In this document: positions 1 through 63,024 of the stretch, one piece after another
Numbering within the stretch: position 1 is the stretch's first letter
Layout of the letters: each line of letters opens with the position of its first letter
DNA from: Candidatus Goldiibacteriota bacterium
GTDB lineage: Bacteria > Oederibacteriota > PGYV01
NCBI GenBank assembly: GCA_016937715.1
Contig: JAFGWA010000050.1
Coordinates: 75,311-138,334 of the forward strand
Direction: 5' to 3'
DNA length: 63,024 bases
The notes under the pieces: model-generated
Told to the model about the DNA's origin: nothing
Seen by the model: only the letters and a program-made list of their open reading frames with translations
The model's database searches: none
Made by a program: the position numbers and the translations under genes

Positions 1-840
1 TCCGCGTCGGCATACGGCGTGACAAAACCGGACGGTGTTTTTAAAACATCAATTCCTGTGACCGGCTGCCTTGGCGACCAGCAGGCCGCGCTTTTTGGAC
101 AGGCGTGTTATGACGAAGGCGACGCCAAGAATACATACGGCACAGGGTGCTTTCTTCTTTTAAACACCGGACACAAACCCATAATATCTTCAAACGGGCT
201 TATTACCACCGCGGGATATTTAATAGAGGGCGAAAAACCCGTATACGCGCTGGAAGGTTCTGTGGCGGTTGCAGGTTCGCTGGTGCAGTGGTTCCGCGAC
301 AAGCTTGGCATAATATCTTCAGCGCCGGAAATAGACAAACTTGCGGAGTCAGTTGAAGATAACGGCGGTGTTTATTTTGTACCCGCTTTTTCCGGGTTGT
401 TCGCACCGCACTGGCGCAGCGACGCGCGCGGGCTGATAATAGGGCTTACCCATTTTACCGGCAGGGCGCAGATAGCGCGCGCGGTTCTGGAAGCAGTTGA
501 CTTTCAGGCGCGCGAAATTTTTGAAGCCATGGAAAAAGATTCCGGTATAAATTTAAAATCCCTGAAAGTTGACGGCGGTATGACCGCAAGTAATTTATTA
601 ATGCAGTTCCAGGCGGATATCCTTGATGTTAATGTCATCCTGCCAAAAGTTGCGGAAACCACAGCCCTTGGCGCGGCTTACGCGGCAGGGCTTGCAGTTG
701 GGTTCTGGAAAGACAAAAATGAAATCCGCAAAAACTGGGCGCTTGCAAAAGAGTGGAAACCGCAGATGGCGCAGGAAAAACGCGAAAAATACTTTTCAGA
801 GTGGAAGAAAGCAGTGGAACGAAGCAAGGGCTGGATTTAA
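1..840 (+). CDS. glpK: Glycerol kinase, C-terminal 279 codons (5' end outside the window; frame open from nt 1)
   Basis: FGGY-kinase C-terminal signatures ([44 protein letters not shown]); followed by glycerol-3-P dehydrogenase genes. Confidence 0.9.
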
Positions 841-874
841 TTTTATCGCCATAAAACAATTATAAAAGGGACAG

Positions 875-2326
875 ATGAAAACAAACTATGATGTAATTAT
901 AATCGGCTCCGGCATTGTCGGTTCGCTTATCGCGCGCTATTTATCACGGTATGAACTTTCCATACTTGTCATTGAAAAACAGGCGGACGTAGGCATGTGC
1001 CCTTCTTCCGCCAACAGCGCTATTATTCACGCGGGCTATGACCCCAAACCCGGCTCTGTGAAAGCCGTAATGAACGCCGAAGGAAATAAAATATGGCACA
1101 CACTTGCGCCCGAACTTGGAATCATGCACAAAGAAACAGGCAGCTGTGTCGCGGCAATAGGAGAAGAGGAACTTCCCGCGCTTGATGAACTTCTTGAAAA
1201 CGGCAGGGCAAACAAAATTCCCGGGCTGGAGATTATAAACGGAAAAGACTTTATAAAACAAGAACCGCTTATTAACCCGCTGGTTTCGGGCGTGCTGTGG
1301 GCTCCCACTGCTATGGTAATAGACCCTTTTGGCGCTGTGCTTGCGGCGGCAGAAAATGCCGTAACTAACGGCGCGCAGTATCTGTTTGAAACGGAATTTA
1401 CTGATTTTATTTTTCAAGACAGTAAAATCACCGGAATAAAAACAAACAAAGGCGGTTTTTCATGCCGCTGGGCAATAAACGCGGCAGGGCTTTATTCCGA
1501 TGAAGCCGCGCACAAAGCCGGTATAAGAAAAGATTTCAAAATAATACCGCGCAAAGGCGGCTATCTTGTATTTGACGCGGCAAAATTTCAGATTAACAAT
1601 GTCCTGTTCCCTGTGCCGTCCGGCCTTGGAAAGGGCACGCTTGTGTCTGTCACAACCCACGCCAATATTTTAATAGGCCCTGATAATGAACCCGCTTCTG
1701 ATAAAGAGGACACATCAACCACCGATTCGGGCATGGCCGCGATAATTTCGGGTGCAAAAAAACTTATCCCTTCAATTGACGAGCGCAATGCGATTGCAAT
1801 GTATGAAGGCATACGCGCCAAAGGCAGCGGCGACAGGGACTTTATTATTGAAAGGCCTGAAAGCGTAAACGGTTTTATAAATATATGCGGGATAGAATCT
1901 CCGGGCTTTGCCTCCGCGCCCGCAATTGCGTTAAAAGCAATAGAACTTATGAAAGAAGGCGGAGAAAACTTTAAAGAAAAAAAATCCTGGAACCCCGTAA
2001 GAAAACCCTTCCCCCATTTTCACAGAATGTCTATGGAGGAGAAAGCACAGCTTGTGAAACAAAACCCAGCGTACGGAAGAATTGTATGCCGTTGCGAAGA
2101 AGTGACAGAAGGCGAAATTATAGACGCCATTCATTCCCCTGTGCCTGCGCGCACGTATGACGGTATAAAACGCAGGACGTGGCTTGGCACAGGCCGCTGC
2201 CAGGGCGCCTTTGATTATCCGCGCGTGATACAGATACTGGCACGCGAACTTGGAATTGACGAAACAGAAATTACAAAAAAAGGAAAAGGCAGCAATCTGG
2301 TTTTTCGGAGGACAAAATGCCTTTAA
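875..2326 (+). CDS. FAD-dependent glycerol-3-phosphate dehydrogenase/oxidase-type oxidoreductase with BFD-like [2Fe-2S] C-terminal motif
   Basis: N-terminal dinucleotide fold DVIIIGSGIVGS; C-terminal CRCEEVTEGEI...GTGRCQG; purine-rich RBS; position after glpK. Confidence 0.8.
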   Translation: MKTNYDVIIIGSGIVGSLIARYLSRYELSILVIEKQADVGMCPSSANSAIIHAGYDPKPGSVKAVMNAEGNKIWHTLAPELGIMHKETGSCVAAIGEEELPALDELLENGRANKIPGLEIINGKDFIKQEPLINPLVSGVLWAPTAMVIDPFGAVLAAAENAVTNGAQYLFETEFTDFIFQDSKITGIKTNKGGFSCRWAINAAGLYSDEAAHKAGIRKDFKIIPRKGGYLVFDAAKFQINNVLFPVPSGLGKGTLVSVTTHANILIGPDNEPASDKEDTSTTDSGMAAIISGAKKLIPSIDERNAIAMYEGIRAKGSGDRDFIIERPESVNGFINICGIESPGFASAPAIALKAIELMKEGGENFKEKKSWNPVRKPFPHFHRMSMEEKAQLVKQNPAYGRIVCRCEEVTEGEIIDAIHSPVPARTYDGIKRRTWLGTGRCQGAFDYPRVIQILARELGIDETEITKKGKGSNLVFRRTKCL

Positions 2327-3585
2327 TCTACGATGTCATAGTAATCGGCGCCGGGCCTGCGGGGCTTGCCGCCGCTATAGAGGCAAAAAAAACCGGCGCA
2401 GCGCGTGTACTTATAATAGAAAGGAACAACGAACCGGGGGGCATACTTACACAGTGCATCCATAACGGATTCGGCTCCGTAATATTTAAAAAGGACATGC
2501 CCGGCCCTTCTTACGCGCACAATTTCATCACGCAGGCGCTGGAACTTGGGATAGAAATGGTGTTTGACACAATGGTACTTGACATCACCAAAGAGCGCGT
2601 TATTTACGCTACCAGCAAAAACGGGTTTATGCAGTTTGAAGCGGGCGCGATAGTATTGGCAATGGGATGCAGGGAGCGCACACGGGCACAGATAAGAATT
2701 CCCGGCACAAGGCCTGCCGGCGTTTTTACCGCGGGCATGGTGCAGAGACTGGTAAATATAGAAGGGTTTATGCCGGGTAAAAACTTTGTAATACTTGGCT
2801 CCGGGGATATTGGAATGATAATGGCAAGAAGGCTTACGCTTGAAGGGGCAAACGTAATAAAGGTTGTGGAACTTATGCCCTACCTGACGGGATTACGCAG
2901 AAATTACGTTCAGTGTCTGCAGGACTTTAATATCCCGCTGGAACTTTCCACCACAATTAAAACAATTAACGGGAATAACAGGGTTGAATCCATAGAGACC
3001 GTAAAAGTTGATGAAAGTTTAAAACAGATTCCGGGAACAGAAAATATTATTGCCTGTGACAGCGTGCTTTTGTCAGTGGGATTAATTCCTGAAAACGAGC
3101 TTTCAAAAAAAGCCGGAGTTATACTTGACCCGCTTACAGGCGGGCCAAAAGTTGATGAAAAAATGGCTACAAATATACCCGGCATCTTTGCCGCGGGTAA
3201 CGTTGTCACAATATATGACCTTGTGGATTATGTTTCTGAAGCAGGCTTTACCGCGGGTAAAAACGCGGCATTGTTTGCGTCTGAAAAAAACCCGTCATCG
3301 CCGGACACAATTAAAATTACGCCCGGCGAAAACGTAAGGACAGTTGTGCCGCAGGCAATAAATAAAAGATTAAACGATGAAGGCCAAATTTTAATTGAAC
3401 TTAGGGTCACAAAAGATTTCCCTTCCCCTGTTAAAATCGAACTGACAGACGGCGATAATGTGGTGCTTTCATTCAGGGAAAAATACGCGCGCCCCGCGGA
3501 GATGATAACGCTAAAAATAAACCCAAAACTTTTCATGGAAAAAACCGCAGGTATATCCGGCGCCCTAAAAGTGAGGGCGATATGA
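2317..3585 (+). CDS. NAD(P)/FAD-dependent pyridine-nucleotide-disulfide-family oxidoreductase (partner subunit of the G3P dehydrogenase module)
   Basis: Two Rossmann motifs (DVIVIGAGPAGLAAA, FVILGSGDIGM); GGAGG RBS; 10-nt overlap with upstream gene. Confidence 0.75.
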   Translation: MPLIYDVIVIGAGPAGLAAAIEAKKTGAARVLIIERNNEPGGILTQCIHNGFGSVIFKKDMPGPSYAHNFITQALELGIEMVFDTMVLDITKERVIYATSKNGFMQFEAGAIVLAMGCRERTRAQIRIPGTRPAGVFTAGMVQRLVNIEGFMPGKNFVILGSGDIGMIMARRLTLEGANVIKVVELMPYLTGLRRNYVQCLQDFNIPLELSTTIKTINGNNRVESIETVKVDESLKQIPGTENIIACDSVLLSVGLIPENELSKKAGVILDPLTGGPKVDEKMATNIPGIFAAGNVVTIYDLVDYVSEAGFTAGKNAALFASEKNPSSPDTIKITPGENVRTVVPQAINKRLNDEGQILIELRVTKDFPSPVKIELTDGDNVVLSFREKYARPAEMITLKINPKLFMEKTAGISGALKVRAI

Positions 3586-3953
3586 CAAAAAAATTCATAT
3601 GCATCAGATGCCCCAAAGGGTGCGAAATAACCACCACGCTTGACGGCAGCGGCGTCATAACAGAAATTACCGGCAACAACTGCAAACTTGGCGTTGATTA
3701 TGTAAAAGCGGAAGTAACCGACCCGCGCCGCACACTTACCACAACCGTGGAGGTAATTGGAGGAGAGCTGCCTTTATGCCCTGTCTGGACAGAATCACCT
3801 GTCCCTAAGGATAAAATAATGGAACTTGCAGATGCATTAAGGACAATAAAAGTAACCGCCCCGGTGAAGATAAATCAGATTATCCTTGAAAACGCGCTGG
3901 GGTCGGGAATAAATGTGGTAGCGGCAAGAGAAATAAAGAGCACTATCCCATAA
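3582..3953 (+). CDS. Small Cys-rich DUF1667-like protein that usually trails this oxidoreductase pair
   Basis: FICIRCPKGCEI Cys motif; ATGA start/stop overlap with upstream gene. Confidence 0.6.
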   Translation: MTKKFICIRCPKGCEITTTLDGSGVITEITGNNCKLGVDYVKAEVTDPRRTLTTTVEVIGGELPLCPVWTESPVPKDKIMELADALRTIKVTAPVKINQIILENALGSGINVVAAREIKSTIP

Positions 3954-3978
3954 ACTTTTATCCCATATCCCATAAATA
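3944..3978 (+). repeat. ATCCCATA-type motif block: TATCCCATAAAC followed by the 21-mer TTATCCCATATCCCATAAATA (3958-3978)
   Basis: The same 21-mer recurs perfectly at 43456-43476 and inverted at 4376-4396; 19/21 nt recur at 53344-53362. Confidence 0.8.
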
Positions 3979-4065
3979 AAACCGCAGCTTGGCAGCTATG
4001 TGGCTTGGAAGTGAAAACCAAAAACATCAAAATTCTAGATTCGAAAATTAGATTAACACATGCGG

Positions 4066-4261
4066 GGGTTGGGTGTGTTTTTTCAGGGTGTGCCGCGCAA
4101 GCACAGTGCCTATACGGCAGGGGCGGTTTAATGCTTCGGCGGCAAATCCGTATCTGCGGGAGTTCCCCATTGTCAATGACATTAACATAGTGCTGATTTC
4201 AAGATTGTTTACCTTCAAGAATACCAATTTGCGGCGCGCCCTGAAAAAATATACCCAACCC
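4066..4261 (+). repeat. Copy A of a ~197-nt MITE-like / long-hairpin element
   Basis: Start GGGTTGGGTGTGTTTTTTCAGGGTGTGCCGCG pairs with end CGCGGCGCGCCCTGAAAAAATATACCCAACCC. Shares an internal core (AATGAC.TTAAC, CAAGAATACCAATT.GCGGCG) with copies at 6411-6607 and 39551-39749. Confidence 0.85.
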
Positions 4262-4287
4262 TGCAGGGCGGCCTGGAAGAAAAATCG

Positions 4288-4330
4288 CGAGGGACGGATG
4301 CACAGAGGGACAGAGGGACGGAAGTAAAAC
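4288..4330 (+). repeat. G-box repeat (GAGGGACGGATGCACAGAGGGACAGAGGGACGGAAGTAAAAC)
   Basis: Seven related copies in the window (4288, 39413, 39757, 43484, 43592 inverted, 60247, 61651). Confidence 0.85.
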
Positions 4331-4375
4331 TAAATACTTCAATTAAACTTTCTGACATCATGATAGTTTATGGTC

Positions 4376-4396
4376 TATTTATGGGATATGGGATAA
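4376..4396 (-). repeat. Perfect inverted copy of the 21-mer TTATCCCATATCCCATAAATA
   Basis: The reverse complement of 4376-4396 is identical to 3958-3978. Confidence 0.85.
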
Positions 4397-4415
4397 TAAT
4401 CTATGGGTTAAAAAC

Positions 4416-5420
4416 TCACCATTTTGCTTCGTGTTTTTCTGTTACGCCGTACGCTTCTTTGATAATATATTTCTTTTTTCCGTCCTTTATATATCCTGAA
4501 AATCTGCCAAACGGCTGGGTATAAACGCTTTTTATTAAAAGGACATTGATATTGGCAGCCCTTTGCCCTTCCGGTTTAAACACAATATTTACGTTTTTAT
4601 TTTCCACTTTCCACTCTTTCATCATATCTTTTTCATCGTAGCAAAAATTTGTTATTCCGGCGTCAAACCGCCTGCCGTTAATCCAGAACGCGTTTTCAGA
4701 GTGTCCGTTTTTATTTATGCCGCGGGAAAAATTAAAGCTGATATTATTACCTTTTGTGTCCGTTCCGCACCCTGACGCCCAGTCCCAGACAGTACGCCTT
4801 TGTAAAACGCCAAACGAAAAATCCATACTGCCGGCAGGTATGGGTTTATCAATGACATATACCATCCCCTCAATGTTCATAGCACCCTTAACCTTCATTC
4901 CGCATTCTTTCATTGTATAGTTAAAGCCTTGATTACCTTCCATTGTCACAAGATTTAAGCTGTCCGCAAAGCGCGTAAACGTTATGTCAATTTTAGCTTT
5001 TTTATGAATTTCGCATTTAACCAAAGCCTCTTTTGCGGTTAATATAACCTTCGCGTCAGCCCTTGAATTTCTAAATTTAAATTCCCCATCAGACGCGCTT
5101 CCCGTAAATTTTGTATTTAACGCGAACGGGACAAGAAAATCATATTTTTTTATGCTTTTATCTTTTCTGTCAAAAACATACAGGAATAATTCAGAAAGAT
5201 ATCCGGCGTGGACAATTGCCATGCCAAAAATAAGATCTTTACAGTATATTCCGGTAAACAGCCATCTTTTATGGCGGAAAATTTCCATTAATTTTCTTCC
5301 CAACGGCTGCATTTTAAACTTGCCCGGCAGCACATATTGATTAATATTAAGGCTTTCTATAGGCCCTTTATGAAAACCAAAAACAGGTTCTCCGTTATCA
5401 CCTATTAATAAGTTTTTCAT
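4416..5420 (-). CDS. Hypothetical protein, 334 aa (possibly DUF2804-like; not verifiable here)
   Basis: Long ORF. I prefer the ATG at 5420 (MKNLLIGDNG...), preceded by a GGGGG RBS, which avoids overlap with the upstream gene. The track ORF start at 5504 is probably an over-extension. Confidence 0.6.
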   Translation of the reverse strand: MKNLLIGDNGEPVFGFHKGPIESLNINQYVLPGKFKMQPLGRKLMEIFRHKRWLFTGIYCKDLIFGMAIVHAGYLSELFLYVFDRKDKSIKKYDFLVPFALNTKFTGSASDGEFKFRNSRADAKVILTAKEALVKCEIHKKAKIDITFTRFADSLNLVTMEGNQGFNYTMKECGMKVKGAMNIEGMVYVIDKPIPAGSMDFSFGVLQRRTVWDWASGCGTDTKGNNISFNFSRGINKNGHSENAFWINGRRFDAGITNFCYDEKDMMKEWKVENKNVNIVFKPEGQRAANINVLLIKSVYTQPFGRFSGYIKDGKKKYIIKEAYGVTEKHEAKW

Positions 5421-5443
5421 ATTAACCCCCTGATACTGACCCC

Positions 5444-6286
5444 TTATTTTTTCCACTTTGTGTTCTGAATTCCGCCGCCTTTTTTTACAGTCTCTGTCAT
5501 CCACTTATAAATATCCGCGAAAATCTTCTTTCTGTCTTTTTCTATTGTAAGCGCGTGATATGTATTTTCATATTTAATAAGGCGTTTTTCAGATTTGATT
5601 TTACCAAATATACTTTCCATTGATTTTGTGTTAATCAGATAATCCTGATCCGCTATCAGAAACAGCGCGGGTATTTTTATACTGCCGGTTTTAAACCCCG
5701 CCTTAATCTGTTTTAAGAGAATTTCCCTAAGCGGGCCTGCCGCCGCAAAACGGTGCTCTTTTTTCTCTTTTTTAAGCCACTGCAAAACCGATTTATCGTG
5801 GGTAAGCTCCTCGCTTTTAAACGGCATCGCAAAAGGCCTTTTGGGATTGATGACAGAGTTTAAAAAGATATTTAACCTGTAGCCAATACTCATCTTCATA
5901 TTGTCCATATACGCAGGCGAAACTTCAATAACTCCGCTGTAATTCTGGTCATATTCAATAAGGTTAATGTGTGATATTAACCCGCCCATAGATTCGCCGA
6001 TTATAAAAACAGGCGCGTTTGGATTTTCGCTTATTGCCATGGCTTTTAGCGCGGCAATGTCCCTGTAATAAACCTTAAAAGATTTCGCATAACCCGGTTC
6101 CTGCGCAAGTACACCATAACCTTTAAGTTCAACGGCATAAACCGCGATTTTTTTCGTGTTCATAAATTCAGCAAGAAATTTCCACCTGTCAGTATGCGCC
6201 CCCATTCCGTGAACCGCGATGATGACCGCTTTAGGTTTTTTTACCCCCCACTTCCTGAAATAAATCCCGTTTTTTTCTTCAGGCAT
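5444..6286 (-). CDS. Alpha/beta hydrolase, lysophospholipase/monoglyceride-lipase-like
   Basis: HGMGAHTDRW oxyanion region and nucleophile elbow GESMGG; GGAGGG RBS. Confidence 0.8.
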   Translation of the reverse strand: MPEEKNGIYFRKWGVKKPKAVIIAVHGMGAHTDRWKFLAEFMNTKKIAVYAVELKGYGVLAQEPGYAKSFKVYYRDIAALKAMAISENPNAPVFIIGESMGGLISHINLIEYDQNYSGVIEVSPAYMDNMKMSIGYRLNIFLNSVINPKRPFAMPFKSEELTHDKSVLQWLKKEKKEHRFAAAGPLREILLKQIKAGFKTGSIKIPALFLIADQDYLINTKSMESIFGKIKSEKRLIKYENTYHALTIEKDRKKIFADIYKWMTETVKKGGGIQNTKWKK

Positions 6287-6410
6287 AGCACCCTCCAGGG
6301 AATGTATTTGTTTCCATAATTATTATAACATAAATTATAAAGACTGCGGCTCAGCGGCTCGGCAGATAGGCGGATCATAATACAATCGAACTGCAGTAAC
6401 AAACAAATAA

Positions 6411-6607
6411 GGGTTATGTGTGTTTTTTTAGAAGCGCCGCGCAAGTTTACTATATATGCGGCAGGACGGATTTAATGCCACGACGGCAGATTCGGATGTT
6501 GCGCGAGCCCCCGATTGCCAATGACGTTAACCTCTCTGATGATTTCAAGCTTGTTTGGATGCAAGAATACCAATTCGCGGCGTGAACTAAAAAAATACAC
6601 ATAACCC
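6411..6607 (+). repeat. Copy B of the ~197-nt MITE-like / long-hairpin element
   Basis: GGGTTATGTGTGTTTTTTTAGAAGCGCCGCG ... CGCGGCGTGAACTAAAAAAATACACATAACCC; same orientation and core as copies A and C. Confidence 0.85.
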
Positions 6608-6684
6608 TTATTAAAGATGTCCCCGCTTCTTTCGCTCATATATTCGCTTCATCGCGTGGATTTCCGCTCGCAAGCTCGCTCCAA

Positions 6685-6712
6685 CCGCGGGCTGAAGACC
6701 CGCGTCTACCAA
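6685..6712 (+). repeat. REP-like hairpin unit CCGCGGGCTGAAGACCCGCGTCTACCAA
   Basis: GCGGG/CCCGC stem plus a GTCTACCA tail; near-identical units at 39816, 60308 and 61703. Confidence 0.8.
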
Positions 6713-6746
6713 AACAAAATCAAAATAATTTAAACTGCAAAAAAAC

Positions 6747-8558
6747 CTAGGCCTGTTCTTCGGCTTTTAGCTTTGATGTTATTTTATCCATCTCTTCTAT
6801 CATAACTTCAAGTTCCCTGTACCCGTTGTCCATTTTTTTGCGGAACTCGTCATATTCGGCTTTTAACTGCTGAATTATGTCTTTTTCACCGTTGGTATAG
6901 GCGTCAGCCAGTTTTATGTTAAGCGCTTCCATAAACTCTTCATTTTCATCTATCTTTTTCTCCGCTTCGGTTATCTTTGCCGCGATTCTCTTATGCTGTT
7001 TTTCCAGCTCTTCGCGCGTGCTTTTCTGCTTTATGCTGTCTTTTTCAACTCTCTGTTTCTTTGGTTTCTTTTCGTCTTCTTCCCATCCTTCTTTATCAAG
7101 AAACTCCTGATATGACCCTTCAAAAACAGAAACTTTATCCCTGTTAAAAACAATAAGCCTGTTGGCAAGGTGGTGCAGAAAAAGCTCGCTGTGCGTTACT
7201 ATGATAACAGCGCCGTCAAAGTTATCCAGCGCCAGCACCATAGAATCGCACGACTCTATGTCAAGATGGTTTGTTGGTTCGTCAAGCAATAATATATTCG
7301 CGGGGTTAAGCAGAATTTTACCCAGCGATACGCGGCTTTTTTCCCCGCCGGAAAGTACGGATATCTGTTTTAACGCAAGGTCGCCGGAAAACATCATAGC
7401 GCCGCAGACCTTTCTTACTTCGCTGTATTTTAAATCCGGCCTTACTTTTGAAAGTTCCCTTTCAATTGTAAGCGACGAATCAAGCCTTTCTATATTGGTC
7501 TGCCCAAAATACCCGGCACTGGCTTCAGGATGTAATTTTACGGTTCCTTCTTTTGGCTCCAACTCGCCCACTAAAAGGCGCAGTAAAGTGGACTTTCCTT
7601 TGCCGTTTTTTCCAATGACGCATATCCTGTCCCTTTTTTCCACGTCAATTGAAAGGTCTTCTATAAGCATCCTGTCATCTGTATATCCAAAAGAAAGGTT
7701 CTTTACCCTTAAGGGCATCTTAGCTTCAAAATTTTTGTAATTGAACTTAAAGCCAAGCTCCTGGATGTTTGAAAGTTCGTCCTTTTTTTCCATTTTATCA
7801 AGCGCTTTAATACGCGACTGTACCATGGAAGCGCGGGTGGCCTGCGCGCGGAAACGGTTTATAAAATCTTCCGCTTCTTTTCTTATCTTCTGTTCTTTCA
7901 TCCTTGTAATTTCATAAATTTCCTCTTCGGCGGCTATCTGGCTGAAAAGTTTTTCTGTGGGCCCCTGAATTTTCTTTATCTTGTTCCTGTGTATCGCCAT
8001 TGTGTGCGTGGTGACAGTATCCATAAATTCCCTGTCGTGGGTGATTATTAAAAGTTCATTTTCCCTGCGCTGCAGAAACTTTGCCAGCCAGCGGATGGAT
8101 ATGATATCCAGATAGTTTGTAGGCTCGTCAAGCATTAAAAGGTGCGGTTCTGCAAGAAGCACTTTGGCAAGATTTAAACGCACCTGAAACCCGCCGGAAA
8201 ATTCCGCCGGCGACCTTAACTGGTCGTCTTCAGAGAATCCAAGTCCGGACAGCATTTTTTCCGCCTTCCATACCTGGTCTTTTTCATCCTCGCTTAAACC
8301 AAGGCATGCTTCCAAAAGCACGGTTGGCTGGGTAAAATCAAGGTGCTGCTTTAAATAACCTATAGTGTAATTCTTGGGTAACGAAAGCGTGCCGCTGTCC
8401 GGTTTAAGTTCTCCGGAAATAAGTTTAAACAGCGAGGTCTTGCCGGAGCCGTTTCTGCCCACAAGGCCGATACGCTCCCCGCTGTGAATATTAAACGTTA
8501 CATCGTCCAATATCATCTGTTCGCCGAATTCCAAAGTCAAATTGTTTACCTGAAGCAT
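6747..8558 (-). CDS. ABC-F family ATPase (two ABC domains, no membrane domain, K/E-rich coiled-coil tail)
   Basis: Two Walker A sites (GRNGSGKTS, GKNGKGKST) and two signatures (FSGGFQVRLNLA, LSGGEKSRVSL). Confidence 0.9.
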   Translation of the reverse strand: MLQVNNLTLEFGEQMILDDVTFNIHSGERIGLVGRNGSGKTSLFKLISGELKPDSGTLSLPKNYTIGYLKQHLDFTQPTVLLEACLGLSEDEKDQVWKAEKMLSGLGFSEDDQLRSPAEFSGGFQVRLNLAKVLLAEPHLLMLDEPTNYLDIISIRWLAKFLQRRENELLIITHDREFMDTVTTHTMAIHRNKIKKIQGPTEKLFSQIAAEEEIYEITRMKEQKIRKEAEDFINRFRAQATRASMVQSRIKALDKMEKKDELSNIQELGFKFNYKNFEAKMPLRVKNLSFGYTDDRMLIEDLSIDVEKRDRICVIGKNGKGKSTLLRLLVGELEPKEGTVKLHPEASAGYFGQTNIERLDSSLTIERELSKVRPDLKYSEVRKVCGAMMFSGDLALKQISVLSGGEKSRVSLGKILLNPANILLLDEPTNHLDIESCDSMVLALDNFDGAVIIVTHSELFLHHLANRLIVFNRDKVSVFEGSYQEFLDKEGWEEDEKKPKKQRVEKDSIKQKSTREELEKQHKRIAAKITEAEKKIDENEEFMEALNIKLADAYTNGEKDIIQQLKAEYDEFRKKMDNGYRELEVMIEEMDKITSKLKAEEQA

Positions 8559-8709
8559 TTATGCCTTACCTCTTTTTTTAATATTCTTAAACCTTTAATA
8601 AGCCAATATAATAACATTTTTTAACCCCTATTTCCATACCCTTGAAACCCGGCGCGCCCGCTGTTTTCGGCGCTTCCAATTTTACCTGTCATGCTGTATT
8701 ATATCAGCC

Positions 8710-10149
8710 ATGATAAAAAAAGACAGGCGTCCTAAAAAGCACTTACAGGCAAAACACGGCAATAACAGGCAGCCATCGGCGCGCCCCGCGCAGCCGTCCG
8801 TCACATCTGCCGCGCGCAGGGATATTACCCTTACAATTGACGGCTTTGCCTATGGCGGCGACGGAATCGCGCGCTTTGAAAACAGCACGGTTTATGTCCC
8901 GTACGCGCTTCCGGGCAGCACAATTACCGCCAGAATAACAGAAGAAAAAAATAAAGTTATTCAGGCAAGAATGGTATCCGTAACAAAACAGTCGCCTTTT
9001 TACACAAAACCCGAATGCCCTTATTTTGGCGAATGCGGCGGCTGCGATTTTATGAATATGCCCTACGAAACACAGGCAAATTTTAAAATTGACATAATAC
9101 AGTCCCTAATGGAAGAGACCGCCGGAATTAAAAACCCGCCTATGAAGCCTTTAATACGTTATGAAGAACCGCTTCATTACCGCAACAGGGCGGAATACAG
9201 GCCGGCGGTAATTGGAAGCAAAGTTTCACTTGGCTTTTATCGCGCGCGCAGCCACGAAGTCATAGGTATTCATGAGTGCCTGTTATTGCACCCGAAAATA
9301 AACCTGCTTGCAAAGATAATTACTGACTCTATAAACGAAAACCCGCACAGCGCGTCCATTTACAGCCCTTCAAAACATAAAGGCTACCTGCGCCACGTGA
9401 CAATAAGAATAAACAGCCGCGGCGACGCGCTTATCACCTTTGTGGTAAACGGCAAAGAGCCAAAACAGTTTATCCTGCGTGCCGCTCAGGCGCTGCAGGC
9501 ACAGCCCGGTATAGCGGGTATTCTTATCAACTTTAACATGGAAGAGACAAATGATGTCTTTGGTTCAAGAGAAAAAATTCTTTACGGCAGGCCGTCTATA
9601 ATAGAAACCGCCGCGGGCATCTCGTTTAAACTTAATAACAGCGCCTTTTTTCAGGTAAACGCGGTTATGATGGAAAAAATGGCTGAATTTGTCGGCAAGA
9701 AAATCCCTGACAGGGCATCTGTCCTGGATTTGTACGGCGGTGTCGGCGCGCTTACCCTTCCGTCGCATAAAAAATTCAGGGACATAACCGTAATTGAAGC
9801 AGACAGGGACGCTGCCCAGAACCTGCGCGAAATAATCAAATGGAATAAGATATCACACGTAAACATAATTACAAGCAAAGTGGAAGACACAATAGACAGG
9901 GTTCTGGAAGACAAATCCTTTGACGCCGCGGTAATTGACCCGCCGCGTTCAGGGATGCACCCGCGCGTAATAAGCGCGATTAAGGCAGCCAAAATAGGAA
10001 CGCTTATTTATATTTCCTGCAACCCTTCAAGTTTTGCCCGCGATATAGCGGATTTAAAATCGCATTACCACCTTGATGAAATGACGCCTTTGGACCAATT
10101 TGCCCAGACATACCACACGGAAATAATGGCGAGGCTAAGCATTATATAA
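8710..10149 (+). CDS. rlmD: 23S rRNA (uracil-5)-methyltransferase, RlmD/RumA family (TRAM + Fe-S Cys cluster + SAM MTase)
   Basis: CPYFGECGGCDF Cys cluster, LDLYGGVGA SAM motif, DPPRSGMH catalytic motif. Confidence 0.8.
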   Translation: MIKKDRRPKKHLQAKHGNNRQPSARPAQPSVTSAARRDITLTIDGFAYGGDGIARFENSTVYVPYALPGSTITARITEEKNKVIQARMVSVTKQSPFYTKPECPYFGECGGCDFMNMPYETQANFKIDIIQSLMEETAGIKNPPMKPLIRYEEPLHYRNRAEYRPAVIGSKVSLGFYRARSHEVIGIHECLLLHPKINLLAKIITDSINENPHSASIYSPSKHKGYLRHVTIRINSRGDALITFVVNGKEPKQFILRAAQALQAQPGIAGILINFNMEETNDVFGSREKILYGRPSIIETAAGISFKLNNSAFFQVNAVMMEKMAEFVGKKIPDRASVLDLYGGVGALTLPSHKKFRDITVIEADRDAAQNLREIIKWNKISHVNIITSKVEDTIDRVLEDKSFDAAVIDPPRSGMHPRVISAIKAAKIGTLIYISCNPSSFARDIADLKSHYHLDEMTPLDQFAQTYHTEIMARLSII

Positions 10150-10311
10150 AACATAGCTATTCAGCTGATTAAGCAATTAAGCTATAGCGGAGCCTTTGCT
10201 TTATCTTTCGCTCTTGCCGGCCTTCTAAGCATCTAACCTTCCAACCATCTGCTTTTCACGCATTTGTTTTTTCCATTGCATACTGTACAATTAGTATTGC
10301 AGGGGGTGTAT

Positions 10312-11163
10312 ATGGAAAAACAGCTTGTTGTAATTACAGGGTGTGATTCAGGTATAGGAAAAAGCCTTTGTGAAACATATCTGAAAAATGGTTACGCAGT
10401 GGCTGCTTCTTTTCTTTATAATTCCACGATAAATTCCTCCCATGACTTTTTTCAGAAAAAAATGGATCTCAGGCTTACCGAAGATATAAAAGCTTTTTAT
10501 AATTTTGCCCTGTCAATACTGCAAAAAGGCTTCAGCCTTTCTCATTTTATCAATAACGCGGGGGTGGCCGTGTTTGGCCCGGCGGAAAACCTTCCGATTG
10601 CCGCCTACAGGGAAACATTTGACATAAATTACTTTGGTATGGTGGCCCTTGTAAAAGATTTCATCCCGCATCTTATTTCATCCCGCGGAACTATAATAGT
10701 AATAGGATCCACCGCCGGAAAAGTTGCCACCCCGTTTTCTTCCCCTTACTGCTCATCTAAATTTGCCGTTGAAGGTTTTTGCGACTCTTTGAGAAGGGAA
10801 CTTATACCTCACAGAATAAAAACAATCCTTATTGAACCGGCAGGAATTCAAACGCCTATCTGGAAAACAGGGTGGGAAAATGCCAGGCAGAAGTATTTCC
10901 GGCACTTTGACAAAAAATACCTTAAATCTTTTGAGATAATGGAAAAAAAGGTGATATTAAATCCCGCGGGAAGGCTTTCGCAGGAAAAATGCGCGGAAAA
11001 AATATACCGCATATCTTTAAAAAAACACCCGAAAGCAAGATATATGATAGCAAAAAATTATCTGACAGAGTGGCTTAAACTTCACGTACCTTCGCCGATA
11101 ATTGATTTTGCCCTGCCAAAAATACTTGGAATGGATTATGGAAAAAAGAAGCCGCAGATTTAA
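10312..11163 (+). CDS. Short-chain dehydrogenase/reductase (SDR)
   Basis: ITGCDSGIGK cofactor motif and YCSSK catalytic motif. Start moved to the ATG at 10312 behind an AGGGGG RBS. Confidence 0.85.
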   Translation: MEKQLVVITGCDSGIGKSLCETYLKNGYAVAASFLYNSTINSSHDFFQKKMDLRLTEDIKAFYNFALSILQKGFSLSHFINNAGVAVFGPAENLPIAAYRETFDINYFGMVALVKDFIPHLISSRGTIIVIGSTAGKVATPFSSPYCSSKFAVEGFCDSLRRELIPHRIKTILIEPAGIQTPIWKTGWENARQKYFRHFDKKYLKSFEIMEKKVILNPAGRLSQEKCAEKIYRISLKKHPKARYMIAKNYLTEWLKLHVPSPIIDFALPKILGMDYGKKKPQI

Positions 11164-13523
11164 TCAGCCGGAACAGTAAAATAAAAAGCGGCGCCTTCGT
11201 TTACGCGTGAACTTACCCATATTTTTCCTTTGTGCTGGGTTACTATTTTTCTGCAGACTGCAAGCCCTATTCCCGTGCCTTCATATTCATCCCGGCTGTG
11301 CAGTTTTTCAAATATTTCAAATATTTTTTCCTTATACTCTTCTTCTATTCCTATGCCGTTGTCTTTTACGCAGAACTCCCACTCATTTCCCTTTTTCTCC
11401 GCGGAAATTGTAATTTCGGGTTCTTTAACATTTCTTGTAAATTTAACCGCGTTGCCTGTAAGATTTTCCATAAGCCTTAACATCTGCGTTTTTGCCGCGC
11501 GTATAACCGGAAGATTTCCTTTGCTTATTTTTATATTAGACTCCTGTATGGCCGCGTTCATATCCATAATACAGGTCTGTACAACTTCATTCATATCCAC
11601 GTCCGTAAAAGGCTCTGCTTTGCTTTTATTGCCAACCCTTGAATATTCCAGAAGGTCTTTAATAAGCTGCCTTAACCTTAAGGCCCCGTTCATTATATTA
11701 TCCAGGTATTCTTTTCCTTCCGCGTTTATGTCCGTGCCGTACTTTTTAATAAGCAGCTCCGAATATATATATATCATACGCAGCGGTTCCTGCAGGTCAT
11801 GCGACGCCACATACGCGAATTTTTCAAGTTCTTCATTTGATTTTAAAAGCTCTTCCACTGTAATCTCAAGTTTCTTCTGCGCTTCTATTACCTGTGATAT
11901 ATCAATAATGTTTATAAGGGTTGCCGCAGAATTTTCAAACATTATATCTTTCTTATTAACCGCCACCCACGTTGCTTCACCTTTATTATCCCTTAATATC
12001 AAATTACATGTAATCTCATGACGGCACTCTTTAAACCGTTCTTCAGTAACCACTCCATTTTCATCCTGTAGTTTTGCCAGAAAACCGCCAAGCGTAAGCA
12101 TCTGCGCCTCTTTATAATCAATGGCTGAAAGGTCACAAAAACCTTTGTTCGCGAAGACCACCTTACCTTCCTTCACTATAACAATTCCCATCATCTGCTG
12201 TTCAGCAAGGCTCCTGAATTTTTCTTCAGACACCTTTACCGCTTCCAGTGCCGTAAAAATATCCGTTATATCCCTTGCTTCTATCACAATCATTTCAACC
12301 CTGCCGTCCCTTCCCATTACAGGGGAAATTGATACATCCGCTTTTATTTCCCTGCCGTCAGAAAAACGGATACTTGTTTCATATCTGAATATTTTCCCCT
12401 TAGAAGCTTCCTCTACGCCATACTTCAGCTGTTTATTGTCAGCCTCATTGATATACCGCCACGGAACATCCCAGATTTTTATACCTTTGACATTTTCAAA
12501 AGAACCGGAAAATATATCAAAAGACCTTTTATTGGCATCAATTATACTTCCATCCGCGGTCAGCAGCCCGACAAAATCAAAAGAGGATTCAAATATGGCT
12601 TTAAAACGGTTTTCGCTTAATCTCAACTCATCAAGAGTAATCTTAATTTCTTTTGTCTTTTTATCAACTTCATTCTTTAAGGACTTATTCCAGACAAAAA
12701 GCACCATGAAAACAAAGAAACTTAAAGCCACAAAAATCGACAAAAAAAGTATCAATTCCCTTCTGCTGATTATTTCCGCGCCGCGCCAGGCAACATCTGT
12801 TTTTTTATATTCTTCCGCGCTTATCGCGTTAAAACCTTTTTCAACAACAGCCAGCAGTTCCGTCCGGTTTTTATTCACAGCCCTGTGAAAGGCCCCTGTA
12901 TAAAGGTTCATACTGTACTTAAAATCATCCTCTATTTTTCTTTTATTCAGATAATATATCGCCGGCGGCTTGTCCACGCAGAAAACTTTTATCATACCCG
13001 CGGCGGCTTCGGCAATAATCTCCGCGTAATCGCTGTATTCTGTCATTTCCGTTATGCCGTTCTTTTTAAGCACCTCAATGCAGGCATCATTCGTTTTTAC
13101 GCCTATTTTAAACCCATGAAGCGACTCTATATCACGGATACCGGATATATCTTTATGAAAAAACACGGGAACCTCTATAACAGCGTACGGATGGGTAAAC
13201 AGGTACTTTTTCTGCCTTTCCGGAGTTTTAAAAATTGAATCTATAACATCCGCCTTGCCTGTATCCATTTTTTCAAACGCGCTGCTCCACTGCAGCCCTT
13301 CAATATTTACCTTTATACCCGTCTTTTTCTCCCAAAGTTTCCAGTGGTCTATTGAAATACCGACAAGTTCGCCGTTTTTTTCGCGAAAAGAATAGGGGGG
13401 ATAATTGTCATCAATTACAACATTAATTTCAGATATTGTCCCGGCAGGCATTATATAGACAGGAAAAAATAAAATTAAAACAAAAAAAATCACCAGTACG
13501 CGTGCAGTCCCTGTTTTCCCCAT
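11160..13523 (-). CDS. Sensor histidine kinase with periplasmic solute-binding (SBP type 3-like) domain, TM segment, PAS repeats, HisKA, HATPase
   Basis: ASHDLQEPLR H-box and GTGIGLAVCRKIV G2 box. The ATG at 13523 has an AGAGGG RBS; an upstream in-frame ATG at 13553 is an alternative. Confidence 0.85.
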   Translation of the reverse strand: MGKTGTARVLVIFFVLILFFPVYIMPAGTISEINVVIDDNYPPYSFREKNGELVGISIDHWKLWEKKTGIKVNIEGLQWSSAFEKMDTGKADVIDSIFKTPERQKKYLFTHPYAVIEVPVFFHKDISGIRDIESLHGFKIGVKTNDACIEVLKKNGITEMTEYSDYAEIIAEAAAGMIKVFCVDKPPAIYYLNKRKIEDDFKYSMNLYTGAFHRAVNKNRTELLAVVEKGFNAISAEEYKKTDVAWRGAEIISRRELILFLSIFVALSFFVFMVLFVWNKSLKNEVDKKTKEIKITLDELRLSENRFKAIFESSFDFVGLLTADGSIIDANKRSFDIFSGSFENVKGIKIWDVPWRYINEADNKQLKYGVEEASKGKIFRYETSIRFSDGREIKADVSISPVMGRDGRVEMIVIEARDITDIFTALEAVKVSEEKFRSLAEQQMMGIVIVKEGKVVFANKGFCDLSAIDYKEAQMLTLGGFLAKLQDENGVVTEERFKECRHEITCNLILRDNKGEATWVAVNKKDIMFENSAATLINIIDISQVIEAQKKLEITVEELLKSNEELEKFAYVASHDLQEPLRMIYIYSELLIKKYGTDINAEGKEYLDNIMNGALRLRQLIKDLLEYSRVGNKSKAEPFTDVDMNEVVQTCIMDMNAAIQESNIKISKGNLPVIRAAKTQMLRLMENLTGNAVKFTRNVKEPEITISAEKKGNEWEFCVKDNGIGIEEEYKEKIFEIFEKLHSRDEYEGTGIGLAVCRKIVTQHKGKIWVSSRVNEGAAFYFTVPAD

Positions 13524-13558
13524 TTTTACCCTCTTAGCACTCGTGTTTGTCATCTTAC

Positions 13559-13688
13559 AAAAAAGGCGGTTTGGAAAAATCCGGTGGGGTTAATTTTATT
13601 CGGGCTTCAAACCCGTCCCGCGGATTGTGTCCAAACCACCCGCCCTGTTCCTGATTTCCCGGTATTGGATCCACAATCATTATACACA
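13559..13688 (-). promoter_or_regulatory. Candidate promoter plus ~115-nt structured leader or small RNA ending in a terminator-like stem and U6
   Basis: On the minus strand: TGTGTATAAT extended -10 (13679-13688); GAUUGUG/CACAAUC helix; long-range GGCGG..GGUUUGGA / UCCAAACCGCC helix followed by UUUUUU (13559-13564). Confidence 0.4.
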
Positions 13689-13749
13689 ATAAAAGGGGGG
13701 AAAACAAATTTTCATTATAAAAAAACCGCTCTGTTTTCTAAGTGAAAAA

Positions 13750-14145
13750 TTACCGCTTAATTTTTTCCCTGATACTGACTTTCGAAAAAACAGTCTCTAT
13801 TTTTTTCAGCAGAACTGCCGCGGAGAAAGGCTTTATTATATAACTGTCCGCGCCGGCATTAAATCCATTTTCAACATCAGTTACCTGCCCTCTTGCGGTT
13901 AAAAACATAACCGGAACTTTTCGCAGGCTGCTTTTTGACCTTATAACCCTGCACGCGGTTATTCCATCCATTACAGGCATCATTATATCCAGTATAATAA
14001 GATCAGGAACATTTTTTTCAGCCGTTTCAACGGCTTTTTTCCCGTTCTCCACGGCTTTTACATCATAGTAAGGAGAAAGCGTTTCTACGATGGCACACAT
14101 TACGGAAGATTCATCTTCAGCCAGTAAAATTTTTTTCCTTTCCAT
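13750..14145 (-). CDS. Single-domain response regulator (receiver only)
   Basis: LLAEDE, DLIILDIMMPVMDG, conserved K in IIKPF. Confidence 0.9.
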   Translation of the reverse strand: MERKKILLAEDESSVMCAIVETLSPYYDVKAVENGKKAVETAEKNVPDLIILDIMMPVMDGITACRVIRSKSSLRKVPVMFLTARGQVTDVENGFNAGADSYIIKPFSAAVLLKKIETVFSKVSIREKIKR

Positions 14146-15208
14146 TTTCTGTCACCTCTTTTGTATTTTCTTTTTTAGGAAGGAATACACAAAATTCGCT
14201 TCCTTTTTCTTCTTCGCTTTTTACAGTTATCCTGCCGCCGTGCAGGTCTATTATGCGCTTTGTTATTGAAAGCCCTATGCCTGCCCCTCCCGCAGAGGAC
14301 TTAATTTTACTGTCCTGCACCCTGTAGAACTTATCAAAAATTTTCTTTAAATTTTCCGAAGATATTCCTATGCCTTCATCAGATACCGAAAAAAATGATT
14401 CCTCCGCTGATTCACCCGCCTTTATTGTAATACTTCCCCCTTCAGGCGAATATTTTACGGCATTTGAGATAAGGTTGATTAAAACCTGTGATATTTTATC
14501 CCTGTCCGCGAAAACTTTTACAGGCACCGGACAATCACATATTATTTTATGCCTGCCCGCAGACGCTGAAAATGTGTTCTTAACTTCACAAATTATGCTT
14601 ATAAGGTCATTATGCTCGCGTGATAAAGGTATTTCTTTACCTGCTTCCAGCCTTGACAGGTCAAGCACATCTCCAATAAGCGCGCCAAGCCTTTTTATCT
14701 CCCGGTTAATGATAAGTGAATACTCCCTTGCTTTTTCAATCCCGCACTTTCCCCCGCTTATCAGCTCGCTGTAAACCTGAATAGGAGTCAAAGGAGTCCT
14801 TAACTCATGTGAAACCATATTTAAAAATTCCGACTGCATTTCTTCAAGTTTCTTTTTTTCAGTGATATCCCTTAAAACAGCAACACATCCCGGACGCCCG
14901 CCCCCATTTTCCTTTATTGGAACAAGTATAACGGCATAATAAAACAAAATTCCGGATCTTTTTATCTCTATTTCAATCTTTTTTCTTTTATTACTGCGTA
15001 TCACCTTTATAAGGCTGTCTTTTAATTGTGACGGCGTAAGCGTTTCAAAAAACACTTCGGCAGTTATTCCATTTTTAGCTCCAAAAAGCTGCTGGGCGGC
15101 CCTGTTTAAAAAAACACCTTTTATTTCATCATCTACAGCAACAACAGCGTCTTCCATACTTTGAAGAATTGTTTCCGTCCATAAGAACGACTGCATTTCT
15201 TTATACAT
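14117..15208 (-). CDS. PAS-domain sensor histidine kinase (cytoplasmic)
   Basis: H-box VSHELRTPLTPI, N-box LINLISNAVKYS, G boxes DEGIGI / GAGIGLSI. Confidence 0.9.
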   Translation of the reverse strand: MYKEMQSFLWTETILQSMEDAVVAVDDEIKGVFLNRAAQQLFGAKNGITAEVFFETLTPSQLKDSLIKVIRSNKRKKIEIEIKRSGILFYYAVILVPIKENGGGRPGCVAVLRDITEKKKLEEMQSEFLNMVSHELRTPLTPIQVYSELISGGKCGIEKAREYSLIINREIKRLGALIGDVLDLSRLEAGKEIPLSREHNDLISIICEVKNTFSASAGRHKIICDCPVPVKVFADRDKISQVLINLISNAVKYSPEGGSITIKAGESAEESFFSVSDEGIGISSENLKKIFDKFYRVQDSKIKSSAGGAGIGLSITKRIIDLHGGRITVKSEEEKGSEFCVFLPKKENTKEVTENGKEKNFTG

Positions 15209-15304
15209 TTTTTACCCCTCTATTGTTTTTTACACAGTTATAATGGCTTATTACTGTTAATAAAAAGCAAATATACCGATAAAATACCGTTATTATTTAA
15301 AAAT

Positions 15305-15338
15305 AAAAAAAGCGCCCTTGTATAAAGAGCGCTTTTTT
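15305..15338 (-). terminator. Rho-independent terminator closing the seven-gene cassette (bidirectional-looking)
   Basis: AAAAAAGCGC ... GCGCTTTTTT inverted repeat 8 nt downstream of the stop at 15346. Confidence 0.6.
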
Positions 15339-15345
15339 ATTTGCT

Positions 15346-15651
15346 TTATTCTTTTTCCGTGCCATACCCCGCAGGCCCTTTTGAAGAAATAACAACCTGT
15401 TCCGGTTCTTCTTCTTTTTCTTCTTTTGTGTTTTTCCCCCAAAAAAGATCTATTGATATTTTTTCTTTTGATTTTTTCTGTTTTACATTCAGTTCAAAAA
15501 AAACATTCTTCTCGGGGTTAAGCTCCACAACTTCCTCCCCTTTCTGAACAAAAATCTTTCCTTCCTTAAGGCTTTTCACGATGCCTTCAAGATAGCCTAC
15601 AGCGTCATTAAGTTCCATCAAACCTTCCATGCCAACCTCTTTTTTTTCCAT
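15346..15651 (-). CDS. Small amphi-Trp-like protein, paralog 1 (101 aa)
   Basis: GGAGGA RBS. Aligns with the 15665-15931 and 19566-19859 products: Y[LF][ED]..........G.I......E...L.P......E........I.I...W, then a charged tail. Confidence 0.75.
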   Translation of the reverse strand: MEKKEVGMEGLMELNDAVGYLEGIVKSLKEGKIFVQKGEEVVELNPEKNVFFELNVKQKKSKEKISIDLFWGKNTKEEKEEEPEQVVISSKGPAGYGTEKE

Positions 15652-15664
15652 ACAATCCTCCGGT

Positions 15665-15931
15665 TCAGTTTTTATCGGGGCTTATTGTCAGGTCCTGCCC
15701 GTTTTCCTGTATCTTTTCCCACGACATTTTTATTTCAATCTTTTCGCTGTGTTTTTTACTGCAGGCTTCCACTTTAATTTCAATAATCTTTGACGGTTTA
15801 AGAACCACAATTTCCTCCGAACTTCTGATATAAATTGTTCCTGTTCTCATGCTTTTCGCAAGCTCTTCAAAATATACGGCAGCCTTTTCCATATCAACAT
15901 CCCATTTTGCTTCAATTTCTTTTTTTGACAT
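15665..15931 (-). CDS. Small amphi-Trp-like protein, paralog 2 (88 aa)
   Basis: Start set to the ATG at 15931 (MSKKEIEAKW...) behind an AGGAGG RBS; the track start at 16045 would overlap the upstream kinase gene. Ends ...KIEIKMSWEK. Confidence 0.75.
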   Translation of the reverse strand: MSKKEIEAKWDVDMEKAAVYFEELAKSMRTGTIYIRSSEEIVVLKPSKIIEIKVEACSKKHSEKIEIKMSWEKIQENGQDLTISPDKN

Positions 15932-15938
15932 TAAATTT

Positions 15939-17039
15939 TCACCTCCTTTTTTCAGCGTTTGAACCTTCAATAATCTCAATAAGAATTTCGGTAGCCTCAT
16001 CAAAATCCACACCTCCTGTAATCTCATAAACCGGCATGTTTTCAAACAATTTCAAATATGCTTCTTCAGTACCGTCGTACTGCATTTCTCCGCTGTACTG
16101 AATAAAAAACAGCCCTGTATCCTTCATAAAAGCCGGTAATAGATTCCTTTTTCTGTACAAATCAACTTTTTCACATTTAACCTTCTGTTCCGCTCCCCTT
16201 TTCCAGTTTAAAATCACAAGTGATTTCATCGGCGCTTCAAGTACAAACCTGTTTTTTCCAAAAACTTCATCAATCTTAACGTCATATTTATGTTCCAGCT
16301 CCCACAGTTCATCAACAGGTATTCTGAAATATTCCTCCCTTTCCTCCTCGGGAATAACATTTATCAGGGCGGAATTCCCAAGTACAGTCCCCGGATTAAC
16401 CCTTGGCAGCTTAGGTATCCCTTTCATAACAATCCCGCCTTTTTCCTTAACTGCAATTACCCTGTCATTGCTTATGAATTTCATGCCCCGCCTCATCATA
16501 TTAAGCGCCATTGTGGATTTTCCGGCGCCTGAAAATCCGCTTATACACATGCCGTTATTCTGATAACATATTCCTGACGCATGCATTAAAAGGCCGCCTT
16601 TTTTTAAAAGCCATTCTATATACCTGTTGTTTATAAAATTTACAATCTGATTATCATTTAACGCGCACGGCCCGACGGCAGTGCTGACATTTTTACCGGT
16701 AAGAAATACCATCCCGGTAATTATCTTTTTTATTATCCTTCCTCCCGCGATATCCGCGTACTCTTCCTTTATTTTTTTCTTGCCGGGTTCAGGCTGCTTT
16801 TTTATGAATTTAAGGTCAAAATCAGGGGCTTCACCGTCAACGGCTTTAACAACAATATCCGCGTTCAGCGCTTCATCCGTGAATTCACCGTAATAATCAG
16901 AAAGTTTTTTTAACAGATTTTCAGAATTTGATTCAACCCTGATAACACAACCGCCAAAATTAAGCGTAACAGCGCCTTTTATCCTTACCGATCTGTTTAT
17001 TGTCTCATTAAACTGTTCAACACTTATGCTTTCTATCAC
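15939..17039 (-). CDS. HprK-related P-loop kinase (HprK-related kinase B type as I recall the family name)
   Basis: HASGICYQNNGMCISGFSGAGKSTMALNMMRRGMKFISND parallels the HPr kinase core H..G....G.G.L..G.SG.GKS..AL.L..RGH..V.DD. Confidence 0.7.
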   Translation of the reverse strand: MIESISVEQFNETINRSVRIKGAVTLNFGGCVIRVESNSENLLKKLSDYYGEFTDEALNADIVVKAVDGEAPDFDLKFIKKQPEPGKKKIKEEYADIAGGRIIKKIITGMVFLTGKNVSTAVGPCALNDNQIVNFINNRYIEWLLKKGGLLMHASGICYQNNGMCISGFSGAGKSTMALNMMRRGMKFISNDRVIAVKEKGGIVMKGIPKLPRVNPGTVLGNSALINVIPEEEREEYFRIPVDELWELEHKYDVKIDEVFGKNRFVLEAPMKSLVILNWKRGAEQKVKCEKVDLYRKRNLLPAFMKDTGLFFIQYSGEMQYDGTEEAYLKLFENMPVYEITGGVDFDEATEILIEIIEGSNAEKRR

Positions 17040-17917
17040 CTCATTGCCTCCTTTAATACATAATCAGCGTATATTCCGGCGGCATCAATACCGCACGCGT
17101 CTAAAAGCCCCCTGAAACCGCCAAAAGCCGATACTTCAAAGACAAAAATCCCTTCTTTAGCTTCAACAACATCAACACATGTAAAATCAAGTTTAAAAAT
17201 ATCACGCGCTTTTCTTGCCAGATTTATTATTTCATCCGAAGGATTATACTTAACATACTTTCCGCCGCTGTTAATTGTAGTGTTCCACGCGCCTTCATTT
17301 TTCATCCTTGCATAAGTACCTATATATTCATCGCCTATAAACGTTATGCCAAGGTCCTTATCAGCGATGTTGATTATTTTTTGAATGTATATTATGGGAT
17401 TCCCGGCTTTTATAAAATCACTTACGCATTCATCAACATTATCAGTTTCGGCATCAATAACTTTCATGCCCCTTGCCTTGGTTGAGAATAACGGCTTCAA
17501 TACAGCCTTTCCAAAATCTCTTACCGCCTCTGACGCAAGCACGGCATCAGCGGTTACAAAAGTCGGAGGCATTGGAATCAAACCCTCCCTTAAAGACGCC
17601 GTACAGCTTAAGCGGCCTATCATCTGTTTCATTGTATCCGGATCTGAAAAAACTTTTACCCCGCGCCTCTTCAGCATTCCCGCCATTTCCAGCCTGTCAA
17701 TACAGGCAGGGGAATACTCACTGTCTATTTTTTTTATAATTACAGCATCAAGTTCAGACAGGTCTTCACCCTTATAAAAAAGCGTGTTTTTTTCAAAATC
17801 AGCTGTAACTTGCGCCATATCAATCAGAATCACAGAACCTGTTTTAGCTTTAATGCTTTGACACATTTTTTCGGTTGACCATCCGCCCGGAATTCCAATT
17901 ACACCTGTTTTTTTCAC
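17036..17917 (-). CDS. RimK-like ATP-grasp ligase (GAK-system ATP-grasp type)
   Basis: ATP-grasp landmarks: AVLKPLFSTKARGM, DLGITFIGDEYIG, NSGGK, CVDVVEAKEGIFVFEVSAFGGF. GTG start; 4-nt overlap with downstream gene. Confidence 0.75.
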   Translation of the reverse strand: MKKTGVIGIPGGWSTEKMCQSIKAKTGSVILIDMAQVTADFEKNTLFYKGEDLSELDAVIIKKIDSEYSPACIDRLEMAGMLKRRGVKVFSDPDTMKQMIGRLSCTASLREGLIPMPPTFVTADAVLASEAVRDFGKAVLKPLFSTKARGMKVIDAETDNVDECVSDFIKAGNPIIYIQKIINIADKDLGITFIGDEYIGTYARMKNEGAWNTTINSGGKYVKYNPSDEIINLARKARDIFKLDFTCVDVVEAKEGIFVFEVSAFGGFRGLLDACGIDAAGIYADYVLKEAMR

Positions 17918-17919
17918 TT

Positions 17920-19569
17920 TTAATTACCCCAGTATTCAAGAATTCCGGAAGGCAGCCTGAAACTTTCCGGTTTTTGCGAATATTCAGCCGCTTTTTTAAG
18001 AAGATAAAACGCTTTCATATACATTGCCTTTGAAAAATCTTTGTCAAGCTGAAACCGTGTTGAAGTCATAAACGACCTTGCAAGCGCCATCGCCATTCTT
18101 AATTCAAAAGTCTTATCCTGATTTTTTGAAGCAAAATCAGACACGAACATAAAAAATTCATTTATTACAAAATCAATCTTCATCCGTATGTCGCGGTCAA
18201 AAAACGGCATCCTGTAATTTGAGACGATAAAAACAGAAGCATCCTGAACGTAATCTCCGGCGCCTGAACGGTGAAGGTCTATGTAGCTTATTTTTTTTCT
18301 GTCTGTGTCATAAATTATGTTATCAGCGTTGCAGTCCCCGTGCAGCATAACGCAAAAAGGCGCAAACAGTACATTTTCCGCTTCCATGGCTTTTTTTAGA
18401 ACTTCTTCATGTGACATTGTTTCCATCCTGCCTATTACGCTTTTTCCTTTTTTAAATTCCGGATGAACAGCATAAACATCTTCCAGCCTGTCCATCAGCT
18501 GTTTAATAAAACATCCTTTTACGGGCCGGGTTTCTTTTGTGGACTGCCATATACCGCCCATTTTTTCTGTCATCGCATTTAAAGACTCTTTAACAGCAGG
18601 CATCTGCCCGTTTATTATTATGTCTTTAATCGTGGAACCTTTGATATATTCCAGAACAATGGACGCATTCCTGCCATTCTTATTAAAATTAAGCACCGCA
18701 GGCGCAATTCCCGGCATTATTTTCTGCCACTTTTCAATACTCTCTTTTTCTTTCTCTATTTTCAAAGCAATACCTTCTTTAAAAATAACCCCTTTGGTGT
18801 TTCCGCCGTTTTTTTCAAATACTTTTCTTATGGTATTGCCGGATTTTGTTTCGCCTACAGATTCCATCATCATATTTTCATCTTCACTATTGTGCCGAAG
18901 CGCTTCAAACTGATGAATTTTTATCCGTTCCCCGAATACAACGGAAATAACAGCCTCTCCTATATTTAAAATACAATCCCCGACACGTTCCAGATGCTGA
19001 AAAATAAAAAGCGCGGTTATGCTGTTTTCCGCGGACCCGCCTGATTTTAATCCGGTAATAATATCGTTTAGCGTGCTGGCATAAAGCACGTCAATTTCAG
19101 ACTCCGCTTTACATATTTTCATCGCAAGATTAACATCTTTTTTTTTCAGAGCCTTCACTATTAAATTGATTGCCGGTATAATCACTTCAAAATAATCACT
19201 ATGATTAAAGTTCTTCATGAACTGCTTGTCTATAAGGTATTTTACCTGCCTGGAAATGTTTACGGCGTGGTCAGCAATATGTTCAAGGTTAGCACTTATG
19301 ACAACGGCAGCCCTTACATAATCTATCTCGTTTCTGGAAATCTCCTTATTTTCTTCAAGATACGTGCCGCTTTTGCTTTCAATCGCGTTCTTCATATTAT
19401 CAATACAGTCATCTTTAGCCTGGATACGTTCCGATAATTTAAGGCATTCTTCCGGCGAATCAAGGACACGGCACGCGTCCTGCAGCTGTTTTACCACTTC
19501 AATTGACAAAAACTGAAGTGTTTCTTCAAACCCTTTTAAATCTTCATGCGCTTTTTTCACGGTTCTCAT
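17920..19569 (-). CDS. Fusion protein: N-terminal double PhoU-like repeat + C-terminal APH/choline-kinase-type phosphotransferase domain
   Basis: PhoU-type motifs LEHIADHAVNISRQ and LERVGDCILNIGEAV. Kinase catalytic loop HGDCNADNIIYD and metal loop YIDLHRSGAGDYVQD. Confidence 0.7.
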   Translation of the reverse strand: MRTVKKAHEDLKGFEETLQFLSIEVVKQLQDACRVLDSPEECLKLSERIQAKDDCIDNMKNAIESKSGTYLEENKEISRNEIDYVRAAVVISANLEHIADHAVNISRQVKYLIDKQFMKNFNHSDYFEVIIPAINLIVKALKKKDVNLAMKICKAESEIDVLYASTLNDIITGLKSGGSAENSITALFIFQHLERVGDCILNIGEAVISVVFGERIKIHQFEALRHNSEDENMMMESVGETKSGNTIRKVFEKNGGNTKGVIFKEGIALKIEKEKESIEKWQKIMPGIAPAVLNFNKNGRNASIVLEYIKGSTIKDIIINGQMPAVKESLNAMTEKMGGIWQSTKETRPVKGCFIKQLMDRLEDVYAVHPEFKKGKSVIGRMETMSHEEVLKKAMEAENVLFAPFCVMLHGDCNADNIIYDTDRKKISYIDLHRSGAGDYVQDASVFIVSNYRMPFFDRDIRMKIDFVINEFFMFVSDFASKNQDKTFELRMAMALARSFMTSTRFQLDKDFSKAMYMKAFYLLKKAAEYSQKPESFRLPSGILEYWGN

Positions 19570-19859
19570 TTTCTTGCTTCTTCTCTGCTTTCAATGACAA
19601 GCGTATCTGTTTTAAAATTCCCGGGATTTTCGCCGTTTTTCCACCAGCACTTTAACGACAGTTTTATACTTCTGCCTTTTCTTCTGGCCCGTACCTCTAA
19701 ATTTAACAGCTCTGCCGGTTCCAGTATTATTTTTTTATCGCCGCTGCCCAGTATAATTTTGCCCTGCATAAAACCATCTTTTAACGCGTCAAGGTATTTA
19801 ATCAGCGATTCTTTATCCTGAAGCGATTCATATTCAAACTCGTCTTTCACCGTGCTCAT
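19566..19859 (-). CDS. Small amphi-Trp-like protein, paralog 3 (97 aa)
   Basis: GGAGG RBS; ...SIKLSLKCWWKNG... aligns with paralogs 1 and 2; ATGA overlap with downstream gene. Confidence 0.75.
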   Translation of the reverse strand: MSTVKDEFEYESLQDKESLIKYLDALKDGFMQGKIILGSGDKKIILEPAELLNLEVRARRKGRSIKLSLKCWWKNGENPGNFKTDTLVIESREEARK

Positions 19860-19872
19860 TTAACACCTCCGC

Positions 19873-21036
19873 TTAAAGCCTGTTTTTATACTCTTTAATT
19901 GTTTTCTCTTTTGAAAAACCGCATTTTTTCAGCGCATTTTGTATTTCCGGTTCTTTCCATGCCGGCTGAAACCCTATCTCCCTTTTTGATTTTTCCGCTT
20001 CCTGAAGCTCCTTGGGGCGTACTTTTTCCCCAAGATGCGTGTCATCTCCCATAAATACCAGTTTTCTTCTTTTTGATTTATTATTAGCGGTTACATTAAT
20101 AAGAAATTCCGTGAATTCTCTTGACTGCGGATTCCACACTTCAAAACCGTCAATATCATAATCAGCCAGCAGTATAGGCCAGAATTGCTCCGGGTGAGGG
20201 ACAACTATTCCCGCCCCCGCCACCCTTGCTTCTTCAATCACTTCATGCGTGTTAAAAAAGTAATCATGGCTGAATCCTTTTTTCACTTCTTCCTTCACGG
20301 CTTTAAGAAACAACTGGCACATGTCTATAACTCTCGCGTCATATACATTCCGAAGCTCATCAAAAAAATTCCTGATAAGTTTGTTTTTAATAATACCCGG
20401 CAGTATAAATTTTTCATTCTGCCTGAAAAGGGCCGCAAACTTTTTCGCGTATATTACCGTAAATTCAACAAGTTCCGCCGGTACCCCTGTTGCTTCAGCG
20501 GCAGTTTTTTTAATCTTTTTTTCTGCGGGCGACATTCCGTTTAACGCGTTTAAAAACTCATACATCTGGCTTGAACGGTATAAAAAGGTGTGTGATATCA
20601 TTGATACAAGTTTCGCCGCCTTTTCAGATTTAAAACCCTTAAAATGCAGAAGCAGCTGGACTTTCCTGTTGAATTCCGGAGAAAAACAGTCAACTTCAAC
20701 CCCGGAAAAACCCTCAAGTTCAAGTATTTCGTTATGCTGCGTCGGAATAATAAGGCTGTCTGCCGCATTCGGAAAAGACGCTTTTACCCTTCTTAAAGCA
20801 AGGTCAACAGGTACAAATTCCGGATGCCAGTGAACGGCAAGCACAGCAGTTTCTTTAGTGTCAACTAATTCCGGTAAAATCAGTTCTTTTTCTTTTTCAG
20901 GGCTGATTCCGCAAAATATAACTTTTCTTAAATATTCCGCGTCCTTATCCGTAACTTCCCGCGGAATATCGCTGATTTCACGGATAGCGCCGCCGCTTTC
21001 GCGCCGGCTGATTCCTTTAACTTTAATTTTATTCAT
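19873..21036 (-). CDS. Hypothetical protein, possibly a divergent PHP-like metal phosphoesterase (387 aa)
   Basis: GAGGAG RBS. Candidate metal ligands in PHP-like order: HWHPE, PTQHNE, VVPHPE...DGFEVWN, GDDTHLG. Weak assignment. Confidence 0.4.
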   Translation of the reverse strand: MNKIKVKGISRRESGGAIREISDIPREVTDKDAEYLRKVIFCGISPEKEKELILPELVDTKETAVLAVHWHPEFVPVDLALRRVKASFPNAADSLIIPTQHNEILELEGFSGVEVDCFSPEFNRKVQLLLHFKGFKSEKAAKLVSMISHTFLYRSSQMYEFLNALNGMSPAEKKIKKTAAEATGVPAELVEFTVIYAKKFAALFRQNEKFILPGIIKNKLIRNFFDELRNVYDARVIDMCQLFLKAVKEEVKKGFSHDYFFNTHEVIEEARVAGAGIVVPHPEQFWPILLADYDIDGFEVWNPQSREFTEFLINVTANNKSKRRKLVFMGDDTHLGEKVRPKELQEAEKSKREIGFQPAWKEPEIQNALKKCGFSKEKTIKEYKNRL

Positions 21037-21125
21037 CTATTCTCCTCAATTGTCTTTATCAGAGAGATTATGCCCTGTGTTTGTGAAAATCCATTAAAGT
21101 ATTTATTAACTTTCTATAAAGCGCC

Positions 21126-21153
21126 CTTAACAAAATAATAACCCTGTCTTAAT
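21126..21153 (+). promoter_or_regulatory. Three direct repeats CTTAAC / AATAAC / CTTAAT at exact 11-bp spacing (candidate OmpR/PhoB-family box)
   Basis: Repeats begin at 21126, 21137 and 21148. TAATAT, a -10-like hexamer, lies 13 nt downstream. The region sits in the divergent promoter between 21036 and 21207. Confidence 0.35.
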
Positions 21154-21206
21154 CGTAAATACCCTCTAATATTGTTTAATTAGTCAGGTACACAAAGGAG
21201 AACATT

Positions 21207-23615
21207 ATGAAAAAAGCAGACCTGCACGTGCATTCAAGTTTTTCAGACAGGCCTTCGGAATGGTTTCTTCAGAAACTTGGCACGGCGGAATCATACACCG
21301 CCCCTGAATTTATTTATAAAAAGTGCATGGAAGCCGGTATGGATTTTGTCACGGTAACCGATCATAACTGCATAAAGGCATCAATGATACTTAAGAAACT
21401 GCACCCGGAAAATGTTATTCCCGGGGTTGAATCCACGGTTTATTTTCCTGAAGACGGCTGTAAAATTCACCTTTTAATTTACAATCCCACGGAAAACCAG
21501 TTCGGTGAGATTGAAAACAAAAGGGAAAACATATATAAACTGCGTGATTACCTGCTCTCTGAAAATCTGGCGCATTCCGTGGCTCACGCGACTTATTCGG
21601 TAAATAACATCCTTACTCTGGAGCACCTGGAAAAGCTTATACTTTTATTTGATGTCTTTGAAGCAAGAAACGGCGCAAGAGATTCGCACAGTAATTCCGT
21701 GTGGACAGAGGTTCTTTCATCGCTTACAGAAGAACACCTGCAGCGCCTTGAAAACAAATACCGTATCAGGCCGGCAAGCCGTAACCCCTGGATTAAGGGA
21801 ATGACCGGAGGCAGCGATGACCACGCGGGTATTTTTATCGGCAAAACCCACACAATTTTTCAGGCAGACAGCCCGCAGGAAGTTATAGACGCGTTACGAG
21901 ATAAGCAATGCAGCGCGGGCGGCAGGCATAATAATTACTTATCTTTTGTCTTTGCGATTTATAAAATCGCATATGATTTTTCAAAGACAAAAAGCTCCGG
22001 TTCCGGCGGCAGCCTTTTCAAAAGCCTGAGCGAATTTATATTCGAAAAAGACAAACTTTCATTAAAGGACAAAATGAAAGTTAACCATATTAAAAACAAC
22101 GCGAAAAAAAACGAAAACAAAGTAAATCTTCTTTTGACCAATCTGGTTGAAGAACTTGGAATGGAAAAAAATACCCCCGCGGAAAAACGTTTTGAGCTGG
22201 TTCATTCCAACGTTTCAAAAATAGCGGATACCTTTTTGACCGGCTTTTTTTCATCCCTGCAGACCGACTTTAAAAACGGGGATATAACAGCCCTTATAAA
22301 AAACATTTCAGCTTTAATCCCGGCGGGATTCCTCTCAGTTCCCTTTTTCACTTCACTGCACCACTTCAACACAAACAGGGGCCTTATTAACAGCCTGAAA
22401 TCAAAATACTGCCCCAATATGCTTTCTAAAGGAAAAAGAATCCTTTGGTTTACAGACACCTATAAAGATTTAAACGGCGTATCGGTAACTTTAAATAACC
22501 TTATGTCTCACGCGCGGCAGATGAAACGTGATATCAGCGTGGTTTCCTGCGCGGAAGAATCCCCCCTTAAACTGGATTCTATTTACAGTTTCTCCGTACC
22601 TTATTATGAAGCGTGCTCTTTGAAAATTCCGTCTATGCTTATGTCGCTTAAAAAAATATATGAATATAATCCTGATGAAATCTATATTTCAACTCCGGGC
22701 CCGGTAGGGCTTCTTGGGCTTCTGGCCGCAAAAGTACTGAACATAAAAGCCACTTCCATTTATCATACGGATTTTTCGCTTCAGGCGGCTAAAATCACTT
22801 CGGATTCCGCCATTGAAACGCTTGTTGATTCATCTTTAAAATGGTTCTATTCACTCTCTGACAGCGTTCAGGTTCCGTCCCGGGAATATATAAAAACACT
22901 TAAAAACCGCGGCTATGACACTTCAAAAATGTCCGTTTTCAGGCGCGGCCTTGACACCTCTTTAATAAAACCCGTTGAAGATGCAAGGGTAAAACTAAAG
23001 GAACAGTTTGGTATTCCGGAAAACGGCCGTGTTCTTCTTTATACCGGCAGAATATCCCGCGATAAAAATCTTGATTTTTTATCAGATGTATACCGGTCAT
23101 TGCTTCCTGAATTTCATGATCTTAAACTTCTGATTGCGGGTGACGGTCCATATTTGGACAATCTTCGCGCGAATACCGCCGGTTTAAAAGGAATATATTT
23201 TTTAGGCAGGCAGCCTCAGGAAAACATGCCCTTAATCTACTCTTCCGCGGATCTTTTTATGTTCCCCAGCGTCACGGACACTTTTGGAATGTCAGTGCTT
23301 GAAGCGCAGGCATGCGGAATTCCCGCAATAGTTTCCGACAAAGGCGGGCCGCAGGAAATCATCATAGATAAAGAAACTGGTTATGTCCTGCCGGTTTGTA
23401 AGGATCAGTGGGTTACAGCTGTCAGGGACTTTTTCAAAAACAGCAGTGAATTTCCCGCAGTGCACGAAATTATGAAATTTAAAGCAAGAAGAAACGTGCT
23501 TGAAAATTATTCCTGGGAAAAAATAATAAAATTAATAACCGGAACCGCGGCTGAAGATCAGGATGAAACTTCCGCATACAGCGAACAGGATGTGTTTACA
23601 GGGGTTCTTTGCTGA
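21207..23615 (+). CDS. Fusion protein: N-terminal PHP phosphoesterase domain + central unknown region + C-terminal GT4 (group 1) glycosyltransferase
   Basis: PHP: ADLHVHSSFSDRPSEW, DFVTVTDHN, GVESTVYF. GT4: GRISRDKNLDFL, GDGPY, FPSVTDTFGMSVLEAQACGIPAIVSDKGGPQEII. AAGGAG RBS. Confidence 0.75.
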   Translation: MKKADLHVHSSFSDRPSEWFLQKLGTAESYTAPEFIYKKCMEAGMDFVTVTDHNCIKASMILKKLHPENVIPGVESTVYFPEDGCKIHLLIYNPTENQFGEIENKRENIYKLRDYLLSENLAHSVAHATYSVNNILTLEHLEKLILLFDVFEARNGARDSHSNSVWTEVLSSLTEEHLQRLENKYRIRPASRNPWIKGMTGGSDDHAGIFIGKTHTIFQADSPQEVIDALRDKQCSAGGRHNNYLSFVFAIYKIAYDFSKTKSSGSGGSLFKSLSEFIFEKDKLSLKDKMKVNHIKNNAKKNENKVNLLLTNLVEELGMEKNTPAEKRFELVHSNVSKIADTFLTGFFSSLQTDFKNGDITALIKNISALIPAGFLSVPFFTSLHHFNTNRGLINSLKSKYCPNMLSKGKRILWFTDTYKDLNGVSVTLNNLMSHARQMKRDISVVSCAEESPLKLDSIYSFSVPYYEACSLKIPSMLMSLKKIYEYNPDEIYISTPGPVGLLGLLAAKVLNIKATSIYHTDFSLQAAKITSDSAIETLVDSSLKWFYSLSDSVQVPSREYIKTLKNRGYDTSKMSVFRRGLDTSLIKPVEDARVKLKEQFGIPENGRVLLYTGRISRDKNLDFLSDVYRSLLPEFHDLKLLIAGDGPYLDNLRANTAGLKGIYFLGRQPQENMPLIYSSADLFMFPSVTDTFGMSVLEAQACGIPAIVSDKGGPQEIIIDKETGYVLPVCKDQWVTAVRDFFKNSSEFPAVHEIMKFKARRNVLENYSWEKIIKLITGTAAEDQDETSAYSEQDVFTGVLC

Positions 23616-24219
23616 CGCTCTGCGAAGCCAATTCAGAGACCAATAACTCCATTTCTTCGCCGAATTTGTTAATTTCATTTAACAACCTTGAATTATCAAC
23701 TGCCGTAGCCGCAAATCCCGCCAGGTCAACGCACAAATCAACATCAATCTGGCTGAAAGGCTCAAGATTCCTGGTATTGTAGACTTCAAAAAAACCAAAA
23801 AATTCATCCTGTTTTCCAAGAATTGGAACTGATATAAAATTTCTGATTTTAAAAACTTTTTGAACTTCTGCCGGCATATACTGGTTTCTGTCGGTATTAT
23901 TGCAAAGGTAGGGTTTTTTGGTTTCCATAACCATCCCGGATATCCCCTTGCCCCTTTGAAACTTATATTCAAGAGGAAGCACCCTTCCATTCACACCATA
24001 TTTATTAAAGACCACTTTGGTTCTGTTGAACAGCGCGGCCGCCCCGGTCTGCGCGCCTGAAAGTTTTATGGAGCTTTCTATAAGCGCGTCCATTATATCG
24101 TCTATATCCAATAAACTATTAAGGTTTTTACCAAGATTTATAAGCATATGAAGCCTGTCCTGATACTCATAAGCGGAAGCAAGCATTTGCCTGTACCCGT
24201 TTACATTATTAATCTCCAT
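23596..24219 (-). CDS. Stand-alone GAF-domain protein
   Basis: GAF-like pattern (LLDIDDIMDALIESSIKLSGAQTGAAALF...SVPIL...FFGFFEVYN); 11-nt overlap with the cheA stop. Confidence 0.6.
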   Translation of the reverse strand: MEINNVNGYRQMLASAYEYQDRLHMLINLGKNLNSLLDIDDIMDALIESSIKLSGAQTGAAALFNRTKVVFNKYGVNGRVLPLEYKFQRGKGISGMVMETKKPYLCNNTDRNQYMPAEVQKVFKIRNFISVPILGKQDEFFGFFEVYNTRNLEPFSQIDVDLCVDLAGFAATAVDNSRLLNEINKFGEEMELLVSELASQSVSKEPL

Positions 24220-25780
24220 TGTTCACCTCTCTTATTATTTTGACACAATCCGTTATAAGCACCGGCACGCCCTTTTTATCAAAGGCAGCGCCTGAATAAT
24301 ATGTTTTTTTTAAATCTATGCACTCTACCGCCGCTGTCATACAGCTTTCAGTGACAGGAATCAAATCACATTCCAGCGCGGCTTTTAACCCTTCAAACAT
24401 AAGAACACAAAATATCCTGCTGTTTATATTTGACCGCCTGATGCCGCCAAATATACGCGCGGTTTCTACACATTTTATTTTTTCACATCCGGAATATATA
24501 AAATCAGAATTTTTTTCTCTGACAATGTTATTTTCAAACACGCACATCACAGAGGAAACATAAGCTTCCGGAAGAAGGAAAACCCTTCCATTTATAACAA
24601 TTTTTACACCATCAATCACATTAATACTGGCCGGAAGCCTGATTATAAAAGTTGAGCCCTCTCCTTTTTTTGTCTTTAGTGTTAAATTCCCCCTTAAATC
24701 TTCAACATACTGCCTTACAACATCCAGGCCAACACCTCTTCCGGAAACCGAATCAATTCCTGAGGCAGTGGAAAATCCGGGGTGTGTTATTATCTTTAAA
24801 ATCCCCGTATCATCAATAATGCTGCCCGCTTCTGCCGCTCCTGTTTTAACGGCTTTATCCATTATATCTTCGGCAGATATCCCCTTTCCGTCATCCCGGA
24901 CTGAAACAAAAAAATTTCCCTCATCAGAATATGTATTTAAAGTTATTCTTCCTTCTGGGTTTTTCCCTTTTATCACCCTTTCTTCAGGTGTTTCTATTCC
25001 ATGCCCTATCGCATTCCTTATAATATGCGCAAGGGGCTCGCTTATCCTTTCCGCAACACTTCTGTCAGCTTCATCAGCACCAAGATTATAAACAAAAGAA
25101 ACCGTCTTGCCGGAAGCACGGCACGCTGTTAAAGCGGCATTTTCCATCTTTTTCATTACAGGAGTAAGGCTTACCATATTAATACCGCCGGCGGCTGTAA
25201 AAAGCTGCGGTAAAATATGAGACAGTTTTTCAATCTCTTTTAACATGAATATTATATCTTCGTTTTTCCTGTCTTTTACTTTTTCCGCCGCAAACTTGAC
25301 TGTTTTTACACAAGCCGTTAATTTTAACACCACAGCCATTAAGGCCCTTGCTTTTTCAGGCTTTATTTTCAGATACCCTTCATTTTGCCCGTTATTGGTA
25401 TTAAAATTGGTTTTTCCGTCCGGGGACGCTCCTGAAAAATTTTTCTCACCTGAAACCGAAGCCGTTTCTTTTATCATCGCGCAAAACGCGTATAATACCC
25501 CTATAAAACCGCGGGTGTTTTTAACAGCGCCTTTTCTGAGTAAATCCAGCATATTTTCAGCGTTATGCGCTGTTTTTCCAAGCACATCAAGTTCAAGCGC
25601 GAAAGCATCCCCTTTAATTGTATGAAAAATTCTGAATAATTCCCTTGTTGAATCCTGCCCTCCGTCACGTTCAAATACAGCAAGAAGTTTTTCCGCCCTG
25701 TCAATATTTTCCGCAGTTTCAAGGTAAAAATCATCTATGATGTCTTTATCTTTCTCCTGCACAAACTTTTTTTCTGTCAT
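24209..25780 (-). CDS. cheA: Chemotaxis histidine kinase CheA (short form: Hpt, HATPase, CheW-like domains)
   Basis: Hpt phosphosite FHTIKGDA; HIIRNAIGHGIE N-box; GRGVGLDVV G-box. Confidence 0.85.
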   Translation of the reverse strand: MTEKKFVQEKDKDIIDDFYLETAENIDRAEKLLAVFERDGGQDSTRELFRIFHTIKGDAFALELDVLGKTAHNAENMLDLLRKGAVKNTRGFIGVLYAFCAMIKETASVSGEKNFSGASPDGKTNFNTNNGQNEGYLKIKPEKARALMAVVLKLTACVKTVKFAAEKVKDRKNEDIIFMLKEIEKLSHILPQLFTAAGGINMVSLTPVMKKMENAALTACRASGKTVSFVYNLGADEADRSVAERISEPLAHIIRNAIGHGIETPEERVIKGKNPEGRITLNTYSDEGNFFVSVRDDGKGISAEDIMDKAVKTGAAEAGSIIDDTGILKIITHPGFSTASGIDSVSGRGVGLDVVRQYVEDLRGNLTLKTKKGEGSTFIIRLPASINVIDGVKIVINGRVFLLPEAYVSSVMCVFENNIVREKNSDFIYSGCEKIKCVETARIFGGIRRSNINSRIFCVLMFEGLKAALECDLIPVTESCMTAAVECIDLKKTYYSGAAFDKKGVPVLITDCVKIIREVNNGD

Positions 25781-25934
25781 AAAACCCCGCTGCTGTTTAT
25801 TAAACTTTTTAATTTATTTATAATGGATCAACCGTGTTAACATTTCATTTTCTTACAGTTATTAATACATTTTTTGTATATAACATAAATAAAACACCCT
25901 CTTAACAGGTAATTAACGCCGCAAAGGCATATTT

Positions 25935-26357
25935 ATGTATATGAAAAACACAACGAAAAAACAATACGCCCTTTTTTGTTCAGGGAATATAAAGGCCGCC
26001 CTTGACGCAGGCTGCATAAAGGAAATCCTTGAAAAAATAGAGGTTTCAGAGATTCTTTTCGCGCCGGTTTCCGTAAAAGGCATAACCGGCTATAACGGCG
26101 CAATTATACCCGTATTTGACCTATCCGGATCATATTCACGCTTTCCCGGCCGGGAATCCTCCGGCAGCATAACAGCTGTAATAACCACAACAAAAGGCAC
26201 TGCAGCCATACTGTTTGACAGTTTTAACGGGATGGGTACAGGAGACGATATTAAAAACACCCAAAGTTCGCCTTTTTTACAGGAAGTGATTATTAATGAT
26301 TTGAATTACAGTTTTGTTGACCCTGAAATGCTTGTAAGCACCGGTTTTTTCAAATAA
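25935..26357 (+). CDS. cheW: CheW-like coupling protein
   Basis: CheW pattern ...ILFAPVSVKGITGYNGAIIPVFDLSG. The start could be the second ATG at 25941. Confidence 0.7.
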   Translation: MYMKNTTKKQYALFCSGNIKAALDAGCIKEILEKIEVSEILFAPVSVKGITGYNGAIIPVFDLSGSYSRFPGRESSGSITAVITTTKGTAAILFDSFNGMGTGDDIKNTQSSPFLQEVIINDLNYSFVDPEMLVSTGFFK

Positions 26358-26382
26358 CACACAAAACGGAGGAATTAACCAG

Positions 26383-28317
26383 ATGCGCGCCACACTTAAA
26401 ACCAGAATCACATTTTTTTTCCTTATCGTGGGTATAATACCGGCACTTCTAATAACTTACTTATCAATGCAAAGCATGGAAAAATCACTTAACAACCTTT
26501 CATATTCCAATATCATTTCCGTACACCAGATTAAACAGAGAAATGTGGAAAACTATTTCCGCAATAAAATAGAGCTGTCTTTAATGGCCTCTTCTAACCC
26601 TTCCATTCAGGCGGCGCTGCAGGAACTTTTAACGGCCCGCGCGGCGGGCCCTTTGGCATGGTATAACGCTCAAAAAAAGTCAGACACGGTATTAAGAAGC
26701 CTTAAAACCGCGTATGAATGTTATGACCTTATTTTTCTTGATTTAAAAGGAACCGTTATCTATTCCCTTGAACAAAAAGAAAACTTATCCGGAATTAATC
26801 TTACTTCAATAAAAGGGCTTTCAAATATAATCAAAAATTCAATTCCCGGCATATTCGTTCAGGATTATGTACTTTTACCTCAGATTGGCTATACCCCGTG
26901 CCTTTTCATCTGTTCACCGGTTTCATCAGGACAAAAAATATCGGGTATTTTATGCGCCATAATGACTCCCGGAGAAATAAACCGGCCCGTTCAGGAAGGT
27001 GAAATTTACAGAGATTCTGTTCAAAGCAGCGGAATAACACAAGCCGGTGCGAATGTAGGTGAAATTTATCTGATTGGAAACGATAAAAAAATGAGATCAG
27101 ACTCTTTCCTTGACCCCGAATATCACTCTGTTGCGGCTTCACTTGCCGGAAATTTAAAAGAAAACGGCGTGGATACCGACCCGGCGGAATCAATTGCAGC
27201 TTATGGAAGGTCTTCTACAAAAGAAACCAAAAATTACCTTGGCATAGATGTCATTTCCAGCTACTCGCCTCTTAATATACCCATGCTTAAATGGGGAATT
27301 ATAACGGAAATAGACAAAAAAAACGCTTTCCCGTTTTTGGATTCAACAAAATTTCTTATTCTTCAGATTATTATCGCAAGCGCGGCTTTAATACTTTTTA
27401 TCGCGGTTATATTATCAAAATCAATTATAAAACCTATAAATAAAGTCATAAATGACCTTATCCCGCTTTCACAAAATGTCTCTAACGCTTCAACACTGGT
27501 TGAAAAAAGCTCTAAGATGCTGGCAGAAAGCGCTTCTGACCAGGCAGCGTCCCTTGAAGAGACTTCCGCCTCTTTAGAACAGCTGTCGTCCGGGGTGGAT
27601 GCCAATGCCGAATCAGCAAAAAATGCTGATATTATGACAAGTAAAACCCAGGATCTTGTAAACGACATCAGCGACAGGACGAAAAAAACCCTTGATGCGA
27701 TAAACAAAATCAAGAAAACTTCGGATGAAACGGCGGAAATTATCGCCACAATTAATGAAATTTCATTTCAGACCAACCTGCTGGCGGTTAATGCTTCCAT
27801 TGAAGCGCGAAAAGCCGGTGAAGCCGGCAGGGGATTCGCGGCGGTGGCAGAAGAAATACGAATACTTGCGGAAAGGTCTTCAGTAGCCGCAAAGAACACA
27901 AAGAAACTGGTGGATGAAGTAAAACAGAGCGTTGAAAGCGGAGTAATGATATCCCTTCCCGCAAATGACAGTCTGAAAAAAATATCCGAAACAACAACAC
28001 AATTAAAAACAATTACAGAAAATGTTTCACACTCTTCCCTGGAACAGGCTTCCGGAATAAGCCAGATTTCCTCTTTGGTATCCGAAATGGACAGAATGAC
28101 ACAAAAAATATCAATAAGCTCCCAGTTGTCTTCTGATGAAAGCAAACAGCTTGCAATACAGGTTAACACGCTGAACAAAACCGTTGATTTGCTTTCAGAA
28201 ATTACCGGTACCAATAACATTTTACAAAAGAAATCACTTTTTCTTTCAGCGGCCGGAAACAGATTTTCCCATATTTTAAGTTTCTTTAAAAAAACGAAGG
28301 AGAAAAAAAATGATTAA
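26383..28317 (+). CDS. Methyl-accepting chemotaxis protein with periplasmic Cache-like sensor
   Basis: Two TM segments; signalling hairpin EISFQTNLLAVNASIEARKAGEAGRGFAAVAEEIRILAERS; GGAGG RBS. Confidence 0.9.
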   Translation: MRATLKTRITFFFLIVGIIPALLITYLSMQSMEKSLNNLSYSNIISVHQIKQRNVENYFRNKIELSLMASSNPSIQAALQELLTARAAGPLAWYNAQKKSDTVLRSLKTAYECYDLIFLDLKGTVIYSLEQKENLSGINLTSIKGLSNIIKNSIPGIFVQDYVLLPQIGYTPCLFICSPVSSGQKISGILCAIMTPGEINRPVQEGEIYRDSVQSSGITQAGANVGEIYLIGNDKKMRSDSFLDPEYHSVAASLAGNLKENGVDTDPAESIAAYGRSSTKETKNYLGIDVISSYSPLNIPMLKWGIITEIDKKNAFPFLDSTKFLILQIIIASAALILFIAVILSKSIIKPINKVINDLIPLSQNVSNASTLVEKSSKMLAESASDQAASLEETSASLEQLSSGVDANAESAKNADIMTSKTQDLVNDISDRTKKTLDAINKIKKTSDETAEIIATINEISFQTNLLAVNASIEARKAGEAGRGFAAVAEEIRILAERSSVAAKNTKKLVDEVKQSVESGVMISLPANDSLKKISETTTQLKTITENVSHSSLEQASGISQISSLVSEMDRMTQKISISSQLSSDESKQLAIQVNTLNKTVDLLSEITGTNNILQKKSLFLSAAGNRFSHILSFFKKTKEKKND

Positions 28318-28702
28318 AGTACTGGTAATCGACGATTCACCGATTCAGCAGAGGCTGGCAAAAATTTACCTTGCTCAGGAAGAAATGGAAACAATACACG
28401 CAAAGAACGGGAAGGAAGGCATAGAAACCGCTATAGATAACAGGCCCGACCTTATAGTACTTGATATTGAAATGCCGGAAATGGACGGCATAGAAACGCT
28501 TAGAAATCTGAAGTTGATTGAAGAAACAAAAAATATACCCGTTATGATGTGCAGTTCCCTGCGGGATGAAGAAATAGTGGTGGAATGTCTTGCCATAGGC
28601 GCCGCGGGTTATGTGTGTAAACCGCATGGGTTCAGGGGTTTCAGGGATTCAGTAAAATCAATACTCCCGGAAACAAAAATAAAAAACGGGGAACCGGCTT
28701 AA
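28310..28702 (+). CDS. cheY: CheY-like response regulator
   Basis: VIDDS, DLIVLDIEMPEMDG, conserved K in VCKPH; 8-nt overlap with the MCP gene. Confidence 0.85.
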   Translation: MIKVLVIDDSPIQQRLAKIYLAQEEMETIHAKNGKEGIETAIDNRPDLIVLDIEMPEMDGIETLRNLKLIEETKNIPVMMCSSLRDEEIVVECLAIGAAGYVCKPHGFRGFRDSVKSILPETKIKNGEPA

Positions 28703-28704
28703 AC

Positions 28705-29409
28705 TCAGTCGGCTTCCTCGTCTGTTTTTACTTTTTTTTCGCGCCCGTTTTCGTCTTCAAAATGGTGCTTAATTGTTTTCCCGTCTATCATATAAACAAT
28801 GTCTTCGGCAATATTCGTAATATGATCCGCCATTCTCTCTATATGTTTTGAAACAAGTATAAGCCTTATACCCCTTTTAATATTATTTGTATCTTCCATC
28901 ATATATGTCAGAATTTCCCTGAAATTCTGAACATACAGTTCGTCAATCTGGCTGTCTTTTTTACAGATTTCCCTTGCAAGGGCCGAGTTTTCATCAACAA
29001 AAGAAAGCATCGCGTCTTTTAACATCTGCCTTGTTTCTTCAGCCATAGCCGGTATTATTATCATCGGTTTTAGCGGCGGGTGTTTTGACAGGTATTTGGA
29101 GGCATACGCCACATTTATAGCAAGGTCGCCTATACGTTCAAGGTCATTATTTATCTTCTGAATTGATGTAATAAATCTTAAATCAACAGCCATAGGCTGC
29201 CGTTTGGCCAAAAGTTCAAGGCACTGCCTGTCTATCATAATTTCAAGCAGGTCAATTTCCTGGTCATTTTCTATTACCTTTTCTGCAAGTTCAGAATCGC
29301 GCTCAACAAGCGCTTTTACCGACTGCATAATTGCCGTCTCTACAAGCGACTGTATTTTTAAAACTTTCTTTTTTAAATCATTCAGTTCTTCATCAAAATG
29401 TCTTTCCAT
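28705..29409 (-). CDS. phoU: Phosphate signalling complex protein PhoU
   Basis: Two PhoU repeats (LERIGDLAINVA, IERMADHITNIAEDI). Start set to the ATG at 29409 behind GGGAGG. Confidence 0.9.
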   Translation of the reverse strand: MERHFDEELNDLKKKVLKIQSLVETAIMQSVKALVERDSELAEKVIENDQEIDLLEIMIDRQCLELLAKRQPMAVDLRFITSIQKINNDLERIGDLAINVAYASKYLSKHPPLKPMIIIPAMAEETRQMLKDAMLSFVDENSALAREICKKDSQIDELYVQNFREILTYMMEDTNNIKRGIRLILVSKHIERMADHITNIAEDIVYMIDGKTIKHHFEDENGREKKVKTDEEAD

Positions 29410-29463
29410 ATTTCCTCCCATATCGGTTTATAAACAGCAATATGACGGATGCCTGTATCTGTT

Positions 29464-30231
29464 CTATCCAAACCTTCCCGTTATATAATCTTCCGTAATT
29501 TTTTTATCCGGCTTGGTGAATATTTTTGACGTATCCCCGTATTCCACCATTTCTCCAAGCATAAAAAACGCGGTCTTATCCGCCACCCTTGCCGCCTGCT
29601 GCATATTATGCGTCACTATTATTATAGTATAATTTTTCTTTAACTGCTGTATTAATTCTTCTATTTTTGCGGTTGAAATCGGGTCAAGCGATGCCGTGGG
29701 CTCGTCCATCAGTATCACTTCCGGCCTTATTACAAGGGCGCGCGCTATACACAGCCTTTGCTGCTGCCCTCCTGAAAGGTCGTAAGCGTTTTTATTAAGG
29801 TCGTCTTTTACCTCTTCCCATAATCCCGCTTCGCGCAGGCTGTTTTCAACCTTTTCATTCAGATCAGCGTTATTTGTAAAAAGCCTGTTAACCCTTAATC
29901 CATAAGCAACATTTTCAAAGATAGATTTCGGAAAAGGATTTGGTTTCTGAAAAACCATGCCTATTTCACGCCTTAACCTTGAAACATCCACTGATTTACC
30001 GTAGACATTGTTTCCTTTAAATTCAAGCAGCCCTTCCACACGCGCTCCCTCTACAAGGTCATTCATTCTGTTTACTGAACGCAGAAAAGTTGACTTGCCG
30101 CACCCGGAAGGCCCTATCATTGCAAGCACTTCGTTGTGTATAACCTGCATATTAACATTTTTAAGGGCATGGTAATTTGTATAATAAAAATTAAAATCCT
30201 GTACGCTGATACAGCAGTTTTTTTCTACCAT
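29464..30231 (-). CDS. pstB: Phosphate ABC transporter ATP-binding protein PstB
   Basis: [35 protein letters not shown]-like [11 protein letters not shown]. Confidence 0.95.
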
Positions 30232-31109
30232 TTCCTTTTTCTCCTCGCTTTTATTCTGATAAAGATTGCAACCGCATTTATCGCAAGCACAAGCATAAGA
30301 AGCACAAGCGCGGTTCCATACGCAATTTCCATCTGTCCGGCCTGGCTGCCTTCTGTCATTAAGGCGTAAATATGATAAGGCAGCGCCATAACCTCTGAAA
30401 ACAGCGAATCCGGAAGTTTGATCGTAAAAAATGTGGCGGCCGTGAACATTATAGGCGCAGTCTCGCCCGCGGCGCGCCCTATTCCCAATATCACGCCTGT
30501 TATAATACCTGAAACGGCATTGGGAAGAACCACCTTATACATTGTCTGCCACCTTGTGGCTCCAAGCGCCAGCGAAGCTTCTTTAAAAGCTTTTGGAACC
30601 GACAGCAGAGCTTCTTCCGAAGTTGCAATTATTGTCGGAAGCACCATTATTCCAAGCACTATTACACCCGACAGCAGAGAGACTCCAAACTGCATAAACT
30701 TCACAAGAAAAGCCAGGCCAAAAAGCCCAAACACAATAGAAGGCACACCGGCAAGCGAATTTATTCCTATCCGTAACATCCTGACCAGACGCGGGCTTGT
30801 ATTATATTCAGTAAGCCAGATTGCCGTAAGAACCCCTAAAGGAAGAGAAAAAACAATTGCCCCTACAGACAGCATAAATGTTCCGACAATGGCGGGAAAA
30901 ATACCGCCTTCTGACATGCCATTTTCCGGAAATTTCAGAAAGAAATCCGGATTAATAACGCCTATGCCTTTTACAACAATAAAACCCACAAGTACAACAA
31001 GCGACAGCACCACAGCAAGAATACAAAGATAAAGCAGAATAAAACCAAAGGACTGGCTTTGATATCTTTTTCTGTCAGTTGCCTGGGTTTCTATCATGGA
31101 ATCCGTCAT
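30225..31109 (-). CDS. pstA: Phosphate ABC transporter permease PstA
   Basis: Six-TM permease with EAA-loop region ([13 protein letters not shown]); operon position. Confidence 0.9.
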
Positions 31110-31990
31110 TTATTTTTTCCCTTTTTTATATTCTCTGCAATTACGTTAAATAAAACATTAAAAAGAAAAAGGATAAGCCCCATCGCAAAAAGCATATAAT
31201 AATGGTGGTCACCGACCACTGTTTCGCCCATCTCGCCCGCTATACACGCTGTCATAGGCCTCATCGGGACAAAGATATTATCAGGAATTCCCCTTGACCC
31301 GCCGGCCGCCATTAAAACTGTCATCGTCTCTCCCATGGCCCGTGAAATACCAAGAATAATTCCGGTTAAAATACCCGACCTTGCCGCCGGCACCGATACT
31401 CTTGTAATAGTTTCCCATTTTGTTCCGCCCAGCGCTAAAGACGCATGCCTTAAATCTTTTGGAACGGCTGTAATGGCATCCTCTGTAATACTTGCTATCG
31501 TGGGGACTGACATTACCGCAAGCAGAATAGCGGCGGTGAAACCTGTAAGGCCTGTATTAAGGCCAAAAATATTTTTTATAATGGGCGCAAGAAAAACTAT
31601 TCCAAAGAAACCAAGCACAACAGAAGGTATTCCGGCCAGCACTTCCATCGCGGGTTTTACAGCTTCCCTTACCCTGCCCGGCGCTAATTCCGCAAGATAT
31701 ATCGCGGCACCGACACCAAGCGGAACCGCAATAGCAATAGCTGTAAAAGTAACGTAAAAAGATGCAAGCATAATAGGCCACATACCAAATAAAGGAGGGT
31801 CATCCGTAGGCCTCCACTGCTGCCCAAAAAGTGTATTTATAATTCCGTATTCTTTAAAAGCCGGCAAAGCAGTAACTATAAGCGTCATTGCTATCGCAAA
31901 CAGAAAAAGGATTGACACAAAAGAAATGGAAGGAAGCATCTTTTCAAGAATATTTTTCTTCATACCTGCGTATGTTGTTGTCTTTGCCAT
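31106..31990 (-). CDS. pstC: Phosphate ABC transporter permease PstC
   Basis: Permease with HASLALGGTKWETI loop; ATGA overlap with pstA. Confidence 0.9.
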   Translation of the reverse strand: MAKTTTYAGMKKNILEKMLPSISFVSILFLFAIAMTLIVTALPAFKEYGIINTLFGQQWRPTDDPPLFGMWPIMLASFYVTFTAIAIAVPLGVGAAIYLAELAPGRVREAVKPAMEVLAGIPSVVLGFFGIVFLAPIIKNIFGLNTGLTGFTAAILLAVMSVPTIASITEDAITAVPKDLRHASLALGGTKWETITRVSVPAARSGILTGIILGISRAMGETMTVLMAAGGSRGIPDNIFVPMRPMTACIAGEMGETVVGDHHYYMLFAMGLILFLFNVLFNVIAENIKKGKNK

Positions 31991-32050
31991 TTTTATCTTC
32001 CTTAATATTATTTTATTTGAAATAATTATACTTTTTCTGTGTTGTGTGGG

Positions 32051-32067
32051 CGTTAATAAATTGTTAA
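32051..32067 (-). promoter_or_regulatory. TTAACA-N5-TTAACG direct repeat (11-bp period) upstream of pstC
   Basis: The minus strand reads TTAACAATTTATTAACG, 61-77 nt upstream of the pstC ATG; TATAAT lies 20 nt downstream of it. Confidence 0.35.
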
Positions 32068-32074
32068 TTTTATG

Positions 32075-32935
32075 TTAAGGCTTATTTTTTAAAACAAACC
32101 CTAAACCGGCCGTATAACACACCCTGTTTTTGCCTTTTCTTTTAGCTTCATAAAGGCAGTTATCGGCAAGTTTAAGAAGGTCTTTATATTCAAAAGTTCC
32201 GGGCGTCAACGAAGCAATCCCGCAGCTTATTCCAACGGCCACGGGAGCCGGGCCATATTTAACATCCCATTTTTCAATATTTTTCCTTATCATATCCGCT
32301 GTCCTTCTGGCGGTATTTCCGTCGCATAAAGGGCATATTATCATAAATTCATCACCGCCAAACCTTCCCGGTACGTCCATGCTTCTTATCCCGTTTTTAA
32401 TGAATAAAGCCACTGAAGCAAGAATATGATCGCCGCAGTCATGCCCATAGGTATCATTAATTCCCTTAAAATTATCTATGTCGGCAAGTATAAGCGCCAG
32501 GTTAATTTTATCTTTAAGGCATAATTCAAACCACTTCTTCAGTTCCAATTCCATATATTCTTTATTATACAGGCCGGTCAGATAGTCATAACTCATTTTC
32601 TGCTTAAGTTCATTATGATCGCTCTTTAATATATCATAACTTTCTTTCCACAGATTTGTAATACCCCTGTGTGTAACAATACCTTCTATCACGCCGTTTT
32701 TAATAACAGGAACCCTGCTTATCATATTAGCGTCCATAACAGCATATGCCAGCTCTGCCTGAATTCCCGGTTCCACGGCTATAACCCCGTTCTTCATAAC
32801 TTCAGCGGCGCTTGACAACAAGGCGGCTTCTTTTTTTTTCGCAATATGTTCTATTATATCCGTCCTTGTTATAATTCCGTACGCTTTTCCTGCGTTGTTT
32901 ACAACCACAGCCGCGCCGGACATGGACTCTGCCAT
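32075..32935 (-). CDS. CBS-pair + GGDEF diguanylate cyclase. The first CBS domain is cut by an in-frame TAA; the uninterrupted frame would run 32075-33022
   Basis: RFGGDEF active site, GINDTYGHDCGD; CBS2 intact; CBS1 N-terminal 27 codons lie upstream of a TAA at 32939-32941. Confidence 0.8.
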   Translation of the reverse strand: MAESMSGAAVVVNNAGKAYGIITRTDIIEHIAKKKEAALLSSAAEVMKNGVIAVEPGIQAELAYAVMDANMISRVPVIKNGVIEGIVTHRGITNLWKESYDILKSDHNELKQKMSYDYLTGLYNKEYMELELKKWFELCLKDKINLALILADIDNFKGINDTYGHDCGDHILASVALFIKNGIRSMDVPGRFGGDEFMIICPLCDGNTARRTADMIRKNIEKWDVKYGPAPVAVGISCGIASLTPGTFEYKDLLKLADNCLYEAKRKGKNRVCYTAGLGFVLKNKP

Positions 32936-33059
32936 TTTTTATATTACTTCTATAAGCAGCTCTGTATCACGCGCTGTCAGCACGGATTTAGACATTATAT
33001 CACTGACTTTTATCCTTCTCATCCCCGTGTCCCCACATCCTTATTCCTTATAGCCGCTT

Positions 33060-33099
33060 AAAAAAAAACCGCGGCCGTGCTTTTAAGCACAAGCCGCGG
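33060..33099 (-). terminator. Strong hairpin + T8 immediately after pstS
   Basis: CCGCGGC-C-GTGCTT / AAGCAC-AA-GCCGCGG stem followed by TTTTTTTT on the minus strand, 20 nt after the pstS stop. Confidence 0.75.
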
Positions 33100-33118
33100 C
33101 TTTAATTACTGAAATGTC

Positions 33119-33961
33119 TTATCTTACAGGAACATAACCCACTTCTTTAACAATCTGCTGCCCGTCCGCGCTCATTACAAAATCAATAAACTTTTTTGTA
33201 AGCCCTTCCGGTTCACCGTTAGTATACATAAAAAGCGGCCTTGCAACTTTGTACGTTCCATTTATTACATTGGCTTCCGTAGCCATTACGCCTTCAACTT
33301 TCAGTACTTTTAAGTCATCTGAAAGAAAAGCAAGCCCTACATAACCAATTCCGCCCTCTGTATTCTTTACATTCTCGGCAACTTCCCTGTTGGAAACTGT
33401 CATTATCGCGTCATCGCGAAGTTTCGCGCCCCTTAACACAAGCTCTCCGAACACTTCATAAGTTCCTGAAGTTGTATCCCTTGAAATTGCAACTATAGTT
33501 GAATTATTTCCGCCTACCTGGCTCCATTTATTGATTTTTCCGCTGAAAATATCGCGGAGCTGATCAAGTGAAATGGCATTGATAGGGTTTGATTTGTGAA
33601 CAACAAGGGCTATTCCGTCTTTAGCAACAACAGTTCCCACTGCATTAACGCCTTTGGATTTAGCGTTAATTACCTCTTTTGTCTTAATTGCCCTTGAAGC
33701 GTTTCCGATATCGGCTGAACCGTCAAGAATAGCAGCTATTCCAACTCCCGAACCGCCGCCTTTAACCGATACTTCAACGGAAGGGTTCGCCTTCATAAAT
33801 TCTTCCGCCGCTTTCTGCGCTATAGGAAGGACTGTCGTGGAACCCGTAAGAGAAATCTTATTTTCTGACTTTGCCGCCCAGGGCCAGTTCCACGCGAACG
33901 CGGAAGCCGCAAGCACTGTCATTGCTGATATTACCACTGCAATCTTTAATAATTTTTTCAT
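33119..33961 (-). CDS. pstS: Phosphate-binding protein PstS
   Basis: Signal peptide; GSTTVLPIA, GGGSGVGI, SRDTTSGTY phosphate-binding motifs. Confidence 0.9.
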   Translation of the reverse strand: MKKLLKIAVVISAMTVLAASAFAWNWPWAAKSENKISLTGSTTVLPIAQKAAEEFMKANPSVEVSVKGGGSGVGIAAILDGSADIGNASRAIKTKEVINAKSKGVNAVGTVVAKDGIALVVHKSNPINAISLDQLRDIFSGKINKWSQVGGNNSTIVAISRDTTSGTYEVFGELVLRGAKLRDDAIMTVSNREVAENVKNTEGGIGYVGLAFLSDDLKVLKVEGVMATEANVINGTYKVARPLFMYTNGEPEGLTKKFIDFVMSADGQQIVKEVGYVPVR

Positions 33962-34010
33962 TTTTTTCTCCTTTTTATTGTTATTTCTTTAAACTCACTT
34001 TAAACTTATA

Positions 34011-35027
34011 TTACCAGCTCCACTTCGTCTGTGCCATCCAAAGATTTGTTGTTACAGGGCTTGACGCTCCGCCGACCTTATCCTGTTCCATCTGATAGTT
34101 AAGCTGAAGAAGGACTTTTTCTGTAACATCATAGTTTACGCCTATCGCGTATACATTTTTTTCGTCCCTTACCTTTAATGTATCAGGGTTTGATGTCATG
34201 TACATCGCATGCGCGCTTACCCCGTCAACAATTTCCATTCCAAGATACGCGCTTAAAAACTGGCCTATTCCGCTTTTTCCGGATGATTTCTGATTCTTTG
34301 ATTCAAGGGCTTCCACAAAACCCGATATTGGTCCGCTTCCAAAACCCAGAACAACCGCTTTCCTGTCAGCATACTTTGCAAGGCTTGAAGGCTGGCCGTT
34401 AACCTGCTGATCTTCGCCTATCTGATGCCCAAGATATGAACCTCTTACATATAAACCCGCTAACGGAACTATATTAACACTGGCAATCACAGACTTAGCA
34501 AGGTTTGTTTCCGCTTTTTTATAGCCGTTGCCGCTAACAATACCCGCTTCAAAGTTACCAAGCTCTGCAGGAAGGTATCCCCTTAAAGTCACTCCATAAT
34601 CCGCGCTGTCTGCAAGTTTATATTTGTCTTCAAGCGCTTTCTCAATAAGCGGGTATTCCCATGTGTCTATCGTTCCAAAAGGCACAGGCTGAAGTCCGGC
34701 TCTTAATGCAATTCCCGCGTCCTTTAATAAAGGAAGGCTCTTTAAATCCACATAAGCGTATTTAACCCATGTGCCAAAGTTAATGTTGTTCTGCTCCGCT
34801 GTATTTTCGTAGTCAAGTGTCAGCGCGCCTTCATATCCGTCGCCTTTTGTCTTTACCCTTATGTACGTCCTTTTTACTTCAAACGCGCTTGTCTTTTCTT
34901 TTACGTTGTCATAACCAAGAGTATACCTGAACCAGTTGTATCCGTATATCTTTGTGTCCGCCATTACATTCCCTGCCATTGACATAACCATTACAGCTGC
35001 CATCAGTAAACCAAAAACTTTTTTCAT
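34011..35027 (-). CDS. Outer-membrane beta-barrel porin (phosphate-selective type suggested only by context)
   Basis: Signal peptide MKKVFGLLMAAVMVMSMAGNVMA; alternating beta-strand pattern; C-terminal ...TKWSW. Confidence 0.55.
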   Translation of the reverse strand: MKKVFGLLMAAVMVMSMAGNVMADTKIYGYNWFRYTLGYDNVKEKTSAFEVKRTYIRVKTKGDGYEGALTLDYENTAEQNNINFGTWVKYAYVDLKSLPLLKDAGIALRAGLQPVPFGTIDTWEYPLIEKALEDKYKLADSADYGVTLRGYLPAELGNFEAGIVSGNGYKKAETNLAKSVIASVNIVPLAGLYVRGSYLGHQIGEDQQVNGQPSSLAKYADRKAVVLGFGSGPISGFVEALESKNQKSSGKSGIGQFLSAYLGMEIVDGVSAHAMYMTSNPDTLKVRDEKNVYAIGVNYDVTEKVLLQLNYQMEQDKVGGASSPVTTNLWMAQTKWSW

Positions 35028-35155
35028 TTAATTTCTCCTTTTAGATTTTTTACTTCTGTTTCTTTTATTTCCGTGTTTCCTTTTTTCTGTTGTAAGCACC
35101 TCCGTCTTTACCTTATTTTTTATTCTTTCCTTTGCGGAATTTATTTTCAAACTTA

Positions 35156-35695
35156 TTATTCATTATTGTGATTAATTCCCTTTAAATCTTGTGTTAATTT
35201 CTTGTTAATCTTCAGGCGCCTTAATCCTTTCTGTTTTAACTGCCTTACCCTTTCTCTTGATATGCCAAGAACCCGCGCTATTTCTTTAAAAGGCTTTCCT
35301 TCAACAAGCGATAATTCAAGGACTGCCTTTTCAGCTTCAGGAAAATCATCCGGAATTACAAAAGCGGTTTTTATATACTCTTCTTCTTTTTCCTGCGGGG
35401 ATTCGCTTTCAACGCGGTAAAATTCAATATTTTCATTTTCATAAATATCCATATCAATAATATTTATGCTTTTTTCTTTTTTTAAATAATCAAGGATGCT
35501 TCCCTTTACAAAATAAGTGGCATAGGTGGAAAACTTCGCGCCTTTTGTCTCGTCAAAACGCTTTGCCGCCTCCATTATTCCCATTACCCCTTCCTGATAC
35601 AGGTCATCAAAACCCACGCCATAATGGCAGTATTTGGAAGCAATGCTTTTTACAAGCCCGGAATTTTCATTAATAATTTTTTCTTTATCCAACAC
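35156..35695 (-). CDS. Compact sigma-70-family sigma factor (regions 2 and 4 only, 179 aa)
   Basis: Region 2 DLYQEGVMGIMEAAKRFD...FSTYATYFVKGSI; region 4 HTH ISRERVRQLKQKGLRRL; GTG start behind AAGGAG. Confidence 0.8.
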   Translation of the reverse strand: MLDKEKIINENSGLVKSIASKYCHYGVGFDDLYQEGVMGIMEAAKRFDETKGAKFSTYATYFVKGSILDYLKKEKSINIIDMDIYENENIEFYRVESESPQEKEEEYIKTAFVIPDDFPEAEKAVLELSLVEGKPFKEIARVLGISRERVRQLKQKGLRRLKINKKLTQDLKGINHNNE

Positions 35696-35810
35696 AACTC
35701 TCCTTAATCAGGTTTAATACAAATATAGACAAAACCTGTTAAGGTAAAATTGCCGCTGAATTAATTTATGGTTAAGGGGTTTAAGGCTGGTTATTGCGGG
35801 TAAACGGAAT

Positions 35811-37574
35811 TTATGACGGTGTTTTTTGAAGTTGAATTGTAAATTTTGAACCTTTTCCCGCGGTGCTTTCAACTTTAATCTCGCCTCCGTGAAGCATTAC
35901 AATATGTTTTACAATTGAAAGGCCAAGACCTGTGCCTCCAAGCTTACGCGAACGCGACCGGTCCACTGTATAAAATCTTTCAAACAATCTGGGTATACTT
36001 TCTGCCGGAATTCCGCTTCCGGTATCAGATACTTCTATGGCAATGCCGCCTTCATTTTGACTGACACTGACTGTCACATTTCCTTTTTCCGTGTATTTAA
36101 CGGCATTATCAATAAGATTAATAAGCGCCTGTTCTATCCTGAATTTTTCCGTCTTTATTACAGGCAGATTTTCGCTGACATAAACGCGCATTTCAAGGTT
36201 TTTAGAAAGCATCTTTTTATCAAACATTCTTACTGTGCCGCTTACAAGTTCATTAAGGTCGGTGTCCTCAAAATTCAGCGCGCCGGCTTCAGATTCAAGG
36301 TTTGAAAGGGTCAGCAGGTCTTCAACAATATTTATAAGCCTTTCTGTGTGCCTTTTTATGATGCCCAGATATCTTCTGCCGTCTTCATCTTCTGTTTCCG
36401 CTTCCATTGTCTCTGTAAAACCTTTTATCGCGGTTAACGGGGTCTTCAGCTCATGTGAAACATTTGCCACAAGGTCTTTTTTCATTTCTTCAAATTCCTT
36501 AATACCGGTAACATCATGAAAAACAACCGTTCTTACGGATGCCTTCTCTAAAAAACTTACATTTATTATATAAGCCCTTGAGTTAATTTCCATGTGTTCC
36601 GAATAACCCGACGAGTGCGTTTTTGACTTTTCCATCATCTCATTGAACCTTTGAGGAAGCATTGCTTCCCAATAATACCTTCCATCCGCTTTTTCTTTTA
36701 AGGGGGAATGAACGCATATTTCCATGAAACTTTTATTTGCAATAAGTATAAGCCCTTTGTCATCAACCACGATAAGAGGTTCATTCATGGAAGAGATAAT
36801 AGCGTCAAGTTTTTCTTTCTGCGAAGAAATCTCCTCAAACTGGCGTTTTATCCTGCGCGCCATATCATTAAAGCCGTCAGCCATAAGCTGTATTTCATCG
36901 CCGCTGACCACATCAACCGATACGTTAAAATCACCCGCTGACATTTTTTTTGCGGCATCCCCAAGTTTTCTCACCGGATCTGAAATCTTTCTTGCGGCTA
37001 AAAACATAACAACAAGCGACAGAATGATAATAAGAACGGTAATATTTATTATTTTTCCGGTTAAATCCCATATAAGGTCATTCACCCTGTGTAAAAACAT
37101 GCTTAAACGTATCACCCAAACTGTGTTTCCCGCTTCATCGGTAAAAGGCATTGCAAGATAAAGCATTTTTTCTTTGGTTGTGCTGCTGTACCTTACCGAG
37201 TATCCAAAATCCTTGTTCCCCTGCCCTTTTAAAGCCGCGGATATTTCAGGCCTGCTGATATGATTATCCATTAAATGAGGGTCTTTTTCCGAATCGCCAA
37301 GGACAACACCGGATTTGTCAATAACAGTCACGCGGGTTCCTGTTTCTATTTCAGTCTGTATAAGATATTTTTCAAGCCCTTCATAGTTTTTTTGTTTAAC
37401 AAACGAATCCACCCTGGGCATCATTAAGCCGCCCATTATTTCAAGCCTTTCGGTCAGAGAGGAAATATAATTATTTCTGATTGTCCTGAAAGAAAAGAAT
37501 ATTACCAGAAAGGAAAAAAATACAATTACAAGCACAAACCATGTAAATATTTTTTTAAAAAGGGAACTTTTCAT
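35811..37574 (-). CDS. phoR: PhoR-like sensor histidine kinase (2 TM, HAMP, PAS, HisKA, HATPase)
   Basis: VSHELKTPLTAI H-box, NLIDNAVKYT, GTGLGLSIVKHIV; coupled to the phoB-like gene in the pst neighbourhood. Confidence 0.75.
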   Translation of the reverse strand: MKSSLFKKIFTWFVLVIVFFSFLVIFFSFRTIRNNYISSLTERLEIMGGLMMPRVDSFVKQKNYEGLEKYLIQTEIETGTRVTVIDKSGVVLGDSEKDPHLMDNHISRPEISAALKGQGNKDFGYSVRYSSTTKEKMLYLAMPFTDEAGNTVWVIRLSMFLHRVNDLIWDLTGKIINITVLIIILSLVVMFLAARKISDPVRKLGDAAKKMSAGDFNVSVDVVSGDEIQLMADGFNDMARRIKRQFEEISSQKEKLDAIISSMNEPLIVVDDKGLILIANKSFMEICVHSPLKEKADGRYYWEAMLPQRFNEMMEKSKTHSSGYSEHMEINSRAYIINVSFLEKASVRTVVFHDVTGIKEFEEMKKDLVANVSHELKTPLTAIKGFTETMEAETEDEDGRRYLGIIKRHTERLINIVEDLLTLSNLESEAGALNFEDTDLNELVSGTVRMFDKKMLSKNLEMRVYVSENLPVIKTEKFRIEQALINLIDNAVKYTEKGNVTVSVSQNEGGIAIEVSDTGSGIPAESIPRLFERFYTVDRSRSRKLGGTGLGLSIVKHIVMLHGGEIKVESTAGKGSKFTIQLQKTPS

Positions 37575-38248
37575 TCTTCCATTTTATAACCGACCCCGCG
37601 GATATTTGTTATCATTTTGCCCGCGGCGCCAAGTTTTTCCCTTAAATGTTTTATATGTACATCTATGGTCCTGTCCACTACTGTTTTTTCATCGCCCCAA
37701 AGCCCGTCTAAAATCTGTTCCCTTGAAAATACCCTGCCCCTTTTGGAAACTAATATCTTTAAAATATTAAATTCCGTCGCGGTAAGATTAACAGTTTTTC
37801 CTCCCGTGGAAACCTTATGCCTTTCCGTATCTATTTCTATCATTCCCGCTTTTATTTTCTTTTCTTCTTCACCGCGGGCCGGCCTTCTTAAGACTGCTTT
37901 GACCCTTGCGGTAAGTTCGCGCGGGGAAAAGGGCTTTGTGACATAATCATCGGCTCCAAGTTCCAGCCCCAGCACCTTGTCTGTTTCGGAAGACTTGGCG
38001 GTAAGCATTATAATAGGAATATCAGATGTATTATTGTCTTTTTTCATGGTTTTACACACTGTTAAACCGTCAATTTCAGGCATCATAAGGTCAAGTATTA
38101 CAAGCGCGGGTTTTACTTTAACAAGAGATTTTAAAAACGACTTTCCGTCGCCGTATTCTTTTGTCTTAAAACCCTCTTTTTGCAGGTTTATCGCGACAAG
38201 TTCGGCAATATCTTCTTCATCGTCCACTATTGCTATCAATTCTTCCAT
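37571..38248 (-). CDS. phoB: OmpR/PhoB-family response regulator
   Basis: Receiver (IVDDEEDI, LVILDLMMPEIDG, TKPF) plus winged-helix output (LTATEFNILKIL...IRGVGYK). Confidence 0.8.
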   Translation of the reverse strand: MEELIAIVDDEEDIAELVAINLQKEGFKTKEYGDGKSFLKSLVKVKPALVILDLMMPEIDGLTVCKTMKKDNNTSDIPIIMLTAKSSETDKVLGLELGADDYVTKPFSPRELTARVKAVLRRPARGEEEKKIKAGMIEIDTERHKVSTGGKTVNLTATEFNILKILVSKRGRVFSREQILDGLWGDEKTVVDRTIDVHIKHLREKLGAAGKMITNIRGVGYKMEE

Positions 38249-38287
38249 TTATTATCACCTCTTTTTTTTTAATCTTACAAAAACCGT

Positions 38288-38307
38288 GTTAAGAATCGGT
38301 TAAGAAT
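38288..38307 (-). promoter_or_regulatory. Tandem direct repeat ATTCTTAAC x2 with 11-bp period upstream of the phoB-like gene (best Pho-box candidate)
   Basis: The minus strand reads ATTCTTAACCGATTCTTAACAC, 40-59 nt upstream of the ATG. It is followed by a TAAGAT -10-like hexamer and an AGAGGTG RBS. Confidence 0.45.
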
Positions 38308-38339
38308 TGATATTTATTGCATAAAATCCTTACGCGCCC

Positions 38340-38819
38340 TTATAATATTTTAACCTGGTCCATTGATTTTACTATTATCTCCACTTTACCTTTATAATCC
38401 TTGACCCTTCCTTCAACCCTTACTTTTTTATTAAGAAAGTATTTTTCCGGAGTTTCAGGGAACTTAACAAAATCAGAGGCAAATATCACCAGAGAAAGCC
38501 CCTGTTTATAATTTTTATCAAAATTTAAAAAACATACCTTACCGCTGTTATACGACCCGACAATAACACCTTCTGTCACCACATACCTGCCTAAATATGA
38601 AGCGGCATCCTGCGGCTTTATCTTTACCATCTCTTTTGTTTCAAAATCCGAAACGGAACGGGTACTTGCCGGGAGCGCGGCTGAAATTTCAGAGGAAGCC
38701 GGGCTTATTTTTGATACCTTTTTTATCTCATCAATTATTAAAAATTTCACCGCAATAATTATAAGCAGAACCGCAAGGGTTACAAACCCTGTTTTTTTAT
38801 AAAAATCCCCATTGTTCAT
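38340..38819 (-). CDS. Membrane-anchored hypothetical protein; the C-terminal half looks OB-fold-like
   Basis: N-terminal TM (FVTLAVLLIIIAVKFLII). ATGA overlap with the upstream nuclease gene fixes the start at 38819. Confidence 0.55.
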   Translation of the reverse strand: MNNGDFYKKTGFVTLAVLLIIIAVKFLIIDEIKKVSKISPASSEISAALPASTRSVSDFETKEMVKIKPQDAASYLGRYVVTEGVIVGSYNSGKVCFLNFDKNYKQGLSLVIFASDFVKFPETPEKYFLNKKVRVEGRVKDYKGKVEIIVKSMDQVKIL

Positions 38820-39346
38820 CTCATTTCCCTCCCACCGGCTCCCTGTTCCCACACGCCTTTTTTAAACTGCCTGGCAATGTTTTCAAGCATAAGGAATTCT
38901 TTGGTCCTGGAGCATTCGGATTTGGCGTAAACATAAGCGTATCCGCTTTTAACCAGCTCCGCGTTTACCAGCACACCTTCTTTTGTATAAACGTATGCCA
39001 GAAGCCTTCCATATTTATCATTCATATTAAGGGTGTCATATTCTATTATTACTTCTTTCCCCTGTATAAGATTTTTAACATACGCTTTTGCTTCTTTTCC
39101 GAATTTCTGCACGGGCAGGTCAGGGTGATGAAGTTCCGGGGTGTCAATACCCAGAAGCCTTACAAGATTATCGCGTTCTTTTATCTTTATGGTATCCCCG
39201 TCTATAACCTGTTCAGTTACAGCGGTAAACTTTACCCATCTTTTCTTTTCATTCGCGGCTTTAATGGCAGTATTACCAAGCCATACAATTCCAAGCACCG
39301 CGGCAGTAAGAATGATTACAGAAACATAAAAATTTTTATTTTTCAT
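38816..39346 (-). CDS. Membrane-anchored/secreted thermonuclease (staphylococcal nuclease, SNase family)
   Basis: VIDGDTIKI, VRLLGIDTPE, FGKEAKAYV, GRLLAYVY, NAELVKSGYA. Confidence 0.85.
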   Translation of the reverse strand: MKNKNFYVSVIILTAAVLGIVWLGNTAIKAANEKKRWVKFTAVTEQVIDGDTIKIKERDNLVRLLGIDTPELHHPDLPVQKFGKEAKAYVKNLIQGKEVIIEYDTLNMNDKYGRLLAYVYTKEGVLVNAELVKSGYAYVYAKSECSRTKEFLMLENIARQFKKGVWEQGAGGREMR

Positions 39347-39412
39347 ATATTAACCCCTGTTATTTTTTAAAACTAAAATATTATAACATAAATTTGACAC
39401 ACTGAGGGACGG

Positions 39413-39446
39413 ATGCACGGAGGATCGGAGGGACGGAAGTAAAACC
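39413..39446 (+). repeat. G-box repeat
   Basis: TGAGGGACGGATGCACGGAGGATCGGAGGGACGGAAGTAAAACC. Confidence 0.8.
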
Positions 39447-39460
39447 AGATACCAAATCAA

Positions 39461-39492
39461 CTGCCGCGCCCTAAAAGGGCGGGCCTACCAAG
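39461..39492 (+). repeat. REP-like hairpin unit (variant CGCGCCCTAAAAGGGCGGGCCTACCA)
   Basis: Hairpin plus a CTACCA tail, preceded by ATACCAAATCAACTGC as at 39801-39818. Confidence 0.75.
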
Positions 39493-39550
39493 GCATTAAA
39501 ACAAGAAATCAAAACAAAAACCGTACATGTTGCTGCGGGTTTCAAAACAG

Positions 39551-39749
39551 GGGTTGGGTGTGTTTTTTCAGTGCGTGCCGCGTAAGCATAGTATGTATGC
39601 AGCAGAAACATTTTAATGCCACGCCGGCAGATTCGTAAGTGCCACGAATTCCCGGCTGCCAATGACGTTAACCTGCCTGTGGATTTAAAGTTTGTTTGGA
39701 TGCAAGAATACCAATTTGCGGCGCGTACTGAAAAAATATACCCAAGCCC
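39551..39749 (+). repeat. Copy C of the ~197-nt MITE-like / long-hairpin element
   Basis: GGGTTGGGTGTGTTTTTTCAGTGCGTGCCGCG ... CGCGGCGCGTACTGAAAAAATATACCCAAGCCC. Confidence 0.85.
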
Positions 39750-39756
39750 TGTAAAA

Positions 39757-39801
39757 CCGAGGGACTGATGCACGAAGGGACAGAGGGACGGAAGTAAAAA
39801 C
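39757..39801 (+). repeat. G-box repeat
   Basis: CCGAGGGACTGATGCACGAAGGGACAGAGGGACGGAAGTAAAAAC. Confidence 0.8.
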
Positions 39802-39815
39802 AAATACCAAATCAA

Positions 39816-39896
39816 CTGCCGCGGGCTAAAGACCCGCGTCTACCAGAACATAAAACCAAATCAAAAACACGCGCCCTAAAAGGACGCGGCTACCAG
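39816..39896 (+). repeat. Two REP-like hairpin units separated by an A/C-only linker
   Basis: CTGCCGCGGGCTAAAGACCCGCGTCTACCAG (39816-39846) and CGCGCCCTAAAAGGACGCGGCTACCAG (39870-39896). Confidence 0.8.
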
Positions 39897-39949
39897 ATCT
39901 AAACCAACTTTCCAAGCTGCCGAGCTTCTGAGCTGCTGAGCCGCCTTCT

Positions 39950-40840
39950 TTACCCGCGGGGATGGAACTTCTTATGCATGTTTTTTAACCTGCTTCTGTC
40001 AATATGCGTGTAAAGCTGCGTTGTGGAAATATCGGAATGGCCCAGCATTTCCTGCACGCTTCGCAGGTCAGCGCCGCCTGCCAGAAGGTGCGTGGCAAAA
40101 CTGTGCCTGAAAATATGCGGATATACGTCTTTTTCTATCTTTTCTTTTTTTGCGTATCTTTTTATAAGCTTCCAGACGCCCTCGCGGGTGAATTTCCCGC
40201 CGCGTTTTGTGACAAAAAGATTAGGACAGAACTTTTTTACAATCCCCATACGGACTTCAAGATAGCTTTTAATAGCGTCCACCACATATTCCCCTATCGG
40301 GACAAGCCTTTCCTTGGACCCTTTTCCAAAACACCTTATCACGCGTTCATCCATATCAACATCGGTAAGTTCCAGGTTTACAAGTTCTGACACGCGCACT
40401 CCGGATGAATATAACAGTTCCATTATAGCCCTGTCCCTTTTTCCTTCCGGCTTTGACATATCCGGCGATGACAATAAAGCGTCTATGTCCTGTTTTGACA
40501 GCACTTCCGGCATTTTTTTACGCGTTTTAAAAGTTTCAAGGTTTTCAAAAGGGTTTGTATCCGCGGCTTTTGTTTTTATCATATATTTATAAAGCCCCCG
40601 CAGGCTGACCAGCGCGCGCGCTATTGAAAGCGGGGAATATTTACGCGACTTCATGTAGAAAATAAAATCCACAATTGAATCTTCTGTTACTTCTATTTCT
40701 TTTCTCTCTTCCATATATTTAAGAAATATCTCTATGTCAGACGCGTAAGCCGAAGCGGTGTTTTTTGAAAGCCCTTTTTCATAAATGGTGTACCCTTTAA
40801 ATTTTTCTCTGATACTTTTTATGGAATCAGTCCCGCCCAT
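39950..40840 (-). CDS. XerC/XerD-family tyrosine recombinase
   Basis: RHSFATHLLAGGADLRSVQEMLGHSDISTTQLYTH with the catalytic Tyr; SAM-like N-terminal domain. Confidence 0.85.
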   Translation of the reverse strand: MGGTDSIKSIREKFKGYTIYEKGLSKNTASAYASDIEIFLKYMEERKEIEVTEDSIVDFIFYMKSRKYSPLSIARALVSLRGLYKYMIKTKAADTNPFENLETFKTRKKMPEVLSKQDIDALLSSPDMSKPEGKRDRAIMELLYSSGVRVSELVNLELTDVDMDERVIRCFGKGSKERLVPIGEYVVDAIKSYLEVRMGIVKKFCPNLFVTKRGGKFTREGVWKLIKRYAKKEKIEKDVYPHIFRHSFATHLLAGGADLRSVQEMLGHSDISTTQLYTHIDRSRLKNMHKKFHPRG

Positions 40841-41384
40841 TTATCAAACCCGCAAGCGCCTTTATTTTTTTCACGCACAAAGGTGATTTCTCCGCGGCTC
40901 CTGTTTTGTCCATATTTCCAAACGTCATAACAAACGGAGTTTTTATTCCGTTAACCGCAAACATTGAAGCAATCTCTGTTTTTGCGGGCAGAAAATACTT
41001 TTTTTTACCGCTGCCCGCGGTAAGGATTATAATGCCCTTTGTTTTGACGGCTGTTTTTTTCTTATTGTGCCTTTCCCACTCCGGCTGGTTTCTGTCTATA
41101 AAAGCTTTTAAGGGAGCGGGAACTCCGCAGAAATAAACAGGAGATGCAATTATGACTGTCTTTGCTTTTTTAATTTTTAGAATAAGCATGTCAGCGTCAT
41201 CGCGATACACGCACCTGAAAGTTTTGGAGCATTTACCGCATGCCGTGCATGGTTTTATTTTAAGGGAATTAATGTCAACTATACCGGCATTTTTTATATT
41301 AAGGAGTTTAAGAAGAATTTCCGCGGCTTTAGCAGAATTGCTTTTTTTCCGCGGGCTGGCATTTATTAAAAGTACGTCAGCCAT
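40827..41384 (-). CDS. Flavodoxin-fold NADPH-dependent FMN reductase / iron-sulfur flavoprotein-like
   Basis: LLINASPRKKSNS, CTACGKCSKTFRC Cys motif, IIASPVYFCGVPAPLKAFIDR. I prefer the ATG at 41384 over the track TTG at 41399. Confidence 0.7.
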   Translation of the reverse strand: MADVLLINASPRKKSNSAKAAEILLKLLNIKNAGIVDINSLKIKPCTACGKCSKTFRCVYRDDADMLILKIKKAKTVIIASPVYFCGVPAPLKAFIDRNQPEWERHNKKKTAVKTKGIIILTAGSGKKKYFLPAKTEIASMFAVNGIKTPFVMTFGNMDKTGAAEKSPLCVKKIKALAGLINGRD

Positions 41385-43404
41385 TTGTCCCGTTTGCAAG
41401 GTAGTCTTCTATGTAAGAGCGCAGCAGTTCCGCCACAGCCCAGGCATGCGATATTCTTCCGCGCGCCGTGTATGGAAAGTTGCCGTCAAACATCTCTGAC
41501 ACCGTTGATAAACCGGCGTTTTTAAGGTGTTCAAAGAACGGTTCATATACGGTCTCTATAAATTCAAGGCTTTCTTTTCCGCGTCCAAATGTTTTAAAAT
41601 ATGCCGATACAAAATGGCCCACTGTAAATCCCCATACCGTTCCCTGATGCGCGGCAGCGTCGCGCGCGTTCTGGTCGCCGTCATAGCGCTGTTTGAACAT
41701 CACATTCATGCTGCTTAAAGTACGCATTCCAAAAGACGTATAAAGTTCTTTAATTACCGCGTTCATTATTTTTTCTTTTTTTGCAATTTCCTCTATAAGG
41801 GGAAAAGGAAGGCTTATTGCCATTACCTGATTAGGCCTGACGCTGCTGTCGTTATTTATCCCGTCAATCACGTCATAAAGGTAGCCGCCGTCCGCGTACC
41901 AGAATTTTTCATTAAAACTTTTGTATACCTTATCTGCCAGTTCTTTATAGGACACGGACATATCCGTTTCGCCGTTATTATGGGATATTTCCTGCATTGT
42001 GCGCAGCGCGTTGTACCACAGGGCGTTTACTTCCACCGCTTTTCCCTGCCTTGGCGTGATGGGCGTTCCGTTTATTTTGGCATCCATCCAGGTAAGCTGC
42101 ATGCCGGGATACCCCGCGTCCAAAAGCCCGTCCGTGTCTGTATGAATATTATAGTCAGTTCCGTTAATATGTTTATGCAATATCCAGGTCAGCCTTTTAA
42201 AAAAGTCCGTCTGGGCTCCCACAAGCGCCGTGTCGCCGGTATAATCAAGGTATTTTTTTAACGCGTAAAAGAACCACAGCGTGGTGTCTACCGACATATA
42301 TGATATGTCATTTTTTTCCATTGTCATTTTAAGCGGAAGCAGCCCGTTTTTTTCAAACAGCATGGCGCTTTCAAGAACTTTTTTTGCCTCTTCAAATTTA
42401 TGCAGCACAAGAAAAATACCCGGCAGGGAAGCAAAAGTATCCCTGAACCACGTGTAATTTGCCCACGGAAGCCCCGCCACCATGTAAGGGGTGCCGTCTT
42501 CGCGGAAAACAACAAAAGATTCCGCCGCGGAGATAAGTTCCTGCACCGACGCCCTGTAATCATCCTCGCGCACGCAAGCGCCTGTTACTTCGCATATCTC
42601 GTGTATTTTTTTCACTTCCTGCGCGTACCTGCTTTTCAGTTCCGCGGTATTCATTTCAGGGACATCTTCGGTTGAAAAAACAATTGATTTCGGTTTATTA
42701 TATTCAAGGTCCAGCGTAAATTTGCCGACGTTATAAAGGTCTTCTACCGCGTCAAATCCGGACACGTCTTCTTTCATGTAAAAGAAGTCCCTGTACCATA
42801 CCCCTTCAAGTTCCACGTCGCCGCCGTCCGGCAGATAAATAAAAGCGGGCGGCATATTCATATACGCGTGAATTATGGTTTTTTTATTCCCGTTATCAAG
42901 TTTTACCGACGGGTCAAATATAGGCATTTCCCTTATCAGGTGTTCCGCTTCGCGGAAAGCAATAAGCGGGCGGATGTGAAGTTTTGCGTGGCTGTCCGGC
43001 GTAAGCACGGTATATGTGACAACAGTGCTGTTTGTGTCTTTCATAAGATAAACTTCTTTTTTAAGCCTTATATTGTCAATAAGGTAAAGAAACGTAACAA
43101 CATCATCTTTCAGCCTGAAGTTTTCAAGCAGGGAATACCCTTTGGGATAAACTGTCTTTTTATACTTATGCGTGGAAATATGGTAGATGTGCCCTGCAAC
43201 TTCAAGTTCTTCATCGCAATTGGGAAACATTACCATTCTGTTGTCAACACCGGGAAGTTTGGCAACCAAAAGGCCGTGATGCCTTCTGGTATTGGTCATA
43301 AGTATAGTGGAAGACGCATAGCTTCCGCGCCTGTTTGTAACTATCCATTCCTTCTCTGCCGCAACGTTAAAATCGTTGCAGATGTGCCTTCCAAAAGAAA
43401 TCAT
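41377..43404 (-). CDS. Amylo-alpha-1,6-glucosidase / archaeal-type glycogen debranching enzyme
   Basis: N-terminal TNRRGSYASSTILMTNTRRHHGLLV signature and a large (alpha/alpha)6-type C-terminal domain. Confidence 0.75.
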   Translation of the reverse strand: MISFGRHICNDFNVAAEKEWIVTNRRGSYASSTILMTNTRRHHGLLVAKLPGVDNRMVMFPNCDEELEVAGHIYHISTHKYKKTVYPKGYSLLENFRLKDDVVTFLYLIDNIRLKKEVYLMKDTNSTVVTYTVLTPDSHAKLHIRPLIAFREAEHLIREMPIFDPSVKLDNGNKKTIIHAYMNMPPAFIYLPDGGDVELEGVWYRDFFYMKEDVSGFDAVEDLYNVGKFTLDLEYNKPKSIVFSTEDVPEMNTAELKSRYAQEVKKIHEICEVTGACVREDDYRASVQELISAAESFVVFREDGTPYMVAGLPWANYTWFRDTFASLPGIFLVLHKFEEAKKVLESAMLFEKNGLLPLKMTMEKNDISYMSVDTTLWFFYALKKYLDYTGDTALVGAQTDFFKRLTWILHKHINGTDYNIHTDTDGLLDAGYPGMQLTWMDAKINGTPITPRQGKAVEVNALWYNALRTMQEISHNNGETDMSVSYKELADKVYKSFNEKFWYADGGYLYDVIDGINNDSSVRPNQVMAISLPFPLIEEIAKKEKIMNAVIKELYTSFGMRTLSSMNVMFKQRYDGDQNARDAAAHQGTVWGFTVGHFVSAYFKTFGRGKESLEFIETVYEPFFEHLKNAGLSTVSEMFDGNFPYTARGRISHAWAVAELLRSYIEDYLANGTNG

Positions 43405-43455
43405 GTCCCTGTGTTCCCCTTAAACTGTTTTTAATAAAACTTATCCAATAACCTG

Positions 43456-43476
43456 TTATCCCATATCCCATAAATA
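43456..43476 (+). repeat. Perfect copy of the 21-mer TTATCCCATATCCCATAAATA
   Basis: Identical to 3958-3978. Confidence 0.85.
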
Positions 43477-43483
43477 TAAGAAA

Positions 43484-43630
43484 CCGAGGGACAGATGCAC
43501 AGATGTACGGATGTTCAGCAAAACCGGCTTTTTCAGCCGTACTCTGTCGCTTATGCTTATCTGCTTATAGCTTAAACCGCTGTCTTTCTATTTCCTTCCG
43601 TCCCTCTGTCCCTCTGTGCATCCGTCCCTC
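43484..43630. repeat. Inverted pair of G-boxes flanking a GCTTAT-rich spacer
   Basis: 43484-43525 (+) and 43592-43630 (-; reverse complement = GAGGGACGGATGCACAGAGGGACAGAGGGACGGAAGGAA). Confidence 0.8.
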
Positions 43631-43635
43631 TATTA

Positions 43636-45165
43636 CTACTCCCACTCTATCGTCGCGGGGGGTTTATTTGAAATATCATACACCACCCTGTTTATTCCCT
43701 TTACTTCATTTATTACTCTTGAACTTATGGTGCTTAAAAGTTCATACGGCAGTTTTACCCATTCCGCCGTCATGCCGTCCCTTGAATGAACAGCCCTTAC
43801 GGCTAAAACATTTTCATACGTCCTTTTATCGCCCATTACGCCTACGGTTTTCACCGGAAGCAGGACTCCAAAAGTCTGCCAGATTGTAAAATAAAGGCCG
43901 GCCTTTTTTATCTCTTCTACAATTATATCATCCGCCCTCTTTAAAACCTCAAGTTTTTCTTTTGTAATATCGCCAAGTATCCTTACCGCAAGGCCCGGGC
44001 CGGGGAATGGCTGCCTCATCAGCACTTCTTCCGGTATTCCAAGCTTTCTTCCTATTTCCCTTACCTCATCCTTAAACAGGAATTTAAGCGGTTCCACAAG
44101 TTTCATATCCATTTTTTCCGGCAGGCCGCCTACATTATGGTGCGATTTAATGGTAACAGAAGGGCCTTTAACCGAAACGCTTTCAATTAAATCCGGATAC
44201 AGCGTTCCCTGCGCAAGGAAATGAAATTTGCCCAGTTTTTTTATATTCTTTTCAAAAACTTCTATGAAATAATTGCCTATTATTTTTCTCTTTTTTTCCG
44301 GTTCACTTACCCCCGCAAGCCTTTTTAAAAAACCCGCTTCCGCGTCCGCGTATCGCACATTTAATCCAAGTTTCTTATACATTGCCATCACGCGTTTTTC
44401 TTCATTAAGGCGCAGCAGCCCGTTATTTACAAAAACATTCACAAGCTGTTTCCCGATTGCTTTATTAATAAGAATTGCCGCTACCGTGGAATCAACGCCG
44501 CCGGACACGCCGCATACAACTTTTTTATTGCCCACTTCTTTTCTTATTTCGGCTATGGTGGTCTTTATGTATGATTCCGCCGTCCAGTCGCGCTTTGCTT
44601 TGCATATCTTCGCGAAATTACTTATTATTTTTTTTCCGTTCTTTGTGTGCACCACTTCGGGGTGAAACTGCACCGCGAAGAGGTTTTCTTTTTTGTGGCT
44701 GATAACGGCGTATTTTGACCCTGTCGTATAAGCCGCCACTTCAAAGTTTTTTGGCATAGCCGTCATTTTATCGCCGTGGCTCATCCATACCTGTTCTTTT
44801 TTCTTAAGCCCCGCAAGAAGCGGGCTTTTTTTAACGTGAAGTTCCGCGAAACCGTACTCCCTGTGTTTTGACCCCGCCACTTTTCCGCCGAAGAAATGCG
44901 ATATTACCTGCATACCGTAGCATATGCCCAGCACGGGTATTCCAAGTTCAAATATTCCCTTATCCGGAACCGGCGCGTCTTTTTCATAAACAGAAGAAGG
45001 GCTGCCGGAAAGTATTATACCTTTGGGGTTTAAAGCCTTAATATCCCCAAGTTTCATTGAAAAAGGGTGCACTTCGGAATAGATATTTAACTCCCTTACC
45101 CTTCTTGCAATTAGCTGTGTGTACTGCGAACCAAAATCAAGAACCAGTATCATGTCATTTTTCAT
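43636..45165 (-). CDS. guaA: GMP synthase (glutamine-hydrolysing)
   Basis: [33 protein letters not shown]-terminal PPATIEWE. Confidence 0.95.
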
Positions 45166-45217
45166 GTGAATTTCCCGTAGTCTTTATTTTTTACCGGCAG
45201 CCAGGCTGCTTTATTTT

Positions 45218-46708
45218 TTATCCGTTAACCCTGTAATTGGGCGCTTCGTTTGTTATTGCAATATCGTGCGCGTGCGATTCTTTAAGCCCCGCGTTGGAAA
45301 TTTTTACAAACCTTGTGTCCCTCTGCAGTTCTTTTATTGTCTTTGTCCCGCAGTATCCCATGCCGCTTCTTAATCCGCCTATCATCTGATGAACGGTGGA
45401 CGACAGCCCGCCCCTAAAAGGCACGCGGCCTTCAATTCCTTCGGGTACAAGTTTATCTTCTTCCTCATCCCACTGAAAATATCTTTCCCTGCCGCCGCGT
45501 TTTTTCATTGCCGCAAGCGAACCCATTCCCCTGTGTACTTTAAAACTTCTGCCTTCCAATAACACGGTTTCTCCCGGGCTTTCTTCAGTTCCCGCGAAAA
45601 GCCCGCCTATCATAACAGAATCCGCGCCTGCCGCTATCGCCTTTACTATATCGCCGGAGTATTTGATACCGCCGTCAGCAATTACCGGAATACCTTTTTT
45701 TGAAGCAGCTTTAACGCAGTCCATAATAGCCGTCACCTGCGGTACTCCCATGCCGGAAATTATTCTTGTGGTACAGATAGAGCCGGGCCCCATCCCTACT
45801 TTTATGCCGTCAGCACCCGCCGCTATAAGGTCACGCGCCGCGTCTTCTGTTGCTATATTTCCGCCAAGTATATCCACTGACGGGAATCTTTTTTTAACTT
45901 CTTTGACCGCTTTTAAAACGCCTTCAGAATGGCCGTGCGCCGTATCCACCACAAGCGCGTCAACACCGGCTTTTATAAGCGCTTCCGCGCGTTCCATCAT
46001 GTCATTACTTGGCCCAATTGCCGCTGCCACGCGCAGCCTGCCAAACTTGTCAACAGTGGCGTTTGGGTACATTAATTTTTTTTCAATATCTTTTATGGTA
46101 ATAAGCCCTTTTAATTCAAAATTTTTATTCACCACGGGAAGTTTTTCTATCCTGTTGTCGTGAAGAATCTGTTTTGCCTGTTCAAGAGTGGTGCCGGTTT
46201 TTGTGGTTATAAGTTTATCCGCCGGCGTCATAATTTCTTTGACAAGCTGTTTTTTGTTCTTTACAAAACGCAGATCCCTGTTGGTTAGGATGCCCACAAG
46301 CTTCCTGCCTTCTATAATAGGAAAGCCGGAAATGTGGTATTTGTTCATCATCTCCCCGGCTTGCATTACGGTGGCGTCCGGCGGCAGGGTTACGGGATCA
46401 AGTATCATTCCGCTTTCAGATCGTTTGACTTTGTCAACTTCCCTTACCTGCTCTTCAATTGTAAGATTTTTATGTATGACTCCTATACCGCCCACCTGCG
46501 CCATTGCAATTGCCATCCTGGATTCGGTTACAGAATCCATGGCAGCCGACACAAGGGGTATATTTATATGAATGTTTCTGCTGAACCTGGTCTTTGTCTC
46601 CGCCTCTTTTGGAAGTACGGCAGAACGCCTTGGTACAAGCAGAACATCGTCAAATGTAAGAGCCTCTTTAAGGATTTTGGATGAATTATTCATAACTTTG
46701 CGGATCAT
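45218..46708 (-). CDS. guaB: IMP dehydrogenase (with CBS pair)
   Basis: [33 protein letters not shown]. Start set to the ATG at 46708 behind AGGAGG. Confidence 0.95.
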
Positions 46709-46872
46709 GGTGTTTTCCTCCTTTTCAAGATAAAATATCACATTTACGGGTAATAGTCAATTTCATAAAAATAGATATAATAGGCTTTAAATTTTTGAAT
46801 TAAAAATAAACGTATCACATTATGAAAAAATAAGCGCCGTTTTTTAAAACAGAAAATTGCGGTTAAACAGTG

Positions 46873-47862
46873 CTATTTAAAAGGTATTGTCACCAGAAAA
46901 TAAGATATAGCGGAGATTAAAGCGGCAGCAGGAATCGTGATAATCCACGCCCATATAATTCCGCCCGCAACGCCCCATTTTACGGCAGAAAGCCTTTTTA
47001 TGGAGCCTACTCCCATTATGGAGCCTGTGATAGTGTGCGTGGTGGAAACAGGTATACCCATGGCAGTTGCAATGTATAAACTTATGGCGCCCCCGGTTTC
47101 CGCGCAGAAGCCGTCTATTGGTTTTAACTTTGCCACTTTCTGACCCATTGTTTTTACAATTCTCCATCCGCCAAACATTGTGCCAAGCGCGATAGCAACA
47201 TAGCAAGACAGCGCCACCCACATTGGTATTTCAAAAACTTCTATCACACCGGCGCTGAATAGCAGCCCGGTAATAATACCCATTGTTTTCTGCGCGTCAT
47301 TTCCGCCGTGCCCCATACTGTAAAGCGCGGCTGATAAAAGCTGCCCTTTACGGAATAAATGGTCAACCTTAACAGGTGTGGAACTTCTTACCAGCTGATA
47401 TACAAGCTGCCCTATCAGCCTGCCAAGAATAAAACCGGCAAGAGGAGATATGACAATAAAAATGGCGGTCTTAAAAATACCGCTGTAAATCAGCGCCGAA
47501 GGGCCTACCTTAACCATAGCGGCGCCTATAAGCCCGCCTATTAAAGCGTGCGAAGAACTTGTGGGAAGCCCAAAATACCATGTGATAATATTCCATACGC
47601 AGGCTCCCATTAACGTCCCAAAAATTACCTGCTGGTTTATTATGTTTACGTCAATTATGCCTTTGCCCATGGTTTTTGCGACAAGGTGGCCAAAAAAGAA
47701 GAAAGCAATAAAATTAAAAGAAGCGGCCCAGATTACCGCGTATTTAGGGGATAAAACGCGCGTTGAAACAATGGTGGCTATTGAATTCGCGGAATCATGA
47801 AAACCGTTTAAAAAATCAAAAAGTAAAGCAAGCAGAATAAGCAGTATTATTGTCGTGGTCAT
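46873..47862 (-). CDS. Inorganic phosphate transporter, PiT/PHO4 family
   Basis: GFHDSANSIAT and GGNDAQKTMG PiT signature repeats. Confidence 0.9.
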   Translation of the reverse strand: MTTTIILLILLALLFDFLNGFHDSANSIATIVSTRVLSPKYAVIWAASFNFIAFFFFGHLVAKTMGKGIIDVNIINQQVIFGTLMGACVWNIITWYFGLPTSSSHALIGGLIGAAMVKVGPSALIYSGIFKTAIFIVISPLAGFILGRLIGQLVYQLVRSSTPVKVDHLFRKGQLLSAALYSMGHGGNDAQKTMGIITGLLFSAGVIEVFEIPMWVALSCYVAIALGTMFGGWRIVKTMGQKVAKLKPIDGFCAETGGAISLYIATAMGIPVSTTHTITGSIMGVGSIKRLSAVKWGVAGGIIWAWIITIPAAALISAISYFLVTIPFK

Positions 47863-47872
47863 ATTTTTGCTT

Positions 47873-48499
47873 CTATGCCTGTTTTACAAGTATAGACTCT
47901 ATGTTATGAGCCACATGCTTGCAGATATCCAGTGATGTTTCGGCTATCTGATAGATTTCTTTCCATTTAATAACCTGAATAGGGTCTTTTTCGTTTTCAA
48001 AAAGTTCCATAAGCGCCGAATCCCTTAACCTGTCGCCAAGCGATTCAAGGTTTCCCACTTCAACACAGGCTTTTAATATATTATTCATATTCTTCATATC
48101 CCTTAATCCCGCAACCGCACCTGAAATTACATTAACAGCCTGGGTTATAAGTTCCGCGAACTGAACCATATTTTTATCCGGACCTTTTAATTTATACAGC
48201 CTCATCCTTGCAACCACGGTATTCATAATGTCATTTACTTCGTCCATCTCTTTTGCAAGCTGATGTATGTCTTCACGGTCAAAAGGGGTGATAAAAGTCT
48301 TGTTAAGATGGTCCATAATCGCATAAGCCATTTTATCGCCGTTTCTTTCAATTTCTTTCATCTTTGTCTGTGATTCTTCGCTTACTTCAGGCTGTGCCAC
48401 TATTTCACGGAAACAGGCCGCGGCATCAACCAGATTAACCGCCTGCTTGTCAAAAAATTCAAAAAAGTTAAATTCTTTCGGGAAAAATCTGGATAGCAT
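47873..48499 (-). CDS. DUF47 / PhoU-like Pit accessory protein
   Basis: N-terminal FFPKEFNFFEFFDKQ..., E..GD motif helices; coupled to the PiT gene. Confidence 0.8.
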   Translation of the reverse strand: MLSRFFPKEFNFFEFFDKQAVNLVDAAACFREIVAQPEVSEESQTKMKEIERNGDKMAYAIMDHLNKTFITPFDREDIHQLAKEMDEVNDIMNTVVARMRLYKLKGPDKNMVQFAELITQAVNVISGAVAGLRDMKNMNNILKACVEVGNLESLGDRLRDSALMELFENEKDPIQVIKWKEIYQIAETSLDICKHVAHNIESILVKQA

Positions 48500-48784
48500 A
48501 AGTTACTCCTTTAATTTTAGTATAAGTTCTATTAAACGCGATAACTATAACATGTTTTATTCAAAATTTCAAATTGTTAATTTTTAATAAATTTTGTATA
48601 TCATGAGTGTTAATAATGTTAATTCTGTGGGTAACTTTCTGTGTAACGTGAAACCTGCGGAAATACCGTGTATTTTTATCCACAACGTTTAAACAAAACT
48701 TAAAGCGCATTATTGCCTTTATTTTAAAGGGTTTTATTGGTTTTGTGGGCATTTCACACATGGAATGCTGTAAAAAGCAGACAT

Positions 48785-49705
48785 TTATTGAATAGCGGAG
48801 ACTATGTAAATCCACATGGAAATTGTGAACAGGGACAGTGCTGTAGTGACCGTTATGGCGGCAGCGCTGAATTCGTGGTCGCTGCCGTATTTTTTAACAA
48901 GTATATAGCTTGAAAGGGCTGTCGGAAAGGAAAATGTTAAAACAGCCACGCCAAGCGTTTCTTTATCCGTAATTTTCAGCAGATATGTGAAGATAAAAAA
49001 GCTTAAAGCAGGGAACAATAAAAGTTTTATGAACGATGCCAGCCCAAGAAGCACCCTGTCCCTTTTAATAATGGATATGTTAAGCCCCGCCCCTACAGCC
49101 AAAAGCATTAAAGGCGAACCCATCATGGCAAGCATGCTGATGGTATTGGAGAAAACCACGGGTATTTTAATGCCAAAATAAGAAACTAAAAGAGCGCCGA
49201 TACAGGTTAAGATAAGCGGGTCTTTGACCAACACTTCAATCATCCCCTGTTTTTTTGAAGAGTTTTTATGAACAATATTAAGATACGTTATCGCAAGCCC
49301 TATTAAAACAGGCGCCACAAAACCGGTCACCACGCTTAAGCGCGCAAGCCCGTGCGTGCCGTACAGGCTGTAAGCTATGGGAAAACCGATATAGGCAATA
49401 TTGGACCTTAACGCCCCGTTTACAAACGCGCCTTTTTTTTCTTTTGGAAGTTTCATTGCTATAAGTACGCACAGAATAAACACAAGCACAGATACCGTAT
49501 AAAGCCCAAGTATAACCTTAATTTCAAAAATTTCCTTAAACGGGACTTTATAAATGGAATCAAATATCATTACCGGCAGTATCAGGTAATACGCAAGGTT
49601 ATTAAGAAAGGTTTCCGTGCAGGGTTCAAGCACTTTTTTCTGTTTTAACGCGAACCCGATTGCTATGATGATAAATATCGGTATTACACTGTTAACAATC
49701 AGCAT
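48785..49705 (-). CDS. AEC (auxin efflux carrier) family transporter
   Basis: 10-TM profile, N-terminal MLIVNSVIPIFIIIAIGF typical of the family. Confidence 0.7.
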   Translation of the reverse strand: MLIVNSVIPIFIIIAIGFALKQKKVLEPCTETFLNNLAYYLILPVMIFDSIYKVPFKEIFEIKVILGLYTVSVLVFILCVLIAMKLPKEKKGAFVNGALRSNIAYIGFPIAYSLYGTHGLARLSVVTGFVAPVLIGLAITYLNIVHKNSSKKQGMIEVLVKDPLILTCIGALLVSYFGIKIPVVFSNTISMLAMMGSPLMLLAVGAGLNISIIKRDRVLLGLASFIKLLLFPALSFFIFTYLLKITDKETLGVAVLTFSFPTALSSYILVKKYGSDHEFSAAAITVTTALSLFTISMWIYIVSAIQ

Positions 49706-49734
49706 TAATCCGCTCCCGAATCATTTTTATACCG

Positions 49735-50748
49735 CTAAAGCAGTTTTATTATATCCATGAAATTTTTTGACTTAAAATCCGGCTTCATTTTATCCACAAG
49801 GCTGTTATCGGCGTAGCCGTAAGTCAGAAAAAAAGTAAAACAGCCCGCCCGTTTTCCGGCTTCAATATCAAACTGGCTGTCGCCTATCATAAGGGTTTCA
49901 CTTTTATCAATTTTAAACTTTTTCATCAGAAGGTTAAGCGGGTAAGGATGGGGCTTTCTTTTACGTACGGATTCACTGCCCAGTATTATGTCAAAATAAC
50001 TGTCTATACACAGTTCTTCATTTATTCCTTTTATATAATGCGACAGTTTATTGGAAACTATGGCCAGTTTAACTCCCTTTGCTTTTAATTCTTTTAATGT
50101 CTCCCTTACACCTTTAAACATAATAAGGCCCTTCTTATAATTCAGATTATATAAATTCCTGTATTGTTTTATCATCTTATCCATTGAAACTTTTTTTAGA
50201 ACGTCAGGAAACAAATCCTCTATAAAATCATCAAGCCCTGTCCCTACCGCAGAGTGCACCTGCTCCATGGTGAATTTTTTCATCCCGTAATGTTCTGCCA
50301 TGGCATTGGCGGTGGCAAGTATCCCCGGCGCGCTTTCCACAAGCGTGCCGTCAAAATCAAATATCATAAGTTTAAAATTATACCCGCTGTTTATTGTGTC
50401 ATCGTGGGAGTAAGGCGGCGCGCACGCGCAGATTATTTTTAAAGCACCCCTGCCGGTGTTTTTTACTTTATGATAAGTGCCCGGCGGAATAAGCACGCTG
50501 TCGCCTTTTTCAACTTTAAACGTCTTATCGGCAATTGTCATGATTCCGCTGCCCGCGGTAAAGTAATATATTTCCTCTGTTTTTATGTGTTTATGGCCTA
50601 TTGTGGAAAGCCCGGGCTTTAGCGATGCTTCTGCCAGAGTGACATTTTTCACCGGCGCGTTGGTGGTATCTGTTATAACGCGGATTATGGAGCTGTCTTT
50701 GGTTACAAAAGGTTTAACTTTATTGATATTACTTTTATATATTTTCAT
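49735..50748 (-). CDS. Fusion: N-terminal cupin domain + C-terminal HAD phosphatase (phosphoglycolate-phosphatase-like)
   Basis: Cupin GHKHIKTEEIYYF...GDSVLIPPGTYHKVKN; HAD motif I IFDFDGTLVES, motif III K, motif IV GDSQFD. Confidence 0.75.
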   Translation of the reverse strand: MKIYKSNINKVKPFVTKDSSIIRVITDTTNAPVKNVTLAEASLKPGLSTIGHKHIKTEEIYYFTAGSGIMTIADKTFKVEKGDSVLIPPGTYHKVKNTGRGALKIICACAPPYSHDDTINSGYNFKLMIFDFDGTLVESAPGILATANAMAEHYGMKKFTMEQVHSAVGTGLDDFIEDLFPDVLKKVSMDKMIKQYRNLYNLNYKKGLIMFKGVRETLKELKAKGVKLAIVSNKLSHYIKGINEELCIDSYFDIILGSESVRKRKPHPYPLNLLMKKFKIDKSETLMIGDSQFDIEAGKRAGCFTFFLTYGYADNSLVDKMKPDFKSKNFMDIIKLL

Positions 50749-51545
50749 TTTATCTTAACCATTACGGGTTTCCTGTTTTTAAACACGGCAACTTCTTTTA
50801 CCCCTATTTCTTCAAAAATTTCATACGCGCGCTTTAATCCGTAAAAAGTGTCCTTAACATAGTGCGCGTCAGAACCCACTGTGATTATTTTTCCGCCAAG
50901 TTTCATGTATGCTTTTATCACATCCGCCCCCGGAAGCATGTCGCCGCCGTGATACCGGAAACCGGATGTATTAACCTCTATTCCTACGCCTTTGGATATA
51001 AGCGCTTTTAAAATGTCATCAATTTCCTTTTTAAACATCTCATAGTTATATTCGGGCAGATACTGCACGCCGCGCCTGTGCACAAGGTTTAAGTGGCCTA
51101 AAACATCAAACTTTCCGTAAGAGGCAAGTTTGTACACCTCTTCAAAATACGCTTTGTACGCGTCTTTAATATCAGAATACTGCTTAAAATACTCTTCATA
51201 CACAGGGGTAAATTCGCCCACATGATGCAGCGACCCCATTATAAAATCTATATCCTTATTTTCTATGTACTTTTCATATTCATCATGAAAAATGTGCGGC
51301 TCGCCGGCTTCAAAACCTTTCATAAGATTTGAAAATCCTCCGCGCGCGTCTTCTATTGCTTTGGTATAACCGGTGTAATTAAACTTTGTATGATTCTGTT
51401 TATGAAGCGGGTGAAAATCAAGGTGTTCTGTAATTGTAATATAGCCGACGTTTTCGGCTTTGGCTTTTTCAAGTACTTCATCTATGGTCTGGGAAGCGTC
51501 CCAGGAAAATGACGTGTGCAGGTGCGAATCTGTATAGTTGTACAT
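50745..51545 (-). CDS. PHP-family phosphoesterase, histidinol-phosphatase (HisJ)-like
   Basis: DSHLHTSFSWDA, ITEHLDF, GSLHHV, GSDAH. I prefer the ATG at 51545 (AAGGA RBS) over the track start at 51563, which has no RBS. Confidence 0.8.
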   Translation of the reverse strand: MYNYTDSHLHTSFSWDASQTIDEVLEKAKAENVGYITITEHLDFHPLHKQNHTKFNYTGYTKAIEDARGGFSNLMKGFEAGEPHIFHDEYEKYIENKDIDFIMGSLHHVGEFTPVYEEYFKQYSDIKDAYKAYFEEVYKLASYGKFDVLGHLNLVHRRGVQYLPEYNYEMFKKEIDDILKALISKGVGIEVNTSGFRYHGGDMLPGADVIKAYMKLGGKIITVGSDAHYVKDTFYGLKRAYEIFEEIGVKEVAVFKNRKPVMVKIK

Positions 51546-51570
51546 CTTTTTTCCTTTTATCATTTAATGT

Positions 51571-51603
51571 AAAAAATCCACGGGCACACACCCGTGGATT
51601 TTT
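51571..51603 (-). terminator. Hairpin with flanking A/T runs directly after rnpB
   Basis: AATCCACGGG-CACACA-CCCGTGGATT with T6 on the minus strand. Confidence 0.65.
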
Positions 51604-51609
51604 ATTTAA

Positions 51610-51988
51610 AACGGCAGTGTAAGCCGGATTCTGTGTCCCCGTTGCCGGGGTGCCAGCCATTAATCTTAGCGGTCTACCCGGAGCTTAAGAGATGAAGCAT
51701 CCCTGCCCCTTTGCTTGCGCAAAGAGATCTGCCCCCTATTTGACCTTGCTCCCGGTTGGGTTTTCCGTGCCGTGTTGCTTACGCTTCACGCGGTGGGCTC
51801 TTACCCCGCCTTTTCACCCTTACCCCGCAATTGCTTACGAGGCGGTCTGTTTTCTGTGGCACTGTCCTTTATGCCGCGCTTTCGCGTGCCATACCCCGCT
51901 GTTCTAGTGGGAACCGTGCTCCATGGAGTCCGGACTTTCCTCGGAAGAATCGTCTGAATATTCCTCCGTGGCCAGCTGCACTGCCGTT
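51610..51988 (-). ncRNA. rnpB: RNase P RNA, bacterial type A
   Basis: The minus strand contains GAGGAAAGUCCGGACUCCAUGG, GUAAGGGUGAAAAGGCGGGGUAAGAGCCCACCGCG, GGAGCAAGGUCAAAUAGGGG, CCGGGUAGACCGCU and ACAGAAUCCGGCUUA. P1 pairing is CGGCAGUG/CACUGCCG. Ends are approximate (+/- 10 nt). Confidence 0.93.
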
Positions 51989-52542
51989 AACTTACTCTCT
52001 TCAATCTGTGGTAATTCGGTAAAACCTTTCGGTTTTGCCAGAAGAACAAAGGGCATGGTTTTTATACGGAAATTGTACTCGCTTACCGTGTCCCTGTAAT
52101 GATTGCGCTTTATCTTATATTCGTGTATAAACTCTTTTGTAACAAGGCCCCATTCAAGGTAATAAAACCTTTCGCGCCTTAATTCCATTTTCTTGTTATA
52201 CTCCGCGATTATGGTGTTTATTGACTCTTCAAGCCTGTTTATATGCGCCGCTTTATCCTTTAAAGTATCGCCGCCAAGTATAATGCTTCTGGCGCCTACC
52301 GCTTCGTCAAAAGGTTTGGGGTCGTATTTCATTTTATCCTTATCCATCATTTCCCTGTACTTAATTGTCCTGTCCACAATCTTGCTTACGTAATATTCCA
52401 TTCTGCCCCAGTCCTCAATTGAATAACTTTTAAGGTTCGTAAGGGATTGGGTAAATACCCTGTCAAACATAACAAGGCTTATAAAACCGCCTATTGCCAT
52501 TCCTATTAATACTAAAATCAGGGTTGTAATTTTCTTAACCAC
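51904..52542 (-). CDS. Hypothetical membrane-anchored protein (212 aa) whose last ~28 codons run into rnpB
   Basis: GTG start behind GGAGG; N-terminal TM ITTLILVLIGMAIGGFISLVMF; no family recognised. Confidence 0.55.
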   Translation of the reverse strand: MVKKITTLILVLIGMAIGGFISLVMFDRVFTQSLTNLKSYSIEDWGRMEYYVSKIVDRTIKYREMMDKDKMKYDPKPFDEAVGARSIILGGDTLKDKAAHINRLEESINTIIAEYNKKMELRRERFYYLEWGLVTKEFIHEYKIKRNHYRDTVSEYNFRIKTMPFVLLAKPKGFTELPQIEESKLTAVQLATEEYSDDSSEESPDSMEHGSH

Positions 52543-52669
52543 GTCATACCTCCGGGTTATTGTTTTACCTGTCGAAAACCATTTTTAAACCTGTTCTTTA
52601 TTATATCAACTGAATAGCGGGTATGTCAATTCTGAATTGGGCGGGGGGAGGGGATATGTTTGTTTACTG

Positions 52670-53257
52670 CTAAATTATCTGTATCCCTTTCATGGCGTTT
52701 TTTACAACCGGAAGCTCTTTTTTCGCCTTAAACTCTTTTTGCGTCAAAATATAAGGCGACAAAGGGTTGCCGTAAAGCTTAAGGCAGTTTTTTTCAAGTT
52801 TTATTAACGCGGGTTCAATTTCTTTCACCGACGCTTCATCCGGCACCACTATAAACAGGTCAATGTCGCTGTCCGGCTTTTCCACACCTGAAGCAACAGA
52901 ACCATATAAAACAGCTATTATAATTTTACTGCTTTTTAACCCGTCTTTTATGGTCTTTTTCAGTTCTTTAAGCGGGTCTGCCGCCCCGGGCATTTTATTC
53001 ATTACAGACGATATAATGTCATACGCGTAACTGTCCGTGTTCAATTCCCACAAATTTACGTTTCCAGCCCTGACTACTTTAAGAAAATTAACACCGAACA
53101 GTTCGTTTATCGCCCTATTAACGCTCATGTGTGATGTTTTCAGCTGCCGGGCAATCTCCCTTTCGCTCATTTTAGGCGGATTTGAAAGAAAAAATTCCGC
53201 CACACGCGCTTTTATTCCTGTGGATATAACCTTTAAGACCGATTCATTGAATACCAT
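52670..53257 (-). CDS. Winged-HTH + minimal nucleotidyltransferase (MNT/KNTase-like) domain protein
   Basis: HTH SEREIARQLKTSHMSVNRAINEL; NTase motif LYGSVASGVEKPDSDIDLFIVV. Start at the ATG at 53257 behind AAGGAG. Confidence 0.75.
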   Translation of the reverse strand: MVFNESVLKVISTGIKARVAEFFLSNPPKMSEREIARQLKTSHMSVNRAINELFGVNFLKVVRAGNVNLWELNTDSYAYDIISSVMNKMPGAADPLKELKKTIKDGLKSSKIIIAVLYGSVASGVEKPDSDIDLFIVVPDEASVKEIEPALIKLEKNCLKLYGNPLSPYILTQKEFKAKKELPVVKNAMKGIQII

Positions 53258-53267
53258 ATAATCTCCT

Positions 53268-53309
53268 TTGTAACACTTTATGTTACAATTGTAACACATT
53301 ATGTTACAA
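53268..53309. promoter_or_regulatory. Two tandem perfect palindromes TTGTAACA-N5-TGTTACAA (candidate operator)
   Basis: 53268-53288 TTGTAACACTTTATGTTACAA and 53289-53309 TTGTAACACATTATGTTACAA, starting 11 nt upstream of the HTH-NTase start codon. Confidence 0.6.
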
Positions 53310-53328
53310 AGTCAAGAATGGTACATAT

Positions 53329-53362
53329 CTATCCCATAACCATTTATCCCATATCCCATAAA
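53329..53362 (+). repeat. ATCCCATA-type motif block (CTATCCCATAAC + TTATCCCATATCCCATAAA)
   Basis: Same two-part organisation as 3944-3978. Confidence 0.75.
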
Positions 53363-53406
53363 CCGGAAAAGAACGCCCTGAAGTCACGGCAAACCATAAA
53401 ACAACG

Positions 53407-53988
53407 TCATTTTGTCTTTTTAATCTTGTTCCCCACAGAAAACGCGTCGCCTATTTTATTACCCACACCGTAATAAGCCCTGCTGCCGAAGGAGCCGAAC
53501 ATTATGGGCTTCACTTTTTTTATATCAGGAAGGTTGTTTTTGCCAAGCACATTACCATCTGCCACTATCCCCACAATTTCACCGATAAACATGGTGTGTG
53601 AGCCCACATTAACGGTATTTACAAGTTTGCATTCAAGGCAATAAGGAAATTCTTTTATATAAGGCGCGTTTACAAGCGCGCTTTTTTCAGGGGTTAATTT
53701 TGCCTCTTCAAATTTATTAAATTCCCTGCCGGAAACCAGCCCGGCATAGTCTGCCTGTTTGACATATTTTTCAGAAGGGATATTTACGGTAAAAGCCTTA
53801 TTTTTCACGATATTGTCATGGGTAAGCCTTGGCGGCTGTACGCTTATGCTTACGCATGGAGGTTTGCTTGCCGCTATACCGCCCCACGCCGCGTTCATGA
53901 TGTTGGGAGCGTCATTCTCCCCGTAAGTGCCTATTATAAGGACAGGTGATGGAAACAGTATAGGCTGCGGCGCAAGAAACTTTTTCAT
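53407..53988 (-). CDS. Flavin reductase-like (FMN-binding split-barrel) protein
   Basis: PNIMNAAWGGIA motif typical of the flavin reductase domain; AAGGAG RBS. Confidence 0.7.
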   Translation of the reverse strand: MKKFLAPQPILFPSPVLIIGTYGENDAPNIMNAAWGGIAASKPPCVSISVQPPRLTHDNIVKNKAFTVNIPSEKYVKQADYAGLVSGREFNKFEEAKLTPEKSALVNAPYIKEFPYCLECKLVNTVNVGSHTMFIGEIVGIVADGNVLGKNNLPDIKKVKPIMFGSFGSRAYYGVGNKIGDAFSVGNKIKKTK

Positions 53989-54032
53989 AATAATCTCCTT
54001 TTGAAATCAGATATTCTAATAAACTATTTTAC

Positions 54033-54154
54033 GGGACGCGCCATAGCACGTCCCATACGAAAGCAAAAGTTTTTGTAGGGACAGCGCTCCTGCGCTGTCC
54101 GTTGGAAACCGAGGGCAATCTTCATTTTCAAACGGTGACAAAATGTAACCGTTT
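54033..54154. repeat. Three consecutive hairpins, two with a GGGAC core, plus a truncated G-box start (AAACCGAGGGCA)
   Basis: GGGACG..CGTCCC (54033-54054), GGACAGCGC-TCCT-GCGCTGTCC (54079-54100), AAACGGT..ACCGTTT (54130-54154). Confidence 0.6.
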
Positions 54155-54187
54155 GACTTTCTTCTATTACAACAACTTAATTTCACC

Positions 54188-54682
54188 TTACCCCTGAATC
54201 TTTATTTTTTCTTTAAGGATACTGTATACTTCTTCAAATTCTTTTTTAGATTTGAACATCCGGTTATTTATGGAATACTTCTTTCCGACAACCGGGGTCA
54301 ACTCTATAATAATCGTCCCCTGCACGTTTGTTTCTGTCATGTTGGTAATTTCGTGCCATTTAAACTCGCACATCTCTTTACGCAGCGGAAAAGATATCCC
54401 GTCATCATACACAGTAAGCACTCTTGGGACTTTTGAAGACATTTCCAGAAGCGGAATCACAATCCCCGCAATGGCAAACACAACCGAAAACCCTGTCAGC
54501 ACATAATAAAAAATATCCGCCTGGCTTTCGTTCAGTTTAATAAACCCGTTGATTATAAGCCCCCTGTCGTTGGTTGTTGCAAGGTGGTACAGCACAAAAG
54601 CCCCCGCCCCAAACATAAGGGTTATTAAAGACATCATCAAATACCCCGACCTGTAACGGTACTCTTTAATTATCTGCTTCAT
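54188..54682 (-). CDS. Hypothetical two-TM membrane protein with a small C-terminal soluble (PH-like?) domain
   Basis: AAGGAGGG RBS; two hydrophobic helices; 30 nt downstream of the Fic gene. Confidence 0.55.
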   Translation of the reverse strand: MKQIIKEYRYRSGYLMMSLITLMFGAGAFVLYHLATTNDRGLIINGFIKLNESQADIFYYVLTGFSVVFAIAGIVIPLLEMSSKVPRVLTVYDDGISFPLRKEMCEFKWHEITNMTETNVQGTIIIELTPVVGKKYSINNRMFKSKKEFEEVYSILKEKIKIQG

Positions 54683-54712
54683 AACACCCTCCTTTGTTTT
54701 AAAAGTAAATCT

Positions 54713-55795
54713 TTACCTATAATCCTTGCCCAGTTTATATGCTCTTTTTTTATTAGACTCGCCAACCGCTTCTAAAAAACCTTTTGAAACCCAGTCTTTA
54801 GCCAGATAAGCCGCCATTCGGGGCTTGATTTTCAAAACTTTAGCAATGTCATTACTTGTTATCATGTCCGAAGATTCAAAAAGAGGGTATATTTCTTTCG
54901 CCCTTCTGTCCAGTTTTTTATAACTGTCCATACTTTTTTTATTTATGCCGGGAGAATAAGTTTCTGCCGTTTCTTTCAGTTCAATAAAAACTTCAAGCAG
55001 TAATTTAACAAAATATTCAACCCATTTTGTTAAATCCGCAGTTTCCCGTCCTTCATAATAGTTTGGATGCCTGGCTGTTGATAATTCTTTATAATATGAC
55101 TCTATATCTTTTGCGTGATATTCTTCCATTGAAAACATCCCGTTTAATCCAAAATTTCCTTTCATAAGTACAAAAGTTGCCAGCAGCCTTGCTGTTCTGC
55201 CGTTTCCGTCATAATACGGATGTATTGTTACAAACTGATAATGCACAAGCGCGGCTATTACCGGCGCGGGAACTTTCGAAAGTTCCGCCCATTTCACCCA
55301 ATTAACAAGTTCTTTCATCAGATTAGGTACATCTTTTGCTTCCGGAGGAAGATATACAATATAACCGGTACCTGCTTCTTTTATTACATTTTGTTCTGCT
55401 CTGTACGGCGTGGGTTTTGATTTTTTTCCTTTTTCAACCAGGGCATGAACGCTTTTTATCAGTTCTTCCGTAAAAACTGCCTGATTTTCTGCCAGTCTTT
55501 CAATTTCAATAAGGGCATTCCAGTAATTTTCAACTTCTTTAACATCCCGTTCTCTTCCATAGAGATTTTTTCTGTTTTCCTCTATAACATCCTTTGTCTG
55601 TTTTAAAGACAGCCTGTTTCCTTCAATTCTTGTCGAATAATGAGTGGACCGCAGCCGCGCCTCATGTTTTAATTTCGCTTCAATTTTTGGCGCAAGAATA
55701 ATCTTAGATATGGCATCCCTAAAAGACGCCAGTTTCATCAGCGAATTTACAATCACATTGGATAATTTATAATTTGGTTCCCACTTACTGTTCAT
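54713..55795 (-). CDS. Fic-family protein (AMPylase-type) with N-terminal inhibitory-helix motif and C-terminal winged HTH
   Basis: Fic motif HPYYDGNGRTARLL; inhibitory motif STRIEG ([ST]xxxE[GN]). Confidence 0.85.
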   Translation of the reverse strand: MNSKWEPNYKLSNVIVNSLMKLASFRDAISKIILAPKIEAKLKHEARLRSTHYSTRIEGNRLSLKQTKDVIEENRKNLYGRERDVKEVENYWNALIEIERLAENQAVFTEELIKSVHALVEKGKKSKPTPYRAEQNVIKEAGTGYIVYLPPEAKDVPNLMKELVNWVKWAELSKVPAPVIAALVHYQFVTIHPYYDGNGRTARLLATFVLMKGNFGLNGMFSMEEYHAKDIESYYKELSTARHPNYYEGRETADLTKWVEYFVKLLLEVFIELKETAETYSPGINKKSMDSYKKLDRRAKEIYPLFESSDMITSNDIAKVLKIKPRMAAYLAKDWVSKGFLEAVGESNKKRAYKLGKDYR

Positions 55796-55849
55796 TATTC
55801 ACCGCCCTTTAATAAATTGTAAAACAGGCCATGTTTAATGTCAATGGTT

Positions 55850-55882
55850 ATTGCAGATAAATTGCAGATAAATTGCGGGTAA
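55850..55882. repeat. Three tandem 11-bp units ATTGCAGATAA / ATTGCAGATAA / ATTGCGGGTAA upstream of the Fic gene
   Basis: Direct reading; 55-87 nt upstream of the start codon at 55795. Confidence 0.8.
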
Positions 55883-55943
55883 AAAATTCATTTATTTTCA
55901 GGGTTTATAAGCTTTTTTAAGTTTACTTTACCGCGGGACAGGT

Positions 55944-56394
55944 TTATCTGTTTTCTTTAAGCACCCTATTTACCATTATATTCAGATATTTTTCCGGTTC
56001 TTCATAGGCGCACATGTGGGCGGAATTTTCAAAAGTAAAAAAATATTTTTTGGGCGCTTTTATAAAGTTAAAATACTTTTCCTGTAAGGAATATACCACC
56101 GTCGCGTCGTGCCTGCCTGCCATTATATATACAGGCACTTTCCACACCGGGGCGGATTTATACATATCCCCTTGTATTATCTACAGCCACAGGGTTTGTT
56201 TTGTCATTCCCACAAATCAAAACCCACTGCTTAACCCCGCCAAGCTCTACCTGAATAAGTTCAGATATAGAATTCTCCCCTGCAATAGGCAAAGTGTTCC
56301 CCGGGCTTTTAACAGCAATAACCCCCACAAACAAAACTATCCCAACCATTATCGTTATTAACAGCACTGTCCCTATTTTCATTAATGTTTTCAT
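55944..56394 (-). pseudogene. Alpha/beta hydrolase remnant: N-terminal 78 codons and C-terminal 73 codons in different frames, catalytic core deleted
   Basis: 56158-56394 encodes a signal/TM segment plus ...GGVKQWVLICGNDKTNPV. 55944-56165 encodes ...VPVYIMAGRHDATVV...FENSAHMCAYEEP. No nucleophile elbow lies between them. Confidence 0.65.
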
Positions 56395-56456
56395 ATTCCC
56401 CCGATTTTATTGCTATTTCCTTTTATAAAGCATATTTTAACAGAATAAATCTTCAA

Positions 56457-57203
56457 TCAATAAAAAGAATATCTTATTGGATTTGCAGCTCCTCTTTTTC
56501 TATATTTATCAGGAATTCGTTTGTTAATATATATACTTTCAACAGAATTTTCAGCCTTTTCACCAATAAAACCATACCTACCTGGTCTATTTAGATCAAA
56601 TAGAGGGAAATTAGTTTTATTTGCTTCTTTCCATTCTATAATTTTGTAGACTGCTTTAATTATTCCTCTAATTACTGAAACGGCATACTCAGCCTTTTGT
56701 GCTTTTTCTTTATTTATTTTCCATGCATATCTGGTAGCATCATATAACGTTCTTTCTTCAGAACTTCTATTTACAGTAATCATGATAATTTTATGTTTAA
56801 AAACTGCTTCTTCTGACTTGTATTTACTAATTATTTCAACAGCATTCATTGAACCAAAATAGTTGCTGTCATAACCGGCAACTTTGTTGGATGCACCTGG
56901 ATATGCATCAATCAAAGCAGCTTCAACATGTCTTGCTGTTAATTCATCCATACCATGTTTATGTATTACATGTATAACTTTTAGACCTGAATTTTCAATA
57001 TCTCTTATCGTTTGATATTTTCCGTCTATTTCATCGAAATTTTTTTCTTTTGTAGCGCATTTAATATGCTGAAATACTCTATTCCCCTTTCCTCGTCCCA
57101 CATAAAAAGTATCACCATTTCTCGGGTCAATTAATCTATAAACATAGTTTTTTAATTGTTTGCATACTTCTTCCGGAAAAGCAGAAACATCATATTGATT
57201 CAC
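56457..57203 (-). CDS. GIY-YIG-domain protein with an uncharacterised C-terminal half (248 aa)
   Basis: YVYRLIDPRNGDTFYVGRGKGNRVFQH matches the GIY...YIG...R core; GTG start behind GGGGAGGG; last gene of the low-GC island. Confidence 0.65.
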   Translation of the reverse strand: MNQYDVSAFPEEVCKQLKNYVYRLIDPRNGDTFYVGRGKGNRVFQHIKCATKEKNFDEIDGKYQTIRDIENSGLKVIHVIHKHGMDELTARHVEAALIDAYPGASNKVAGYDSNYFGSMNAVEIISKYKSEEAVFKHKIIMITVNRSSEERTLYDATRYAWKINKEKAQKAEYAVSVIRGIIKAVYKIIEWKEANKTNFPLFDLNRPGRYGFIGEKAENSVESIYINKRIPDKYRKRGAANPIRYSFY

Positions 57204-57263
57204 ATGCCCTCCCCAATAAATTATTTATGCTTTTTTCAAAAAAATATTTTCATAGATATTTAA

Positions 57264-58385
57264 TTATAAACCCCTACTGTTTAAAAAATTCTCATAACTA
57301 TTAATTTCTGCGAAATTTATTTCATATAACTCATCATTAATTTTGTCAATTCTAACTGAATCAATTCCAATTATTTGTAATTTATCGTAGTTTAGAATTT
57401 CTTTAGGTTTCAATGTCAAAACGTCTCTAAGTATCCATTTACCTAATTCTTTATTCGAAGTTGACATTAACGCCTTATTGTTATCTTGACATATTTTAGA
57501 TTCCATTAAAATACCATCTGGTAATTTCAAATTAAATTTCGTATCTCTCTTAGGGAAAAAATCAGGATACTTTTTATTTATTTCTGACGGTATCGGAATA
57601 TAAACTTCATCAAGATCGCGCTTTCTTCCGCCTGCATTCCATTGATTTAGACCGCTTTTCTCATATACTTTTTTATCATGACCATACAACGGCAGATAAA
57701 TCGTTTCTTTAATTAAGTTAGCAGTTTCCTTTTCTGCCGGTTTAGCAGCAAGCAATTTTTCAAGTTCTTGAAGCGGGTCGTCTATTAACGATACCTTAAT
57801 TTTGTATTTGAAAGAATCTGTTATAAACCTTTTTGTAAGAGTACTTTTAGAAGTTAAAAACGAATAATCATTTTTATCATCAGAAAAACTGATTGAACCG
57901 GTGTTTTTAGAGATTTTCTTTATTTTATTTAAATTAATATCATCCATACTTTCTTCATGAATATAAAAATACCCTTTATCTCTGACAACACAATGATATA
58001 TTGAGTTATCAAACTTATAGACATTCCGCGTCATTTCAAGCCTTTTATTTCTAAGCCCGGCTATTTTAATTATCATTTTTTCTGCATTCAATTTATCATA
58101 TGTATTTCTATCGTTATTAAATTCTGCGATTTTTTGGAACGTTTTAGAATTGTTAATTAAAAATGTTTTTAAACCCACTCCAATATTTTTTACTTTTGCA
58201 TCAGCCGACAAATCACTCCTAGACAGATCCTCGGCATTAAAAGCTCTGCAGAATATTTTCTCAGCAATCCTATAATAAAGATAAGGCGTGTCAGATTCAG
58301 AAAAGAGATTTGAAAGACTTCCGACAATCATTAGGTATTTTTCATAGAGATCAATCTGCTTTTTGTCAGCCCTCTCAATAAACAT
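57264..58385 (-). CDS. Putative type II restriction endonuclease (family not recognised)
   Basis: The ATG at 58385 lies 2 nt after the methyltransferase stop. The call rests on the operon context C-vsr-M-this gene; I could not name a catalytic motif. Confidence 0.5.
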   Translation of the reverse strand: MFIERADKKQIDLYEKYLMIVGSLSNLFSESDTPYLYYRIAEKIFCRAFNAEDLSRSDLSADAKVKNIGVGLKTFLINNSKTFQKIAEFNNDRNTYDKLNAEKMIIKIAGLRNKRLEMTRNVYKFDNSIYHCVVRDKGYFYIHEESMDDINLNKIKKISKNTGSISFSDDKNDYSFLTSKSTLTKRFITDSFKYKIKVSLIDDPLQELEKLLAAKPAEKETANLIKETIYLPLYGHDKKVYEKSGLNQWNAGGRKRDLDEVYIPIPSEINKKYPDFFPKRDTKFNLKLPDGILMESKICQDNNKALMSTSNKELGKWILRDVLTLKPKEILNYDKLQIIGIDSVRIDKINDELYEINFAEINSYENFLNSRGL

Positions 58386-58387
58386 AT

Positions 58388-59548
58388 TTACACCCAAGCC
58401 TTTACTATACTTTCTGCAATTTTTTCTATTACAGGAACTGACACCGAATTGCCAAACTGTTTATATAAATGCGAATCCGCGACAGAAGGAAGGACAAACT
58501 TTTTTGGAAATCCTTGAAAATTAGCACATTCCCTTGGTGTTATCTTTCTTATTCCATCCTTATCGAGTATCAAAGGTACATTGTGCCCGCCCATACCCAT
58601 ATTAGCAGTAAGTGTCGGGCATACTTTATTCTTATTCTCTCTGACATATTTACGCCGCCACTGGTAGACAGTATCATTTTTTGTAATGTCTTTAATTAAT
58701 TTAGGATAAAGTGTTTTGTCATTATAATAGTATTTTGTATCAATCTTTTTTTCCAGACAGTCATGTATTTGTTTAGTTCTTTTAATTTTCTCGGGATATT
58801 TGAATTGTTTTGAATTATTTTCATCTAAGAATCCTACTATATATATACGTTCTCTATTCTGCGGAACATCAGCGTATTCCATTGTGTTTAAAACTTTAGA
58901 AGTAATAAAATAACCTGCATTTTTTAGCTCTTTAGATATAACTTCAAAAGTACGCCCTTTGTCGTGTCCTTTAAGATTTTTAACATTTTCAAGCAGTATT
59001 GATTTAGGCTGTTTCTCTTTTAGTATTCTTACTATATCAAAGAATAAATTACCTCTCCCTTTATCTTCAAAACCCTTTTTATATCCTGCTATTGAAAAAG
59101 GCTGGCATGGAAATCCCGCAACCAAGACATCATGTTCAGGTATGCATTTTGCATCTATTCTTGTTATATCTCCAAAAGGCACTTCCCCAAAATTCACTTT
59201 ATACGTAAGCTGCGCAGATCTATCCCATTCAGACGTAAAAACACATCTTCCTCCTGCGTTCTGAAATCCAATACGCATCCCGCCAACACCGGCAAACAAA
59301 TCTATGAATGTAAATTTATGTTCTTTCGGAGGAGAAAAAGGAAAAGTAATAGGCATATCTGCTTTAAATAACTCCAATTGCCCTGCATGTTCTAATATTT
59401 TCTTCGCTTCATTCTTATAATATTTCTCAGCATCAGTCCCCTTGTTTAAATAATAATGGGTTACTGAAGCAAGTTTTTCATGCTCTTCATTTGCTAAAAA
59501 ATCTTCAATATTACTTAAAAACTGCTTATAGTTGCCCTTTTTTTTCAT
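58388..59548 (-). CDS. DNA (cytosine-5)-methyltransferase
   Basis: Motif I FIDLFAGVGGMRIGF, IV GFPCQPFS, VI LLENVKNL, VIII QNRERIYIVG, X GNSVSVPV. Confidence 0.95.
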   Translation of the reverse strand: MKKKGNYKQFLSNIEDFLANEEHEKLASVTHYYLNKGTDAEKYYKNEAKKILEHAGQLELFKADMPITFPFSPPKEHKFTFIDLFAGVGGMRIGFQNAGGRCVFTSEWDRSAQLTYKVNFGEVPFGDITRIDAKCIPEHDVLVAGFPCQPFSIAGYKKGFEDKGRGNLFFDIVRILKEKQPKSILLENVKNLKGHDKGRTFEVISKELKNAGYFITSKVLNTMEYADVPQNRERIYIVGFLDENNSKQFKYPEKIKRTKQIHDCLEKKIDTKYYYNDKTLYPKLIKDITKNDTVYQWRRKYVRENKNKVCPTLTANMGMGGHNVPLILDKDGIRKITPRECANFQGFPKKFVLPSVADSHLYKQFGNSVSVPVIEKIAESIVKAWV

Positions 59549-59963
59549 TTTTTACTCTCACAGCCTCATTAATTTTTTTTATTGCTTTATCCGGCTTATC
59601 TATAAGTTCTTTTGCCCAAAACCTAAGAACTTTCCATCCATCTTGTCGTAATTTTTTATTAACCAGCTTATCTCTTTTAATGTTTCGTTCTATTTTTTCC
59701 AGCCAATATTTCCTATTTGTTTTAATAGACTTTTTTTGTTTTTCCCAATTTTTTCCGTGAAAAAACTCGCTATCGCAAAAAATTGCTATATTAAAATCTT
59801 TTAAAATAAAATCAGGTTTACCAAGAATTCTCTTATTCTGTCTGGTAAATTTAATATTCTGTTTTCTAAGCAGTGAAGCAAGAGTCACTTCAACTTTAGT
59901 ATTCTTAGACTTAATTCTAGACATACAATAACTTCTTTGTTTTTTTGTTAAATTATCAGCCAT
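59526..59963 (-). CDS. vsr: Very-short-patch repair endonuclease (Vsr)
   Basis: SRIKSKNTKVEV, GKPDFIL, IAIFCDSEFFHG, YWLEKIERNIKRD, GWKVLRFW. The ATG at 59963 lies 2 nt after the C-gene stop. Confidence 0.9.
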   Translation of the reverse strand: MADNLTKKQRSYCMSRIKSKNTKVEVTLASLLRKQNIKFTRQNKRILGKPDFILKDFNIAIFCDSEFFHGKNWEKQKKSIKTNRKYWLEKIERNIKRDKLVNKKLRQDGWKVLRFWAKELIDKPDKAIKKINEAVRVKNEKKGQL

Positions 59964-59965
59964 TG

Positions 59966-60166
59966 TCAAAAAAGGTCCTTAATTTTTACCCCTAAAGCCT
60001 TTGCCACTTTCTCTATATTCACAACGGCCACATTACGCTTGCCTCTCTCTATCCCGCTTATATATGTGCGGTCAAGGCCGGCAAGTTCTGCAAGCCGTTC
60101 CTGTGAAATGTCTTTCTTCTCTCTTAATTCCCTAACTTTAATGCCAAATTTTTGTTTTATATCCAT
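59966..60166 (-). CDS. XRE-family HTH controller (C) protein of the R-M operon
   Basis: ISQERLAELAGLDRTYISGIERGKRNVAVVNIEKVAKAL; a C-box-like dyad pair sits just upstream. Confidence 0.8.
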   Translation of the reverse strand: MDIKQKFGIKVRELREKKDISQERLAELAGLDRTYISGIERGKRNVAVVNIEKVAKALGVKIKDLF

Positions 60167-60189
60167 AGGCAAAATATTACCCCCTTGTG

Positions 60190-60215
60190 GACTAAGATTC
60201 TACGGACTATAAGTC
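60190..60215 (-). promoter_or_regulatory. C-box-like operator: GACTTATAGTC - CGTA - GAATCTTAGTC
   Basis: Minus-strand reading. Two 11-bp GACT-N3-AGTC-type dyads separated by 4 bp, ending 23 nt upstream of the C-gene ATG. Confidence 0.6.
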
Positions 60216-60246
60216 ACATAGGTAAGAAGTATCAGATAAAAAAAAT

Positions 60247-60289
60247 CCGAGGGACGGATGCACGGATGGTCAGAGGGACGGTTTAAACC
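60247..60289 (+). repeat. G-box repeat
   Basis: CCGAGGGACGGATGCACGGATGGTCAGAGGGACGGTTTAAACC. Confidence 0.8.
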
Positions 60290-60307
60290 AAGTACCCACC
60301 AAAACAA

Positions 60308-60410
60308 CTGCCGCGGGCTAAAGACCCGCGTCTACCAGAACGAAACCAAAATTAAGACAAAACGAAACCAAAACATAAAACCACGCGCCCTGAAAGGACG
60401 CGGCTACCAC
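60308..60410 (+). repeat. Two REP-like hairpin units separated by a 45-nt A/C-rich linker
   Basis: CTGCCGCGGGCTAAAGACCCGCGTCTACCAG (60308-60338) and CGCGCCCTGAAAGGACGCGGCTACCAC (60384-60410). Confidence 0.8.
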
Positions 60411-60429
60411 AGCAAAACCAGAACAAAAC

Positions 60430-60460
60430 AAAAACGCCCTGCGGGAAGCGCAGGGCGTTT
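60430..60460 (-). terminator. Rho-independent terminator of the lipoprotein gene
   Basis: CGCCCTGCG-GGAAG-CGCAGGGCG stem followed by TTTTTGTTTTG on the minus strand, ~30 nt after the stop. Confidence 0.75.
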
Positions 60461-60488
60461 GATATAGAAAAATACTATACTGTTATAC

Positions 60489-61517
60489 TTATTCTTTTGT
60501 CAGTTCCTCTTTTAACTTATTAGCCATTCTTTTAGCGGCTTCTGCTGACAGTTCTTTAAAATCGCGCAGGATTTCGCCGCTTGGGTCTGCAAGGTTTGGT
60601 TCTATCTTATCCGGCCAGTTTTTGCCGCCGGACATTCTCCAGGTTACTGCCTTGTACGTCGGCCTTGCAAGTTTCATGGGCGCAAGGTCATCCATTACCG
60701 GCCTTTCAAAATCCGCTATAATTTCGCCTGTCTTATCTATCATAACCATTGTCATATCAACCTTCACTGTCCCTACCACCCTGTCTTTGCCTACAATTAC
60801 CCTTACCCCCTGCGGAGGCGGCAGCAGCGTGTCTGCCATTACCACTATAACAGCGTCAAGTTTGGCGGCCGCGCATACGGCTTTGGCCTGTTCCAGCAAT
60901 GCCATTTTAAGCCCCTGGTTTTCGCCGTCATCTGTTACCCTTTCGCCGTTTACGTATTTTATTGTAGTGCCTGATTCCGCATTATTAAAAAGCGTGTACG
61001 GCACAAACGGGACACCTTTTGCGCCTATAAGCAATTCTTTGTGGTCATCAAGTACTTTCTGCGCGGCAGCTGCCGGATTTTTTCTTGCTTCTCCCGCTGC
61101 TGATGCCGCCTGCAGCCCTTCTTTTAATGCTGTCATAAAATCCGCGTTTGAATCGCCCTGTACTTTTGTAATCATCGCGTCCGGATTGTCCTTAAAATAC
61201 CTTAAGGCGCCTGCTGCCTTTGACATTGTCCCCGCGTAGTAATAGGCAGGCACTTTGGCAAGCGAAGCTGACGGCACAACAGTAAATAACCTTGCGGATT
61301 TAAGCTGATATTCCGCCTGAGCCAGCGCGTAGTCTGCCGCCTGCTGCATGACAGCGTTGTTTTCAGCGTTTGAAGGCGCGGATTTTACCATTGTTAAACT
61401 TAATACTCCCGCTCTTTTCACGTTCATTACAGCTTCTTTGTTAATCTGCGTCCCCGCGCAGCCAACAACTGACAGAACAACCGCAACAGCAAGTACAGAC
61501 AAAAACAATCTTTTCAT
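60489..61517 (-). CDS. Hypothetical lipoprotein (342 aa)
   Basis: Start at the ATG at 61517 behind GGAGGG; signal peptide plus lipobox LSVVGC. Confidence 0.65.
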   Translation of the reverse strand: MKRLFLSVLAVAVVLSVVGCAGTQINKEAVMNVKRAGVLSLTMVKSAPSNAENNAVMQQAADYALAQAEYQLKSARLFTVVPSASLAKVPAYYYAGTMSKAAGALRYFKDNPDAMITKVQGDSNADFMTALKEGLQAASAAGEARKNPAAAAQKVLDDHKELLIGAKGVPFVPYTLFNNAESGTTIKYVNGERVTDDGENQGLKMALLEQAKAVCAAAKLDAVIVVMADTLLPPPQGVRVIVGKDRVVGTVKVDMTMVMIDKTGEIIADFERPVMDDLAPMKLARPTYKAVTWRMSGGKNWPDKIEPNLADPSGEILRDFKELSAEAAKRMANKLKEELTKE

Positions 61518-61650
61518 AAAACCCTCCGAATTATAATTTTGCGCATAAATGCACATCTTTGATAGACGTATTAAAACATAAAAATGATGCAGCAGATATA
61601 TAAAAAACAGATGCTTGGACGCTTAGATGTTTGGAGGCTTGGCTTATAAA

Positions 61651-61733
61651 CCAGAGGGACAGAGGGACGGAAATAAACCAAACATCCGGAGATCCAAATC
61701 AACTGCCGCGGGCTAAATACCCGCGTCTACCAG
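61651..61733 (+). repeat. Short G-box (61651-61679) + linker + REP-like hairpin (61703-61733)
   Basis: CCAGAGGGACAGAGGGACGGAAATAAACC ... CTGCCGCGGGCTAAATACCCGCGTCTACCAG. Confidence 0.8.
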
Positions 61734-61803
61734 TACAATTACAAATAAATACACCCTTTGTATTTCATTAATTCATTTTATTTCCGGTTATTATAGATTG
61801 TTT

Positions 61804-62877
61804 TCATTCGCTTCCCGTTTTTATATACGCGGTTGCCCTGCCGCTGCCGGTTTTTTTAATAAGTTTAAGTTTTACAAGCCTTGCAAGAGACTGGCCTGCG
61901 GTTTCCCTTTTCATCTTAAGTTTGCTTACAATAATCTTATTTGTTATTGTTTCATATATTTCAAAGAGATTCAGAATTGCCCTGTGTTTTTCTGAAATTA
62001 AAAGAAGAGGATTTGACCCCTTAGCGGTTTCTTTTACTGTTTCAGCCTGTTTTGCCAGTACATCAAGTATAAAATCAAGCCATGGTATTATATTTTCCGC
62101 CTTTTTACCCCTGTTCTTCTGGCTTTTTCTTAAAGCAAGGTAGTATGACGCTTTATTATCTTCTATTATTTTTTCAAGAGACGCGTATCGGGCGTATGAA
62201 TACCCGCTTTTTAAAAGCATAAGGTTTAAAACAGCCCTGCTAAGCCTTCCGTTGCCGTCCTGAAACGGGTGGATAGAAAGAAATTCAAGGTTAAAATTTG
62301 CGGCTATCAGCAGCGGATGAAAAATCCCGCTATCATACGCTTTCACAGCCCAGTCAATAAGCTCCCTTGTTTCTTTCTGCGCAAGATAAGGTTCTGTAGG
62401 GTTAAAAATAACAGATTCATTGCCGTTGTTATCCCTTGCCACAACGGCATTTGAAAGAAACTTATATTTTCCTTTATGTTTTTTGTCTTTTTCAGAAAAC
62501 TTAAGCAAAACATTATGAAAACCAAGGATAGTATTTTCTGTTATCTGTATTTCATTATAATTATCAAATATGGTTTCAAGTAATTCCGCGTAACCCGCAA
62601 CCTCCTGCGAATCCCTGTCCTTCAACCTTGATACTTTAAGCCCGTTAAGAAGTTTTTTAACCTGCTCATCAGACATCTTTGAACCTTCTATCCTTGTTGA
62701 TGATCCGACCGAGGATACAATTGTGCTCTGTTTTAAGTTGCCAAGTATCTGCGGTCCAAGCCCCGGAGCTGCCTTAAACCACCCTTTAAATTCATCTATT
62801 TTTGCCACTTTACCGTAAATACGCGCGGCATCATTTCCGGAAATGGCATTTAATCGCCGTGTAAGGTTTGATTCCAT
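61804..62877 (-). CDS. Fic-family protein (second paralog) with inhibitory-helix motif and C-terminal winged HTH
   Basis: HPFQDGNGRLSRAVLNL; STRIEGSKMS; AAGGAGG RBS. Confidence 0.85.
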   Translation of the reverse strand: MESNLTRRLNAISGNDAARIYGKVAKIDEFKGWFKAAPGLGPQILGNLKQSTIVSSVGSSTRIEGSKMSDEQVKKLLNGLKVSRLKDRDSQEVAGYAELLETIFDNYNEIQITENTILGFHNVLLKFSEKDKKHKGKYKFLSNAVVARDNNGNESVIFNPTEPYLAQKETRELIDWAVKAYDSGIFHPLLIAANFNLEFLSIHPFQDGNGRLSRAVLNLMLLKSGYSYARYASLEKIIEDNKASYYLALRKSQKNRGKKAENIIPWLDFILDVLAKQAETVKETAKGSNPLLLISEKHRAILNLFEIYETITNKIIVSKLKMKRETAGQSLARLVKLKLIKKTGSGRATAYIKTGSE

Positions 62878-62894
62878 ATCGCCTCCTTTTAACT

Positions 62895-62924
62895 ATACCC
62901 AATTATACCCAATTGTACCCAATT
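62895..62924. repeat. Three tandem 10-bp units (minus strand AATTGGGTAC AATTGGGTAT AATTGGGTAT) abutting the Fic RBS
   Basis: Direct reading; the array ends 5 nt before the AAGGAGG RBS of the gene starting at 62877. Confidence 0.8.
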
Positions 62925-63024
62925 AATCAACGGGAGAAGCAATTATCTTGAACGAACCTTTAAGGAATTTAACAGAAAAACATACGATGTCGGTGTTTTT
63001 CCAAACGTTTATTCCGCCGAGAGA
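62923..63024 (-). CDS. Possible 3' end (33 codons + TAA) of a gene entering from the right edge
   Basis: Open frame ...SLGGINVWKNTDIVCFSVKFLKGSFKIIASPVD-stop. Too short to identify and not in the ORF track. Confidence 0.25.
   Translation of the reverse strand, partial: SLGGINVWKNTDIVCFSVKFLKGSFKIIASPVD

Follow-up and report, generated by a model that had tools for sequence, protein, structure and literature searches.

What does the GAK system do, and which genes belong to it? The system is widespread and uncharacterised, and no description of its function was found in the literature. The question is raised here by seven tightly packed minus-strand reading frames at 15346-21036 of the window, by which the whole analysed stretch of 63 kb is meant.

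Operon layout and core gene set

The ORF check of the window recovered all seven genes. The operon opens with g1 (19873-21036, minus strand; 387 aa), here also called U, encoding a putative PHP-like metal-dependent phosphoesterase interrupted by a long helical insertion. On the same strand follow g2 (19566-19859; 97 aa), a type-A amphi-Trp protein; g3 (17920-19569; 549 aa), in which an N-terminal PhoU domain of two repeats is joined to an APH/EcKL-type kinase; g4 (17036-17917; 293 aa), the GAK-system ATP-grasp ligase of the RimK/LysX/MptN family; g5 (15939-17039; 366 aa), the HprK-related kinase B, a P-loop kinase whose start overlaps g4 by 4 nt; and two type-B amphi-Trp proteins, g6 (15665-15931; 88 aa) and g7 (15346-15651; 101 aa), the latter closing the operon. 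The start of g6 was placed at the ATG that has an AGGAGG 10 nt upstream. From g1 to g7 the junctions measure +13, -4, +2, -4, +7 and +13 nt, as the earlier note had said in giving gaps of at most 13 nt or overlaps. The sole sizeable upstream non-coding stretch is the divergent promoter region of the operon and a PHP-GT4 gene (21037-21206), and downstream lies one strong intrinsic terminator (15306-15338, minus strand) with a 14-bp stem including 5 G-C pairs, followed by a T-run (TTTTTTATTTTT). Promoter-like and terminator-like matches inside the operon did not exceed chance expectation. Tight packing, the one terminator and the one upstream region bear out the view that this is a single operon.

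Also the assignment to the GAK system held, as the NCBIfam curated cut-offs of all three defining families were exceeded: g4 scored 410 bits against TIGR04356 (cut-off 300), g5 462 bits against TIGR04355 (cut-off 200), and g2, g6 and g7 63.5, 49.7 and 50.8 bits, respectively, against TIGR04354 (cut-off 31). Among the further families expected by the earlier note, Pfam PhoU and APH were found on g3 but Pfam PHP was not found on g1, which matched nothing in either Pfam or NCBIfam.

Gene neighbourhoods were tabulated for about 55 genome loci anchored on HprK-B and having enough flank, and for 32 metagenome loci anchored on U. Over 100 loci, spread across several phyla, share the gene order far beyond what chance would give, confirming that these genes are conserved neighbours. 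In the genome loci the PhoU-kinase and an amphi-Trp gene upstream of it were each present in 54 of the 55, the ATP-grasp gene in 52, U in 49, a CofD-like gene in 40 and XXXCH in 30. The reciprocal test with U-anchored loci found amphi-Trp in 30 of the 32, the PhoU-kinase in 29, ATP-grasp in 28 and HprK-B in 27. The genes follow a conserved order: (XXXCH) - U - amphi-TrpA - PhoU-kinase - ATP-grasp - HprK-B - (CofD) - (amphi-TrpB).

The GAK core is made up of five genes, not three: U, the type-A amphi-Trp protein, the PhoU/APH-type kinase, the RimK-family ATP-grasp ligase and the HprK/P-like kinase, with type-B amphi-Trp genes as a frequent addition. Since the PhoU-kinase and the g1 family are present also in the CofD-bearing and XXXCH-bearing loci, they are core members that lack NCBIfam models, and the earlier suggestion that they appear in place of CofD-like and XXXCH genes was mistaken. 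The absence of the latter two was verified across the entire window. The idea of a variant architecture therefore stands only in part: the window belongs to a deep CofD-less, XXXCH-less lineage shared with Spirochaetia and FCPU426 MAGs and featuring extra type-B amphi-Trp genes and the divergently transcribed PHP-GT4 gene, but the PhoU-kinase and g1 are not what varies.

The enzymes and the small proteins

The more than 1500 homologs of g1 at about 50% identity are all annotated as hypothetical. Its AF2 model (pLDDT 92.5, pTM 0.88) shows a barrel of seven beta-strands with a helical insert at residues 141-272, and the only significant Foldseek matches in the PDB were to the PHP phosphoesterase 3o0f/3e0f (E 4-5e-5, prob 1.0, TM 0.37-0.50). 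The invariant residues H69/H71, H101, E114, H131, H281, E299, D331 and H334 lie in the model on beta-strands or at their ends. The earlier description of g1 as PHP-like was thus supported at the level of the fold, and the model points to a putative PHP-like metal-dependent phosphoesterase. Among known PHP enzymes are the protein phosphatases CpsB and YwqE.

For g3 the Pfam scores were 80 bits for PhoU, 29 for EcKL and 23.9 for APH, and 1t72 and 2i0m were its PhoU homologs in the PDB. Both PhoU E-x-x-x-D motifs (E96/D100 and E194/D198) are invariant throughout the family, and so are the kinase motif H410-G-D412-x-N414-x-x-N417 and D431. The g5 family profile matches HPr kinase/phosphorylase (2qmh, 1jb1) over the His, P-loop and DDRV segments; the P-loop, His and DR motif are shared with HprK/P, and H153, G168...G173-K174-S175 and N191-D192-R193 are invariant. 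With the motifs of g3 and g5 intact, and with invariant His, Asp and Glu residues in g1 together with its PHP fold match, the GAK enzymes look active as far as sequences and models indicate. After TIGR04356, the best models for g4 were MptN (142 bits) and the RimK family (102 bits), and the closest PDB entries were RimK (5zct, 4iwx) and LysX (1uc8).

The three small proteins are paralogs, as had been supposed: g6 and g2 are, respectively, 34% (E 5e-14) and 25% (E 2e-7) identical to g7. The type-A protein lies between U and the PhoU-kinase, with a median gap to the kinase gene of 5 nt across loci and a 4-nt overlap in the window; the gap from ATP-grasp to HprK-B has a median of -4 nt. In g2, F8 and W73 are invariant and S12, Q14 and D15 are each shared by over 90% of the sequences (Ser12 by 92%). 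The Ser12 codon (19824-19826, minus strand; translation checked) belongs to the conserved motif F-x-[HY]-E-S-x-Q-D. The g2 model is of only moderate quality (pLDDT 62), with the N-terminal FxHESxQD motif and the acidic linker in low-confidence, unstructured parts. Position 12 is Ser in 105 loci where U is present and Gly in six where U is absent, all six coming from one clade and thus representing one evolutionary event. The type-B protein g6 shows the features of its type: an N-terminal M-x-K-K-E, the W and an acidic linker, followed by an L-x-I-S strand.

Promoter repeats and phosphate genes

Links to phosphate are new here and consist of the PhoU domain, universal in the g3 orthologs, of pst and Mg2+ neighbours, and of TTAACA repeats in the promoter; they offer the first testable handle on the role of the system. 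About one locus in four has genes for pst/phoU or Mg2+ transporters no more than 10 kb away. Of 59 loci, 9 contain pstC/A, 9 contain MgtA or MgtE and 15 contain at least one of the two kinds; several loci have the order pstCAB-phoU, GAK, mgtE on one strand.

The promoter scan looked for TTAACA hexamers in groups of three with 11-bp spacing, scored out of 18, without bias over the window. There were five top sites against 0.23 expected, lying upstream of pstC, porin-pstS genes and cheW, and a further site lies upstream of the window's phoB. The repeats are read as a Pho box because of this position upstream of phosphate genes, and "Pho-box-like" is meant as putative. A PhoB-type regulator gene is located at 37571-38248 of the window.

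The divergent promoter region holds four of the window's 30 sites scoring at least 13. Toward g1 faces TTAATA-N5-TTTAAT-N5-TTCACA (21082-21109, minus strand), a modest match of 13/18 with CATAAT 9 nt later, and toward the PHP-GT4 gene TTAACA-N5-TAATAA-N5-CTTAAT (21127-21154, plus strand; 14/18). In composition-matched simulations a 14/18 site in the 170-nt region had P = 0.013. Repeats between g1 and the PHP-GT4 gene occur also in loci L015 and L023 (0 of 1,000 composition-matched simulated regions score as high), and sites equivalent to those facing g1 lie upstream of its ortholog in L015, L023, L037 and L051; in L023 and L037 they are, apart from that of pstC, practically the sole such sites in 21 kb. 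Among the upstream regions of 122 loci, 35 had sites at P ≤ 0.05, where about 6 would be expected, and 18 had sites at P ≤ 0.01, where about 1 would be expected. From these sequence matches we infer that the operon and the divergent gene would be induced by a PhoB/PhoP-type regulator under phosphate scarcity.

The divergent gene (21207-23615, plus strand) encodes T, a PHP-GT4 fusion protein of 802 aa (Pfam Glycos_transf_1, 121.7 bits, Glyco_transf_4 and PHP_C), with invariant PHP motifs D5-x-H7-x-H9, D52-H53-N54, E75, H88, H127 and D204-D205-H206. It also gives a weak Pfam "GT4-conflict" match. T divergently adjoins U in the window, L015, L023 and L164, and 11 of 55 genome loci and 6 of 32 metagenome loci have a member of this family of about 800 aa within 10 kb; T is probably a co-regulated accessory partner in the lineage of the window.

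Possible substrates of the GAK enzymes

We tentatively propose, giving it a little under an even chance, that the locus encodes a Pho-regulated circuit in which the small amphi-Trp proteins undergo phospho/glutamyl modification. Once the operon and the PHP-GT4 gene had been turned on by a PhoB/PhoP-type regulator at low phosphate, the g3 and g5 kinases would phosphorylate these proteins, the PhoU domain tying g3 activity to phosphate or metal state and g5 possibly acting reversibly as a Pi-dependent phosphorylase, by analogy with HprK/P. The g4 ligase would attach glutamate-type residues to an amphi-Trp carboxylate, for instance in the acidic linker, and g1 would take the phosphate off. The modification state of these proteins, taken to be abundant, may then report or buffer the cytoplasmic phosphate/Mg2+ status. 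Amphi-Trp proteins are suggested as partners or substrates, and the possible writer/eraser set of the earlier note is indirectly supported, by the tight amphi-TrpA-kinase and ATP-grasp-HprK-B junctions, by the conserved FxHESxQD motif and acidic linker being unstructured in the model, and by the covariation of Ser12 with U, seen in one clade only; Ser12 of g2 is the leading candidate modification site. Ligation at the C-terminus, as in RimK/S6 or LysX/LysW, is unlikely because the amphi-Trp C-termini are not conserved.

This same lack of C-terminal conservation suits another, rather unlikely reading, in which the kinases, the ligase, the CofD-like or GT4 enzymes and the PHP phosphatase make or recycle a metabolite that is both phosphorylated and glutamylated, and the amphi-Trp proteins would merely be scaffolds, carriers or regulators. 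Candidate products are a compatible solute, a phosphorus-sparing compound or something resembling a cofactor tail. Against protein modification and for a metabolite speak the APH and EcKL small-molecule kinase families matched by g3 and the nearest non-GAK relatives of g4 (MptN, CofF or LysX), which usually use small molecules or carriers; the frequent CofD-like partner, nearest to the UDP-sugar-binding YvcK, hints at nucleotide-sugar or phosphodiester chemistry, and the GT4 enzyme is a recurrent neighbour. However, neither the CofD-like nor the GT4 gene is indispensable, as many loci lack both, and no dehydrogenases, aminotransferases, nucleotidyltransferases or other metabolic enzymes are conserved in the neighbourhood, whereas no partners are more constant than the small proteins, whose gene is tightly coupled to the kinase gene. 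To our knowledge, the characterised HprK-family kinases phosphorylate Ser on small proteins or peptides.

Improbable as a separate explanation is that abundant amphi-Trp proteins bind polyanions or cations, the enzymes tuning their charge under phosphate/Mg2+ stress; they would serve storage or homeostasis rather than signalling, as on polyphosphate granules, on the nucleoid or as Mg2+/Pi buffers. One amphi-Trp protein, GAK-linked or otherwise, is among the 20 most abundant proteins of Dissulfuribacter (PMC13490349), which is easier to reconcile with a structural or buffering role than with pure signalling. The amphi-Trp fold has a strongly basic K/R-rich hairpin beside the acidic linker, many type-B copies of Desulfovibrionaceae carry long Lys/Ala/Pro-rich, histone-H1-like tails, and MgtA or MgtE and pst genes adjoin a subset of the loci. 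On the other hand, the copies in the window are without basic tails and the loci have no conserved genes for polyphosphate kinase or phosphatase. As the small proteins would still be enzyme-modified, this explanation overlaps with the modification circuit and does not exclude it.

Anti-phage defence or another conflict system with the kinases and ligase as effectors is very improbable: it would suit a multi-enzyme cassette without known function, the GT4-conflict match and a restriction-modification island elsewhere in the window, but PADLOC gave nothing meaningful for the eight proteins (two marginal short-stretch matches, E ~1e-3 and 1e-2, were taken as chance), the promoter is Pho-box-like, the GC content is about that of the surroundings, and within clades the locus shows synteny and vertical conservation, lying among housekeeping phosphate/Mg2+ transport genes rather than in variable islands.

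The operon and its place among GAK loci

All seven minus-strand open reading frames listed in the earlier note were found at the same positions: g1 (19873–21036, 387 aa), g2 (19566–19859, 97 aa), g3 (17920–19569, 549 aa), g4 (17036–17917, 293 aa), g5 (15939–17039, 366 aa), g6 (15665–15931, 88 aa, starting from an ATG 10 nt past an AGGAGG) and g7 (15346–15651, 101 aa). The junctions measured, in gene order, +13, −4, +2, −4, +7 and +13 nt. The sole non-coding stretch upstream of the seven genes was at 21037–21206, and a minus-strand terminator, made up of a 14-bp stem followed by a T-run, was present at 15306–15338. Sigma-70-like and terminator-like matches within the operon occurred only at chance level. 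The prediction of a single operon is judged to be sound.

Profile searches agreed with the assignment of the locus to GAK (ATP-Grasp, Amphi-Trp, HprK-related Kinase). All three name-giving families were matched above their curated NCBIfam cut-offs by adjacent genes: g4 scored 410.1 bits against the GAK ATP-grasp model TIGR04356 (cut-off 300), g5 462.3 bits against HprK-related kinase B, TIGR04355 (cut-off 200), and g2, g6 and g7, all in the same operon, 63.5, 49.7 and 50.8 bits against amphi-Trp, TIGR04354 (cut-off 31). The identity of the locus as GAK is near-certain. GAK was already known as a computational definition (TIGR04354–TIGR04358), of which the locus in the window is a variant. NCBIfam has no model for the g1 family or for the PhoU-kinase encoded by g3. 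The open literature searched included no functional study of GAK, amphi-Trp or HprK-related kinase, and the Pfam name ScmC, carried by some orthologs, gave no lead there.

Scanning one genome per GTDB species with the HprK-related kinase B (HprK-B) profile identified carriers in at least 455 species, mostly Desulfobacterota, the others being Spirochaetia, Nitrospinota, SAR324, Planctomycetales, Ignavibacteriales, Acidobacteriota, FCPU426 and GN15. Carriers in culture include, for example, Desulfonema magnum, Pseudodesulfovibrio and Maridesulfovibrio. Among the 55 loci with enough flanking sequence, the PhoU-kinase was present in 54, an amphi-Trp gene directly upstream of it likewise in 54, the ATP-grasp in 52 and the g1 family in 49. 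CofD-like genes were found in 40 loci, XXXCH genes in 30 (mostly in Desulfobacterota), downstream amphi-Trp genes in 27 and a roughly 800-aa PHP-GT4 protein in 11; for representatives of the first two kinds, membership of TIGR04357 (CofD-like) and TIGR04358 (XXXCH) was confirmed. The conserved order, with the less constant members in brackets, was (XXXCH), g1 family, type-A amphi-Trp, PhoU-kinase, ATP-grasp, HprK-B, (CofD), (type-B amphi-Trp copies). The gene order of the window is that of more than 100 other GAK loci. The median junction was 5 nt from the type-A amphi-Trp gene to the kinase gene and −4 nt from the ATP-grasp to the HprK-B gene. Reciprocally, metagenome contigs anchored on the g1 family carried amphi-Trp in 30 of 32 cases, PhoU-kinase in 29, ATP-grasp in 28 and HprK-B in 27. 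On these counts the PhoU-kinase and the g1 family are core GAK members outside the NCBIfam and published family set, and do not stand in place of CofD and XXXCH as had been proposed. The CofD-like gene, missing from 15 of the 55 loci, is therefore accessory.

A few exceptional loci point to a degree of modularity. In a Solidesulfovibrio-like clade the locus consists of just type-A amphi-Trp, PhoU-kinase, ATP-grasp and HprK-B. Conversely, the g1 family was found separated from the kinases and the ligase in three metagenome loci, alone in two and with a type-B amphi-Trp gene in the third; in all three it lies between hybrid histidine kinases and adjoins pstCAB, which suggests that the g1 protein, with or without amphi-Trp, forms a separable phosphate-linked module.

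The absence of CofD-like and XXXCH genes, noticed from the sequence earlier, was confirmed for the whole 63-kb window: phmmer with a verified TIGR04357 member found no CofD-like homolog there, and no homolog of XXXCH (TIGR04358) was detected. When PhoU-kinase, ATP-grasp and HprK-B were concatenated for a neighbour-joining tree, the window grouped with L015 (a Spirochaetia MAG) and L023 (an FCPU426 MAG); the closest relative found was a further locus, L164, about 58–60% identical. All four share one architecture, in which the PHP-GT4 gene is divergent from the operon g1 family, type-A amphi-Trp, PhoU-kinase, ATP-grasp, HprK-B and two type-B amphi-Trp genes, and all four lack CofD and XXXCH, as do the Nitrospinota and Planctomycetes loci. 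The locus therefore counts as a lineage variant of GAK. The variant architecture of the earlier note stands, but for other reasons than those given: it differs from the published set by lacking CofD-like and XXXCH genes and by having two type-B genes after the HprK-B gene and a divergent PHP-GT4 gene, whereas PhoU-kinase and the g1 family belong to the core.

The divergent gene (21207–23615, plus strand) encodes an 802-aa protein in which a PHP phosphoesterase domain at the N-terminus is fused to a GT4 glycosyltransferase. Its best NCBIfam similarities were to lipid-linked sugar transferases, all under cut-off. By analogy with PlcP plus Agt, and given the Pho-box-like site upstream, our guess is that it might be a phosphate-sparing glycolipid or glycoconjugate enzyme. 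A PNAS 2024 lipidome paper contained no relevant gene data.

The encoded enzymes and small proteins

In its N-terminal half g3 has a full PhoU domain of two repeats (Pfam PhoU matched two stretches, with 80 bits; PDB homologs 1t72 and 2i0m), and a PhoU domain was present in all g3 orthologs. As in PhoU of the PhoU/PhoR–PhoB/PstSCAB system, both metal-binding E-x-x-x-D motifs are in place (E96/D100 and E194/D198, at least 95% conserved among 75 orthologs). The score against the PhoU equivalog TIGR02135 was 79.6 bits, under the cut-off of 130, so g3 is not PhoU itself; the canonical protein, about 230 aa long, stands alone, whereas in g3 the domain is fused to an APH/EcKL-type kinase (Pfam EcKL 29 bits, cut-off 22; APH 23.9 bits, cut-off 23.2). 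The H-x-D-x-x-x-x-N loop and downstream Asp of this kinase fold were found in g3 as H410-G-D412-C-N414-A-D-N417 and the metal-binding-type D431, again at least 95% conserved among the 75 orthologs. The search for a characterised PhoU–APH kinase fusion yielded none.

Like HPr kinase/phosphorylase (HprK/P), which acts on HPr and Crh in the carbon catabolite control of Firmicutes, g5 has the His, P-loop and Asp-Arg segment seen in the HprK/P structures, and its gene adjoins those of small proteins that are candidate substrates. However, the alignment covers just some 50 residues, and neither the first 140 residues of g5 nor its C-terminal part is related to HprK/P; the amphi-Trp proteins are not HPr-like, and the GAK locus includes no HPr or PTS genes. 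HprK/P consumes Pi in its reverse reaction, a property that would fit a circuit for sensing phosphate. The nearest solved structures to g4 were RimK and LysX. It belongs to the same alpha-L-glutamate-ligase family as these, whose substrates are the small proteins S6 and LysW, and as MptN and CofF, which act on cofactors. It is encoded beside small acidic-tailed proteins, but scored under the cut-offs of the RimK, LysX, MptN and CofF equivalogs.

No Pfam or NCBIfam model matched g1, and its family profile had no PDB sequence match; more than 1500 homologs (clusters), at about 50% identity, were every one annotated as hypothetical. The AlphaFold2 model (57-sequence alignment; pLDDT 92.5, pTM 0.88) shows seven beta-strands together with a helical insertion some 130 residues long. 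In the model the invariant H69/H71, H101, E114, H131, H281, E299 and D331/H334 map to strands or strand ends, which we take to be the pattern of PHP metal ligands. The only significant Foldseek matches in the PDB were 3o0f and 3e0f (E 4–5e-5, probability 1.0, with TM scores of just 0.37–0.50), both of BAD_1165, a PHP-family "putative metal-dependent phosphoesterase" (cog0613/TrpH-like). An hhalign comparison of the g1 family with the genuine PHP domain carried by the PHP-GT4 protein gave 5% probability and a short, motif-level alignment. With its predicted seven-stranded barrel and its putative metal-ligand His, Asp and Glu at strand ends, g1 would resemble BAD_1165 and the PHP protein phosphatases CpsB and YwqE, but it departs from them in the missing profile match, the TM scores and the insertion. 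Because the structural match came without a significant sequence or profile match, the PHP assignment made earlier holds at the fold level and not at that of the sequence profile, and g1 is best called PHP-like, not a demonstrated PHP family member. Some CorA-like Foldseek matches to the helical insertion were weak and non-significant, and were set aside.

The small proteins fall into two classes. Identity is 34% between g6 and g7 and 25% between g2 and g7. Type A, represented by g2, is always encoded between the g1-family and kinase genes. Its F8 and W73 are invariant, and there is hardly any variation in a motif F-x-[HY]-E-S-x-Q-D (S12 92%, Q14 and D15 94%). The motif sits in the N-terminus, which the moderate g2 model (pLDDT 62, 11 sequences) leaves unstructured; past it the model has a single helix and a basic sheet of four strands that ends in Trp, from which an acidic linker leads to a short L-x-I-x-S strand. 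Type B (g6 and g7) starts with M-x-K-K-E and has a conserved [LF]-K-I-S-x-x-P at the end, after the acidic linker. In Desulfovibrionaceae, type-B proteins often carry long Lys/Ala/Pro-rich tails; these are histone H1-like in the downstream amphi-Trp genes of ten loci, and the copies of the window have no such tails. Ser12 was present in 105 loci with the g1 family and replaced by Gly in six loci of the clade lacking it; this covariation is suggestive and reflects one evolutionary event.

The C-termini were conserved in neither type. Recognition of S6 and LysW depends on a conserved C-terminal Glu, whereas the C-termini of amphi-Trp proteins vary, and a LysW- or S6-type C-terminal carrier role is disfavoured for that reason. 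No structural relatives were found: the g2 family profile gave nothing significant against the PDB, and Foldseek with the g2 model gave no match under E 0.8. A profile search of 1.84 billion representatives yielded 1857 amphi-Trp clusters, of which the best 150 were all stand-alone proteins of 68–152 aa, with no fusion to an enzyme among them.

Probable association with phosphate regulation

The window was scanned in an unbiased manner for three TTAACA hexamers at 11-bp spacing (maximum score 18). B. subtilis PhoP boxes consist of TT(A/T/C)ACA repeats with spacers of about 5 bp, and the arrangement in the window is, we assume, that of PhoB/PhoP boxes. Five sites scored at least 15 in the 63 kb against 0.23 expected. 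These lay upstream of pstC, of the porin and pstS genes and of cheW, and a site scoring 14 was just upstream of phoB; the repeats are at 32040–32089 (pstC), 35170–35219 (porin gene) and 38276–38303 (phoB). Of the 30 sites in the window with a score of 13 or more, four lay in the 170-nt region between g1 and the PHP-GT4 gene (composition-matched P = 0.013 for the region), among them one facing the PHP-GT4 gene (21127–21154, score 14) and one facing g1 (21082–21109, score 13), with CATAAT 9 nt further on. The equivalent regions of L015 (score 16) and L023 (score 15) were matched by none of 1,000 composition-matched simulated regions. The other top sites of L015 were ahead of a phoB-like regulator gene and pstC, and the only other sites of L023 ahead of pstC. 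In another locus the single site in 21 kb was just upstream of the g1-family gene, where a further locus also had one. Altogether, 35 of 122 loci had upstream regions with P ≤ 0.05 (about 6 expected) and 18 with P ≤ 0.01 (about 1 expected). Scores were low where the first gene directly follows pst-phoU, as expected if GAK is there co-transcribed with pst.

The gene context included the phosphate system itself. On the strand of g1 and 7.7 kb upstream of it, the window encodes phoB-phoR-porin-pstS-(GGDEF/CBS)-pstCAB-phoU (28705–38248), comprising a phoB-like regulator (37571–38248), a phoR-like kinase (35811–37574), a phosphate porin O/P (34011–35027), pstS (33119–33961), pstC, pstA and pstB (29464–31990) and a stand-alone phoU (28705–29421), all on the minus strand. 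Among the 59 loci of at least 15 kb, pstC/A was found in nine, MgtA in five and MgtE in four, and at least one of these in 15. Several Desulfobacterales loci have pstCAB-phoU, GAK and mgtE in succession on a single strand, and the P-type ATPase MgtA directly follows HprK-B in seven loci. The Mg2+ transporter genes immediately downstream point to a phosphate/Mg2+ connection. MgtE was also observed immediately downstream of GAK in five loci.

The promoter-motif and gene-context results, together with the PhoU domain present in all g3 orthologs, indicate that the GAK operons, and in the window's lineage also the PHP-GT4 gene, are probably members of the Pho regulon, and we consider the phosphate link of GAK likely. 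As with the PhoU/PhoR–PhoB/PstSCAB genes, the locus in the window lies near pst-phoU and behind Pho-box-like repeats.

Some neighbouring genes touch on the same subject. A CBS-GGDEF diguanylate cyclase gene (32075–32935, minus strand) is inserted between pstS and pstC, and in L164 such a gene stands beside the PHP-GT4 gene instead; its placement may link c-di-GMP signalling to phosphate status. A chemotaxis-like cluster (23596–28702) encodes a GAF protein (23596–24219) and a CheA-like Hpt-HATPase (24209–25780) on the minus strand and CheW (25935–26357), a Cache-MCP (26383–28317) and a CheY-like receiver (28310–28702) on the plus strand. The adjacency of CheA and GAF to the PHP-GT4 gene is kept in L164. 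The divergent promoter of the cluster (25837–25929) has some of the best Pho-box-like repeats of the window, a placement that suggests phosphate-regulated taxis or signalling. Dde_3773–3780 of D. alaskensis G20, with phosphate-related fitness effects, were considered as a possible GAK locus and rejected: Dde_3777 encodes CobT, and none of the genes there carries an HPr or RimK annotation.

Proposed mechanism and flanking genes

The catalytic motifs of the enzymes are intact, the small proteins are their most constant partners, and the context is that of phosphate/Mg2+ homeostasis. Low Pi would induce the operon; g3, gated by its PhoU domain, would phosphorylate the amphi-Trp proteins, as would the HprK/P-like g5, whose relatives can run in reverse with Pi. 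The best candidate site is Ser12 of g2. The ligase g4 would attach glutamate-type residues and g1 would take phosphate off. This overall picture, a Pho-induced GAK whose kinases, ligase and phosphoesterase act on amphi-Trp proteins, is proposed tentatively and falls somewhat short of probable, and its protein-substrate chemistry is in itself doubtful. In the fullest version, GAK would be an unrecognised branch of phosphate/Mg2+ homeostasis, a Pho-controlled post-translational circuit. The PhoU-kinase and the HprK/P-like kinase-phosphorylase would record the Pi state of the cytoplasm on Ser12 of type A, the RimK-like ligase would add glutamates, and g1, as a divergent PHP enzyme, would take the phosphate off again; in the lineage of the window the PHP-GT4 protein would be co-induced and may remodel membrane or envelope glycoconjugates and so spare phosphorus. 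We regard that version as unlikely.

The main rival, a pathway acting on a small molecule, is similarly unlikely: small molecules are the substrates of the nearest characterised relatives of the ligase and the kinase, and the loci often include CofD-like or GT4 genes. Those genes are, however, dispensable, and conservation in the loci extends to no other metabolic enzymes. A structural or buffering role of abundant amphi-Trp proteins, which overlaps with the proposed modification circuit, would fit their charged tails and the abundant amphi-Trp protein in Dissulfuribacter proteomics (PMC13490349), and is considered quite improbable. A role in defence is disfavoured, as PADLOC gave for eight proteins only two marginal matches (E ~1e-3 and ~1e-2), none of them meaningful.

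What this analysis adds is a corrected list of GAK core members, the division of amphi-Trp proteins into two classes, a PHP-like fold for the g1 family, a PHP-GT4 partner specific to the lineage and evidence for Pho-regulon membership. A core that includes a PhoU-fused kinase and a PHP-like enzyme, that has Pho-box-like repeats upstream and that in a sizeable minority of loci adjoins phosphate or Mg2+ transporter genes turns a co-occurrence curiosity into a concrete hypothesis. If the proposed modification of amphi-Trp proteins were true, it would add a protein-modification layer to phosphate sensing in anaerobes relevant to sulfur and carbon cycling, and give a function to two large "hypothetical" families, those of g1 (more than 1500 clusters) and amphi-Trp (about 1900 clusters).

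Directly downstream of the operon terminator, all on the minus strand, lie genes for a PAS histidine kinase (14117–15208), a receiver-only response regulator (13750–14145) and an SBP_bac_3-PAS histidine kinase (11160–13553). Histidine kinases, which are common genes, flank GAK in about 22 other genomes. Further along the window, a low-GC stretch on the minus strand (54713–59548; GC 0.315–0.322 against about 0.40) holds a restriction-modification island with a C5 cytosine methylase (58388–59548), an NgoFVII-like endonuclease (57264–58397) and a GIY-YIG nuclease (56457–57203), adjoined by a gene for a Fic-domain protein (54713–55795). The only Rfam match of the window at the gathering threshold was a bacterial RNase P RNA of class A (51606–51988, minus strand, 229 bits).

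Follow-up and report, generated by a model that had tools for sequence, protein, structure and literature searches.

A hairpin repeat family in mosaic intergenic arrays of a candidate bacterial phylum, with a terminal helix maintained on one strand

Described hairpin repeats and the family reported here

The ERIC or IRU sequences of enterobacteria, which are imperfect palindromes of 127 bp, resemble the element described here in being intergenic, non-coding and multi-copy and in forming a long hairpin, and their effects on transcripts have been found to depend on orientation (PMC3049150). However, as ERIC is described, the present element is set apart from it by being ~80 nt longer, by a perfect 35-bp closing helix and by a core that is not a hairpin, and while ERIC copies lie inside transcripts in either orientation, the element is antisense to its neighbours. 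The host lineage is unrelated to enterobacteria. The Correia elements of Neisseria (CREE/NEMIS) and other bacterial MITEs, reviewed in PMC10969869 and PMC3184786, share with the element terminal inverted repeats of ~26-35 bp and a size of 100-200 bp, and the Correia inverted repeats, once transcribed, form a duplex that is cut by RNase III (PMC3049150). On the other hand, Correia elements are found in either orientation and are flanked by a duplicated TA target, and the element shows neither. REPINs are hairpins with common compensatory changes and no target duplications, they persist vertically over long times, and they are arranged in ordered extragenic clusters (PMC3116915). The element is like them in its compensatory changes, missing target duplications, vertical persistence and ordered clusters, and REP-like GTAG hairpins are found in the same arrays, but its arms are not REP units, its spacer is a conserved 135-nt core, and its strand logic misfits transposition from the lagging-strand template.

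The BIMEs of E. coli and the BOX repeats of pneumococci are like the element arrays in that short module types follow each other in a fixed order, at gene 3' ends and between genes, while the modules of these arrays are unrelated in sequence to BIME or BOX and no BIME linker motif comes near the 205-nt member in size. In shape only, 6S RNA and the bacterial Y RNAs are also comparable, being ~200 nt long with 5' and 3' ends that make a long closing helix around an open core, whereas the element gave no covariance-model match even at E = 10, is present in ~30 copies per genome instead of one to four, and has a helix without the typical bulges. The hairpin repeat is a new family inside the known class of bacterial structured intergenic repeats, nearest in form to ERIC or Correia-type hairpin elements and nearest in evolutionary behaviour to REPINs.

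In this study, we followed up an initial annotation of a 63,024-nucleotide stretch of DNA (the window), which had reported three copies of a ~197-nt unit in the same orientation. All three copies were confirmed in place on the + strand, with a mean column identity of 85%, and the family is real, while its ends lie 4 nt further out (ACAG...CTGT), which gives a full element of 204-206 nt. Copy A (4062-4265, 204 nt, + strand) lies in the spacer of the convergent genes DUF1667 (3582-3953, +) and DUF2804 (4416-5504, -); copy B (6407-6611, 205 nt, + strand), which belongs to an 'AT' stem subtype, has an ABC-F gene (6747-8558, -) on one side and an alpha/beta hydrolase gene (5444-6286, -) on the other; and copy C (39547-39752, 206 nt, + strand) is flanked by xerD (39950-40840, -) and by a thermonuclease gene (38816-39346, -). 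The end motif GGGTTNNGTGTGTTTTTT occurs five times in the window against 0.13 occurrences expected by chance, and nhmmer at maximal sensitivity found no further copies there.

Relatives were searched with a 20-21-base pattern from the most conserved block. A single one of 185,579 species genomes (GTDB) matched, the unclassified MAG JAKQNO01 with three copies, and the same pattern matched 22 metagenome contigs from digesters, activated sludge and fermenters. A viral origin was considered and rejected, the single match in IMG/VR being a chance 20-mer. Fifteen distinct copies were analysed, of which 13 full or nearly full ones remained from the pattern search after removal of duplicates and chance matches and two were found by synteny; 13 of the 15 were thus retrieved via one conserved 20-mer. 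If all copies come from the window's organism, ~30 copies per genome are implied by contig depth, which was 250-340 over the element ends against 8-9.5 in unique DNA in one freshwater/sediment study in which this organism occurs. The repeat arrays also break short-read assemblies of the lineage, and a Logan contig terminates within copy C.

The XerD protein encoded in the window has 89% identity to that of 'Candidatus Aerophobetes bacterium ADurb.Bin490', and the next relatives, at ~63%, are labelled Goldbacteria or Spirochaetia. The lineage, uncultured and filed at NCBI under Candidatus Aerophobota, is thus near to ADurb.Bin490. In a relative with 64% XerD identity the gene order is kept, the spacers measure 28-43 bp, and 21 kb of sequence held zero copies. 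The family is limited to a narrow clade, in which it is old and not static. All copies are 204-206 nt long though paralogs are only 72-86% identical, and the arm-to-arm spacing is 170-172 nt in every copy.

The terminal helix and the conserved core

The inverted-repeat termini that had been noticed at first are real and four pairs longer than supposed, taking in ACAG...CTGT for a total of 35 pairs, and a 35-bp inverted repeat forms the ends of all 15 copies. On the + strand, the 5' and 3' arms of this terminal stem occupy 39547-39581 and 39718-39752 in copy C (columns 3-37 and 174-208 of alignment A6), 6407-6440 and 6577-6611 in copy B, and 4062-4096 and 4231-4265 in copy A. When the 15 aligned copies were checked for covariation, as the initial annotation had proposed, the terminal stem was found to covary: pairing was canonical in 95.4% across the copies, 8 of the 35 pairs were altered on both sides, none of 500 shuffles equalled the observed value, and shifting the partner column cut pairing to 36-55%. 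The compensation first seen in copy B, where GG to AT in the left arm is matched by CC to AT in the right one, is real (A6 columns 12-13 with 198-199) and was also found at locus L004 of another genome.

The wobble asymmetry between the strands, which had been claimed from several positions, turned out to be stronger than claimed, with 58 G-U or U-G cells at 13 stem positions against two A-C cells in the 15 copies. Two stem positions alternate between C-G and U-G, each state being present in about half of the copies, and another passes through G-C, G-U and A-U. The consensus energy given by RNAalifold was -56.8 kcal/mol for the + strand and -33.5 kcal/mol for the - strand, on which the same helix breaks into three short pieces; every one of the 15 copies had its lower minimum free energy on the + strand, with a mean difference of 18 kcal/mol, and the fold z-scores of the three window copies against shuffled controls ranged from -5.7 to -8.7. 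The D6 hairpin beside copy C carries its wobble on the gene-sense strand, so the asymmetry is specific to the element and not regional, and it is best read as selection on the single-stranded + strand form. We infer that a C>T bias of gene-sense transcription, acting on the non-template strand, would place the wobbles on the opposite strand. Only the + strand forms the helix perfectly, and the changes that maintain it, whether compensatory or wobble-preserving, keep the pairing of that strand alone. The evidence for structure comes from a single helix, and an inverted repeat acting at the DNA level could explain part of it.

Such an explanation is offered by an ordinary MITE whose 35-bp termini bind a transposase encoded elsewhere, with both ends matching one enzyme and thereby mimicking covariation, and with no role for a single strand; we regard this as unlikely. 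The GG and AT stem subtypes do change on both arms jointly, as if subfamilies track transposase specificity, but a double-stranded binding site does not predict that arm differences almost all keep pairing on one strand (the 58 G-U against two A-C cells), and diverged copies of 72-86% identity retain perfect stems and a fixed length.

The interior of copy C (39582-39717, 136 nt, + strand) holds the conserved blocks TTTAATGC, CGGCA, TGCCAATGA..TTAAC and CAAGAATACCAATT. The earlier statement that interior blocks are conserved holds for their sequence and for the length of the interior, but CAAGAATACCAATT is less invariant than it looks: it served as the search pattern, thus its conservation is partly ascertainment, and the two copies found by synteny read CAAACATACCGATT and CAAGCACACCAATT, with 2-3 differences. 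The proposal that the interior continues as an imperfect long hairpin was not sustained, as single-sequence folds conflict with each other and the candidate interior helices are without double-sided change. The best of these helices (A6 columns 57-61/112-116, 81-88/93-100 and 151-154/159-162) are 82-92% paired, and an exhaustive column-pair helix search on both strands found no double-sided changes in the three nested interior helices. Two further candidates were rejected. A pairing of TTAATG with CGTTAA, which would cross the interior helices, found no support, and a hammerhead-like CUGAUGA is present in copy B alone and is not conserved.

Ordered arrays, gene orientation and mobility

The element is accompanied by other small modules. 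An A/T-rich module (ATCAAAATTCTAGATTCGAAAATTAGATTAACAC, 4027-4059, + strand) is placed at a fixed distance 5' of the element in ~9 of the 15 copies, where it reads TCGAAAATTCGAAATTCGAAAATTAGAAGAACAC. A GGA-rich purine module, D1, lies directly 3' of copy C (39758-39807, + strand) and follows nearly every copy, with other D1 copies in the window at 4288-4337, 39403-39452, 43477-43526, 60248-60297 and 61637-61686; the 3' flank of the element nearly always reads GTAA..(C/T)GAGGGACGGATGCA, which is the D1 start, and a REP-like hairpin (D2 or D6) usually comes next. Beside copy C, D2 and D6 occupy 39807-39908 on the - strand, 3' of D1, each with GTAG in the gene sense followed by a G+C-rich palindrome, and the D6 hairpin (39888-39870) carries a T-run and resembles the xerD terminator. 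The order of the array is fixed, from the A/T-rich upstream module through the element and the GGA-rich module to the REP-like hairpin. At locus L024 the upstream module recurs together with a truncated second element copy, and at locus L001 a decayed element copy holds two insertions of another small module. As the flanking modules are conserved and their order is fixed, the element counts as a single module within ordered mosaic arrays.

These arrays bear directly on the initial view of a MITE- or ERIC-like mobile hairpin, of which one part stands, namely that of a multi-copy, non-coding, intergenic hairpin repeat, while classical MITE mobility found no support: target-site duplications are missing, and the inverted repeats do not mark the limits of the unit. 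Across all boundary offsets between -4 and +4, with k = 2-9, no such duplication could be recognised; at best, 2 nt agreed on the two sides in 6 of the 15 copies, where the flanks are A-rich. Readings of the ends as an IHF site or as a TA duplication of the Correia or IS630-like kind were rejected, for the 3' TA belongs to the conserved flank, and the sequence on the 5' side is variable. A longer element sharing these ends was not seen in ~300 kb of related DNA, and every arm motif in the window and at 39 loci had its partner at 170-172 nt, with no pair spaced as in an IS. The 26 window proteins scanned included no transposase, reverse transcriptase, RAYT or Y1 transposase. The element lacks the target duplications of a cut-and-paste MITE, and it appears to lack the discrete boundaries of one as well.

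The ordinary MITE is still in keeping with long terminal inverted repeats on a small, non-coding element of ~30 copies, with one locus that is filled in the window and not in the sister genome, and with the insertion of other small modules into element copies, by which the genome appears permissive to such DNA. Against this, a duplication is absent at every boundary offset, the flanks are conserved modules rather than random target DNA, and the sampled DNA contained no autonomous partner. Copies may arise by recombination or gene conversion between arrays, or through a mobilising enzyme, each of which would fit the pattern.

A further reading is that the + strand hairpin forms in single-stranded DNA and is handled, as in REPINs, by a Y1 enzyme (RAYT or IS200-type) or a similar one, a route by which targets are not duplicated and copies can persist vertically for long times. 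The missing target-site duplications agree with this, REP-like hairpins (GTAG plus palindrome) adjoin the element in the same arrays, and G-T is the most tolerated mismatch in DNA hairpins, which also counts in favour. Both compensatory hairpin changes and persistence at orthologous loci have been described for REPINs (PMC3116915). However, the arms (GGGGTTGGGTGTGTTTTTTCAGTGCGTGCCGC) contain neither GTAG nor a short palindrome of their own, and the 63 kb and the individual loci examined showed no RAYT gene. If genes mostly follow the replication fork, moreover, the folding strand would be the leading-strand template, while IS200/IS605 uses the lagging-strand template. We therefore consider a REPIN-like mode of propagation improbable.

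The neighbours of the element are ordinary chromosomal genes, which encode XerD, thermonuclease, ABC-F, alpha/beta hydrolase, DUF2804, DUF1667 and RlmD proteins. A functional tie to xerD was set aside, as the adjacency looks coincidental, the gene being a standard xerD and the neighbours of other copies being unrelated. Flanking genes run opposite to the element's + strand at all ~10 independent loci with co-directional neighbours (chance ~0.002), and the sole exception to the opposite-strand rule is the gene upstream of copy A; an apparent exception at locus L003 was resolved by a tRNA and a membrane-protein gene that lie downstream on the opposite strand. The orientation bias is inseparable here from replication direction. 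Followed in the direction of the genes, the order is stop codon, REP-like hairpins (one with a T-run), D1, element, A/T-rich module, extended -10 promoter (TGTTATAAT) and next gene, from which it follows that the element lies mostly between transcription units and that the well-folding strand runs from the promoter region of the downstream gene toward the 3' end of the upstream gene.

The strict tie between orientation and gene direction could also be expected of a gene-sense cis-element, that is, of a 3'-end or intercistronic hairpin in the transcripts of the neighbours that attenuates, terminates or stabilises them, with the wobble asymmetry as an accident of the founder copy. ERIC, BIME, Correia and BOX repeats all act in such a way (PMC3049150), the gene-sense strand of the element still folds (z = -5.6), and in that sense the hairpin is followed by a T/G-rich stretch, which is the reverse complement of the A/T-rich upstream module. 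Two observations make a gene-sense role distinctly unlikely. The variable stem positions toggle only among states that pair on the + strand (C-G/U-G; G-C/G-U/A-U), and they do so repeatedly in different copies, so that the asymmetry is not just inherited from a founder. In addition, in gene direction the upstream gene's terminator-like REP hairpins come before the element and the next promoter comes after it, and the element thus lies largely outside the gene-sense units.

Transcription, turnover and the preferred reading

The initial annotation had recognised no named RNA family in the element, and Rfam scans agreed, giving nothing credible at the gathering threshold or at E<=10. Among the families of Rfam 15, which take in 6S, Y RNA-like, HEARO and OLE RNAs, the only match was a plant miRNA precursor model with 34.6 bits against a threshold of 245, which is a generic long-hairpin match; copies A and B had no Rfam matches, and a tRNA/tmRNA scan gave zero matches. 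Promoters of the organism's own genes do resemble sigma-70 promoters with an extended -10, and around the three window copies no sigma-70 promoter was found at a consistent upstream position. In an intrinsic terminator scan around the same copies the sole terminator-like site was the neighbouring D6 hairpin on the gene-sense strand, and no U-tract follows the hairpin on the + strand.

Metatranscriptomes of the window's own study contained almost nothing of its organism, and low-depth contigs of the sister species were found in sludge and biofilm metatranscriptomes. Among them, a 197-nt RNA contig matches L022:5784-5980 exactly and spans two thirds of the element plus 55 nt of its 3' flank, at a depth of 3.4, similar to that of neighbouring genes, in an unstranded assembly. 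These unstranded contigs indicate that the region is probably transcribed and that the RNA does not stop at the element's 3' boundary; they carry no sign of very high abundance and could stem from either strand or from contaminating DNA. The earlier suggestion of selection at the RNA level can be upheld in part. Pairing on one strand argues for selection on a single-stranded form, but not for a stability or processing element inside the mRNAs of the neighbours, since the folding strand is antisense to them. If it is an RNA, it would therefore be a separate, oppositely directed transcript.

It was also asked whether the functional unit might be a small protein gene, as most copies hold a gene-sense ORF of 40-59 codons (MVFLHPNKLEI...NSRHIRICRRSIK...). 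In ~10 of 15 copies this frame is uninterrupted and runs in the direction of the flanking genes, and two nearby columns carry 1-nt indels that exclude each other in 12 of 15 copies. However, variation shows no third-position excess (counts per column phase 20/18/26 and 62/67/86), copies C and B as well as those at L024, L013, L019a and L034 have a broken or truncated frame, the start is TTG with no Shine-Dalgarno sequence, gene callers left the ORF uncalled in L028 and L034, and it crosses both stem arms, all of which makes a coding function highly improbable. A type I toxin-antitoxin system of the Sib/Ibs or Ldr type was likewise rejected, the recurrent ORF being basic and not hydrophobic, without codon periodicity and broken in several copies, as was an ATG ORF on the + strand, which is lost in L012 and L003 and frameshifted between copies.

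The age of the family can be seen from a sister species, in which the spacer between xerD and the nuclease gene holds an element whose place and orientation match those of copy C (L028:6156-6360), and the spacer between the ABC-F and hydrolase genes (L034) also holds one, of the common 'GG' subtype as against the 'AT' subtype of copy B. Four-fold degenerate sites are 54% identical between the two species (n=689), and the orthologous pair of copy C agrees in 67 of its 70 stem positions and in 105 of the 136 positions of the interior. The subtype of copy B is found again in the other species at the non-syntenic locus L004, and orthologous copies are not clearly closer to each other than paralogs, so that replacement or gene conversion between copies does take place. 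Gene conversion, and not purifying selection in place, may explain part of the conservation. The syntenic spacer of copy A in L034 consists of 123 bp of other repeats without the element; the whole spacer differs, and it gives no clean empty site.

The reading that we prefer, with our confidence in it evenly balanced, is that the element is a lineage-specific module of mosaic repeats and a structured repeat akin to MITEs and REPINs, retained by the host, which acts as a single + strand, probably as an RNA antisense to the flanking genes. The two ends form the 35-bp helix, enclosing a ~135-nt core of conserved sequence, and the hairpin would be needed in the single-stranded + strand form, either by the host or by the element's own propagation. 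In its likeliest form the single strand would be an RNA transcribed across the array against the flanking genes, beginning at the promoter side of the downstream gene and running to the 3' end of the upstream one. The 35-bp duplex in such an RNA may be a determinant of processing, stability or protein binding, for example as the substrate of a double-strand-specific RNase, and the conserved unpaired blocks of the core may be contact sites. A gene-sense RNA, with 4-5 A-C mismatches in the same helix, would escape such processing.

A more specific proposal is that the element is the gene for a new multi-copy class of structured non-coding RNA, with ~30 loci per genome, each transcribed independently against its neighbours. 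The fixed helix and the conserved core would serve to recruit a specific protein or a double-strand RNase, with the GGA-rich module as a single-stranded tail, and the host would have kept the class since before the species split. We hold this to be rather unlikely.

The REP, ERIC, Correia, BOX and REPIN repeats are known from few cultivated groups, and how far they spread selfishly or serve the host is still debated. The family described here comes from a candidate phylum without cultivated members, and it joins selection for pairing on one strand with a strict orientation against the genes and with retention at orthologous loci while about half of the silent sites have been replaced. If the folded strand is RNA, the family would be a clean case in which sequence alone tells action as a single strand from action as duplex DNA, and it would add a candidate RNA family for Rfam.

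Length compensation within the element and its purine-rich neighbor

In the alignment of 15 distinct copies of the 205-nt intergenic hairpin element, 1-nt indels at columns 122 and 132, ten columns apart and corresponding to about 39666 and 39676 in copy C, were mutually exclusive in 12 of the copies, so that the total length of the element is kept. This pattern fits a spacing constraint or, alternatively, a weak reading-frame constraint.

Almost every copy of the element is followed on its 3' side by D1, a module rich in purines (CGAGGGACGGATGCACAGAGGGACAGAGGGACGGAAGTAAAAC) that contains four to five copies of GGA and also occurs alone. D1 was identified at 4288-4337, 39403-39452, 39758-39807, 43477-43534, 60248-60305 and 61637-61686, together with an inverted copy at about 43590-43632. 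The GGA clusters are reminiscent of CsrA/RsmA-binding RNAs, and the opposite strand of the module is CCUC-rich.

Small repeat families and their nesting

At L001, a related locus from another genome or metagenome, a degraded 205-nt element contains two insertions of a small module TTGGAGCGA...GCGCAAGTGTTAGGG (L001:3016-3082 and 3165-3200), showing that these repeat families nest; a reverse-complement copy of the module lies at about 6648-6690 in the window. Another repeat, TATCCCATAA(N6)TATCCCATATCCCATAAAT, was found at 3944-3981, 43442-43479 and 53330-53367 and, inverted, at about 4362-4400, and two inverted copies of it bracket the spacer of copy A from end to end. The same repeat is joined to the D1 module in one RNA contig from the same study as the window. 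The sister-genome spacer that replaces copy A is filled by a family of GCTTATAGC / AGCAATTAAGC units (L034:6865-6987), also present at 43545-43580 in the window and at L001:560-650 and L003:6650-6700.

Structural RNA genes and a probable restriction-modification island

The sole Rfam family above its threshold in the window was bacterial RNase P RNA class A (51606-51988, minus strand, 229 bits). L003, another related locus, carries a minus-strand tRNA gene with its terminator and, 160 bp away, a duplicate of a 3'-end fragment of this gene together with the terminator (7133-7200 and 7290-7400), which looks like a scar of integration or excision at the tRNA.

Genes for a GIY-YIG protein, an NgoFVII-like restriction endonuclease, a C5 cytosine methyltransferase and a Vsr mismatch endonuclease lie in a low-G+C island at 56457-59969 (32% versus about 41%), which probably represents an acquired type II restriction-modification unit. 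At its invariant inner end (GCCGC/GCGGC), the element stem matches GCSGC, which we take to be the NgoFVII site. Two Fic/DOC-domain genes (54713-55795 and 61804-62877) lie close to repeat arrays.

Promoter-like motif and REP-like hairpins

A shared minus-strand motif, ATTTATGTTATAAT, lies immediately upstream of two array-adjoining genes (39384-39395 and 6324-6332) and is conserved in the sister species; it resembles a promoter of the extended -10 type.

Beyond D1, the arrays carry short hairpin repeats, D2 and D6, at 6673-6724, 39452-39503, 39807-39858, 39857-39908, 60299-60350, 60377-60420 and 61694-61745. The D2 hairpin beside the ortholog of copy C in the sister species (L028) has a 41-nt insertion within its loop, opposite window position 39826. 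D6 copies combine a T-run with G-U wobble on the gene-sense strand, the strand of the flanking genes, and thus appear terminator-like. On this same strand, D2 and D6 read GGTAGAC or GGTAGCC followed by a G+C-rich palindrome, a GTAG-plus-palindrome layout shared with REP sequences, and a REP/RAYT system may be present in this genome.
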